Below, piece by piece: positions 1-63,750 of a DNA stretch of 63,750 nt. This DNA comes from Bispira polyomma. Its lineage: Eukaryota. The notes beneath the pieces were generated by a model. The model was not told the DNA's origin, made no database searches, and saw only the letters and a list, made by a program, of their open reading frames with translations. The stretch spans positions 65,410,001-65,473,750 of the forward strand of contig OZ287755.1 in the NCBI GenBank assembly GCA_965649765.1, in the 5' to 3' direction. The number at the start of each line of letters is the position of its first letter. The first letter of the stretch is position 1. The position numbers and the translations under genes are program-made.

Positions 1-3000
1 TTTGTCGGCAGTTAGTGTCACCCCAGCATTCACATGAAATGGTGACAAGCATCATCAACAGCATTTCGAAGAATGGTGTTTTGCACAGGTGTTTATTGTA
101 ACATCTGGTAGTTTACTTTTGCAAATGTACTGATGACACTGTTTGGTCAAAATTTGCTATAAACGGAGACATGAATTTTCTTTTTAAAAGACACAAGCGC
201 ACAGTGTGAGATTCACTAACGTTGATATGGCCACTATAAACACAGGTCCCAGGCTGCACTTGGTAACAATCAATTGCAACTGCCACAGTTTGTTTAGGTC
301 AATTGCTTCCAACTAATCCATAAAGGCCATATACAATTTTTAAGATTGTGGCGCTCCTTTTAAAATGAAAACAATATCAGGCTACGCCTGACAAAATACA
401 TGATAACAATGGTATGGCTTTGGCTCTTTTACAATTGAAAATATAGTGTTAAAGTATCCTGAAACATTATTTGTGACCAGGATTACAAAGAAACTACTAA
501 ACCAGGTTAGATAAAAAAAGACCCTGCTATTTTAAAGCTCCCACACCATGCTACATACACAGACATTTTCATCCTTAAAATGTTCCACTACTTTTAAGTG
601 CAGATTACCCCTGTTTATACCCAGGACAAGACTACCACACAGGATGCACTAATTGCTTTCCAAAGAACACATCCTTCATATTTTGGAACAAATCCCCCAG
701 CCTTGTATCTTTCTGCCAGAGTAACCCAGCCTATTTGTTTCCCCCATACAAATGGACTCAAACAACTGCAGCCAAAGATTTTTTTCCGACTGGCTCAAAG
801 TCTGTCCAAAAAGAGGCATAAAGAAAATGATAAGCTTAGCTGTAACATTATTTTTTCAGCTAGTACTATATTTTAATAGGTGATTTAGTAAATAGACTAA
901 AAGTAGAATAGCACTAACTAGAGTATATTTCTTTATCACCAAATAGGAAAATTGGCAGGCGCTGCTTTGCTGTCGTGCCTCTTGTCGGATGGAATGAGAT
1001 CCCACAGACAGTCAGATTGCTGGATGCAATCACTGGTTTTAGAGGCCATCTCAAAGCTTACCTTTTCAGACCAGCCTTCTCCCTCCTTGATGGTTATTAA
1101 TAAAAACTTGTTTCTTGTTTCTTGTTCTTCGACTTTTCCTTTGTCATATCAGTGCCTTAGAGAATGTTTTCATTAATTTGTTGCTCTATAAATGCTTCAA
1201 TTATCAATTATCTTTGCGGCACCGCTAAAAGCAAATAAAAATAACTAATCATAATGGATTATTCCTTGATGCATAACCCATATTGCTTAAGTAGTTATTA
1301 TGCAATCCTGGTAACAAACCAATAAACCAACCAATGGGCATGAGCAAATATGTACCCTCTCCTTGGCGGGTGTAAAATTATGGACAAGCTGTACCAGACT
1401 AGTCGCTTTGGACTAATGACACAAAATTGAATTTCCTGCATCAAAGGAATCATTTCTTTATGCAAATAAATAGGACTCTCTGAAGTATGAATAACAAAAT
1501 TAACTTTAACTGGGGTTTAAAATCAGTGTTTCTATTAGAAATAAAAGGAACAATGGTCCTTTAAGATTTATTACTTGACTCTGCAACAAATATCTTCCAG
1601 ACCAAATTGTAGTTGTGTTAACACTCACTGATCAAGAAGGATGTTAGTTTTAAAAAAGGGGGAAAGTTAGTACTGTAAACAACAAATAGGGAATAAATAA
1701 CCCTTTGGAGCAGTAACCTCAAATTCTAAAGTAAATACTGTATCCTGTGCAAATGAACATGAATCAAAGTGATTTATCAGGAGAAATCTCTCTGGCAGAA
1801 AGTTTTTGTTGGTTGTTTGCTGAAAGACATTTGGTAGGATTGTCTTTTTTTCTAATTTTTGGGGTGCTAAATTTTGTCTTAGAACGTGTTGTTAAGTAGA
1901 TAATTTATTTCTAAAGAAACAAACAACTTTTTAATCTCAACTTAATTTCTTAGCTGCTGTTTCTTTTTTATGTCTCATTCAATATATTTTATTCCTCCAA
2001 TGGTCACAATAGTTCATTTGACACTAATCTATAAAAAATGAGAATTGATCGTTTTCTATTAATGTGTATCACGTAAGGCGTGATGTAAATTGAGGTTTTT
2101 TAATTTTTTCATGCCTATTTTTCTGGTTACCAAAGAAGAATTTGTCAGAAACACATCATTATACTTTTGTGTCTTTCACCTAACATAAATTTATTTCAAA
2201 CTGGTATTTAATTAATCACAACAGATTGCTTTATCCCTCTACAATTGCAACATACCATCATGAACACAAGAGCATGCTATAAGGTATCAAGTCCATTATA
2301 TCAGCATAAAATCCATTTATCAGAAACTGCAATTAAATTTTGGAAAGTTTTTCAAATTGAATAAAAGCATGCCAATTATTTACTGTAATGAATTATAATG
2401 GCAGACACTACTTTTCCAGGTGTGTAAACTGGAGTATTTATGGTGTAAGCTGAAATCGACAAAACTTAACGTCTTTGTCACAGTATGCTTTCAGTAAATT
2501 AAAACATTTATGGTCTTGCTAAAATTCACGATAAAGTGACAATTTAAGCCTAGGAATAACATTAGCCATCAAATAAAATGCCATGCTTTTGTTCCAATGT
2601 GATGCCAGATTTTGTTGCCTTTTCTGCAGCTTTTTTGCAGGGAGGTCATGTAAGATGACATTTAGCTTATATGTGAGCTCAACTGGGATAGCGTACTATT
2701 TACTAAGTAAACTGCATAATACATTTTTATGTAATGTAGTATTTCCATTGTATTTTGACTTTGAACAGCTTAGGTCATATAGTGATGGCCCTAGTTAATG
2801 GTGAAGGAAACCAATGCTGATGCAGTGTAAACCACCAGTCTAAGGAAAGTACCCGACATACTTTCCTGCAAGAAGTAATGAACGTGAGTTAAACTCACAT
2901 TGGGAGGCCATTGGGGTCATTTGGAGAGCTATTGAAGAAATTTATATAAATGACCAGGTCACCAAAATTATTTCATATTTCCCATTTATTGCTGTATTGG

Positions 3001-4479
3001 CTTATGAATAAATTAGCTTTGTAAATACCTTTGCAGATAATTTTTCATTTTTTTTAACCATCATATACCAACACAATATTGCAGTATGAACCACATAATA
3101 TACCTAAATTATGTACTAATAATATATGATTGCTTAGTAATGCAGCAAATTTGGGCTCGAAATACCAGCAGATACATAGTGGCTTGTTAAATACCATTTG
3201 AAATTGTGGTCTTATGCAATTGGGTTCAATTGCCAGTGGCAAGCTAAAGAACAGGATCTATTTTCAGTGGCAGGATCAAGAACCTTTCACAATATTGATA
3301 AATGGCTCACCCTAAGCTCTCTCTTCCACTCTTAAGGTACATGAGAATGACAGTTACTGATGCTGAGTGACTGTGTCTGTACTTGGTGGAAGAAAATAGT
3401 GCTAAGCACTTGTAAACCACCGACCTATGGCAACCCTCTAACAGACGTTCCCATATGAAGGAATGAATGATCAAAGGATTCGATCCCACATCAGTAAGCA
3501 ATCGACCCAGCCAAACTAAGGGATTATAGCTTAATATTTTTTAATTGTGCCCCTGTGTCTTTTTTAAAAGACAATTCTGGTTGTGAAAAGAACCTTTTAA
3601 ATCTCTGGAGCTCTGCATTGCAACATGAGGTCGCTGACATTTTACAAAACCCACCCTTGGGAGCCCCATGTACAATGTAAGCTGATTATAAGCTTGCGAC
3701 TACTACCGGAAAAAATAACAGTCACATTACATTGGAGAAGGAAGATAATTCCAAACAGCTGAAACCCACTATTTGCAGCCCCCTATGTGACGTCAAGGGG
3801 CTTCGGGGACTGTTTTGTCTGTTACCTGAGTATGAAAAATGGGTGCAAAGCTAGGCTAGAATTCCAAGTGTTGACAATTCATTGTGTCTACAGAGAACTG
3901 TGGAGTAAGGGGAGGGAGGGAAGGAGGTGTGAAGGGGAGGAAAGGTGAAGGTCATGACACATGTTACAGATTCAGCCAGCACTATTATAACCTATTTGAA
4001 AATAAATAATGACAAATTTGAAATTTCTTGCGTAACACCTCCCACGTCAAACTTCATTTTTACCCGATATCAAGTCGGTCAGACTGAGACATTACACAGT
4101 GACAATCTTAATGTAGAAATGCCTATGGACTAGAAGGTGCAGCAAGCAGGGCATTATTTATATGTTGTAACTTGTGGTATAACTTGTGGTATTTATTACT
4201 ATTTTAGAGTTTGCTTATTTACTCGGTTTGTGTGAAAGAGTTGGATAGCTTTGTGTCTAGCTAACATATTTTATCATCAACAATTGTTCACATGTTCTGT
4301 CCTCATGTCGGCCACATTTGGCCTCACAGAGCCTACTTAGAATTTTGGGAATAAACAAAGTAGCTCCAAATGTAAATGTTTTAAACTATCCAAAAATACA
4401 AGTTAAATATCTTAGAAAACAGTAAAAGGTAAATACTTTAGAAAAATAGAAAATAATTCAATAGCTTATAACAAAAGCT

Positions 4480-4625
4480 GATATGTATGAGAGAAAACAA
4501 ATAGGCTAGGTCGTTCTGGCAGAATGATATAAGGCTGAGGGATAATGTTGCAAACCAAGAAGGGTGTGTTCTTTGGAAAGCAATTAGTGTATCATGTGTT
4601 GTAGTCTGTGTCCTGGGTATAACTG
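4480..4625 (-). repeat. Inverted, more diverged copy of the 614-755 block of array A
   Basis: CTTTGGAAAGCAATTAGTGTATC...GTAGTCTGTGTCCTGGGTATAA is the reverse complement of TTATACCCAGGACACAGACTAC...GCACTAATTGCTTTCCAAAG found at ~616, ~6599 and ~11751. Confidence 0.9.
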
Positions 4626-5879
4626 TCTAGATAGTGTCAGGATAGATGTCCACGATAATGGATTCTAAAAGACACTTTTTCGGTGAAATATTCATCCTTT
4701 GCTCTGTTATAAGCAATATTATATATGGATAAAATGTATGTTATGCCAACTAAATTATGTTTGCCACATTTTTGTTTTGCTTTGTCACTTCATCATTGCG
4801 TTGAAAAAGTGGTCCCTGTGTGTCAACTAAAGATTGCTTCGACATTAATGTCATATTCTTGTGTGCTATAATACCTGCAATTCATGGGCTGGGGAAAGCA
4901 ACCAATATCCTTTTAGCCTTGGATTGTGAGAGGCCATATTTCTGTTGCTGGTATACTTTCATTTTGCAACGGGTTCTTTACCTAAAAGAAAAACTTACAA
5001 ACCACATCTGACGAAAATGCTAAAATGCAAAAACTAAAGCCCACCTCATTACTGATAATTGTTGTTAACAACATCACTTCTTTGCCTTTATCGCCAAGCT
5101 TTTGTCAGTAGTTACTGTCAGTCCAGCATTCACCTGACATGGTGACAATCATCGCCAACAGCCTTCAGAAGAATGGTGTTTTATAGAGGGGTTTATAATA
5201 ACACCTGGTAGTGTACTTTTGCAAATGTACGGGAGACACTGCTTGGTAAAAATTTGCTATAAATGGAACCAGGAGTTGTCTTTTGACAAAGGCACAGGCT
5301 CACAGTGTGAAATACGCTGACGTTGATATGGCCACCATGTACTCGCAGGGCGCAGGGAAAAATATATATATATATTAAGATGGCTGTGCCCTATTCAAAA
5401 TTAAAACAATATCAGGCTGCGAAATTTGGTGGAATGATGAAATATTGGCCAAAGAAAAATCGATTAAAAGCTAGAGGCAAATCTGGGTAGAATGGTGGGC
5501 CAGAGATTTTGTTTTACTGTTTGGCACTTTGGTGCCAAGGTATTTTCAATGATGAGTGACATTCTAGCTTCCAAATAGCTTCTTCATTTTTTTTTTACCT
5601 TCGTATAAAGACCACCTGTTTTATAAAGACCTTTCTGACCAGGGAGTATTTACAGACAATCTTCTTAAGATTTTGTTGACCACACTTACTCTTACTTTCT
5701 TTGTGAAACATTGTAGACTATTTGACAATCCAAGATTGCAAACTTTTAATATTTTAAATAGTATCAATTAGTAATTATACTTGGTGTGTGTAACATTGTG
5801 TAACACCGAATAAAATAAAACTGAAAAAAATATAAGAGAAGCCGAGAACATTTTGACAAAAGTAAGCATTGTACCTTAA

Positions 5880-6443
5880 TGCCATGGTCATACTGAGTAT
5901 GTACACACATTTAATACGTTTTAATAGCCATTTTAATTATGTTTAACTCGTAGCCATGTTTTGATTATACGTGAGCCTAATTGGCCACGTTTTAGCCTCG
6001 TTAGCCATGTTTTAGTACTACGTTAGTCACGCTTCTAAACCCGTTTCAGCCTCGTTCTCCTCTTTTTTTAATGTTTGTAAACCTCTTTTGTTCTCGTTCT
6101 CCTTGTCCTTATTTTTTTATTATGTGTGTGTATAGTTCATTTTACTCCTTTTCTTCATGTCAAATACGCATTGAATACGTTTCATACGTTTGCCGCGAAC
6201 ACACCACCCATTTCTTAAAATGTTTGCCACAAAAGGCAAAAAACGTAAAAAATTTTGAGCAGTCCGAAATTTAACATTTTTTTAGCAGCAAGAGATAACT
6301 AAACTTGAGGTACCACCTTTTCCTTACGTTTATTTCCGTTAATTCCGTTTACTATGTTTTACTTACGTTTTACTTCTTTTCACTATGTTTTACCTTACGT
6401 TAGGCATTTTTGAGCAAAACGTAAGCTCAATGTGACCACGGCA
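5880..6443. mobile_element. Non-autonomous DNA transposon (MITE), PIF/Harbinger-like
   Basis: Terminal inverted repeats TGCCATGGTCATACTGAG / CTCAATGTGACCACGGCA with a 3-bp TAA duplication (5877-5879, 6444-6446). The paralogous site at ~11574-11590 is empty (GTACCT-TAA-AGAAACCT). A 3-bp TWA target is typical of PIF/Harbinger. Confidence 0.88.
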
Positions 6444-7074
6444 TAAAGAAACCTAAAAACTAATCCTGATATCCACCAAGTCAATCTTGTTGATGAAAAA
6501 GACCCTGCTATTTTAAAACTCCTACACTATGCTACAGACACAGACATTTTTTTCGACCTTGAAATGTTCTACTACTTTTTAGTGCACATTACCCCTGTTT
6601 ATACCCAGGACACAGACTACCACACAGGATGCACTAATTGCTTTCCAAAGAACACATCTTTCATAGTTTGGAACAAATCCCCCAGCCTTGTATCTTTCTG
6701 TCAGAGTAACCCGGCCTATTTGTTTCCCCCATACAAATGGACACAAACAATTGGAGCCAAAGAATTTTTCTGACTGGCTCAAAGTCTGTCCAAAAAGAGG
6801 CAAAAAGAAAATAACAAGCCTAGCTGTAACATTATTTATTTTAGCTAGTACTATATTTTAATAGGTGATTCAATAAATAGACTAAAAGTAGAATCGCACT
6901 AACTAGAGTGTATTTCGTCATCACCAAATAGGAAAATTGGTAGGTGCTGCTTTGCTGTCGTGCCTCCTGTTGGATGGAACAAGATCCCACAGACAGTCAG
7001 ATCACAGGATACAATCACTGGTTTCAGAGGCCATCTCAAAATTTACCTTTTCAGACTGGCCTTACCCCTCCTTA

Positions 7075-7739
7075 TGCCGTGGTCACACTGAGTACGTTTG
7101 CATTACGTGTTTTTTATGCAAACGTGAGAGAACAAAGTTAAAAACGGTGTGAATATGGGGAAACGTAGCAAAAATCAAATGTATGGGCCATTTTGTACAC
7201 TTTCAGTACGCATCTGTACACGTTTGTACACGCATTTAATACGTTTTATTAGCTTTTTCAATTAAATTTTTAATGTGGGCCTCATTAGCCACGTTTTAGC
7301 ATCGTTAGCCATGTTTTAGAATTACATTAGTAATGCTTCTAAACCCGTTTCAGTCTCGTTCTCCTTGTTTTTAACGTTTGTAAACCCGTTTCGTTCTCGT
7401 TCTCCTCGTCCCTAATATTATGTGTAGGTAGAATACATTTTACTCCCGCTCTTCATGTCAAATACGCATTCAATACATTTCATACGTTTGCCGCGAATAC
7501 ACCACCCGTTTCCAGAAATTTTTGCAGCAAACGGCTAAAAACATAAAAAATTTCGTGCAGTTCAAAAATTAAGACGCTTTTTTAAAAGCAGGAGCTAACA
7601 AAACTTAAGGTACCACCTTTTTCTTACATTTACGTCTGTTACTTCCGTTTACTACGTTTTACTTCCGTTCACTACGTTTTACCTTACGTTAGCCATTTTT
7701 CCTGCGTAATCGAAACGTAAGGCCAAGGTGACCACAGCA
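7075..7739. mobile_element. Second, longer copy of the same Harbinger-like MITE
   Basis: TIRs TGCCGTGGTCACACT / AGGTGACCACAGCA flanked by TTA/TAA. Internal sequence is collinear with 5880-6443. Absent from the paralogous site near 1085. Confidence 0.88.
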
Positions 7740-10479
7740 TAAGTCTCTTCCCTGGTGGATGGTTATTGATAAAAACTTGTTTCTTGTTCTTCGACTTTTT
7801 CTTTTTCATATCAATGCCTTAGAGGATGTTTTCATTAATTTGTTGCTCTATAAATGCTTTAATTATCATTATCTTGGCAGCACCGCCAAAAGCAAAAAAA
7901 AAAAAAAGTAACTAATTATAATGTATTATTCCTTGATGCATAACCCATATCGCTTAAGTATTATTATGCAATCCTGGTAAGAAACCAATAAACCAAACAA
8001 TAAACATGAGCAAATATGGACCCTCTCCTTGGCAGGTGTAAAATTATGGACAAGTTGTACCGGACTAGTTGCTTTGGACTAATGACACAAAATTGAATTT
8101 CCTACATCAAAGGTATCATTTCTTTATGCAAATAAACAGGATTCTCTGAAGTCGAAACAACACAATTACCTTCGACTGGGCTTTAAAATCAGTGTTTCTA
8201 TCAGAAATAAAAGGAAAAATGGTCCTTTAAGATTTATTACTTGACTCTGCAACAAATATCTTCCATACTAAATTGTAGCTGTGTTAACACTCACTGATCA
8301 AGATTGATGTTTGTTTTAAAAAAGGGGGAAGTTAGCACTGTAAACAACAAATAGGGAATAAATAACCATTAGGAGCAGTAACCTAGGCACTACTTTTCTA
8401 GGTGTGTAAACTACAGTATTTGCTGTGTAAGCTTAAATGTTCTCTTATTGACAATACTTAATGTCTTTGTTACAGTATAATTGCAGTGAATGAAAACCTG
8501 CATGGTCATGCTAAAATTCATGATAAAGTGACAATTTGAGTATAGGAATAACCATCTAGGATTAGCCATCAAAAAACATCCATGGCATGCTTTTGTTCCA
8601 ATGTGATGCCAGATTTTGTTGCCTTTTTTACAGCAAGGTAGATCATGCAATATGAAATTTAGCTTCTACGTCAGCTTAACTGAGATAACTTACCTTATAT
8701 TAAGTAAACTGCAGAAGACATTTTTGTAATGTAGTGTTTCCAGTGTATTTTGATTTTGAACTGCTTAGGTCGTATAAGGATGACCCGATTTAATAATGAA
8801 GTTAACCAGTGCTGATGCAGTGTAAACCACCAGCCTAGGGAAAGTTCCTGACGAATGTTCCTGCAAGAAGGAATGATCAGGTCACCAAAATTATTTCAGT
8901 ATTTCCATTTATTGCTGTATTGGTTCATGAATAAATTGTATACGATTGGGTTCAATCTCTAGTGACAAGATCAAAAAACTTTCACAATATTAATAAATGG
9001 CTCACCCTAAGCTATCTCTCACTGTGCAGGTATGAGAATGACAGTCACTGATGCTAAATGACTGTGTCTGTACTTGGTGGAAGAAACCACATGAAGGAAC
9101 AAACGATCGAAGGATGCAATACCACATTAGAGGACACTTCTAATCACTAACTAGGCCACTTTGGCCCCCTTTGAATCCTAGAAAGAAGTAAAATACTACA
9201 AATTTGGATAGACTCCACTTTGGCTAGTATTTTTTACAGTTTGCTATGATCTAGACTCCTGCTTTATATATAATTCTGATGTTGTACAGCATGATAATGT
9301 TTCCACTCTAAAAGGGCGTTTCCATGTCGGAAAGTGCTGTCAGGTTCGAAAAAAATATGTACGGCTTTAAATGGATTGTTTGAAAGCAATCGACCCGGCC
9401 AAACTGAGAAACGTCAGCTTAATATTTCTGACACTGTGCGCTTATGTCCTTTTTAAAAGACAATTCTTGTTATGACAAAAAACCTGGAGCTCTGCCATGC
9501 AACAGGCGGGTCACTGACATTTTACAAAACCAACCCTTGGGAGCCCTGTGTACAATGTAAGCTGATTATAAGCTTGCGACTACTACCGGACAAAATAACA
9601 ACCACATTACAGAAAGATAATTTCAAACAGCTGAAACCCACTATTTGCAGCCCCCTATGTGACGTCAAGAGGCTTATGGACTGTTTTGTCTGTTACCTGA
9701 GTATAAAAAATGGGTGCAAAGCTGGACTTGAATTCCAAATGGTGACAATTCAATGTGTCTACATAGAACTGTGGAGTAACAGGAGAGGGAGGGGGTGAAG
9801 GGGATAAAAGGTGATGGTCATGGCACATATTACAGAATCATCAAGCATTATTACTCCCTATTTGAAAATAAATAATGATATATGATGAATATAAGCGACA
9901 CAATAAGTGCTTCTTGTGAGGACTAATGTACTTTTTTTTTCCAAAATGCTACAATGGTGTTGTATAGATTTGTTTGGATTTAATGTTGACTTTTACTAAG
10001 GGCAGTTTACTGCTGCAGGAAATCATAACAGGGTAGTTGGTTAAGGTTTCCTTCCCTGGAAAATCATTGGCCTTCAGTCAGTCTACTGCCAAATTTCTCA
10101 CATACACCTCACGGGGACGTGATTTGAGCCCACAATCTTGAAAGTTGTGGGAGGCGAGTGTGTTACCACTACACCAACAAGGCCCTCACAGAGTGTTGAT
10201 GGATAATACTGTCTTACATAGTTAGAACATTAATGTAGAAATGCCTATCCACTAAACAGACTATTTTAAATATCGTTGAAATTTGATTTCTGTGGTATGT
10301 ATTACTGTTTAAAAGGTTGCTTAGTTACTTGGTTTGTGGGAAAGAAATTTTATCAATTAAGAAAGTAACTCCAGATGGCTTTGTGTGGATGTGTACACAA
10401 GGATGTACACAACTTACATCATGTAAAGTTAATACTTTTTACCACGTTTCTTTACTTTGTCACTTTGGGTGAGTTACAT

Positions 10480-10650
10480 TTATTTTTAATTTAGTTGGGC
10501 TTTACATTAGTTTCAATAGCTTAGGTCATACTGTACTGACCATATTTAATGGTGGAGGACACCAGTGCTGAAGCACTGTAAACAACCAACCTATGGCAAG
10601 TAGCTGACAAACTTTCTCACATAATGGAATGGACGGGATTCTTCTAACCT
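10480..10650 (-). mobile_element. tRNA-derived SINE family B fragment (related fragments at ~2760-2920, 3380-3500, 8755-8880)
   Basis: Shares GCTTAGGTCATA...TTAATGGTGGAGGA..CCAGTGCTGAAGCACTGTAAAC..CCAACCTATGGCAAG with the full-length copy at 54381-54609. Confidence 0.75.
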
Positions 10651-12739
10651 AGAGATTAGACATAAATGTGATATTCTTGTGTGCTCAGATAACTGCAATG
10701 TACGGTTCTGTAAAGCAAGCAACATCATTTAAACCATAGACTGTGGGTAGCCATTTTATTTTATTCTTGCAACATTTGCATTTTGCAACAGGTTTTTTTT
10801 TTAAATAAGAAAATTCACAAAAAAAATATGAAGAAGTTGCTAAAACGCAGAACTAATAGCACATCTCACCAGTCATAATTGTTGTTAACCACATCCTTTC
10901 TATGCCTTTACCACAAATCTTTTGTCTGCAGTTAGTGTCACTCCAGCATTTACCTGAGATGGTGACAAGCATCGTCAACAGCATTTAAAAGAATGTTGTT
11001 TTATACATGTGTTTATTATAATACCTGGTAAATGTACTGGAGACACTGCTTGGTCAAAATTTGTGTCTGATTGGTTAGTTTATTTTTAACCAGGATTACA
11101 CGATAAACTACTTAACCAGCTAATTTGAAATTTTGGTGGAATGATGAAACATAAGCCAAAGAAGAATCGATTAAAAGTTAGAGGCGATCTGGGTAGAAGG
11201 GTGGATCCAGAGATTTTGTTTTACTGTTTGGCACTTTGGTGCCAAAGTGTTTTCAATGCTGAGTGACATTCTAGCTTTCAAATGGCTTCATTATTGTTTT
11301 ACCTTCATATTAAGACCACTTGTTTTACAAAGACCTTTCTGACCAGGGAGTATTTACAGTCTTCTTGACAAAATTTTGTTAACCACCCTTGCTGTTACTT
11401 TCTGTGTAAAACATTGTAGACAATTTGACAATCCAAGATTCCAAAACTTTTAATATTCTAAATAGTATCAATTAGTAATTATACTTGGTGTGTGTAACAT
11501 TGTATAACACAGAATAAAATAAAAATTAAAAAATATAAGAGAAACCGAGAATATTTTGACTAAAGTAAGCATTGTACCTTAAAGAAACCTAAAAACTAAT
11601 CCTAATATCCACAAAGTCAAGATTTTGTTTACCACAAAGCAGTTGATGAAAAAAGACCCTGCTATTTTAAAACTCCCACACTATGCTACAGTCACAGACT
11701 TTTTCATCCTTGAAATGTTCTGCTACTTCTAAGTGCACATTACCCCCTGTTTATACCCAGGACACAGACTGCCACACAGGATGCACTAATTGCTTTGCAA
11801 AGAACACATCCTTCATAGTTTGGAACAAAACCCCCAGCCTTGTATCTTTCTGCCAGAGTAACCCAGCCTATTTGTTTTCCCCATACAAATGGACACAAAC
11901 AACCGGAGTCAAAGAATTAAGTCTGACTGGCTCAAGTCTGTCCAAAATAGGGCAACAAGAAAGAAAAGTAATTTTAGCTAGTTAGTAATATATATTATAA
12001 ATAGGTGATTTAGTAAATACATAAATATATCTCGTCATCTTTATTCAAACATACATTTTAAGATATTTTTATATTTTATATATGTGAAAGAATAATTTTA
12101 AGGAACATACCTATTATTTTTTAGCAAGATACTATACTGTCAGATCAAGTTGCAGGTAAGAAAGGTGTTACAATAAATATGCTTCATTCTCAAATTGTTG
12201 CTAGAATACGCCATTTTAGCATATTTTAACTTTGAAGCAAAAGTTTCTGATGTTGAAATTGGTAATAATTATTTCAAACATTGTTTCCAGAATAAAATTT
12301 ATTTTCACTTGCTCTTTGGTAAACAGTGATCATTTTAACGTATAATGAAACACTCCCCAGAAATATATAAAGCGTAACATTTGGAAGTACTTGTCAATAC
12401 CAGCCCTGGTATGCCATCTTGGTGTATGGTAAATCAGTTTGTGTGTAAACCATACTCAATAAAAAAGCACATGTATGGTTGGGGGCTCAGGGAGTTAAAT
12501 GTAATCTGTCTCGTCACTTTTTATTTCACCCTCCGCCAGGCCTGTAATCTCATAAGCATTTGTCACCTGGGGACAATTGTGGGGAACTAGTGTTTGAAAT
12601 GAAAACGAAAACTTAAACTCAAAAAATGTATAAAAAATAGTTTAAGCTTTCAGGTTACTTGTTACATACTAAAGATGCTTGTGCAACTTATACATTTTAT
12701 GTTTAAAAGTAGAGCTCATAAGCATTGGCGCATAACTCT

Positions 12740-12948
12740 TACTAAGTCACCAAAGTGGCGCAAAAATTCAACAAATTTTAACATAGCTAGATCTGCTGTA
12801 AAATTATTGGATTCTGTATAAGCTAATGCCCTTATCCATGTAACAATTTTCATGTTCCAATTGATTTAGTATTTTTTGCTGTAATCCTGGTGGAAAACAA
12901 ACAAACCAACAGCAAAAGGCAAAAACATAACCTACTTGGAGGGTAATT
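12740..12948 (+). mobile_element. Dispersed repeat end resembling Helentron/DINE-type non-autonomous elements (related ends at ~1260-1378, 7925-8042)
   Basis: Recurring ...AATCCTGGT..AAAC(AAAC)n...AAACATAACCT.CTTGG(CG)GAGG-TAA terminus. Classification is by motif recognition only. Confidence 0.5.
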
Positions 12949-14394
12949 TAAACAAAGTTGATAAAATTATCATATAGAATGGGTATTTGTTTTTGGAAGG
13001 TTTATATGTTAACAATATCAGATACTTCTATATTTTTTTTCGTTTACTCTTGTTTGAGTTTAGGCTATAATGCTAAATCTGCTCTAAGTTGCACTGTTCA
13101 TTTCCAACGTGGCAAACAGCTTGGTTCTTTTAACTCCAAGACACGGGGGTCTTTTTTCACTGAAGCCGTACTCTTGCAATCTGTAGATACTCATCTGCTA
13201 TTCACTTGAGAGGAGATTAAAAGTACATGTTGAAGGATACCAACAAGTATGGTGCTATATATTTAACTCTCTTTGGGTAGGGTGTATATCATATGCTTTA
13301 AAATTAATTCTGTTGATCGGGTTTATTAACATAACATAACATATTGCATTTGATATTGCGCATTTTTACAATTCTGTTTCAAATGCACATAAAAAAGTTT
13401 ATTTAAGCCATTCAATTCTTGGTCTCATATTATTCTAAATGCAACAATTTCAAGTGAAATAATAACATGTTCAATACCAATTGCAAGTTTTAAATAATAC
13501 ATCGTGAAATAGTGTTTGCAGAAACTTTTTGTCATTTTCTAATAATGTTGGTTTCCTTCATTATTACATTTACCTACAAATTACTTTAACATGTTTCTAT
13601 ACAGGTAATAGTTTTTCAATCTCCCTTTTGTTATATTTTATTATTGTGCTATACTGTTTAGATACTGTAATGGTAGATCAAGTGTAGAGGAATTTCTTTG
13701 AGTAGTGATGGCTGAAAGTAAACAAGAATCTAGAATTAGATACTGCAATGGTATTTGTGTATTGCTTTACCTCTTTATGATTTCATTCGAATTCAGGGTT
13801 TTAATTAGATTGGAATGTCAGCCATTTTTAAGTAACATGATCAATATTATCACAAAGACCAATTCCCCATCCTAAATTTCACACATGTGTTAACATTTTT
13901 TCAACAGTGATCAGCAACAACTTTACAGAAAAATGTTATTTAGTATAAGTAACTAAGCTTTAAAAAGATATTTTGGTAGGGTGATGCCTTAGCAGCAACA
14001 CTCTCAGTTTTGGTACCAGTCTAATGTGGTTAAAAAAACCACCAGGGGTCATGGGTGCAAGTATATAAAGCATTGGCGCCTGTAACAGCGCCATTATTGT
14101 AATTTTTTTGTTTTTACAACCCACCCTTACTCACCCAGTAATTGTCTTTTAGTTTTCACATAATTGTACCATCAGCCAAGGTGGCACAATGGTTAGTCAT
14201 AACCTGGTTATTCCACTGTGGTATGGTTTTCTGTTAATTCTGTTCCATCACACTCACATATGGTTCTAGTAATCTTCATCTATGTCACCATTGTTGTTCT
14301 TATTCCTCGACCAGTGGCCAGGGTGCTTCTAGTTAGTGGGATAGGCGTACACCTATCCAGGTATCCAGTATATCCTGTCATACAATTAACAAGT

Positions 14395-15300
14395 TTTGTT
14401 AAAACTAAAATATTGTTGCTTGTGTTCTCAGTTATAAATTGTATTGTTGCTTGCGTTCTTAGTTGAAAATTAAATCTTGTTGCTTGTGTTCTGAAGTTAA
14501 AAAATTAAATATTGCTGCTTGGCTTGTGTTCTTTAAAAGTTTAATTCATTTCACCTTTCTATCCATGTATATATATAACTAGTTAAAAATTACTGTTGCT
14601 TGTGTTGTTTGAAAGTTAGCTTTATTATAACTTTCTATCCATGTGTATATTGTTATTATTATTATTAATTTTTAACGCGTTTTAATTATGCAAAGCATCT
14701 AAAGCGCAAGAGCAAAATCATTGATCCATTCATTAAGTCCATGGACATAGGAAAGTTGTAAGGAAGGAAGTGGGAGCGTGCTCGGGGGAAGCTAAGCTGG
14801 GTAGGAAAAGTTAAAAAGATAGGTTTTAAGCTTTTTCCCAAAACCGATAAGTGTGTAAACTGATCTGAGTCGACTCTGAGACTGTTCCATAACAATGGAG
14901 CTGTAGTAAAGAATGCCCTGCATCCCGCCTTGCTGATGGGTCTGACACAGAGAGCCTCATGGGTCTGAGATAGAGAGTCTCTTGCCTCTCTTGCGGTTAC
15001 TGAAGGAGAGAAGGGAAGGTAGGGGGGTTGTTGAGTGACTACAGTGTTAAAATTGGTAACATGAATCTTGAACAAAATACGCGAATGAATGGGCAGCGAG
15101 TGTAATTTTTTGAGGTAAGAAGTGACATCTGTGTGATGAAAAGATATAATTATATATAACTAGTTAAAGGAAATTATTATTGCTTGTGTTTTTTGAAAGT
15201 TGACTTTATGTCAACTTTCTATCCATGTATATATATAGAACTATTTAAATGAAATTATTTTATTTAGGGGACCTTAAGTCCTTCCATAAAGTTAATTCAT
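14395..15300. repeat. Degenerate tandem repeat with core ATTGTTGCTTGTGTT, interrupted by an L2 insertion
   Basis: Core recurs at ~14412, 14443, 14477, 14511, 14594 and again at 15178 beyond the LINE. The longer unit TTTCTATCCATGT.TATAT appears at ~14557, 14631 and 15217. Confidence 0.75.
14652..15135 (-). mobile_element. 5'-truncated L2/CR1-group LINE: ORF2 C-terminus, 3' UTR and (AAT)n tail
   Basis: Minus-strand translation gives DVTSYLKKLHSLPIHSRILFKI and GCRAFFTTAPLLWNSL, matching the L2 ORF2 motifs HITPxLxxLHWLPxxxRIxFKI and GxRAFSxxAPxLWNxLP. TTATTATTATT tail at ~14653-14667. Confidence 0.9.
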
Positions 15301-15329
15301 TTGTGGTAACCTAAAGTTGATATTAAGTT

Positions 15330-16182
15330 ATGAACAGATATATTAAAATTGACAAACAAAAAAATCTATGCGAACTTGACAAACAACCAGAATCTACCAG
15401 CCTCGGAGAATAAATGTGTTGAGTATTATCCTTTTTTAGAAACTTCTAAGTGGTCCGCAATTTATCGCTTACTCTCAATGATTACACAAAATTCAAAACT
15501 TCAGAGTTTTCAGTTCTCGATAATACATCGTATTTTTTTATGTAATTACATTTTATGTCTATGGAAAGTAAAAGAAAGCCGTTTATGCTGGCACTGTAAT
15601 AAAGAGGACACCTTGGAACATTACTATTATGAGTGTGACCAAACCAAAAGTACTAGCTTTCAAAGTGGTGTTTAAGGAACATTTTGACTTTACAATACTA
15701 GAGGTGTTACTTGGTATTCCATGTAAACCCAATACTGTCAATAATATTATTAAATTGTTGATATTATTTACTTAGCATTTTATTTATTGAGCTAAAATAA
15801 ATTAATCTTGTGTTCATCCTATAATATTATTCAGGTAGTTAAAGAAGCAAATAGTATCTGAGATTTTTGTCCTGCATTTGAAGAATCAAAATAACACTGT
15901 AACTAAAATACTAAAGTTTTTGGAAAATTCCTTGACATATTCTAATTCAATGTATTAATGTTATAAGATCTATTAGAGTAATGAACTATTTCAACAAACT
16001 TACAACACTGATGTGGGTTTTTTTTACCATGTATTTTTATTTTTTTCCGTGTGTCTTGTGTACTTTATTTTTGTCAGTATTTTACAGTGTTATATCTATG
16101 GTTTTTCTATTATTTGTGTATCTTTCGAAAGTGCTGTACTTAATGTTTGTGTCAAATAAAAAAAATTGAAACAGAAAGAAAA
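15330..16182 (+). mobile_element. 5'-truncated L1/Tx1-clade LINE: ORF2 C-terminal zinc finger, 3' UTR, A-rich tail
   Basis: ORF 15349-15675 contains KLQSFQFSIIHRIF...LWKVKESRLCWHCNKEDTLEHYYYEC, the CxxC..H...C zf-RVT motif of L1/Tx1 ORF2. It is followed by a T-rich UTR, AATAAA and an A-rich tail at ~16155-16182. Confidence 0.9.
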
Positions 16183-16549
16183 AGTAACTAAGCTACTTCA
16201 ACCAAAGATCATTTAAGTAAAGGGGATTAGGACAACACCTACCTCTTATTATAAAATAGCCAAAATAAGTTCCTTTATTATCCCCCCCCCCACACACACA
16301 TGCACACTTATGTGTGGCCAAGCTTTATACAAACTTAACATGTTATAACATTCCTTAAGAAAGTAAAACAAATTATGTCAAAAAAATTCCCTATGAAGAG
16401 GTTAATCTGCTTTTTTTGTAGTGCATGTACCTTTGTATAAAAAAATGTCAGTAAACTGTCTCAATCACATAGAAGTTGTACGCACAAAGTAAACAAAGAT
16501 GGCCTTAGCTTAATGTTTGTCTTATGTTTTCCTGTTCTGGGAAGCACTG

Positions 16550-19500
16550 CCTGTTGTGTTCATCAGGTGCCTATATAAATCACATTAAGTGTCAGGGCTC
16601 TTCATTTATAGTGGATGGATCCATGTGCCACCAATGTCAATTTGCCCTTCTAGATTAAATGGAAACACATGTTTTATGTAACAAATTCTTAATGTCCTCA
16701 TAAATTTCCCCAGATTTTGTTTTCGTTTAATCAAGGACAGCATCATCAGCACCCTTTAAAGCATGAGGTTAGATGACCTTGATATACTTTTGGTAGGTTT
16801 TTACTTTTTTGTTTTATGGAAAAATGTTATATTTTTGCTGTATACTTTATAAAAAATCTTAAATTCATACTTAAAGCAATTTACTCTTTTGTTTGTGTTT
16901 CTACTATAAGATGTATGTTGTTACTTTTCGCCTTTTAAGAAATGCTATATTTTTGATAACTAATCCTTAGTGAAAGCCATGTTTAGAATTCCAAATATCT
17001 GAATGCTTCCATCAAAATAAAAGCAATCTATTCCTACATGTGCAATTTAACTAATTTAACTTGCCTTTTTTTTAGTTCTATATTACATAATATCTAGCTA
17101 TTGTCATTTTATCACTCCTGTGAACTTGTATGCATTGGATTACTATTCTATTGATATCATGCTATCTCTTATCAATATGCATGGTATTAGATTACCTTTA
17201 ATTTGGGAATAAAATTACATTAGATTTCTCTGTTAAATTTGTACCTACAGTGACAAGATGGGTGTAATAGCTTAAAACAAGATTTGGAGGAAGCAGTCGT
17301 CTGTAATTAAGATGTAGGTATGGGGTGTCAGGTGGATTAGGTGGCCAAATATAGACTAGTGCCAGACAGAAGGCGTGATATGATGAATGATTAGAGAAAG
17401 GCTGGATTGTGTTGGATAGAGTTTATTGTCAGCAGATTTTTCTTAAGTTTAGTTTTTAAGATAAATATATTATGCGTAGATCAATATCAATTTGTGAAAC
17501 TATATTGGAACATATTATAGATACATGAAAGTGTATGGCATGTTCATAACAGTCAGTAGTTTTAAATAGAATAAAGACAATAGCCAAGCTTAGCAGAAAT
17601 ACTTGGGTAAACTTGGGTAAACTTGGGTAAACTGCTTGGTGAAATACACGAACAGATCAAAGTCAAAAGAAACCAGTGAAATAGATGTGGAAGGTTATGT
17701 GGTTAGACTTTTAAAGGGATGACAAAACAAAATACTGCAGGTGACCTCTTCTTGAATTTGTTCCTGAAGGTTTTAGGGATTAGATAAACAATTATACATA
17801 TCTCTGTCATAGAATTTTCAACAAATGTTATTTGATGTGCTGATTGGCACAACAAGAACAGTATTTATTAAATTTCTTGCATAAATTTTAGAATAACATT
17901 TATTAATCTTTATCAATCATATTCCTAGCTTAATGTTTTAGATAAGCTAATCTCTATAACACAAAAATTAAGAATTTTAATCTCTAGCTGAAATGTAACA
18001 TCCTAATGTATCTGCCCTTTAACAGAAGATTGCTTTTTAATTAAGACACTCATGTATACATTTTTAAATATTTTTATCTGTCTTTGTTTTAATACTGTGT
18101 AGGTCAGTGGCATCATGTATAAAAATGTTTAACAATCAAGTGATAAGAAAAAGACTTTGCTAATTCTAAACTCATGTTCGTTGTTGTTTTTTAATTCGGG
18201 ATAATCATGTTACCAATTCTATTTTTTTTAGAAATAGCAATTACATGTTCCGGCTTTGCATTCCTACTCTAAATAATGTTATCACCTTCTTTATTTAATT
18301 ATAGCAGCATAAATAGATCCAGTGATTACCTCAGTACATCCTAAAATAAAGATTAAAATCTGCTACAATTTAAACGTTAGATCCCAATGTATCTACACTT
18401 TTACTTCATATTAATTTTCAATTCAGACACTTGTGTAAATTTTTAAAATTGATTTTCATCGGACTTTCTTTTATCACTGTGTACATCAGTGACATCTTGT
18501 ATAAAACTGTTAAACGCGATCAAGTGATGAGAAGTCTTTGCTAATTCCACAATCATGTTTGTTCCTGTCTTTAATTTGGAATAATTATGTTATGAATTAA
18601 ATCAAACTTGCTTCTGTAAATTTAAAAATTTTGAGCTTGAAGCTTGAAAATAATATATAATGTGCTAATGTATATCGTATTAATGTTATTATTTCAAAAG
18701 TAAATTAATTTTAATAATTTTAAAACATCCAGCTTGAAGCTCATGGCTTGGCTCAATTTTCCTTTGATCTGATTTTGTATAAAAAACAGGTTCCACATAT
18801 GGTGTAATGCTTTATTTTACTCATATCAATCAAGAATGAATTTTAGATGAATTGCCTCCAAAAAGGACACAGGTGAGTGGGTTAAAACCAACAAATTGAT
18901 ATTATATAAATTAGGTTTTAAAGGCTGTCTGGATGAACTAAGACAATTTGTCATTACCTCTACATAGTTAATAGTAAGACTTAAGGTATCCTTTCTCATA
19001 AATCTGGCTAGCTGTATAGTCCCAACTCTATTAGTTTTGGAAATTAAATTTACTCAACTATCCATCATCTATTCCATTATGTTGCTCCATCATTGCAAAT
19101 TCCAAGTGAGTAAATATGAATATTTGTACATCTGGTGTGATAGATATAAAACTACAGTGTTCTAATCAATTGATATATCAACACGAATGTCTGTGTTTTC
19201 ATGGTTTAAGAATTCAATGTATCCTAATAAACCTTGCAATTGCTATCAAAACAATTAGTTGACATCTATTGCGACTGATGCCCCAGTATTACAAAAATCA
19301 GACAAACAAAAAAGCCACTGGCCCTGTTATGAATTCGCATTTACCCTTTACACATGTGTTTGGTTGTCAATATAAAGCTTTAATAGAATGGTATGCAACT
19401 AAATTATCTCTGTATGTCAATTTTGTAATGTGTATCTGTAAGTGTTATACTTCAACATGGAAACAATTATTTTAAGTCTTTTATCCAATGGTGTTTAACT

Positions 19501-22500
19501 TCCTGTTTAGATTTAACAATAGGAATGTTATTCTCTTTACATATAAAGGCAATGTGTAGGTTTTTACGGAATCACAAAAACCAATTGTAAATTGTCCATA
19601 CAATTTCAAATTCAATGTTAAATGTTAAAATATTTAGACATAGTTTTGCAGTTTCCATCAATGAACACCAAGTTAGTCCTGTTATTGCCACCAATAATCA
19701 ATGTAGATTTAATATTAGTCCTTAGCTACCAATCAATAAGTCATGTACTTGATGCCACAGTGAGAAACCAGTAGTTTTTAAAAGGATGCTACAATTTTAT
19801 ACACAATTCTGTAAGTAAGACATACACACACAAACTTGACGTTTTTTTAGTTAATTTCTGGTAAGTAGGACGGATTGTTTGGTGTGTTCATCAGGTGCTA
19901 ATGTAAATCACATTAAATGTTGGGGCTCTTCTTTATACTGGATGAATTCATGTGCCACCCATGACAATTTGCCCTTCCGAGATTAAATGGAAACACATTT
20001 TAAGAAATTCTTAATGTAGCAATAAGTTTCCCCAGATTTTGCTTTTGTTTAATCCAAAACAACACCATGTTCTTACTTTTAGGGCTTTGAAAAAGGTATA
20101 TTTTGCTGTATAATTAATAGCAAATCCTCAGTAAAATTCATATCTAGAATTCCCATTATCTAAATGCTCCCATCAAACTAAAAGCAATGTATTTTTTCTC
20201 ATGGCTGAGATTTAACTAAGACACACAATATAACTTTTCCCCAAATTAAAGGTTATCTAATCCCTTGCATATTAATAAGAGATAAAATTATAATAATATA
20301 ATAGTAATCCACTGTATACAGGTTCACAGAAGTGATACAATTACAATACCTAGGTGGTATGTATATAATATAGAGTAAAAAAACACCACCAATCCAATGG
20401 CGTTTAACTTCCTGTTTAGATTAAACACTAGGAATGTTGTTCTCTTTATATATATGAACAATGTGTTTGTTTTCACAGAATCAGAAAAAGAACAATTGTA
20501 ACATTTTTAGACATAGTTTTGCAGTTACCAAAAATAAACCCCAAGTTAGTCATGTTGTTGCCACTAATAATCAATGTAAATATACTGTGAGTCCTTCGCT
20601 GGTGGTTTTGCTTGTATTTTTTCTTACTATATATTATAAGATTACCTTCAATTTGGTAAAAACAATTGCATTGGATTTCTCTGCTTAATTGGTACCTACA
20701 GCCACAACATGGGTGTAATAGCTTAAAATAAGATTTGGAGGAAGTTGTTGTCTGTAATTAAGATTTAGGTATGGGAGTGTCAAGTGGATTAGGTAGCCAA
20801 ATATAAACTAGTGCCAGACAGAAGGCATGTTAAGGTGAGTGATTAGAGAAAGGCTGGATTGTGTAAGACAGAGTTTATTGTCAACAGATTTTCCTAAAGT
20901 TTAGTTTTACGATGTATATATTATGTAGATTAGTATCAATTGGTGAAACTATACTAAAACACATTATAGATAGGTGTATATAATGTGCAGAACATTCAGT
21001 AGGTTTAAATAATACAAAGATTATAGCCAAACTTAGCAGAAATACTTGGGTAAACTTGCTTAAATACACAAACAGATAAATGTCTAAATGTGAGAGCCAA
21101 ATGGATATGGAAGGTTATGTGGTTAGACTTTTAAAGGGATAACAAAAATACTGCAGGTGGCCTATTCTTAAATTTGTTGCTCAATTTTTTAGGGATTGGA
21201 TAAGTTTTAACAACAATTAATTTATGTTCTTATTGGGTAAGAACCGCATTCATTGAATTTGTTACACAAATTTTAGAATAAACTTGATCAATCTTTATTA
21301 TTCATATTCCCAGCTTAATGTTTTAGACAAAGTAATCTCTATGGAATAGGACAATAAAATAATACTCAATGATCAACCAGAAAAATAATACCTTTGTGTT
21401 TTTTTTCAAATCTGACTTAATGACAAATAATGTTTTGATTTAGTTAAATGTCACCGAGAGCAACATAAAACCTCTATAACATAGAGATTTTTTAGTAATA
21501 ACATTTTCCGGCAATAAATGAAGTTTTTTCCTTCTTTATTTAATTATAGCACCATAAATAGATTCAGAGATTATATCTGTACATCCTAAAATTAAGGTAA
21601 AAATCTGCTACATCTTAAATGTAAGATCTTAAGGTATCTGCCCTTTACCTGATGATTGCTTTTTAATTCTGACACTGGTTTATATTTTTTAAAATGATTT
21701 TTACCAGACTTTGTTTTAATACTGTGTAGGTCAGTGGTATCATGTATATAAATGTTAAACAATCTATTGATTAAAAGACTTTGTTAATTCTACACTCATG
21801 TTTATTGTTGTTTTTTAATTCGGGATAATCAAATTTAACTTCTGTAGCTTCTGTACTTTTAAAATTTTAGAGCCTAAAGCTTAAAAATAATGTATAATGT
21901 GCTGATGTTATTGTATTATTTTGAAAAAAATTCCCTTTCATTTGATTTTTCATAAAAACTCTGTACTTAAATTGTGACACAAAACAGGTTTCACATATGG
22001 TGTAATGTTTTAGTTTTCTTGTATAAATCATTGACGACTTTTTTATGACAGATTGTCCCAAAAAAGGACACAGGTCAATGGGTTTACGATTTACAAATTT
22101 ATATTATATATTCAGTCTTTTAAAGTTGTCTGTATGAGGTAAGACAATTTGTCATCACCTTTACATAGTTAGTAGTAAGATATAAGTTATCCTTTTCCAT
22201 AATCTGGCTAGCTGTATAGTCCCAACACTATTAATTTGGAAAATTAAATTAAGCCAACAATCTATCATATAAACCACTATGTTGCCTCACATGTTGCCTC
22301 ACATTAAACAAATAAATCACAAGTGTCAGGGCTCTTCATTTAGAGTGGATAGATCCATGTGCCACCAATGTCATTTTGCCCTCCAAGATTAAATAGAAAC
22401 ACATATTTTATGTAGCAAATTCTTAATGCACTATAAATTTCACAGATTTAATCAGAATTCAACTAAAAGGCAATGTATGTGCTTGCAGCAAAAATTTCTA

Positions 22501-25500
22501 CAACATAACTATATCATTGTATCTCTAATAAGATTATACTGTATTTCATTTTTAAATTTGTACGTACAGTGACAAGATGGTGTAATAGCTTAAGATAAGA
22601 TTCAGAGTAGCAGTTGTCTGTAATTAAGATTTAGGTATGGGGTGGAAAGTGGATTAGGTGGCCAAATTTAGACTAGTGCCATACAGAAGGCCTATGGAAG
22701 AACTATGGAAATATATATTGTGTTCTGAACATTCAGCAATTTTATATAAAACAAAAGCAATAGGCAAAATTAGCAAGAATACTCATTTGTAAGGATATAT
22801 GTTTATACCTTTTAATGCATGATAAAAAATTCTAATTCAAGCACACACAGAGATCAAAGTAGAAAAAGAACTAGCCATATGCATCTGTAAGGTTATATGG
22901 TTAGCCTTTTTAATGGATGACAAAAACAAATACAACTGACCTCTTTATTTTTGTAAATTAATTTATTCCTTGAGGTTTTTGGGATGAAAATAAAAATTAC
23001 TGAACATATCTCTCTTTTAGAATTTTAAAGAACAGTTTTTTTCTTTTGCTGATTTGGTGAGAATAGATTGATGAAAATTCCTATAATAATAAGAATGTCT
23101 AATTTTATAAATTGTTAACGCTGGTTTATGTTCAGGGAAATATCCCTGCAGCCAACACAAAACCAGTATAATACAGAATCTTTAGAAATAGTAATCAAAT
23201 TTTCAGGCTTTGTACTCCTAACTGTTTGCCCTTCTTTATTTAATTATGGCACTATAAATATCTCTCTACATTCTGAATTTACGGATAAAGACCTGCTATA
23301 GTTTAAATATAAGACTTTAATGTAGCTGCCCTTTAAATGAAGGTGGCTTTTATTTCAGAAATACCTGAGTATATAAAAAGAATATTTTTACCAACACTTT
23401 GTTTCTAATACTGGGCAGTGGCATTTTCTAAAAAAAATGATAAAACAATCAAATGATAAGAAGTCTTTGCTAATTCCACACTTATGTTTGTTGTTGTTGT
23501 TTTGTTAATTTAGGATAATCATGTGACCAATAATATTTAACTTGCCATCTAGAACAAGTGTTGTGGTGAAAATATCAGACTGATTGTGGATACTATAGAT
23601 TATTTTAATGATCAATTTTGAAAAAGTTGTGTAATTAATATTAGATATTTTTACTGGTCAATTTTGAAAAAAAAAGTTGTGTAATTAATATTAGATATTA
23701 ATGAACTTATTTCAAATTGTTAAAAGATATCTGACAAGAATACCCTATTAGTGTATTGCTGTTCTTATTAGTTGCAGAAATAATTGTCACCATATAAAGT
23801 GAATCAAATGAAATTAAAGGTATTAAACTATTAATGTAACATATATAAAGCTCTGTCAATTAGCAGATGACATGACATTGCTCTTAACAAGTGCAGAATC
23901 TGTATGACATGCTATTAGGTTTTTGGTAACTTTATTGGTACACTGGGTTACAATTAAATAAAGGCAAGATTAAGACTGTACATTTTTTATTGAAGATGTA
24001 TACCCCCTGTTATACAGAAATAATAATATTGGTATTGGTGGGACAGTGATACATTCTAGACCTTAAGCACATCAGGGTTTTTTTTGCTACAAGGAGGCAG
24101 TACTTTTATATGTCTCGGAGAAAATACCGTCATCATCAGAAGCATTTTAAAATATTGGCAACTTAAAAGCATTTTACATATTCATCAACTGGCATCAAAT
24201 GTTCAGTTCATCAAAACTTTACATACAGATGTAATATTCTATCTACAAAGCAAAGAAAACACTAGGGATTTATTTTTTATATAACTTCTTCAAAACTTTA
24301 AAATGGAAGCTGAAGTTATATAAGACATATATATTTACCAAGACAGAACTGCTATTTTTAAAGAAATACTTTGTTCATTGTATAATTTCCTTTAGTATTC
24401 CTCAAGCAATGTATTTTTGAACTGTTTGTCATTGGTTGTAACTGCTTTTAATATGTAATTTTTTGCTATTAATTGATTAAATAGACAAATTTGTCCTATA
24501 TGTAATTGTAACATTTCATTTTTGTGGTAAATAATACATAAAGTGCCTATGCATATTGTTTTGATGTTGTTATTTGAAAAACAAATATTAAAAAAATTAA
24601 CTTTTTAAAAAACATTCTGCTTGAAGCTGATCACTTGGCTTAAATTTCCTTTCATCTGATCTTGTATAAGAACCAATTAAATTGTGACACAAAACAGGTT
24701 CTAGATATGGTGTATAGCTTTGGATCTCTCATATTAATCATAGACAGATTGCCCCCTAAAAGGACACAGGTAATTGGGATACAACCTAAAATTACATATT
24801 ATGTCTTTAAAGGTTGTCTCTATGAGCTAAGACAATTTTTCATCACCTCTACATAGTTAATAGTAAGACTAAGGTTATCCTTTCCTGGCTAGCTGTATAG
24901 TCCCAATCCTGTTAGTTTGGGAAAACTGAATTTACTCAACTATCCAGCATATAAGCTATTAGGTTGCCTCATTATTGTAGATTCCAAGTGAGTAAATATG
25001 TATATAAGTACATTTGAAGTGATAGATATAAGACCACAGTGTTTAAATTAATTTATACTTCATCCAAAAGTTCAGTGTTTTACGGTTTTAGAATTCAATG
25101 TATCCTAATATATATGTTGTTTTTGCATGGACCAATATGGGTAACAATACTATTAGTTGACAGCTATTATGACAACTCTGTTTAATACCAAAGGATGCTT
25201 CAGTAAACAATCAGATCAACAAAAAACCACTGGTGTTTAAGTTATATAAACTAGCCTGTGACTGTTAAGAAACTGCATTTGCCCATTAGAAATGTGTTTA
25301 TTTGTCAATATAAGTCTTTAATACAATGGTATACAACTAAATAATCTATGTATGTCAATTTGTAATCATTATCTGTAAACATTATACCCCAACAGGGAAT
25401 CCATTCATTTCACGTCTTCAATGCAATGCTGTTTAACTTTTTAGTTTAGGTTGAACAATGGTAATATTATGATCTCTATGTACATAGGGACTGTATGTAG

Positions 25501-26290
25501 TTTTCACAGTTGTGTTCATCAGGTGCTAAGATAAATCATGTTAAGTGTGAGGGCTCTTCATTTATAGTGGATGAATCAGTGAGCCACCCATGTCAATTTT
25601 CCCTTTTAAATGAAATCGAAACATGTTTTATGTAACAAATTCTTAATGTACCTATAAATTTCCCTGATTTTTTGTTTAATCGGAGGCAAAATCACAAGTA
25701 CACCCTTATTCAATAGTTTATTGCAACTATAATATATTTGTGTATGTTGTCATTTTTTGTTTTATAAGCAAATACTTTGTTCTTTGTTGTATGGTTTAAA
25801 GCAAATCTGAGGTTAATCCACAATCAGTATTGCCAATATTTGAATGATCTCATTAAGATAAAATTGATCTACTCTGTCGTTATAGCATAGAATATGTTTA
25901 AAAAAGAAACACAATATAACTTTGAAGAGTAGTTTTGATTGCTTTTGGCCAGCTAGATATTATATACATACTGTCTAGCTATTGTCATTTTACCACTGTA
26001 TCTCCTATCAATATGCATGGTGTAAGATTACATTGAATTTTGAGATGCTATTGCATTGGATGTCTCTGTTAAATTGGTACAGCCATCTGTAATTAAGATG
26101 AGGGTATGGCGGTGCCAGGTGGATTAGTTGGCCAAATATAGACTAGTGCAAGACAGACGTTGTGATAAGGTGAATAACTAGAGAAAGTCTGGATTATGTA
26201 AGATAGAGTTTATCATAGATTTTCTTCTTAGGTTAGTTTGAAATATGTATATCATATGCAGAAGCCCAAAAACAGGTGTGTAGGGGTGTG
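16550..26290. repeat. Tandem segmental duplication array B: four diverged non-coding units of ~2.4-3.3 kb (starts ~16555, 19883, 22310, 25511)
   Basis: Block X (TGTGTTCATCAGGTGC...GGGCTCTTCATTTATAGTGGATG...TGTGCCACC.ATGTCAATTTGCCC) and block Y (CTGTAATTAAGAT.TAGGTATGG...GTGGATTAGGTGGCCAAATATAGACTAGTGCC) each occur four times. Block Z (AAAAGGACACAGGT...CTGGCTAGCTGTATAGTCCCAA) occurs three times (~18860, 22060, 24757). Confidence 0.93.
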
Positions 26291-27169
26291 ATTGGAAGGT
26301 ACTGTGATAGACAGAAGGTGTGACAATATGTAGCCATATCATAGGTAAATTTTAAGGTTGTATCGAATTTAAAGGTGGTTGGACTGAACTATTCGTCCCC
26401 TGGCAGGTCCTGCTGTGCACAGTCCTCTTAAGATGATAAGGTAGTATAAGATATATCCAGGTGATAATTAATGCCAGTCAGTAAAATATGCAGTTCGAGG
26501 TTTTATTTGTTTTTTATTTGAGTATTATGTACAAGTTGATATCACACATACCCAAAGAGTTGTATATGTTTTACTAATTGTAGCAAGAGTTTCTTGTATT
26601 GTATAATCACAGACCTACATTAAGTGGCTTGGAAATGATTTTTCACAGCATGTTTTTGTTCTCAATATTGTTATGATTATAAACAATGGATTGTATTGAC
26701 AATTTGTTAACATAATGGTTAAAATTTACTTCTAATAAATTTTAAGCCCCAAGTTGACTGTGTAGATCAGTGTTAATTGTAGAAACTACATTTGAAAAAA
26801 TATGTTCGACATATGGAAGTATGTGTTATGTTTAGATCATTCAGCCATTTTAAATAAAACAAATGCTGTAGTCAAAATTTGCCAGAATTTGTGTAAACTT
26901 GGTTCAGATGGTTGATGCTTCTATAGAACAAAACCAGATACACTAAGAACCTGCTGCTATATACAATGGCCCCAGACTCTCATACAGCCATATAAAAGTA
27001 TGTTTACTTGTTCATTATCAGTACTAAACACAATAGTATACACAAACAGGGTCTATGTATCTCAGTATGTAATGATATTCTGTAATTAAAACACCCCAAG
27101 GATTGCTATGGTTAAAGGTAAAACAGGTGACATGATATATATATAGATATATATATATATTGTGCAATA

Positions 27170-27345
27170 GCCTGGTCTCTCACCTCTGTGATCAGTTGGT
27201 GTGGGTTCGACTCTGGTCGATGCCTATGTGGGAAAGGTGGTAGTTCCTTACTGTGAACCGTTGGCTTTACTGCAGAACCTTGATCAACTGTATGCAGTGT
27301 TTCCTCCAGCGTTTCCAACTACTCATCCCAATATAACTTAAACAG
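27170..27345 (+). mobile_element. SINE family A, partial copy
   Basis: CCTATGTGGGAAAGGTGGTAGTTCCTTACTGTG...AACTGTATGCAGTGTTTCCTCCAGCGTTTCCAACTAC is near-identical to 40655-40760. Confidence 0.85.
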
Positions 27346-28659
27346 GTACTATTTTTGTTTCCACATGGTATACTTGCCTGGGCAGCAATATATTGATAGG
27401 ATAGAGGATACAGTGTTATCATTTATTGCTGTAGAGATGCTAATAAAAAATATTTAAAATAATAATATATTTGTAATAGATATTTCCTCCTTTTTGTGTT
27501 TTGTTAGGTTTTTTATATATAGCCTTTACTCTGAAATAAAGTCTATAAGGCCACACTTATGAGATCATGTTCATGGCCCTGACTGTATTGGAGAAACCTT
27601 GGAAGAAGTAAATGGCAGTAAGACATAATTGTACATGACAGTATGATGCCAGAGCAGTGGGTATATTTAATTAACACCAGGAACTGGGATGACAGAATGG
27701 GAAAAAGGGTCATATTGAAACTTAGGCAACTTAGAAATGTACCTGGGAAAGATCCCTAAGGGTTAAATGCCAAAGACCAACAGCTCAAAGATCCAATTCT
27801 GTAATTCGTTGTCTGTACTGGGCATCCTTGGTTGTGATAAACAAACCGTGATCTAGATTATTTGTGTATTGTAAATCAACTTAAAATAACTATAATGGAA
27901 GGTTATTAGAAACAAACAGACAATCTTTTCTACAGTATTTTTTAGAAACTAGGGGAGAGAACAATTTACATGGCGGGAATGGAATTTAACTCATTTCATA
28001 TATTCTAAAATAGAAGCAACTGTAGACTCCATTAAACTATTTATTGAATTAATGAATGGTATAACAAAGCAGTGAGTATAAATTATGGGGGATATAGAGC
28101 ATTCCAAACCGCAGATCAATCTAAACTTAAATTTTCTGGAATTGTTTAAATTCGAGGTTTAAAGAAGTACATATAAAATTGTTAATCAGAATCATTCTGT
28201 GGTACTTTTGCTTGATGCACGATGCAGTTAATATTTTTATTTTAAAAAAGCCTAAAGTATTACTGTGAGGTTTGCTGCAATCCAGCCATACTGGTCCTGA
28301 TCATTAGACATCAATATTTTGATATAATATTCTACTGAAGAATCGAGTCTGAGATATAGTTTCAGGCCTGCAGTAAACAAAAGTAAAAAATCTTTTATTA
28401 CACAAGGTATTAGCTAATGTCCACTTGACATAAAATAACAGCCGATTTTCTGAAACACCCAACAATTCTGACCTACATTAAAATTTATAAGGTTGCTTTT
28501 TGAAATGAATAAACACATACATAATCAGACATTGTATCACATGAACAAGCTGAATTTTTATATTCGGTATTCTTGCCCTGATTAAACATAAAAATAGAAC
28601 AAATATATATATAAAGAGATTGAGTAAGTTAGGACATCACAAGAGGAATTTTTACAGTA

Positions 28660-29896
28660 GCGAGATAGAAGCGAGAACCAAACAAACACTGACATTTAAC
28701 TGTGTGGACTTGTGAGACCAGTAAAACAGCAAAACACAGACCAAAATGGCTGACTGTTAACGACCTGATATCCAAAATCTTAGCTAACTGTAAATAGAAG
28801 TACTCTTTTTATTGCAAGTAGACATAATGAAGAAACCATGATTTGAAATCATATGACCAGTCATTTATATAAACTATTTCATGTAATTAATAAAAAACCT
28901 TTCTTATAACATTGATTATATTTTATAGCTAGTCCTAAAAAGGTAAAACCTTTCACTTTCATACCTCTTTCATGCACTATTCAATCTGCAAACAGGTGTT
29001 CTTAAATTTAAGAAAACAACATATCAGTGTATAGTATAGACTGCTCTAACTAGTGTATACCTATACCTGCACTCTATAAATCCTTCAATTCAATATATAT
29101 AATAATATTCCAAAACTCAATTGACAATCTTAGCAAGGTCACAAACTTTGGATTGCATCATAACTTACTTCTTCTACACTACAATTACCATGGGAAATCA
29201 GGAAGTAGATGCCAGTATACTATTTTAGCTTTGTGATGTTACCATAACATTACTTTTTAAAAACCACGTTTTACTAGCATCCATATCCTAAGCGACATCA
29301 AAGTGAATAAATAAAGTTTATTGATAAAATGACAGAAAATAAATTTTTAATTTTACGTCAAATATATATAAATATTGCATCTAATTTTGAAGTGAGAGGT
29401 AACTGGTATGTAATTATTGCTAGAAAAGAGAATCAACATCACCTGACTCTTTTAATCATCATCTCCCAAATAGACGCACACAAACAAAATGTATAAGAGA
29501 ATAACAAAATTGACATCACCCGTAGTCTGTCACCCGTCGCCTGAATGGAAATGTAAGCTTAATTCTATATGACAGTGTGAGGGCCAATCACTGAGCTGAT
29601 TTAATTAGCACAAGCAAGAGGGGAGGATTAAAAGTGCAGAAAGGTTCATACTAAAACTTAGGCCACCGGAAATGGACCAAAGATTATATGCCAGAGGGTG
29701 CCAACCAAACATTAATGCAAAGCCAATCAACAGTCTAAAAGCTTATATTTGTAATAAGTGTGTTTTCATAAGTTAATTAATCAAGAAAAAGCAGGAAAAT
29801 CATTCCAAATTTCCAGTTCAGATTACAGGCTATATTTGGGCCTAATTTAAAAAAGCTTATTTTAAAAAAGAAAATCTATAAATTTTCCTCGTCGTT

Positions 29897-29927
<31 letters not shown>

Positions 29928-32900
29928 GGGGCTTTGTGATCATGTACCGCGGGTCTCCATTAACTAATAAGATGCATGTTACAACTTCAAAACTTACAAA
30001 GCAGAAGCCAAGTTAGAAGCAATTTTATTTTGACAAAACTGATACATGTTTATGTAAAGGGTATTGGAATTGGAATATTACAATAATATATTAAGCTGTT
30101 GTTATTAGGATGACAATATGAAGTAGATAAAAATGTGCTCTTATTTTAAGTCAGTACCTTACAAGATGGGTTATACCCAGAGATATATGATAGAACACAG
30201 CAAACATTGACATTTAACTGGGTAGACTTAAGAGACTAGTAAACACTAGTGGCTACATGCTTCAAACAATTTCAAGCTGAACTCAGACCCAAGCTTAACC
30301 TTAAGGCAAACCTATCTCTGTCCACAAGGGAATATGAGTCAAATTTAACTGCATACTTTAATACAGCATTAGAAGCTCTATGCTAATGCATGGCCACAAG
30401 TATAGGCTCTTTTCAGTTTACAGGAAATAATAGAAGTGGAGTTTGAGCTTAAGCTTTGTTGAAAATATGGATCCTGCCACAGAACTAAAAAAGGTACTTG
30501 TAAATGACTTGATATAAAAAATATTAGCTGAAACAAATACACAAGTACATGATTTATTCTTTTATTTTAGTACATATATAATAGGCAGAATCATGGTCAT
30601 TAAATGAAATACTAGAGTAAGAAAAATGTAACAAAACCGATCTGATCTGATTGTTTACTTATATATGTGAAGGGATAATATTGTAATGGTGACCATCTTT
30701 GCACCTAAAGGTTCACCTTAGCTGCAAATTGCCTTTTGTTTAGTACTGGGGTGAAGGATGTCAAAGTGTTAAACACTACAGTGTAATCAAGTACTCACCC
30801 AGTGAAGCTAATGTACTGAGAGGAGGGAAATGCTATAAGCAGTAAAACTGCCATGGAATTACTAGGGTAGAAGACATAGGCAGATGAACCAGAAGCATTT
30901 TTGTTTGTTTGACATACATTACAGTAGCTGTCTATGGATATAAAAGACATTTGAGGAGACATAAATACCAGGTATTCAGTGAAATCATGGTCATTAATTG
31001 CAGTAATTGTACAACAATTTGTAAAACAAAATGATGGACGTGTCTTTTTAACTAACAATATATATTAAAAAGCTACTCTTGTCTTGGATATGTTAAAAAA
31101 ATCCTAAATCTGTCATTTAATTGGCATGTGAATATGGCAAGCATTTATGTTGGTATATAAAAAATGATACTATGAAAATATGAACATATTCTTCATAAAC
31201 ATATGCTAAATATTTGGTGGCGAACAAACGTAAAATGTGAGTATGTGACTTTTTGGTATCAGATTTCTATTCCTGCAAAGGATAGTGTCATGGTTAACAT
31301 GCATGTGGTTTCTTGTTTGTGAGCATTTGACATTATCACACAGCCTACTGTTAATATAATGTTAAATATTCACCATTTGATGAGTATAAAACTATTGACT
31401 TTCTGATGGCAAATGAACTCGTTAGACAGAGTTTGATAGTTGGTAGTTCCTCAATGCAAATTTACTGTGTTCACTAAAACTGTTCTTGGCTGCCATTCAA
31501 TAAGTACAATCAAACATCAAACCAGCCAAACAGATGTGTCATGTTTGTGATGTTACAGTAGAAATAAAACAAACGGTGGTGATTTTGCTGTATCTTACAA
31601 CTCCTATTTATTATGTTACTTGACTATATCTAGCACCATTATATAACTGTTAAAGGTCTCTTGTAAATAGGAAAACCTTAACACAGAACTGTTCTGTTGT
31701 ACTATATTAGAGAAAGCCCATTGTTTATGACCACTAAAGATTATTACTGCAAACAAAATCCAACCGTAAGAAATGGCATGGTCCGCAATAAAAAATTAAT
31801 AGAAGTTTCTACTTGACCTAAACCAGATATAGATGCTTTATAGTAGCCATTCACTTTTTAGAAAGAAACAGGAGGGTTTCTGTGTCTGAAGATAAACTAC
31901 TTTTGCTTCAATTTGGTGTTTTTTTCGCTCAACTCTTTATCGTCTCTTGGATATTTCCGCTATTTTTAGGTATTACACATGTATAGTGTAGTTACATATC
32001 CAGTAATATATACAAATGATGAAAACAGCACATGCATGGATAACAATTCAGGGTTCTTCAACCCCAACCAGATGCATTGTTTGACACTATTCATATTTCT
32101 GCTATTTATCTTTCTCTGTATTTAAAATAAGTAATATACAGAAGAAATATATGAGTTCGTGGAATCCCTTGTGACAACTAATTTCATGAGTGGCAAAGGG
32201 ACAGTTTAATATTAGCGTTAGTTAAGTGGTCATTTATATGTATATGAATAATAAAGTTTGTGAGAAGTCAAAAAGCTTGAAATCTTCTTGTCAATATTAC
32301 ACACAAGAATGTGTTTGCCTTGTGATGGTTTATGATAAGAGTGTGTTATTTTGAAACATCATTTCAGCTAGGGTTTGGGGGTTTATTTTGCTGGATTTTT
32401 TGGGGGTGTTTTCCTATGCTGTGTACTTCTCAAAACTAGTTCCTCATGGATGAATCATGTAGATGTATTTATTTTTTAAGTAAGTTGGATGCATAACTAC
32501 TGTGTAGCTCTGATATATTTTAGATTTTTTTTTTGGGGGGGGGGGTGGGGGGGTGGGGGGTGGGGGGGGGAGGTAAATCATTTGAAATATCCTGTCAACT
32601 ATTTAAATACTATCAAAACAGCACTCATTATGTGTAATAGTAACATTGATACTATTTTTTTATAATCAATTATGCATTCATTATGTGTGATAGTAACATT
32701 GATATTATTTTTTTATATTCAAAGCTATTTTTATTTTATTGGTTAAGGTTAATAAGTAATGTATTATAGTTTAGTTGATGTTAATATGTTATGTATTATT
32801 ACATATATCATTTATGTAAGTTTTTATCTCAATAAGCCACACACTGGCTGAGATATAACTTGAAAGCCACAACAAATCTCTGAAAGTAATGGAGGTTTTA

Positions 32901-33150
32901 GGGAGGAAAAAATTGAGAGAAAAAAGGACCAGTGGTTAAAATGTGAGGGCTTAATAGTACATGGTAGAGTAAGGGCACATCAGTGAGCAGATTTAATTAA
33001 CACAAGCAAGGAAGCGATAAAGGGGAACAAAGGTTCATACTAAAACTTAGACTACTAGAGACGGGAGCCGGGGATGACAACCCGGAGGGTAAAAAGCAAG
33101 CCTTGCTTCAGTGAAGATCACAGATGTGGTAAAGTTGTGTAATAAGAGAA
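28660..33150. repeat. Old local duplication with surviving islands (28660-28810 ~ 30190-30550; 29580-29700 ~ 32970-33090)
   Basis: AAACA(C/T)TGACATTTAACTG.GT.GACTT occurs at ~28684 and ~30202. CA.TGAGC.GATTTAATTA.CACAAGCAAG...AAAGGTTCATACTAAAACTTAG occurs at ~29590 and ~32980, in the same order and orientation. Confidence 0.75.
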
Positions 33151-35032
33151 CCCATCTGAAATAGATGCAACAAAGTAATTTGTAAAAAGAGGACTATTTA
33201 CAGACATATAGGGAGGTTCTTAAAACACAAAAGATTTATGTAATTTTTGTTGTCTAAAATTGTGGATAATGTACTATTGATCCTGGGTTTGTGGTTTCCA
33301 GTATGAATTTTGATATGTCACACAGCATCTTTTATATATTAACTGCATTACCACATATATAACCTACAGGTTTCTCTTTTTCCCTGGCTATATATTTTGG
33401 AACGTTTGGAACAAGATTTGTGTAGGACTGACCATCGTTATGCCTTGACACCACACCCAACCCTGGTCCGCTTGAAACCCCCTACAAATATTAATCAAAC
33501 AGCCCTCTGCTTGGACAAGTCGATTGCTTCCAACCAATCTATGAAGGCCTTACATATTATTTCTACGATGGTGGCACCCATTTTCCAGCATTGCCGCATC
33601 CTTTTCAGAGTAAAAAGAATATGAAGCAAACTCGCCCCATGGTTAGAAATTGGAGACCTATTGGTAGCTTGTCTCTCAAGGGAGCTGCTTCATCAACAGC
33701 AGGACATGCGAAGGGGCTAGATCTGGGTGACAAGATAATTTGGGTGCTCACAGCTCGGGGAAAGAGTGACATGTAGTGGGGTAGTGCCGGGGATTAGCAC
33801 TGAACCCCTAAATCTTTGTTTATGCTAGTTTTGGCTGAGAGGGAACTGGGCAAAAAAACTGCTGAAAGAGGCTGATGTGGTGAATGATAAAACATAAATG
33901 AACTATTCATATATAACTATTCATATAATAAACTGTCTAAATATTCTGTTGCTATAAATAGTTAATATAGAATACATGTGTATACCTATATAGAATGATC
34001 GAGAATGAAATATATATTGTATAGTATAAATAATAAATTTTAAGGTTTTTTAAAGTATTTTGTTGGGTTTTTGTTAAGCAAGTAGTAAATTATATTGTGG
34101 TTTGTACTATGTAATTTTAGCATAGTTTATCCATTTTATAATCTCTAAAGTTACACAATTTAATAATTTATGTAATCTATTATTTGGATACAAATTAATC
34201 AGTTCCAAAAGCATTTTAGGAAAAGATAGGAAAAGAGGGAAAAATATACTACACACAGTTAAAAATGAATTTTACAAATAAATAGGTTTATTTATACAAC
34301 AATGTCATAACTGCAAAGGTATAAATTGGCAGAGTCTGTGTATTTTTAACCTGTCTATGTAATACTATTTACTTCCCAAGAATGTTTAGAATTTGGGCAT
34401 ACAAAAAACGGTCCCATGGTGTCTATAAATAGAACAAGCCACCAGAAAGTCACAGCAAGTAGCCCCTTCTAGTATTCCTGTCACTAAACTCCCCTTACAT
34501 AATTAAACTCATGAATCTTTGGCCCATGGTCAAATGCCAGCATTAATCCTCAAAAAAGAGAAGATTATGGGGAGGGGAGGTGTTTTTCTTTAAGTGGAAT
34601 GTGTATAACCTTTCACAATCTACAGCTTTTATTACTACTTAAGTAGTCTGTCATTCATAGATTAAGTAGTGTATATTTTTTTCTGGTGATAAAGCAAGCA
34701 ATATAGAAGCTTGCATGTAAAGATGTAAGTTTTGTCGTAAACTTCTCTTATTATATACCTAAATTTAAGAACAGTCATATTCCAATAGTAACACATGGCT
34801 TTTTCTAAAGTAATAGCAAGTAGAGATTCCAATATACGTTATCAGTATTCAAGTTAATCTCTTTCAGATAAGACTCCAAACTAAAGCTTATTGTGATCTA
34901 AATCCCATTTACGCTGGGTGTTAAATAGGAGGACACTTCACAGTTGTAACCCACAGAGGAAACCAAGTGCCTAGATTTCATTAAGATGTGCACTCAAACA
35001 CACACACTAAAGTGGGCGTCAGCAATACAGTC

Positions 35033-35278
35033 CAGGGCTGGTGTTCTCCCAAAAACCCAAGCTCAAACTTAGAGTCAATCCCAAATCTGAAGGGTTCACA
35101 TCTCTGGCTAGGGTAGTGTTAGGTAAAATCTGACTGCATATTTTAATTTAGCGATGAAAGCTCTTCTAAAATAAATGGTCACAAATATGGGTTTCTTATC
35201 CATTGACGTTTAAATAGTCTTCATTTAGGTTAACTTTATGTCTGAGGTGGAGCTTTTTTGGAGAATATGCCCCCAGGG
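35033..35278. mobile_element. ~240-bp MITE-like family (other copies ~30250-30478, 47810-48035, 60840-61060)
   Basis: Shared core CTGCATAT..(T)GAAAGCTCT..TAAAAT.AATGGTCACAAGTAT. Imperfect TIRs GGGCTGGTGTTCTCCCAAAAA / TTTTTTGGAGAATATGCCCC. Confidence 0.7.
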
Positions 35279-37696
35279 ATGTAAAAGAGTTTTTTTTTGC
35301 CTCAAAGTTTGTTAGTAAAAATAATGCTTACATAATGTGGAACTATTTAAAGTATCATAATCTGTCCTAGCTTGATGGAGTCATCGACTTTTTAGAAGAG
35401 ATCCTTGTATGATAATACAAGAATTGTAAGAGCAAATTTTTTTTTATTCCCCTAAAAGAAAACTGTTAACAATGGTCCGTCCTTCTGTAGCAATAAATAT
35501 GAGGGTTCCAACTACTCAACCCTATGACTGTGTTTTCTAATAATGTTATATAGGTTATAATATTGCATTGTATTACATTAAATTATCAACATATTTAGGG
35601 GAAGGCTAGTAGAATTGGAGTCACGAAAGACCTTGCCAAACAGCCAGTAAAAAGGAGCAGAAAGAACAACACACGACCAATTAGTTATGTCACGATGCCA
35701 CCCACCAGTCAAGACATGTCTAATTAAAACTGACATTATTGTGGCTACATGATGAAATCTAATATTTCAATTAGAATTTCCCATTGAAGTGTATCAAGTT
35801 TCAAATTACACTCATTATATATTTGTTTATCTCCTATACATCATAATATGATCACAGTATCTTTATTAGAAGTGTTTCCCAGTTTGACTATAAACCAAAT
35901 TGATATGGTAGAAAAAAGCATTCCTTGAAACAAGAGTATGGCTAATGAACACTCAAATGTCTATTTTTATTTTCTCTTCCTTCCATGCTTCATATTTTTC
36001 TCAAAAGACGACCAAATGCACAAATTGAAAGTACTCAAATATTAAAAACTTAATTGTCAGTGGCTGTGGCATATAACCAGTTTCTGACAGAATCAATTAT
36101 AATATGCCCCTGGATGAAAACTTTCCTCCCTATTCTATATGTTCAGGCATGACTTGTCCCATGTTGAAGAAGATTACATTTCGTCAATTAAAAAAGTTAT
36201 TCTGTGTTTTTGTAATGGAACAGCTTTGAGCAGATACATATTGCAAGTATCACTGTCAGTTTTGTGAATTCACCATAATAATGATTGATGGATTGGTTCC
36301 ATGTCGCTTATATCATCGTTCATTGTTCTTCTGTTTGCAATGTACCCCTAAGAGAAAGTTTTTTAAATGAATTAAGCAGGTATGTAAGATGCGATACAAT
36401 ATTACATTATTAGTAGATAACTAAGCATTAGTAGCACATTGACACCGATAGCTACTTTTAGCACCATAGCTTCTGTACAGTTTTATTCAAGTAGATGGTT
36501 GTCAATAACCAAGCACTTCCATTGATGGCCCATTACTTGCCAACAAGTTCCATAATGTATTACTAAAAGTATTTGTAGTACTGCCAGCCCCAGCACGCAT
36601 ATGAGAAACTTGGCATGTGACTTTCTGATGATTTACAGTACAGACATTGCAGTGACCTGCATCCCTTTCTCTCACCAGTAAACTGTCAGTTCTGATATAA
36701 TATACAGCTTGTTAAAAGGATGTTGAAATATAACTGAACAAAACTAAGAAAGATATTAATAGACCAGGGCTACTGTAAAAGGTTAGTCGTTAGACACAGT
36801 CACTGCACAATCAGTTGTCATCACATCTGAGGACAGTGGTTCGAATCCCACTGATTCCTTCTTGTGGAAGATTCAAATACGTAACTACCAATCAGGTAAA
36901 CCATTGTACTTTAGGATATTTAAGTGATGTAAGACCCTGTTATAGAACAGATCAACAGACACAAAAATAAAACCTTGCAATTGTACATAAAGCAGATCAT
37001 CAATGAGAATTTCAACAATATTTGTTGGCAATCTCTTCCAATACAGCCTACTTAATGCCAATAACATATACAGAATCACTTGCAAACATTTCTTGACAAG
37101 CACTATCCGAATAATATATACACAGGGAAAAAAGAGGTGATAATAAAGACAAATGGCTTGTCTGTAATCGGCGACTAAGATAGAGCCTGGTGAAGTGATT
37201 GCTCTGGCCTTTCAACAGCTTGTTTCTACCCACAACCTGCTGTTCCCTTGGGAACAAGAAGACTTCAGCTGTTGCATAACTGATAAATGTTTCTGGTGAA
37301 GTCGGAAAACACCCTTTGAGGATGTGATAAGGTCAGCTAATTCTTTCAGTGTCAAATATAGGACCAATGTTTTGTGGGGCAACTGTACATTGTGTGTTAA
37401 GTTAATATGGTTTTTGAATCATGGGAAAGGCAAACTATGACTGTATGTTATGTCTATAAACCAGTCATGTTGTTCACAGATAGATAGATTTCATCAACCC
37501 CAAACAACTTATTTTTATAAGTGTCATATTTTAAAGAGTGTTTTTTCTGTGTATCTTAATATACTTACCTCACATTGACTTAAAACCAATGGCCTTAACG
37601 TTAACCAAAAGGTTGCCAAAACAACTGTTGCAGATATTAAGGTCAGTAGATATGCAATGTCACAGTTTTGCGTGGTTTGATTCTTGGCCTTGGAGT

Positions 37697-37895
37697 GGTA
37701 ATATTTATCTTGCAAATTTTCCCTTGCTATGTTAATATTTATCTTACAAATGTTCCCATGCAATGGTAATATTTATCTTACAAATGTTCCCATGCAATGG
37801 TAATATTTATCTTACAAATCTTCTCATGCAATGGTAATATTTATCTTACAAATCTTCCCATGCAATGGTAATATTTGTCTTGCAAATCTTCCCCT
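37697..37895. repeat. Minisatellite, 34-bp unit x6
   Basis: GGTAATATTTATCTTACAAATGTTCCCATGCAAT repeated head-to-tail with no spacers. Confidence 0.95.
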
Positions 37896-38791
37896 TTCCT
37901 ACACCTTAGGTACTTTGTTTCTTTAGGTTGCTTTTACAATCATTAGGGACCTTTTGGTTTGCTCCATTGTTGTTTGACCTTTAGGCATAGAGTGTCTAGT
38001 TAGTTATAAGGATCTGTTATCTAGGTACTTGCTGTAGGTCAGTGGTTTTCAGTACAAATAGTACTGGTTTGTTCCACCAAAAGCATCTGGCTGTCAAAAA
38101 GGTGACTAAAGAAGTTGAAAGACACAAAACTAAATCACATAGAAAGAAACCTTTTTGCGTAAAGATGTTTACTTTTTTTGGCCAAGCATTAGGACACTGT
38201 GACTTTGCTTCATTGTTGCTTGACCCTATGAGCTTAAAATTATGTTTAAATTTTCACCTTACCATTAGTTTATATGGTTGAATCCTTAATGGTGCTCCTA
38301 CTTATTTTATGTCATTCTATAACTATTGGAAAACAAAATATAAAATCCTAAAGTTGTAAAGACTAGACTAACCTCAAATTAAGACATTGCTCTTAATAGC
38401 GAGGAGTACAAGAGGGATTTGAAAAAAGGCGAAAACAGAAAAAGGTTAAAAAATAGTCCCTTTAGAACTGAGCTAAAAGCAAAGCAATAAAGATATCAAA
38501 TATAATAAATTTTCTCTTTTCAGGCCCTGTCACCGCTAATTTATAGAAGCTCAGATATTGTTAATGTTCCCTATGTGGCAACTCCTATTACTGACCATAG
38601 TATGCTCTAGGTCTCATGCTGATCACATTTCGTCTTAGATTACTGATCTAATGGTTGGTCTGAATGGTTTTTGGCTGTGGGATTTGATTTCAAAAGCGAT
38701 GATGTTGTCGCAGTAGTTATTAGAAGCACATTCAAATATTTTTTTCTTATTCTTATGTTCGCCATATTTGTTCCATATTTGTTACTCAGTA

Positions 38792-39373
38792 AACCTACGC
38801 TTCCTTTCAGCACATTCCGATGTGGCGCTTCCTTTCATCAGAAATCTTAGAAATTCGTTTAGAAATGACTGACATATATACTGTTAAAAAAGGGTTTCCA
38901 TTTTTACTTCCTGGTGTAAACTGTGACGTAGCTACAAAGCTGATGTCATTATGATGTCACTGTGACGTATCATTCCCAATAGAAGGGGAGGTTAAATGGG
39001 GTACCCTTCTATTAACTTAAATATCTCAGCCGTTTCTTAACGGATTTTGGTGAGGAAAAAAAGCACAGTAATCACAATAAAATGCCATTTTCAAAGTCAA
39101 TATCCGACTAATATTAAGTAAATCTGAAGAATAATATACCTAAGACAGTGTATTTGTAGACATATTTTCTTTCAAAATCGGTCAGTCCTCCCGATTTTTT
39201 CGCTCCCTGACAGATAAAATCTGATGGCCCAACAGACGTCGGCCGACGTCGGATATGATCTGATGCAAATTTGCTGAAAGGAAGCACTTGGTAGTATTGT
39301 ATAACAAGGGGAAAAATCGGTCGACATCAGCCGATGTCGGCCGATAAAAACATGCTGAAAGGAAGCGTAGGCT
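38792..39373. mobile_element. MITE with ~21-bp TIRs and nested internal inverted repeats
   Basis: CCTACGCTTCCTTTCAGCA at the left end and TGCTGAAAGGAAGCGTAGG at the right end, flanked by TA at 38790-91 and 39374-75. An inner pair GCTTCCTTTCA (~38827) / TGAAAGGAAGC (~39275) is also present. CpG-rich relative to flanks. Confidence 0.85.
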
Positions 39374-40043
39374 TACCCAGGGTTATATACGGAAACTTGT
39401 CTGGTTTATTTGTGAGCAAGGGATACATTATTCACATGCAGCTAATTATTGATCTAGATACCTAATTATATATATGTGAGTCAAAATTATAAGGAATACA
39501 ATATTATAATAGATCTCATGATCCCAATTGATGCCACATGATTCAGCTATTATAATACAAGTTCATTTTTTACCAGAAGATTGTAGTCTGTACACAATGA
39601 AATCCATTCACCTTTGTATAAATTGGCTTAACATTACCTACACCAAGATGTGCTTTTCCCTCACAATTTATTTTAAAAGGCCTTAAGTTGTGATTACTTT
39701 CCTATATTTTTGTTCAAAGTCAAAGATGTGCATTTAATGCACAAACTACTACTGAGAGTTTTTTGTATAACTATTCTTAAGGTAACTTTTATGTCTAAAT
39801 TTCTTTCTTTTCTCTACATTCAGATACACACACAAATACACAAGAGTGCAGTCTCTAAATAAAGACATTGCACTTTTTAAAACAGACTTCAAAAAATCAC
39901 TTGTGACTACAGCTTCAAAGTAATTTGTTAGATTATGTGCAGCAAATCAACTGTGTTTCATATTTTAGAATGTTTCATATAAAGCCACTTATATACTTCA
40001 CTATACTGCACAGCCTACATAGTCGAGGGGAGAGGGTTTTCTC

Positions 40044-40077
<34 letters not shown>

Positions 40078-40563
40078 CATCTATATCCCACAGAGAACCA
40101 GCCTAGGGTGACCCTGAATTAATCCAAATGGCACCTCAATTCTCCAGGCTGTCTCGGGGCTTTACCTCTTTGATTTACAGCCCGTCTGCCCCACGTGTAA
40201 TTGGCTTCTTATTTCTCCAACCAAAGCCCTCACAACACAGGGCAGAGCAGGCTTGCTAGACTTTTGAATAGACATATATGTATATCTGGGTTGCTCTGAC
40301 ATATAAAGAGACATACGTGGTGACCTCTGCGCAGTGGAGTGTAGTTATGTAATACATATACAAACACGTGTTTGGAACACGTGGGTGTTGTAATGAATGA
40401 AAAGTGTGTACAGTATTTGTGTCAGTTTAAAAATAGTTTAGTGGTTCAAAGGAACTCCTGTTGCAGGACAACATTTGATCTACACAGTAATAAAAATTGA
40501 AAGAAGAAAGTGGAGTTATACATATTGTATATTGTATTTATGTAAGGGTCTGATTATTTAGGA

Positions 40564-40822
40564 GGGGCCGCAGTGGCCTAGTGGTTAACAAGCATTGTGC
40601 TTCACAATCACTGGTCTCTCACCTCTGGGCGGCGTGAGTTCGAATCCTGTCGATACCTATGTGGGAAAGGTGGTGGTTCCTTACTGTGGGCCGCTGGTTT
40701 CTCTGCTTAACCTTGACCAACTGTATGCAGTGTTTCCTCCAGCGTTTCCAACTACCCGTCCCAATATAACCTACTAAAAGGTACTAGAGTGGACGTTAAA
40801 TATCCAAATTCAAATTCAAATT
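40564..40822 (+). mobile_element. Full-length tRNA-derived SINE, family A
   Basis: Pol III A box (TGGCCTAGTGG), B box (GTTCGAATCC), (CAAATT)n tail, and target duplication ATTTAGGA (40556-63, 40820-27). Confidence 0.93.
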
Positions 40823-41353
40823 TAGGAATACAGATCTTTACATAAAACCTTAAACTTAGGGATAGAATATATTTCTAAAAGACAATATACCATAACGAAC
40901 AAATTATGTTGTAAGACCAAAATAAAAAGCTAGGACAAGATTGTCAGATTTTTTTGGGGGAGGTGAGATTTTAATTATTTGCACATGCTTTAACGTTAAC
41001 AGAATGTTGAGTAATATATAAGTTTTTCTGTCAAGTAAAGATATGAACAAGGGATTACTATGTTATTAACCACATGTAAGAATGTCGTAATACATAGTGA
41101 TAAATGAGAGCATAAATTATGGGGGAAAATCGCCAGTAAGTGTTGGTATCTTGTAATATCACTCTTTGGCTTTGATTGTATTGTTAGTACCTTAACTAAA
41201 GACCAAAGCAACAAAATTACAACAATTCCCTGAGGTTCCTTAGCCTGCCACTGTGGTGACAAGCCAACCAAAAAACATAAACAGCAAACAAAACCTCCTT
41301 CGTGAGGGCAAAAATGGTATTAGTTATTCAAACAATGCTGTTCTGTGTTTCAG

Positions 41354-41597
41354 GATAACCCCGACATACCTACAAGACAACATTCTAGCAGCCTAGAGTT
41401 AGGTCCATCCATGGAGTACATCCTCACATACCAGCCAGCCATCAGACACAACTCACACCACTACACCAACAGGGTGAGGTGGAAACAGAAGAAGCTGAAG
41501 GCTGATTGGTGGAAGGTGTTCCTATGGGGATGTGACGTAGAGGTCTTCACTGGCATGGCTCAAGCACTGCTAATTCTAATGTTGCTCAAAACTACTG
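41354..41597 (+). CDS. Membrane-protein gene, first identified coding exon (in-frame ATGs at 41411 and 41555; signal peptide MAQALLILMLLKTT)
   Basis: Acceptor TTCTGTGTTTCAG|, frame open across the exon, donor G|GTAAGT at 41598 in phase 1. This matches the phase-1 start of exon 53522 and gives MAQALLILMLLKTTACSWC. The link across the 11.9-kb intron is inferred. Confidence 0.72.
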
Positions 41598-42151
41598 GTA
41601 AGTCTCTCTCACATCTTAAAAACAGTGGTCCCTTCATAGATCCCTTTATATATATATGTCCCTGTCAATAAAGGTGACCATGACAGTATGATCAGAGCGG
41701 CTTAAAGCGACATCACAACCCGATGTAAACTCAAATTAAAGTCCTCAAAGTAATCACTCATGTTCTCTCTGTTATGTCAAACTATATGTTTTAACCACAT
41801 GGGGGTGAATATTTGAGAAAAGGGAGATTTTAGGATGACAGGAGAAGACAAAGAAGACAGTAAGGCTCCACCCTAAATGTTTTTGTTATATCAGAAGAAT
41901 TCTTGTCACCAAGCCAATTTGCAACTATATTGAAAGTACTTCTCATGACTACAACAGCATTAGGGTTTAGTTTTATCCTCAGCATTTAGCGTTATGTATT
42001 CGTATGCGAAATCAAATATTGCGGCACCCTATCCAGTGAACTCCATAATCGTTCCTCTGGTGCCACACACTAAAGGTTCCGTGGCATTGTGCATTTATAG
42101 AAAACCATTAATCGTCATTATCTCTACTCACACTACACTAAAATGTGTAGT

Positions 42152-42310
42152 GCAGCCAAACCTGTCCTTTAGAACTCCCGCCATGGAAATACATGGTCAT
42201 TACAGACAGGTGGTCTTTAGATACTGATAAAACATATAAATACCTTAAAAGGGAATATTTACAGACACAGGTTTCTTAATACAGGTGGTTTCCCGAAGTG
42301 GTTTGGTTGT
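42152..42310. mobile_element. Degenerate Tc1/mariner-pogo-type MITE
   Basis: Ends CAGCCAAACC / GGTTTGGTTG, with internal repeated ACAGGTGGT motifs. Confidence 0.5.
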
Positions 42311-44625
42311 GCTATCAATTATGTGTCACCAAAGAAAGAATTTTACAAAGACTACATAGAGTTCCTCACTTTTACTAGACTGTCATTTCAATACAACTGC
42401 ACTAGATGTTGGCATTACTAATGTACAAGAGATAAATATTATGTGAAATTCTTATAGAAATCGAGATCCTATAAATATAATCTCAAAGAACTTCAAAAAA
42501 ACTGGATTATACAAAAGCTAATATTGAGAGATTAATCATATACTGAGATGGATGAGTGAATTTGTTGATGTCCGGTGACAAGTTGACTGAGCTTTAATTG
42601 GCAGCAAATGAAGTGCATTTCCCTTGCCGCGAGAGAGGATGGAAGCTAGAAGGGGTGGGTGGGTTGCTTATGTAGACACATGTACTACTTAGTAACAGCC
42701 TTGCTCCCCTACTAGAACTCACAAACTGAAGATATAATGAAAGATAAGACTTCATTTTCTACTCCAATTGCAAAAGCATTACTACTGATATAAATTCTAG
42801 CTTCATTACCTTTTATGACGTCAACTGTTCGCCATATGAGATGTGACTACCAACATCTGAAATGTAATTTTTTTTTTTTTTTTTTTTGCGGGGGGATGTC
42901 TGTGCAGTTAGTTTCTTACAACTTATTGGCACTTATTCTGTCGTTGTCTGGAAATCAAAAACACCCTTTTCTTAAACTGACCAAAATAACACACCCGGTA
43001 ACACACACAGTACAACACCCAGCATCCTGTCACACTCCTGTCAGGTAACCATGGCAACCTTGATGAATAGTGATGCAGTAATTTTCTGGGATATTCCCTG
43101 TAAAAACATGAAGTACACCACACATCCACTTTTTTGATGAAGATGGAAGAAAGGGAAGCACAGAAAGATGTTGATTGGATTTTCAGCAGCAAATTCCCAA
43201 TAAAAGGAAATTTGTAAAAATCTGATTTTGAGTAATCAGGATGGTGTTTTATCTGGGTTTATTTTTAGTTTTTAGTTCATTAGAGAAAAATTTGTATTGA
43301 AATTCCCACCGGATATGAAAGAAACCTCACAAACAGAATTACTAGAGGTTTCTTGTGGATGATACCCTACCAACAAGTTGCTTGTATTTTGTTATTTTTC
43401 TTTACAATGACAAAAGTGCAAAAACAGATTAGGAATTGGTAGACAAAATACATGACAAGGGATACAGCAATATATAATGACAGTAAAATGAAACAAAAGA
43501 GTGTTTTTGGTACCAGCAAATTTAATCATTTTAACTAGACGTCCTACAAGTGAACCAAGAGCGCTTTATTGCACTTCATAATGAACTGTCACTTCAACTA
43601 TTGTCATCTTTTACAGAACTAATTTATACAATTTTTTTTTTTTTTTTTTTTTTGGGGGGGGGGGGGAAAGGGGGGGGGTTCCTTGGTATTTTACATATAT
43701 ATTTTTTTATTATCAAGATATATTATATTTGTTATACATAGGGAGTCAAATATAGTTTCAAAAAATCAATTGATAGGAGCAGAACATCCCAAATGTTATG
43801 CACGTAGTTATGACCAAATATTGCTGTTTTTTCCATATTTCCCAGGTTAACCCTATTGTAATTAGAGATTGTCTCAGATTTAACAGCCACACAATTATTA
43901 ACCCCTCTTAAACATGCAAAGTGCAGATGAATCCACAATAAATTACGACTTCCACTAATCAATTAACTGGAAGTGATTTGTCTAGCTCTTTCCCAATACA
44001 GTTAAAGTAGCAAGATTAGCTAGAATCAAAATTGACCAAATTATCATTTCTAAGCGATACACAAGAATGATTTATCATTATGGGACATATACTTTTCACA
44101 CAACATAATAATAAAAGTTAAAACATTTTCATTGTCGATTAATTTCTACTATTCAAGTTCATCATCAAAAATTGGAAATTGGAACAAATACAGTAAATGA
44201 TCAAAATTGTATGAAGCTTAGTCAAATTGCATTTTCTTGGTAATACAAGAAAAAGTATAAATCTATATTATCTGTGAAAAACTAGATTTGTCTTTTTGTT
44301 GTATGATAAGTTACTTCCGATCACAATATCCCCTTTAACATACCGATTCCTAAATACATTTTAATCAAAATTAATATAAATATAATATTAGGCATCATGA
44401 ATACATGTGATAGATACCAAACTTTGGTTAATGACATTAGTGAGTAGAAAAAAATTATTTAATTTGAATCCACAAAAAAGTTACAGAATTTTTCAATATG
44501 GTATTTATTATTGATTTTATTGGTTTACAATATTGTAATGAATGTTATAACAAAATCAAGAAATTTAGGAATGTGTTCTTTGTGGGGGTTTCCCCTTTTT
44601 ATCTCCAACTACTCCTCCTCTGTGT

Positions 44626-44867
44626 AAATTTGAATTTTGGATATTTTACGTCCACTCTAGTACTTTTTGGGACGGGTAGTTGGAAACGCTGGAGGAAACA
44701 ATGCATACAGTCGGTCAAGGTTCTGCACTGAAACCAGCGGCCCACAGTAAGGAACTACCACCTTCCCACATAGGCATCGACGGGATTCGAACTCACGCCG
44801 CCCAGAGGTGAGAGACCAGTGATTCTGAAGCACAATGCTTGCTAACCACTAGGCCACCGTGGCCCTC
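44626..44867 (-). mobile_element. Full-length SINE family A
   Basis: Reverse complement of 40564-40822, with 14-bp target duplication CTCCTCCTCTGTGT (44612-25, 44868-81). Confidence 0.95.
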
Positions 44868-45149
44868 CTCCTCCTCTGTGTCTTCTGACATTAAAAAGTG
44901 ACTGATTCAAAAGTTCTGAAACTTATAAAACATTTACCCACCAAATCTTGTCTACTAGACCCTTGGCCTATTTCACTCGGTAATCCATGGCCTATCACTT
45001 GTTGACAGTGCATTCCCTGTTGTCTTTGACATACCTGCAAAATAAATATCTCAAAAACCATTTTTTTTAACCCACACATTTTCAAACATACAATTTTTAT
45101 CAAAGGCTTGATTAAAATGTTGAACGAAAACATCAAAAAGACAATGTCA

Positions 45150-45445
45150 CACCAGGCTCTTTGAAACCTACAGAACTTTGAATATCAGATGATTCTCCTA
45201 ACCTGTAGAATGATCTGCCTCATGATATTCGCACTGCCTCCCCACCTATTCTAGACTGAAACTCAAAACCTACCTTAAAAACTTAGCAAGGCTTTTGCAC
45301 CTTCTTCTCCCTTACTCTCTGGCTTCTCTGTGGTTATGACCCCGTTATGTCCAATGGCTATATGAATTTATGAAAATTATTTTCTACCTAGTGTGCCCTA
45401 CTTACGATGATTGAGTGCTATAAAAGTTAAATTAGATTAGGTTTA
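45150..45445 (+). mobile_element. Degenerate L2-type LINE 3' end
   Basis: Translates to PNL*NDLPHDIRTA...LKLKTYL, matching the L2 ORF2 terminus APxLWNxLPxxIR...LKTYL. Ends GCTATAAAAGTT plus a (TTAGA)n tail. Confidence 0.6.
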
Positions 45446-45822
45446 GATTAAAACATGGTCATGTTTAAAAGGCAGACAAATGCCCCCCCCCCCTTCCCCC
45501 CCCCCCCTCTTCCACACACACAAAAACCAAAAATAAAAAAAAATAATAATAAATAACCTGATATACAGAATAATCTTTGCCCATGTAATGCAATGAAAAG
45601 AGAAGGTGTAATTTGTGATCAAGTCAGCCAACTACAAGATGCTAATGAAATCCACCCCTGGATAGAAATTATTGACCACTTTTTGGATTTTGACTTACTG
45701 TGGATTATTGTCAGATGCCTATCCAATATTATATTTCAAAAGTTTAAAACTTTTTAGCTGGACTTACATATATTCAATAATGTCAGCTCTTTTAAAAATG
45801 AAACAGCCTTTTCCAATATGCT

Positions 45823-45976
45823 AGGTCCACAGTGGCCGAGTTGTTAGCAAGTTTGGCATCTAATCACAGGCTGTCACCTCTGTGTGGGTTCTCCTCCCTC
45901 AAGTGACAAATGCTGTGGGCCTGTCCCAATATGACCCTGGCTGTTAAACAGGACGTAGAACCCTAAACTTTGACTG
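45823..45976 (+). mobile_element. Short tRNA-derived SINE
   Basis: A-box-like GTGGCCGAGTTGTTAG head. 3' part CCTGTCCCAATATGACC...GGACGTAGAACCCTAAAC is related to the family A 3' end. Confidence 0.65.
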
Positions 45977-46021
45977 TGTAAAGGCCAGGTTGAAAGAGTT
46001 TGAGGCGGACAGACAATGAAT

Positions 46022-46262
46022 TTGAATTTGGATATTTAACGTCCACTCTAGTACCTTTTAGTAGGTTATATTGGGACGGGTAGTTAGAAACGCTGGAGGA
46101 AACACTGCATACAGTTGGTCAAGGTTCTGCAGAGAAACCAGCGGCCCACAGTAAGGAACTACCACCTTTCCCACATAGGCATCAAACTCACGCCACCCAG
46201 AGGTGAGAGACCAGTGATTGTGAAGCGCAATGCTTGCTAACCACTAGGCCACCGCGGCCCCC
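46022..46262 (-). mobile_element. SINE family A (small deletion through the B box)
   Basis: Reverse complement of 40564-40822, with 16-bp target duplication CGGACAGACAATGAAT (46006-21, 46263-78). Confidence 0.95.
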
Positions 46263-49200
46263 CGGACAGACAATGAATGGAGGAGGCTGTATATATGACA
46301 TTATTATTAGATAGGCGGGCTTTACTTGTAAGTTAGCAATGATTTTTTTATATTCTAAAATACTTGTAATTCCGAGTTTGCCGGGCATTAATAAAAAAGG
46401 CTGAACCATTAACAGCTCACCTCTGACGTCACATTTATATACATCATCACCAAATAAAGATTATTGTATTGTGACGTCACATAGTCTCAAGATGTACGCA
46501 GAATACCATATTTGTAAATCTCAGCGAACACTTTCTGTTTAACATATAAGGGTATTGATCCAGCAAATACGAAATATTTTTTTAAGCACTCTGTAAATTG
46601 TGTAGACATATAAAGTAGTTTAAAACATCTCTATATAATCACTTAAGTGTGTTCAGCATGTTCAGTGATGCAAGATTTAGCAATTGTAATATTACCCTTG
46701 GTAATAAGTGATGTTAATAATGAGAAATAGACATATTATATTATATATTAGTTTGTTAAGATTAGTCAATTTGTTAGGTGTTATTTGATCCTGTGAATTT
46801 GATTCAGTATTGTTTATACAATAAACAGTAAAATATCAGGATTTATAGTAGTTTTCAGGTTGTTTTTTTATATCTCATAATAAAAGTAATAACGTGATTT
46901 TTTACGGGTGTTATAGGTTTTAGCGGCAGGAAATTAAGCCCTTTGGATGTTAATGATTAAAAACCCTCCAAAATCACATTATTGTACTATTGTCTTGAAG
47001 GAGTCAGATTAGTTTCGAGTTAACAAATTAAGTTAGAGTTTTTACGATTCAAAAAACTAATACACTATATTCACTTTTATTCACTAGTTTGCACATCACA
47101 TGACACTTTACATGTTTTTGCATTACACCACCTGTCCCTGACTAGACTTCAAGTCTGCCACTGTGGCCAAATGGCTGACACTCCCCACTTAGCACAATGC
47201 AGGGAGCCTAGATTCCAATCTCTGTCAAAAAGCTGATCCCACCTTACACGGTCTTACCACAATATACTGATATACAGATATACTGAGCATAAGACATATT
47301 TACAGGTACATTAAAAGGCAATGTCATACCTCTATACCATATCTAGAACTGTAAATAAACCTTTTGCTGGCAGGTGTGTGTAAGAACAATAATGGAGAAA
47401 TACGTGTATATGTCGTTTCAGTACTTTATATCTCGATGTTTGGAATATCAATGACATGTTTGCTACTGCATTAGTTACTGCATATGTTTCTTTAATAATA
47501 AGCCATATTTGGAAAAAAAGAGAAATATTTTACCACAAAGAACCACCTGCAACACATGGTACAGAAATACAAGAAAATAATTCCAAATTATTCTAATACC
47601 TAGTACTGTAGATGCTAAAACAGACAGAAAATTTGAAATGCAAACATTGTGTTATATGCTTTAAGGTTATTCCAATTCTGGGTGATCAACTGATAATATC
47701 TAACCTGTGTTTACTTGGTTAGTGACATTTATTACAAACTTTACTACCTAGCTTTAAACAAATGATCCCCCATTTGATTGAACAAGAAATGACAGTAATT
47801 GGAAATATCTGGCAGTATTCTCTAACAAATCTTAAACTCACGTCAGACTGATGCTCAAATCTAACAACATTCTAATATACATAAAATATTGCTGCATATA
47901 TGAAATCAATGCTGAAAGCTCTATTAAAATGAATAGCCACAAGTATGTTATTTTCCTTTGAAATAGTCACACATACCGTTCACTTGAGTGTGGGTTTTAT
48001 CTTTGGAGTGTCTTTGGAGAATACATGCCATGGGGTTAAATTGCAGCATGCATGATTAGGTGGGGTTAATAGTAATGATTCAGTACATTAAGGCCAAGGT
48101 CTCGGGTAAACATGGAACAGTCACTACAGCCTTATAGAACATTAAATCTCTTCAAACCTGGAATTATTGTATAAACTCATTTGCTCAGATGACATTACTG
48201 TCAAAACTGAAATTTTTAACTGGCATAAATGTTATTTTATATTTTCACTTTTGTCCATTTTTACTCATATACATTATAAATACAAAGACTTACCTTTTCA
48301 TCAATAATAAGAATTTTCACTATATAAGCTCCTTAGTGAAAATAATTAAAATTAATTCCTGGTTATCAATCCCTCTTATATAGGGAGACTTGGTAGTGTT
48401 ATGGTAACACACACGCCTCCCAGCTTTGAAGACATGGTTTTGAATTACAATCCGGTAGTTTATTTTCGAAAGTTAGACATAGACTTGCTAAAGGTCAGTG
48501 GGTTTGCACAGCAGAAAAAAACCTTTGACTAACGACCTTCTTCTGAATCCTACACCATTGCACTTCTGGTGATATGGCACAAGTTATGTTGGAAGCGACA
48601 TTAAACTAAGCCATGCTCACATACATAGTACTTTCTCTGCATTAAATGCTCCAGCAATTTGTCATGATTTGGCAACTCTCTCCCTTTGTTGTGGAGTGTG
48701 GAAATCTATCAAATGTGTAGTTAGTGAGTGAGAGAGAGGTATCGAATATATTTACGGACTTGCAGTACTTCAAGTATGATGCCACCTACAGTTAGGACTA
48801 CTAAGTAAACTTACATGATATTAACAGTCACAATCCAACTCTCACTACTTTGTGAATCTTTCATTATAGGCACCTATTCTGGGGCAGGAGAACAATTTAA
48901 ACTTATCTCTTCAAACTTTCGTATGTCCCATAGTTCCCTCCCTGTACATTTTCACATACTTTCTCCTTGTTTGTTGGACTCGATCAGTTAATTGATTCTG
49001 TCGTCGTTTCAGAAGATGCCTTGCATTAAAATACAAAATGTGATACATGTCCTTTAGCTTCTTTTGCTGGTGGAGGAATAGATCAAAAGAAAAAAACAAT
49101 AAATGTTGGATCCAGATAGAAGGGAGGATTTTTGAACGTTCTTTCACATTTTGTTTTTCTACTCTGGCACCTTGGCAGAGGTATACTCTGTTACTGAGTG

Positions 49201-50929
49201 TACTTGCTGTTTGTTAAAAGGCTGTATCAGTAGTCATGGCTTGCCTGTATAGTTTCTTGCAGTACATAATTAGCTGTTATTTCCAGGTTGTGCTCCACAA
49301 AATATCACACAGTCAATATGTCTCTGGCATTAATGATGAAACAGATCCAATGGCGATTTACTCAGATTTGTTAGGTGGCCTCTACCCCTTTCACTACATG
49401 AGTATAAATATACACACTCTCCCACTTGATCAAGAAGGGTGCTATAAGGTCCCAGCTTTACTGAGACAACAAATTACTCTCTCCATAGATCAATGTAACG
49501 AAACTAAATAAGATTGTTATGGTAAATGGTTTTAAAACTATATATAGCTGGCAAAGATGTAGTGATTCATAATTATTTATTCTATAATCGTACCAAAAAC
49601 TGTGCATTAATGGTTTAAACAATTAATTATAATTGTAAAAAAGAAAGGATGGAAAAATTAATTATGTATAAATATCTTATCCTATAACATGCACTCATTA
49701 CACAAGTTGGTAATACAATTGGGGTTCCTATCACTTTGGTCATATTGTGATGGCCAGATATACTGGCGGAGGAAAGCAGTACAATTTGCACCAGAAAAAA
49801 CCCTGACTTTGGGCAAAAATCAGGCAATCTTTGCCACATAGATGAAACAGTGACTTTCGTTCAAACTGTCCTCTCAGAGGTGAGAGACAATTGATGCATA
49901 ATTATAAACACTAGGCCACCACCGCCCTCCGAATAAATTAAAATGCTTGAATATGGAGTTAGTTGGGGAAGAAAGTTTGAGTCAGGAACATACAAAAAAC
50001 GAAAGTGAAAGTTGGAATTACGAACATCCCAAAAGCGAAAGTTGGCATCAGGAACATATCAAAAACGAAAGTGAAACTCCACATAACCATAGTAAGTCTC
50101 AGCTACAAGTAAATTAATCTTTGTCAATGCAATAATTTGCCAAGTATATTGCTGATAAAAGGACAACAACCAATGATGAATTATAAAAGAGAAATATTTT
50201 ATTAAGGCACCTCAAATGGAAACAAGAAAAGGGTATAAAGTATTTTAAAAAATAATTGTGAAACAGCCTCAGATTCTACTGTAAATTTAGAGATTTCAAC
50301 AATTTAATTATCTTTCCCGTATTTACACTCCAATAAAAATACAGGTTATACCTCTAAGTTGGGATAGCAATGATTGATGAAATCCTGGATTCTAGATGAA
50401 TAAATGAAGGAAACAAAAATGTAGTAATTTAATTATATTAAAAGAGAGAACCGCCACCTTTAATGTAAGCCTAATTTAATACGTCCGTAAATTAGACTTT
50501 AACACAATGTGATGGTTGCATAATCTGATTAAGGGAAAAAATAGGCCCATGCAAGATTTATTACAATCAGAATCACAACCTATATTTTTTATTGGCGAAG
50601 CCTGTCTTATTTGTCAGAGGCAGTTGTAAATCAAATACCATGTGGACTGTAAAGCTTTTACAACCCAAAGAATTTATTTATTTGTATATAATTAGGTTAA
50701 ACGTCACTTTTAAAAGCTTAGGTCAATATCACAACGGCCAGATTTAACGGTAGAAGAAACCCATGCTGAAGCACTGTAATCTACAAACCGACAGAAAGTA
50801 CATGACATATTTTCTCAGATAAAAGAACAAGCTAGATTTAAACCTACATTGGGGACCAGCCATTGTGAAGCCAACATGTCAAATCACTAGATTTGTGCTT
50901 TTTGTATTGCAATATGGATTTAGAAGGTG

Positions 50930-51420
50930 TTCTATTGTTGCTAGGTAGCTTCCAAAGCTCAACATTAAAATTAAAACACAAAGTGATAGTCCAACATATA
51001 CATAGCCAAGTCATAAGGAAGGTTATATTAATGACCTGTGGTTAGTAAGTAAGTTTAAAAAGGTGAGAAAAAGGTATTTGTTGCGATCTCAGTTCAACTG
51101 GGAGGTTTTTACAAATAACCTAGTAAGAGCCAATGATAAAGCCGCCCATACCCAGCCATTCTGGTGTGTCTGACAGAAGAGTTTATTACTTCTTTTAATT
51201 GTTGCTGAAAGACAACAGAAAAGCTAGGTAAGAAGGCTAATGAAGATATTCAGCCTTGAATATGGTGACATGGATTGCAGCTACAACAGAAAGTGGAAAC
51301 ATTAATCCTGGTTCGTTTGAGATCTGTAATATGATAGCAATTTGTAATGTGCGCATCAAAATTAGGTCCGAGGGTAACACCTAAGCTCTTGACATTATCA
51401 GAAGGCGATGTATATTTTTC
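50930..51420 (-). mobile_element. Degenerate L2-type LINE fragment
   Basis: ORF-track peptide SPSDNVKSLGVTLGPNFDAHITNC matches the L2 ORF2 motif PSxxVxNLGVxLDxxLSFxxHI. A downstream NLPVELRS remnant is also present. Confidence 0.65.
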
Positions 51421-52224
51421 CCCCTTTTTCTTGCAGTACTGTATCATCTGTTTCAAGTTTGGATATGTTCACCTCCAATGGATCAAAATAAGTCCATGCA
51501 AATATATAGCAAAAAAGATGTTCAAAAGCTCTTTATTGTCACTAGTGAGAATCAATATGATGCACTATTCTGCCATAGCACCCCAACATTTCTGTGATAA
51601 ACATTCACCAGTGTGTCTGTAGTTTTGAATTGATGTATACAACACAGGGGAGTTCTTATTATTTTATTTCATCTTATATTTTATATTGTAGTACTGTTTA
51701 TAATGACTACCTGTTCAGAACTGGTGAGCTTTCCCTGTATATTTTGTAACTGGTCTCAGGACCTTTTTGATCCCATACACATTTTATTATCTATTAATCT
51801 TCCAAGGTGTTGTCAGCTTCACCCAAATAATCTGGTTACCTACTAACCTTCCTTAGGCTCTTCTGAACACTCTAACACGAATAAAGGGGGAGGGGGTGGT
51901 TAAAAAGTTACAATTAAAAACAGAAGCAGCTACAACTAAATCATTTGTTTTGATCACAAAAATTATTAGTAAAAAGTAGTTTTTAAGCTAATGGCCAAAA
52001 TGCACCTAATATAGATGCAGTGTCAATGCTTAACTTATGCATACAGGAGTAGGTTTTTTATACTTCAAACAAACACTTCATGTAACACTTAAAAGCAGAA
52101 ACCATGACCTACTGACAACAAGTGCACACAATAATTTTCTCACACAGGCTGCCTCTTCAATATCACAAAAGGCCCAATTTATTTACTCCCAAACCAGCAC
52201 CAGAGCAGCTGTTCTCTCTTAGTC

Positions 52225-53105
52225 ATTGCATGATGTCTAAAAGTTAAAGCCCTGTTTCCATACCCATGTAAAAAGCCATCCCTTACTTGTGATTGCACCA
52301 TCTCTAAAGGTTAATGTCCTGTTTCCATACATCGGTACTTTGTGGTTACATCATCTCTAAAGGTTAATGTCATGTTTCCATACATCAGTACTTTGTGGTT
52401 ACACCATCTTTAAAGGTTAATGTCCTGTTTCCATACATCTGTACCTTGTGGTTACATCATCTTTCAGGGTTAATGTCCTGTTTTCATACATCGGTACCTT
52501 GTGGTTACATCATCTCTAAAGGTTAATGTCCTATTTCCATACATCTGTACCTTGTGGTTACACTATCTCTAAAGGTTAATGTCATGTTTCCATACATCTG
52601 TACTTTATGGTTACGTCTTCTCTAAAGGTTAATGTCCTGTTTCCATACATCTATACTTTGTGGTTACATCATCTCTAAAGGTTAATGTCCTGTTTCCATA
52701 CATCCGTACCTTATGGTTACATCATCTCTCAGGGTTAATGTCCTGTTTCCGTACATCAGTACCTTGTGGTTACATCATCTCTAAAGGTTAATGTCCTGTT
52801 TCCATAAATCTGTAACTTGTGATTGCATCATCTCTGATGTTTAATGTCCCATTTAGACACACACGTAAAAGTCATCCATATATATCATTAAAACATGATC
52901 ACTAAACGTTAATGCCCTTTTTCCATACACGCATAAAACATCATCCGTGCCTGGCGATTGTATGATTTCTAAAGGTTAAAGCACTGTTTCCATAGGTACC
53001 TTGTGATTGTATGATTTCTAAAGTTTAATCCCCTGTTTCAACACGGAGATAAAAGTCATCCCTGAGATTGCATGATGTCTGGAGGTTAATGCTATGTTTC
53101 TATAC
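52225..53105. repeat. Intronic minisatellite: ~10 homogeneous 53-bp units flanked by longer, older units
   Basis: CTCTAAAGGTTAATGTCCTGTTTCCATACATCnGTACyTTGTGGTTACATCAT with 53-bp period from ~52302 to ~52830. Confidence 0.95.
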
Positions 53106-53521
53106 ACACACGCATTGGTTAATTGATTCTGTTGCTGTGCTTTAGAAGATGCCTCACATCAATGAGGCACGTTAAAACTGCATAATACAATACAAATGCA
53201 ATCAAAGTCATCTATACCTTGTGATTTCATAGATAATACATATATCAGAAAGTTTAACTGCATTATATTTGATGTGACCACAATCTCCTAATTCAGTTTG
53301 TATGGTACATATATCAAACCACTAGATTTTATTAGATTATATGTGATAGCAATCTCCTGGGTTAATTTTTATGATACAAAGTATCAGAAAGCTTGATTTC
53401 ATTGGATTATATGTTATAACAATCTCCTGGTTCAGCATATTAGGAAACTAGATTGAATTCGACTTTTAAATTGTGTGTGCAGTTAGTATGATTTGTGTAC
53501 CTTCCTTTTGTATTTTTGTAG

Positions 53522-53694
53522 CATGCTCTTGGTGTGACCTTGATACCAGTGACACTACCATCACAGACAGTCAGGGCTACCCACATAGTGTGTACATCAG
53601 TGTCACACGTGATGGCAGTGTGTGGATCAGGGTGGGTGTAGACTACATGTCTGATGACTGGGTGTATGTGGATGAACATTCCAAGAAATTACAG
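53522..53694 (+). CDS. Coding exon 2 (ACSWCDLDT...VYISVTRDGSVWIRV...KKLQ)
   Basis: Pyrimidine-rich acceptor TTTTGTATTTTTGTAG|, phase 1. Ends either at a GC donor (CAG|GCAGGT, 53695) or at a GT donor (53699); see findings. Confidence 0.85.
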
Positions 53695-54381
53695 GCAGGT
53701 AGATTTATATACCAGAAGTGGATTTTTGACCAACTTACTTGCTCTGATTTCCCCCACCAGTGAACTGCATGTCGTGGTATGACACAAGACATCTAGAAAG
53801 TAATGTTAACTAAAATAAGCCACAAGTTATTATACCATGCATTTTTAACACGGTGGGCTTCTGTGGCATAATGGTTTATGACTCGATCGGGTGATTAAAG
53901 TGTGCTTGGTTTCATCTTCCAGTTAATGCCTCATTGGTCATCATCCTTTGAGTTTGTCTTTGAAAGTTTAATAATCGAAAGCATGTCAACCTGAACGTTA
54001 TTTCACAATGTCTTCTGTAACTATTTTGTGTTTATAGTTAGTGCAGTATTTCCATGCATTGCAGTATCTCCATATATTTTGCAGTATATCTCCATATTTC
54101 CTCATAGTCAAAACATTAATTGGCCTATTTGAATGAATAAAAACAACCAAGAGAGATAAAGATAGGTTTCAGGATGACTTTTGCTGAACATTTCAAATCT
54201 GTGATAGCGTTTCACTGGGGTTAGGGAGAGGTGAGGGTGAGTGAGGACTATAGCTTCAAGTGGGCATCCCTGAGCCAACATCTGCCTATAAGCGGTATAC
54301 CACCAACTCTCTCTCTCTCTCTTCTAACATGTATCCCAGTATGTATCTCAACAGTGGCAGATGCTGTGATTGTCTCATAGA

Positions 54382-54609
54382 TTTGAATTTTGTCAGGTTT
54401 TACGTTGCTTTCAAAGGCTAAGAAATATATTTTGATGGCCAAATTTAAGGGTGGAAAAAACCAGTGCTGAAGCAGTTTAGACTGCCAACCTATGGCAAGT
54501 ACCTAACAAATTTTGACACTTAAAGGAATGAATGGGATTGAAACCCACATTGTTGAGATGTCAGTGATTGTCACGCTAACACTTCTAACCACTAGGCCAC
54601 CGTGGCCCC
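54382..54609 (-). mobile_element. Full-length tRNA-derived SINE, family B (others ~50680-50890 -, 58249-58430 +, 61545-61730 -, 61731-61943 -)
   Basis: Head GGGGCCACGGTGGCCTAGTGGTTAG on the - strand, (AAATTC)n tail, and 12-bp target duplication TTGTCTCATAGA (54370-81, 54613-24). Confidence 0.9.
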
Positions 54610-55361
54610 GATTTGTCTCATAGAAGAAGTTTTACAGTATATATTTTATTACATGTCAATATACATTTCAATCAAAGGGGAGATTCTCGCATATATCAAT
54701 GTACACACTATTGACATCAAGGTTACGCGGTTGGCATATAAGAACAGATTATGTGACAAATAATGTATGTTTTGCAGAAGGTATTAATTGATGATGCCAT
54801 TGTCGGAATTGTTGTTTTAATGGAAAATTTAGCTGGAACATATTTGGTGATGAAAACATTAATAGTAATTCATTTAAAGTCACTTTTACTTTTTGCACAA
54901 TATCATTTTAATTTATACCTAGTGAAATTTGTATTTTCTCAGTATTGCAGGTTAATGCTTATATTTAGTGTAATTTGCATCTGATGACATACCCAAATTA
55001 GTAGCTATGGATATATTGGCTTAAAGTCTGTATAATCATTGCTTATGAAGTGATTCAAAAAGCCGAAAAGACAAGAGTGTTCTACAAAACAGGACCCCGA
55101 CTTTATAAAAATTCTCAAAATAACAATGTAACCTTTTGGTTTCCACCACATTTACAACCAACATATTCAAATTCCTCACTGAAAGCTCCGTTAAAATGAA
55201 TGATAGCAGGTCTAAGTTTTTCTTATCAATAGAGAAATGTACATATTTGGTAGTTGAGTTTTTGTTTAGGACCTTTGCTAAATGTAATCCCTATAGTTTG
55301 TAATGTTTACAATTATTTTAATGGTGACTTTCTTTTTTTTATACACATTATTTATTTTCAG

Positions 55362-55586
55362 GTGAATATTCTGTCACCAGAAACCATTTCCATGTTGCCT
55401 TTATTTAACTCCACTGACTACTGTGTCCAGACGGATGTAGACCTTAAGGTGAAGATGATCAATGGGTGGCACCCTTCATTTATCAAAACCTACACGCCTT
55501 CCACAAAACAAAGCCATATTCTCACCTTCCAAAATGACGGCAACTGTAACAAGAAAACTATACTGTCTCTGGCCAGCAACAAACAG
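55362..55586 (+). CDS. Coding exon 3 (VNILSPETI...FNSTDYC...LASNKQ)
   Basis: Acceptor TTTATTTTCAG|, 225 nt open, donor CAG|GTAGGG, phase 0. Confidence 0.87.
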
Positions 55587-57193
55587 GTAGGGCGATAATA
55601 GAGTATGTAAGGCTGAAATTAATAAAAACAAGAATAGCCTTTAAAAAAGACATGTCGGAGGGAGGTGAAGGACGTTTTAGTTAAATCTATTATACACTAA
55701 CACTTTTACAGGTCTATTCTGGTTCCGAGTGACATTTCAGGCTTTAGTAGTAACCATTTCATTTAGCGATTTGACATATTTTCTAATTAGGTAAGCTGTG
55801 ATGCGTTATTTTTAATAAAGGTATGTTACCTTTTTCAACGTAAAACATTGTAGTTGTGCACCAATTAATTCTTTCATTTTTCTGATGAAATTATCTTGTA
55901 TCAGACCACCTATTATAAGAGAAATATATTAACCATAAATATGAGACAAATAGAACATTAACCATAAAAAACAAGGTATATGTTTTCATGAATATTATAA
56001 ATAAATCTACACCCCTTAAATGGTTCATCTTATACCCGTGGCATGCCAGCAACATGGCAGCCCCCCAGCTAATGCTTACGTTAGAAGGTAGTCAACCTAA
56101 ATAGCACAAACCATTTTTGGCCATGTTTTAAATTGGCTAATACATACAAAAATAGCAGAGTTGGCAAAGCAATCATATAAGTACGTAGGACGATAATATA
56201 GCATGTTAACAGTGGTTGCTCAAATGACTTAGTTGGAATAACTGTATTTCTTGTTGTTTAACTAACTCTTGCATTAAAATAGTTTTTTGTTTCTTTTTTA
56301 TCATCGTCACCAGGTTAACATATAAAAACTACTGCACCAATTTCAAGTAATTTGGTTAGGGAATTGGACATGGGCCCAAAAATCCTTTTCATTTTATAGC
56401 ACATCTTGAATAAAGGACTTACTCAAAATATTTTTCTGGTGTTTTTTATAAGGCATCGCCTGATATAGATTTCACTCTAAAAAGGGCACGGCCGTGTTGG
56501 AAATATGTATTGCCTTCATGGATTGGTTGAAATAAATGAACCAAGCAAAACAAAAGGGGTATCAGATTTATATTATCAGGTGATTATCAGGAAAAACTGG
56601 GAAGCGTGAAGCGAGGAAAGTCTCTGATGAATCAATGGAGCCCAGGTCCGACTAGTGCAGAAAGAGTATCTGTTATTTCACTATAGGAATAACCAATGAC
56701 ATAGCTCGCTATACGGCAATTTTTACCATGATTGGAGGCGTAGTAACACAAAGGTGAAGCCTGAGTGTTTCTACGTCTCCTATTCTAATATGACAAATTA
56801 AAATTATTTCTTGGTTCCACCTTTTTTACTGCATAATTGTGTAAATGAAGGAACTATATTCACTGGGCATCCAGTACTTTACAGACAAAATTAGTCTATT
56901 TCCGTCTATGGGTATACAGTAATTTTTACCGATGCTGTCGGCCAATCAGAATCGCGGATACAGCCGTTTCATGTTAGAATCTTCTTTGAAATACAATTTT
57001 TTGCCGAATTGAGGGGGATGTCACTCATACACTGTGCACCAGCCTCTTTTTCAAAAGACTACTCTTGTTTGCCCTGTGGCTCCTTGGCAGAGGTATGCAC
57101 TTCAGTGAAAATCTTTCTACTTGTCATTAAGTCTTGCTCTCCATACAAGAGTATTGTCTCTCTTTCTATTTATTGTTGCTTTGTCTTACTCAG

Positions 57194-57282
57194 GGTTTGG
57201 TGTGTACAGGTGGGGAGATTCACAGCTGTGGCCTCAGGAACTTACCCAGGAGAGACAGGGTGTCCAACATTACATTCCTTAG
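57194..57282 (+). CDS. Coding exon 4 (GLVCTGGEIHSCGLRNLPRRDRVSNITFL-R), read in a different frame from the ORF-track ORF
   Basis: Acceptor TTTGTCTTACTCAG|, donor AG|GTAAAG. The 89 nt convert phase 0 to phase 2, exactly as the next exon requires. Confidence 0.82.
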
Positions 57283-58465
57283 GTAAAGTTTAGCAATTAT
57301 GTAGTTCAGTAAGAAATAGTAATAGAAGCTCTGATGTCTAATGAAGATGTCCTCTATGACGTATTAGTTCAGACCTTAGTTCAGTGATAAGAGTGATTTA
57401 AGGTGCAATGTATAACTGGAGACTTACTCTGACATAGCTGTAGATATATTGTTTATGCAGTTTAGTGTACCACTAACTGAAGTTTGGTAGTATAGATCTC
57501 TAGAAGCAAAACCACTAACACACAAAAACCAGTATGGAACACAAATGTACAGAAAGCATTACAGCAATACAGACCAAGATACTAATAACACATCCACAAC
57601 CATCTTTAGTTTTTGCCTTTCAAGCTAGCACGGTTTTATTGGTTGAACCAATATGAGCAATAGCAGATATGAATAGTTCAGTTGTTTATAGTTAACCATT
57701 TTGAACTGGTTACATACACCTACAATTTGTCACTTTAACTTGGTGGACAAGACACTGGTTTTAGACCATGGATGACCTGGCTTTTATCCTAAGTAAAGAC
57801 TCATAAATGAATCGTTGATTGTCCTCTGATGTTGGGTTGGCTTTGATATAATCACCGACTGACAAACCTGTTCATCCTAAAGTTTCTTTAAGGTCAAAAT
57901 GCTTGTATTATTGCATATACATTGTAAACTACATAAAAGTAAATAACTTGTATGTGTTTGTGAGATATTACTTAATAGCCACCAAATTTGTCGCTTCAAG
58001 TAAACTGATTGAATATCCAACCTAGAGTGTTTCCATGGTGATGTGTCAATTTGAGTGGTGTATCTATTTTGCAAAAACTGCATATTAGTAGCCAATAATT
58101 GTTGTAGAATAAACCAACTGTGTATGAACAATATTTTTTTGTTTTTTAAAATACATAACACTTGAATGATACAGTTATAACACCACATTCAGTTCAGCCG
58201 AAGGGGTACTTTGGTGTGTATAGTGATCAAAGTAGTTATTAAAAGTCTGGAGGGGCCGCGGTGGCCTACTGGTTAAAGTCACTTGCTAATCATCATTGCT
58301 CTCTCAGCAATGTGGGTTCGAATCCCGTCCCTTCATGTGGGAAAAGTTTGTCAGTTATAGTAATTTAGCGATGGTTTCTTCCACTATTAAACTGTTGAAA
58401 GCAAAATAAAACCCAACTAAATTCCAATTCACAGAGCCTGATGATTTTATATATTCCTGTTTTAG

Positions 58466-58596
58466 ATACATGGTATTTGACCCAGAAGGCTCAGACCATT
58501 ACCGGTGTCAACAGCCAAAGAGTACCACCTCCTACACCTTCCTGGGCTCCTATTACTACGCCTATATCAAAATAGCCTCCTGTCCTCCGCCTACTG
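58466..58596 (+). CDS. Coding exon 5 (YMVFDPEGSDHYRC...YYYAYIKIASCPPPT)
   Basis: Acceptor TTCCTGTTTTAG| phase 2, donor G|GTAAGT phase 1. Confidence 0.88.
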
Positions 58597-59133
58597 GTAA
58601 GTATGACTTAAACTTTGATACCTGGGCTCTTATTACTACACCTTTATCAACATAGCTTCCTGTCTTTCTCCTACTAGTAAGTAGGAGTAAAACTTTGGTA
58701 AAACTTAGGTAAAACTTTGATCTATCACAAATATCATCACAAGTAACTAAATATTCACATATATGTTACATATATTTTATACATAACAGAATGAATTAAC
58801 AAAGATATAACAATAGTGATAGAATGTATAACCTTAGACGAATTTCATGACTGTACATTTTTATTACTTTACTACTCAGTATAAAATGTGAATTGTGCAT
58901 TTATCATATAGTAACACATCATACTACAGATAAAACCCTGTTGTCCGAACATGTTAGGACAGCAAAATTTTGTTCAGATAAAAAATAGTAAATAAATTAG
59001 AAGAGGCATTTTAATATAAAGTAATAGGAAAATATTAAATTGGAAGAGAGGAAATGTCTTCATAATTTGACCATTTGGATAAGAGAAGTGCAGATAAAAG
59101 AAGTTCCACACTATTAACTCCTCTTCCTATTAG

Positions 59134-59625
59134 ATTCCAGAATGTTTGGTCACCGTGTAAAGTTACGCCCAGAGAGTGATGCAGATGGTAACATGGTGAT
59201 CATTCCCGATCCAATACAGACTGCTCTTGCATCGGGCGTTGTGATTGGCTGGCAGTTGTACGCCAAGATCATATCATTCCAACATGAAGTCTTTCTTCAG
59301 GTGTGGCGCAAGAACCCCGTGGATAGCGGGCGCTATATTCTGGTGTCCCAAACAAAGTTCAAACCCACCAGTCTCCGCTTAATGGAGCTAGCCTATACTA
59401 AGAGAGAGGACTACATCCTTCTAAAGAAAGGGGATCTCCTGGGACTATACTTCACTCAGAAGAACCCCATCCCTTACTCCAAGGTGCCATGTGCCTCAGA
59501 AGACCACAGGTCTCTGGTGATGGAAGACACTCCACGAACGATGGAACCGGGCAGAGCCTACAGATTTGCACGTGTACCTTATGGCCTAAATGCCTGCAGA
59601 CAGTACTCCTTTACAGCTATACTAG
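59134..59625 (+). CDS. Coding exon 6, single-exon beta-rich extracellular domain (DSRMFG...GWQLY...LQVWR...YILV...GDLLGLYF...CRQYSFTAIL)
   Basis: Longest ORF in the window with raised GC. Acceptor CTCTTCCTATTAG| and donor TAG|GTAGGA; symmetric phase 1-1, 492 nt. Confidence 0.93.
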
Positions 59626-60560
59626 GTAGGAGTGTGTTATGATTATTTGGGTTATGGGAGATACAGCTATACTATGTAGGATTACATAATGATTGGGTTA
59701 ATAGGAGATATACAGCTATACTGGGTAGGATTACATAATGATTGGGTTAATAGAAGATATACAGCTATACTGGATAGGAGTACATTATGATCGGGTTAAT
59801 GGAAGATATACAGCTATACTGGGTAGGACTATATTATGATTGGGTTAATAGGAGATATACAGCTATACTGGGTAGGAGTACGTTATGATCGGGTTAATGG
59901 AAGATATACAGCTATACCGGGTAGGACTATATTATGATTAGGTTAATAGGAGATACAGCCATACTAGGTAGGACTATATTATAATTAGGTTAATAGGAGA
60001 TACAGCCATACTAGGTAGGAGCATATTAGGATTGGGTTAATAGGAGATACAGCCATACTAGGTAGGAGTAGATTATGGTTGGGTTAATAGGAGATACAGC
60101 CATACTAGGTAGGAGTAGATTATGGTTGGGTTAATAGGAGATATACAGCCATACTAGGTAACAGTAGATTATGGTTGGGTTAATAGGAGATACAGCCATA
60201 CTAGGAAGGAGTAGATTATGGTTGGGTTAATAAGAGATACAGCCATACTAGGTAGCAGTAGATTATGGTTGGGTTAATAGGAGATACAGACATACTAGGT
60301 AACAGTAGATTATGGTTGGGTTAATAGGAGATACAGCCATACTAGGTAGGAGTAGATTATGGTTGGGCTAATAGGAGATATAGCCATACTAGGTACGAGT
60401 AGATTATGGTTGGGTTAATAGGAGATATAGCCATACTAGGTAGCAGTAGATTATGGTTGGGTTATTCGTAAGTATAGCTATATTGGGTAGGAGTACATTA
60501 TAATTGGGTTTAAATTTATAATTTACTGCTATACTAGGTATGAGGGCATTATAGTTGGGT
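59612..60560 (+). repeat. Intronic minisatellite, 47-49-bp unit, about 20 copies, beginning inside exon 6
   Basis: TACAGC(C/T)ATACTAGGTAGGAGTAGATTATGGTTGGGTTAATAGGAGA; period 47 measured at 60001/60048/60095. Confidence 0.95.
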
Positions 60561-61143
60561 TAATGGGTGAATATTTGCAGGCAGTACCCATTTATAGACA
60601 TTCAATTTTTCAGTGCATTATGATTGGGTTAAAATGGTAGTTGCAAAGGGAGGTGATATTTGCAGGCATCACTCATTTACAGCTATACTAAGTTTTGGGG
60701 GTATTTGCAAATTCTTTTTCAGTTTTAATGTAAAAAGATTAATATAGAGTATAATCTTTACTTGGAAATTAACTTTTTAATGCCCAAGCTCATTTGCCGA
60801 AATAGCCAAAGTTATTTAGGAAAAATTGTCCACGTGTGACCGCATTCTCGAAAGATTTCAAGCTCAACAAGCTGAAATTGAAAGTCCAGATATCTCTGGC
60901 TGGAGTTAAGTTAAGTAGAATATGAGTGCATATTTGAATTCAGAACTGAAAGCTCTATTAAAATGAATGGTCACAAGTATAGGTCATCTGCATATACAAG
61001 GACTTTTACATAGCCTTCATTTGAGTTAAGTCTGAGTTTCTGTCCAGAATACGCCCCTGGACATGTTTTAAGATTTTTATGGTGAGTTTATATAAATACT
61101 AAACCCTGCCATATGCACATCTATTCCTTTTTTTTTATTTCAG

Positions 61144-61421
61144 CTAACAAAACAGGGACTAAGTTAATAGAGGACTGGCAGTGCCCTAATGACCCTCCAG
61201 CCGATGGCCATATATCTAAAGACTACCTGCTACTGGAGAGTTCCCACCAGGCCTCTCCAGAGAGTTATCGGCCTACTGTACCTAGCCAGCCAGTAGAGGA
61301 CCCCAAAGACCCAGCAGACATGGTGCTACCTATTGAGTATATACTGGCCATCATCGGAGGACTGTTATTACTCATGACATTTATAGGAGGAATCTCTTAC
61401 TACAGGGCCATCAAAAGCTGA
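61144..61421 (+). CDS. Terminal coding exon: Pro/acidic stalk, transmembrane helix (ILAIIGGLLLLMTFIGGIS), short tail YYRAIKS*
   Basis: Strong acceptor (T-run)ATTTCAG| phase 1, a hydrophobic run of ~20 aa followed by basic residues, TGA at 61419-61421. Confidence 0.92.
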
Positions 61422-62223
61422 AAAAGAAATATAATTTAACATCAAAGGCTGAGATTGGAAATTATGTCATCATCTTATATCTAATCTAATAGTTTTTATG
61501 GCACTAAATATTCTCTCTAAGAATTTGAATTTAGTTTCGTTTAAAACTTAAGTCACTTTCAACAACTTTGATAATATTGCAACATCAGATTCAATGATGG
61601 AACAAACCCGTGCTGAAGCAATGCAAACCACTGATCTATTACACGTACCTGACAAACTTTCCTACATGAAGGAATGAACAGGATCCACATCCACATTGGT
61701 GAGAGGCTAGTTATTGTGAAGCAAGAGTATATTTGAATTTGGTTTATACGTCGCTTTCATTCACTTAGATCATATCAGCTAAATTTAACGGTGGAGGAAA
61801 CTAGTGCTGAAACAATTAAAATCACTGGCCTACAGCAAACACATGAGAAGCTTTTCCGCATGAAGGAATGAACAGGATTGAAATTCATATTGGTGAGAGA
61901 CCAGTGATTCTAAAGCAGGCGTTTCTAACCTCTAGGCCATCATGATCCATCTTTTCCCTAAGAGGACTCAAAACGGCCATGACATTCTACTTTTAGGCAA
62001 AAATATTCATAATAGAATGGGTATAGCCAAGGTCACCAACAAAAAAGTTAGCATTCACAGCCAAGGGGAAATTAGGGCTTACATATTGAATTGGGTTGAA
62101 AAATGTCAAATGGAGCCAAATTTGAAACAGCTTGATAATTGTTTATAAAAAGTAAATAATCCTAATAATCACATGCTACCTATATACTTGCTATCATTGG
62201 TGATTGCTGTTACTCATGACATT

Positions 62224-62229
62224 AATAAA
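62224..62229 (+). promoter_or_regulatory. Candidate polyadenylation signal AATAAA
   Basis: First canonical AATAAA I find downstream of the stop codon; usage not demonstrated. Confidence 0.3.
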
Positions 62230-62817
62230 GGAAGTATCTTACTGAATGATGGCAGTCGACTTGCTTGCTGTAGATTGGGGTTTATAAGACATAAATCTTG
62301 ACCAACTATCCAGTTCTAATTTCTTCCACCAAAAGAAAAACTGTGTATTGTGGCATCATGTAAACGTGTTGAAAGCGATGTTAAACTGAAAACTAAACCA
62401 ACCACAGTACCATTAATAGCTGATAAGTTAGATCATACCTGTAAATGAACTTTAGAACATATATTCTGTATTGCTATCGGTGTCATTTCATGATGTGACA
62501 CTTAAATATTTGTGATAAATGTAATGTAAAATTAATGTAAGATTAATGTAAACTTCATATATGATTAATGTGAAATGTATGTAAAATTTTTGTAAGGTGA
62601 ATGAAAGATAAATGTAAAATATATATAAGATTAATGGAAGATTAATGGCATTGTTGCTGACATTCAATGCAGGATAATTTTAGTTAAAGTCTCAGATACT
62701 CTCACATATATAGCAGCCTGGATGAAGGCCAAAACGTACATTGTGTCCTTGGTAAATAAGGTTCAATACCATTGAGGACAAGGTAATCAACAGTCAATGT
62801 TCTCTATAATGCTAACT

Positions 62818-62900
62818 GGGGGCTTCAGTGGTGTAGTGGTAACACATTTGCCTCCCACCTTTGCAGTCACGGGTTTGAATCTCTCTGCCCTGGTGTGTTT
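62818..62900 (+). mobile_element. tRNA-derived SINE head, family C (related: ~10110-10186 -, ~48382-48610 +)
   Basis: GGTGTAGTGGTAACACA..GCCTCCCA...GGTTTGAAT(C) with A and B boxes, shared among three loci; no complete cloverleaf. Confidence 0.65.
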
Positions 62901-63750
62901 GTGATAAAGTAGTATAAGTGATGAAACTAGGAAGTCTAAAGAACAGGGATTGTATTCACAAAATATCTCAGTCCTAGCTTAGGCGTAAACTTACAATGTA
63001 TGTCTGCAATAGTTAAGATTGTCTACTCCTATAATCACTTCTTACTGCCACTGGGAGTAAGGTCAAATATCTTAACCTTGTTCGGCCAAAATCAAAATCT
63101 TAAGATTTAGTTAAGACTAAGACATTTTGTAAATACTGCCACAGCAAACCTTAACTTATGCTTCGAGACATGACACAAGAAGTATTGAAAGCCTAGTTTT
63201 AAACGCAAACTATACTCAAATTAGGAAGTGACCTGTCGGATAATAATATTTACCTTGTCAGAGAAGTTGGATCAATCCCACTATTAGTTAAACGAAATGT
63301 GACATAATAATGTATATATTGAAAACATGGTGCTATATTTTAATGGAAAGAGTTTTGCCATTTATGTACTGCTTCGATTCTAATAGATTAACCTGTCATA
63401 GTTTTTCATACATTTGTTAGAAATAAGCAAACCTTCATTTAAATTGTAAATGGGCTACAGAATAATTCTTCATTCTTATATTCTCATTTATTTATGTTAA
63501 TTTACCATTTGTATATCATTGATTTGTCTATGATACCAGGCAAAGGTTTAATACTGTTATATAACCGAAATTATATTAGGCAGACTTTGAGCAGTACAGT
63601 TTTAGTTTAATTAATTTGTTTTTCTTTTCTCCAGATAACATTTAAATTCTTTTTACATGTCAACTATTTATGTATAATCATAATGGATTCGTACATGTTA
63701 TGTTCATTCCATTTGCTACTACGTGTATTATTGCTATTTTGTACATGTTT

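Follow-up and report, generated by a model that had tools for sequence, protein, structure and literature searches.

The gene and its exons

The window analysed here, 63,750 nucleotides of Bispira polyomma contig OZ287755.1, carries a genuine seven-exon animal gene, common to segmented worms (Table 1). The initial annotation had joined seven coding exons into a 1431-nt reading frame specifying 476 amino acids (aa), and a recount of the exons, with their one terminal stop, bears this out. Its six junctions do form a phase-compatible chain, but it passed over a peculiarity of the second: five of the introns are GT–AG, whereas intron 2 is GC–AG, and the 476-aa splice product requires this GC donor at the end of exon 2. 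The nearest GT donor, after position 53698, shifts the frame and leads to a stop at codon 89. When donors are scored against 13 orthologues picked from 50 domain-1 proteins, the GC donor comes out best, with a mean of 188.9 bits; three in-frame GT donors reach 161.9, 174.7 and 177.8 bits, and the frameshifting one 65.7. All of these alternatives were rejected, as were hidden cassette exons. The GC is present unchanged in contigs of all three runs compared, which are DNA contigs, introns included, and possibly derive from the assembly's own sample.

Table 1. Features of the gene, numbered from the first nucleotide of the window
Feature	Position	Strand	Remarks
Exon 1, 5' part	41354..41410	+	Follows an acceptor-like AG (41352–41353); frame open, not coding-like; probably 5' UTR
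Probable 48-codon N-terminal extension	41411..41554	+	Upstream in-frame ATG; coding-like; basic stretch, then hydrophobic segment
Exon 1 from the start first annotated	41555..41597	+	Predicted signal-peptide core; phase-1 GT donor
Exon 2	53522..53694	+	Opens domain 1 with a helix and a beta-hairpin, its fibrinogen/COLFI-like end; GC donor
Exon 3	55362..55586	+	Domain 1: helix, beta-sandwich strands; invariant D97, W108, P110
Exon 4	57194..57282	+	Domain 1: C151, C159
Exon 5	58466..58596	+	C-terminal end of domain 1, with a conserved acidic loop (D182, G185, D187), the closing strand and C216
Exon 6	59134..59625	+	Phase 1-1; encodes domain 2, a mobile extracellular module without a name; invariant cysteines C340 and C375
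Exon 7, coding part	61144..61421	+	C398 within a conserved start; then a variable stalk, the TM helix (~450–471), a 5-residue tail and the stop
Putative 3' UTR	61422..62229	+	Polyadenylation-like hexamers at 61815 and 62224; end putative

Junctions 2–6 are backed by homology: single-exon domain-1 orthologues align straight through junctions 2–4, mostly with 0–4 gaps, and one Capitella protein covers junction 6. Junction 1 has a phase-1 acceptor that lies at the identical place in 4/4 orthologous loci showing that region, and exon 1 is the sole candidate in the 63 kb scanned upstream to combine an ATG, a hydrophobic stretch and a strong phase-1 donor. In other species domain 1 occupies a single phase 1-1 exon, a feature that had also been overlooked; the intron that follows exon 3 is present in one further locus (L070).

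The amino terminus

No stop interrupts the reading frame between the acceptor at 41354 and the end of exon 1. Within it, 41411–41554, one of four segments put through a shuffle test, has an in-frame coding score reached by none of 1000 stop-free dinucleotide shuffles and a frame contrast reached by 11 of them, while the in-frame score of 41354–41410 is reached by 631 of 1000. Because this upstream stretch is in frame and coding-like, the ATG at 41411 suggests a longer, 524-aa form with an N-terminus that the initial annotation missed. Exon 1, upstream extension included, is without orthologue support.

The probable 48-aa extension could alter the topology of the protein. Were translation to start at or before 41411, and the first hydrophobic segment to escape cleavage, the protein would be anchored twice and its domains would form an extracellular loop, an arrangement that the coding-like in-frame extension and the basic stretch ahead of the hydrophobic segment would suit. 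Against this, the hydrophobic core has only about 15 residues (8-residue mean 3.4) and runs into a small-residue site of the kind typical of signal cleavage, and among 20 distinct sequences the exon-7 product, from stalk to end, is anywhere from 88 to 121 aa long. We regard double anchoring as highly improbable, and would place signal peptide cleavage just ahead of W18–C19.

Domain 1

The first domain, of 210 aa, has seven near-invariant cysteines, each present in 95–100% of aligned rows, and sequons in 27/29 near-full rows. Its predicted fold (pLDDT 86.7, pTM 0.80, from an alignment of 53 rows) has a beta-sandwich in the middle and is almost all beta past residue 80.

The initial annotation took domain 1 for a divergent fibrinogen-like domain. 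Part of that claim stands: the best Foldseek matches of the model are indeed fibrinogen-like domains (E 5.6e-3, probability up to 0.69), but with a TM score of 0.22 and an rmsd of ~15 Å, and collagen C-propeptide (COLFI) domains come ahead of them by Z-score. COLFI ranks first in both VIA structure-alignment runs, and collagen C-propeptides give the best full-length alignments (Z 4.8), followed by fibrinogen gamma (Z 3.6). None of 48,161 structure chains reaches a Z of 5, below which, the aligner itself warns, a match may mean no more than a common arrangement, and unrelated sandwiches at 4.1–4.6 come level with the best score. No intelectin chain is among the fold-search matches listed, the viral structure library gives no match at E 0.001, and sequence searches of the PDB, including those with domain-1 profiles, find no chain under E 0.05.

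The sequence tests are negative. The Fibrinogen_C profile (PF00147) matches 0/53 domain-1 rows at E up to 1, and its 135 matches across the genome include none at the gene; the profile for the opening motif with its cysteine (NCBIfam NF040941) likewise matches 0/53 rows, with 44 matches in the genome and none at the gene. That domain 1 has a stretch resembling this motif but without its cysteine had been recognized from the start, and the position is serine in 34/34 domain-1 rows. Tests of domain 1 against the genome's own fibrinogen domains stay at background (probability <0.2%, E 0.34–0.4). The COLFI profile (PF01410) fares no better: 0/53 rows, and 8 matches in the genome, none at the locus. 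Since domain 1 fails the fibrinogen sequence tests, it is at best fibrinogen/COLFI-like, outside family membership.

Might the likeness be convergent, and domain 1 an entirely new fold unrelated to either family, carried by a receptor all the same? Sequence profiles at background and the lack of any Z of 5 or more fit this reading, as does the finding that kinase N-lobes, too, match the hairpin part (Z 3.2–3.5). On the other side, two independent aligners put the same superfamily first, and COLFI and fibrinogen chains align from the first element to the last, over model residues 6–205, whereas lectin-type sandwiches cover only 46–196. The non-significant profile alignment with fibrinogen keeps register from the hairpin through the helix and strand as far as the invariant Asp. 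Predicted elements and aligned ranges would suit a fibrinogen-type N-terminal subdomain that the C-terminal strand closes off, though with a Z of 3.0–3.6 and an E of 5.6e-3 at best; where fibrinogen has its ligand- and calcium-binding third subdomain, the comparison is with a model that is almost all beta past residue 80, at a whole-domain TM score of ~0.2. A new fold is a serious possibility, if a somewhat unlikely one.

Domain 2

The second domain is an unnamed mobile extracellular module that occurs in several animal phyla, in keeping with its first description as a shuffled module of no named family: its exon is phase 1-1, it matches no named family, and it is found in tandem arrays and in fusions with astacin, C-type lectin, CUB, EGF and collagen. 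Its two cysteines are invariant, in 90/90 and 89/89 rows. The domain-2 tree comes from a quick tree search, and one sequence (P0017), a repeat-driven chance match, was excluded from the domain-2 alignments.

Folded from the single sequence, domain 2 gives a pLDDT of 32.9. By language-model features, its closest clusters overall (0.95–0.97) are unnamed sponge and annelid proteins, and the nearest named ones, at 0.84–0.87, are PHR, DUF4082 and Lectin_like; scores under 0.9 are leads only. None of the corresponding profiles (PF08005, PF13313 and PF18560) matches any of 90 domain-2 rows at E up to 1. PHR has 10 matches in the genome, none at this gene, and a profile–profile probability with domain 2 of 0.1% for a small PHR set; DUF4082 finds nothing in the genome, where its controls are likewise silent.

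There is a weak sequence link to phage tail fibres. Two distant domain-2 members, of 97 proteins, match the tail-fibre profile phrog_1858 (E 8.8e-12 and 7.6e-7), which the Bispira gene's own domain 2 does not match. Ruegeria phage 45A6 protein ANH49085 combines two repeats weakly like domain 2 with a sialate-acetylesterase-type (carbohydrate-esterase) domain, the repeat similarity being 9.8 bits against a best of 3.8 in 200 shuffles. A scan of viral contigs with P0021 gave three pattern matches, none of them confirmed.

Stalk, membrane helix and tail

The type I layout first proposed, with a stalk, a single C-terminal TM helix and a minimal tail, holds up: hydropathy over 19 residues peaks at 2.36, at about residues 451–469, a short basic tail of five residues follows, and orthologues share the arrangement. 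The TM helix and tail are conserved among them and the stalk is variable; its cysteine (C398) is kept in 24/24 matches covering the position, many of them near-duplicates. Basic residues beyond a hydrophobic stretch speak against a GPI anchor, and since they follow the hydrophobic stretch here, GPI anchoring is less likely. A Tyr-based motif in the tail was rejected as an endocytosis signal: it abuts the membrane and is missing from some orthologues.

ERGIC-53 and VIP36 have a lumenal sandwich, a stalk, a TM helix and a short conserved tail, and the protein's similar layout raises the prospect of a role in the secretory pathway, as a cargo receptor or an assembly factor, perhaps one that handles procollagen through its C-propeptide-like domain. 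The conserved TM helix and tail beside a stalk that is not, and nearest structures that are procollagen C-propeptides, would accord with such a role. The tail, however, has no C-terminal dilysine signal, the motif familiar from cargo receptors of this pathway, domain 1 has no COLFI profile match, and its best Z is shared with unrelated sandwiches; we think the role decidedly unlikely.

Orthologues, range and copy number

Orthologues keep the order domain 1, domain 2, stalk, TM helix and tiny tail, and the closest are about 40–47% identical across domain 1. Of 80 related loci, nine show domain 1 ahead of domain 2, most of the others having too little upstream DNA, and 27 have exon-7 matches. 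Public databases hold the gene in halves, as partial or split models named hypothetical: Capitella ELT88399 (domain 2, stalk, TM helix and a near-identical tail) and Lamellibrachia KAI0240568 (domain 1), each 46–47% identical, together with Ridgeia KAK2185922 (domain 1) and Helobdella ESN90097, are each the probable orthologue of one half.

The protein had been thought lineage-restricted. The two-domain protein is narrow in range, as supposed, but domain 2 is not, occurring also in a gastropod, a nemertean and a hemichordate. Domain 1 has named relatives in annelids only, within a search scope of proteins up to 380 aa, and is absent from all 150 domain-2 protein matches; whole-length orthologues outside annelids are possible. 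Word-based searches of longer proteins with exons 6 and 3 gave no match, and an atlas search with exon 2 no usable one. A full-text literature search found no description of the protein family, though supplements may list members, and a search by accession returned only unrelated statistics papers.

One copy was found in the Bispira polyomma genome, against 135 fibrinogen-family exon matches. This bears on whether the protein might be a membrane-anchored pattern-recognition lectin of innate immunity, with a mode of action like that of fibrinogen-related proteins, ficolins or intelectins. The fibrinogen-like Foldseek matches, the gastropod protein in which domain 2 stands alongside C-type lectin and apextrin domains, and the weak tail-fibre link point that way. 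Immune lectins, though, tend to expand and to diverge fast, as the fibrinogen family of this genome has expanded, while the present gene diverges slowly and was found once; and domain 1 fails the fibrinogen-family profiles. An immune lectin seems quite improbable.

A possible function

Conserved cysteines in domain 1, domain 2 and stalk, together with the sequons, favour an extracellular reading. The sequons and several cysteines originally listed are all there: N88, N172 and N386, and 11 cysteines, in the 476-aa product. We put at about even the chances that this is a conserved type I membrane glycoprotein acting in adhesion or recognition, as the receptor of a conserved partner molecule, a function that we infer from sequence and predicted structure. 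A flexible stalk would present its two extracellular modules to the partner for binding, and with a tail of five residues the protein would depend on another for signalling. Domain 1 is predicted to be a fibrinogen/collagen-C-propeptide-like clasp, its N-terminal helix and hairpin shut by the final strand, and to surround a beta-sandwich for which no close relative has been solved; the domain's seventh cysteine may pair with stalk C398 or with a second chain. Tandem arrays, fusions, and the phage tail-fibre and esterase links suggest that domain 2 is a binding module; its fold may be a jelly-roll. Glycans would be its likeliest ligands, judging from language-model neighbours below 0.9 and a two-step phage link. 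The domain-1 identity among orthologues, and the single copy beside so many fibrinogen matches, favour an endogenous partner, so that the ligand would be the animal's own matrix or a surface glycoconjugate and not microbes.

One can go further, more tentatively. The fibrinogen/collagen-C-propeptide superfamily might have in domain 1 a third branch, one that kept the terminal clasp while a new beta-sandwich took the place of the ligand-binding part, and domain 2 might be a new glycan-binding module common to animals and phage tail fibres, the two making up a disulfide-locked, annelid-specific receptor for the animal's own matrix, cuticle or basement membrane for example. Taken whole, this is doubtful, and on balance unlikely.

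Whatever the ligand, two unnamed extracellular domain families are defined here, and the gene joins halves that are annotated publicly as separate hypothetical proteins. Modular type I surface glycoproteins whose ligand is not known are a common kind in invertebrates; this one, conserved and apparently single-copy, could be tested by knockout in laboratory annelids. With a confident model and no close solved structure, domain 1 is a ready target for structure determination, which could clarify the relation between fibrinogen-like and collagen C-propeptide domains.

Comparison with known domains

COLFI and fibrinogen domains have a known link, and the ends of domain 1 bear a weak resemblance to both, at a best Z of 4.8. 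The COLFI domains of PDB entries 5k31 and 4ae2 are its nearest structures: 126–137 residues align at an rmsd of 5.2–6.0, with residues 6–201 of the model lying on residues 43–246 of the chain at 7% identity. Domain 1, like COLFI, is disulfide-rich and, by prediction, extracellular; unlike COLFI, it stands at the N-terminal end of a membrane protein, and the gene encodes no triple helix, the 476-aa product having no Gly-X-Y run. With fibrinogen and FReD domains, such as those of angiopoietin-like 3 (6eua), fibrinogen gamma (1fzf) and ficolin (2j0g), domain 1 shares a similar order of elements—helix, hairpin, Trp strand, helix, strand—and it differs from them in that the TM score is ~0.2, Z is at most 3.6, and its C-terminal two thirds are predicted to form a beta-sandwich, instead.

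The gene and its splice sites

The source genome, that of an animal, comprises 1.035 Gb in 75 contigs. Seven coding exons splice to 1431 nt and encode a protein of 476 aa: domain 1 is formed by exons 2–5, domain 2 by exon 6, and a stalk, transmembrane (TM) helix and five-residue tail by exon 7. The sequons, cysteines and TM helix reported in the initial annotation are all present in the translated product, and the gene is almost certainly real. Intron 2 requires a GC donor, the flanking bases of which score 7.4 by generic consensus weights, versus 1.7–6.9 for the gene's GT donors. This GC is identical in DNA contigs of all three runs and, among five donor choices compared, it gave the best fit to 13 selected orthologues. 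A nearby GT donor for exon 2 was rejected; no cassette exon rescues it.

Exon 1 is the sole candidate within 63 kb upstream that combines an ATG, a hydrophobic stretch and a strong phase-1 donor. The 144 bases that begin with an earlier in-frame ATG (Table) look coding—none of 1000 stop-free shuffles reaches their score in a three-periodic model whose training set was 11.3 kb of coding DNA from the same genome—and so the protein may be 524 aa long, with a long signal region. The orthologous loci do not include this region. In the same test, five of six true exons are equaled by 0–8 of 300 shuffles, and the short exon 4 by 96 of 300. We consider type I topology very likely; the rival reading is a topology with two anchors.

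Several repeats lie in or near the gene (Table). Each unit of the minisatellite at the end of exon 6 repeats that end together with its splice donor, producing a row of decoy donors, and the short interspersed copies that flank exon 1 could pair in the pre-mRNA.

Table. Features of the gene, its surroundings and related loci
Feature	Coordinates	Strand	Remarks
Window	G000:C8:65410001-65473750		Stretch of source genome
In-frame ATG	window 41411		Possible earlier start
Interspersed repeat	window 40565-40818, 44667-44868, 46017-46263	both orientations	Copies 92–97% alike
Minisatellite, intron 1	window 52286-52849		53-base unit, 10.6 copies
Duplicated exon 5 end and donor	window 58541-58697		80-base period
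Minisatellite, exon 6 end	window 59612-60510		47–49-base unit, about 19 copies
Echo of part of TM-coding sequence	window 62202-62243		3' flank
Rhodopsin-family GPCR exon	L012:1721-2770	minus	G000:C8, about 1.7 kb beyond window; PF00001, E 1.1e-25; oriented toward the gene
Domain-2 paralogue	G000:C3:94029831-94030596	minus	L002, L142, L144; interrupted by short intron
ANH49085	L151:3011-6007		Ruegeria phage 45A6; unannotated, 998 aa; precedes lysis-type genes

Relatives of the exon chain

Exon 6, used as a HMMER query, gave 225 protein hits at E ≤ 0.001. Of the 150 that were listed, two have a match to exon 7 as well, namely Capitella ELT88399 (E 1.6e-16) and one unnamed protein (E 1.2e-13). 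Scanning of metagenome contigs yielded 80 related loci, nine of which have domain 1 upstream of domain 2, both on one strand. At L015, L016 and L031, domain 1 is a single unbroken frame that shares 38–45% identity with the spliced model (best E 9e-60). A profile built from these loci matched 39 proteins out of 3670 candidates (15–380 aa), one from Lamellibrachia among them, with Ridgeia present as a cluster member; the protein P0163 aligns to residues 14–222 of the model with no gaps. Every named relative of the two-domain protein comes from an annelid. Phase-1 sites border both domains in orthologous loci; both are thus phase 1-1 modules, as had been proposed for domain 2. Three introns within domain 1 differ across species, and one is common to the window gene and locus L070.

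Domain 1

Domain 1 has seven near-invariant cysteines—an odd number—and 24 of 24 hits retain another cysteine where the stalk begins. Clustering at 70% identity reduces the 29 near-full rows to only 11 groups, so such counts overstate independence. Of the 53 aligned rows, no more than two share any Pfam, NCBIfam or PHROG family. Given these rows, AlphaFold2 models P0163 (pLDDT 86.7, pTM 0.80) as a short helix and a three-stranded hairpin region, followed by a single helix and then strands.

The domain had been called divergent fibrinogen-like, and this stands only in part. Fibrinogen-like chains top the Foldseek ranking (Angptl3, E 5.6e-3, TM 0.22), but nothing reaches E 0.001, and full alignment to 48,161 chains gives no Z of 5 or more. 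Rank 1 there is the procollagen C-propeptide (Z 4.8, rmsd 5.2, 126 aligned), which a second structural comparison again places first, with fibrinogen gamma at Z 3.6; these values fall inside the aligner's own stated noise level. A secretory cargo or procollagen factor is a rival reading of the protein. Procollagen and fibrinogen chains cover model residues 6–205, whereas lectin and glycosidase sandwiches cover only 46–196, a difference suggesting that domain 1 may be a terminal clasp enclosing a beta-sandwich. The cysteine of the fibrinogen opening motif is replaced by an invariant serine. PF00147 and the motif family NF040941 match 135 and 44 places in the genome, respectively, but not this locus, and profile comparisons with fibrinogen domains stay at background, although one of the alignments runs in register via helix and strand to an aspartate invariant in 46 of 46 rows. 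By the tests run, domain 1 lies outside PF00147 and PF01410; it is at most fibrinogen- and COLFI-like in build, and common descent with those domains seems to us reasonably probable.

Domain 2

Profile searches matched domain 2 to no named family, in agreement with the initial annotation. The closest Atlas clusters (0.95–0.97) are unnamed sponge and annelid proteins, followed by PHR, Lectin_like and DUF4082 (0.84–0.87). Some proteins carry the domain alone, ahead of a hydrophobic C-terminus; others have it as tandem arrays or combine it in mosaics with astacin, apextrin, CUB, kringle, C-type lectin, collagen and EGF domains. Besides annelids, it is present in a gastropod, a nemertean and a hemichordate. 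In a tree of 90 rows made by a quick method, one 27-row clade (SH-aLRT 98) contains all five domain-1-linked rows together with the two that are marked for the stalk-TM exon.

Further copies occur in the source genome (9 and 4 exon matches, the window locus counted). The G000:C3 paralogue is nearest to P0062 and similar single-domain proteins whose C-terminus is hydrophobic, and has no domain 1 inside 20 kb on either side. P0069, P0132 and P0071 carry low-complexity insertions of up to ~500 aa directly after the conserved Trp-Arg strand, which may be real or read-through.

Two distant members match phrog_1858, a phage tail-fibre profile, over the domain core. In the phage protein ANH49085, the N-terminus weakly resembles T7 tail fibres, two repeats bear a faint likeness to domain 2 (9.8 bits versus 3.8 for the best of 200 shuffles, with the broader of two domain-2 profiles only), and a SASA carbohydrate-esterase domain is present.

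Proposed role

Profiles detect no catalytic or signalling domain in the protein. It would be secreted and glycosylated, its stalk displaying two binding modules about 45–75 residues above the membrane, where they would bind a conserved partner molecule; any signal would pass through a separate partner protein, consistent with a conserved TM helix and tail beside a variable stalk. Among the best candidates, which alone were scored, domain 1 has a single copy in the source genome; this, with its slow divergence, leads us to favor an endogenous ligand over the microbial patterns, an immune lectin being the rival reading. A role in adhesion or recognition we put at even chances. Full-text searches of openly available papers found no published description of the protein family, and both domain families are apparently undescribed. 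In its proposed working, the protein resembles other modular type I surface glycoproteins.
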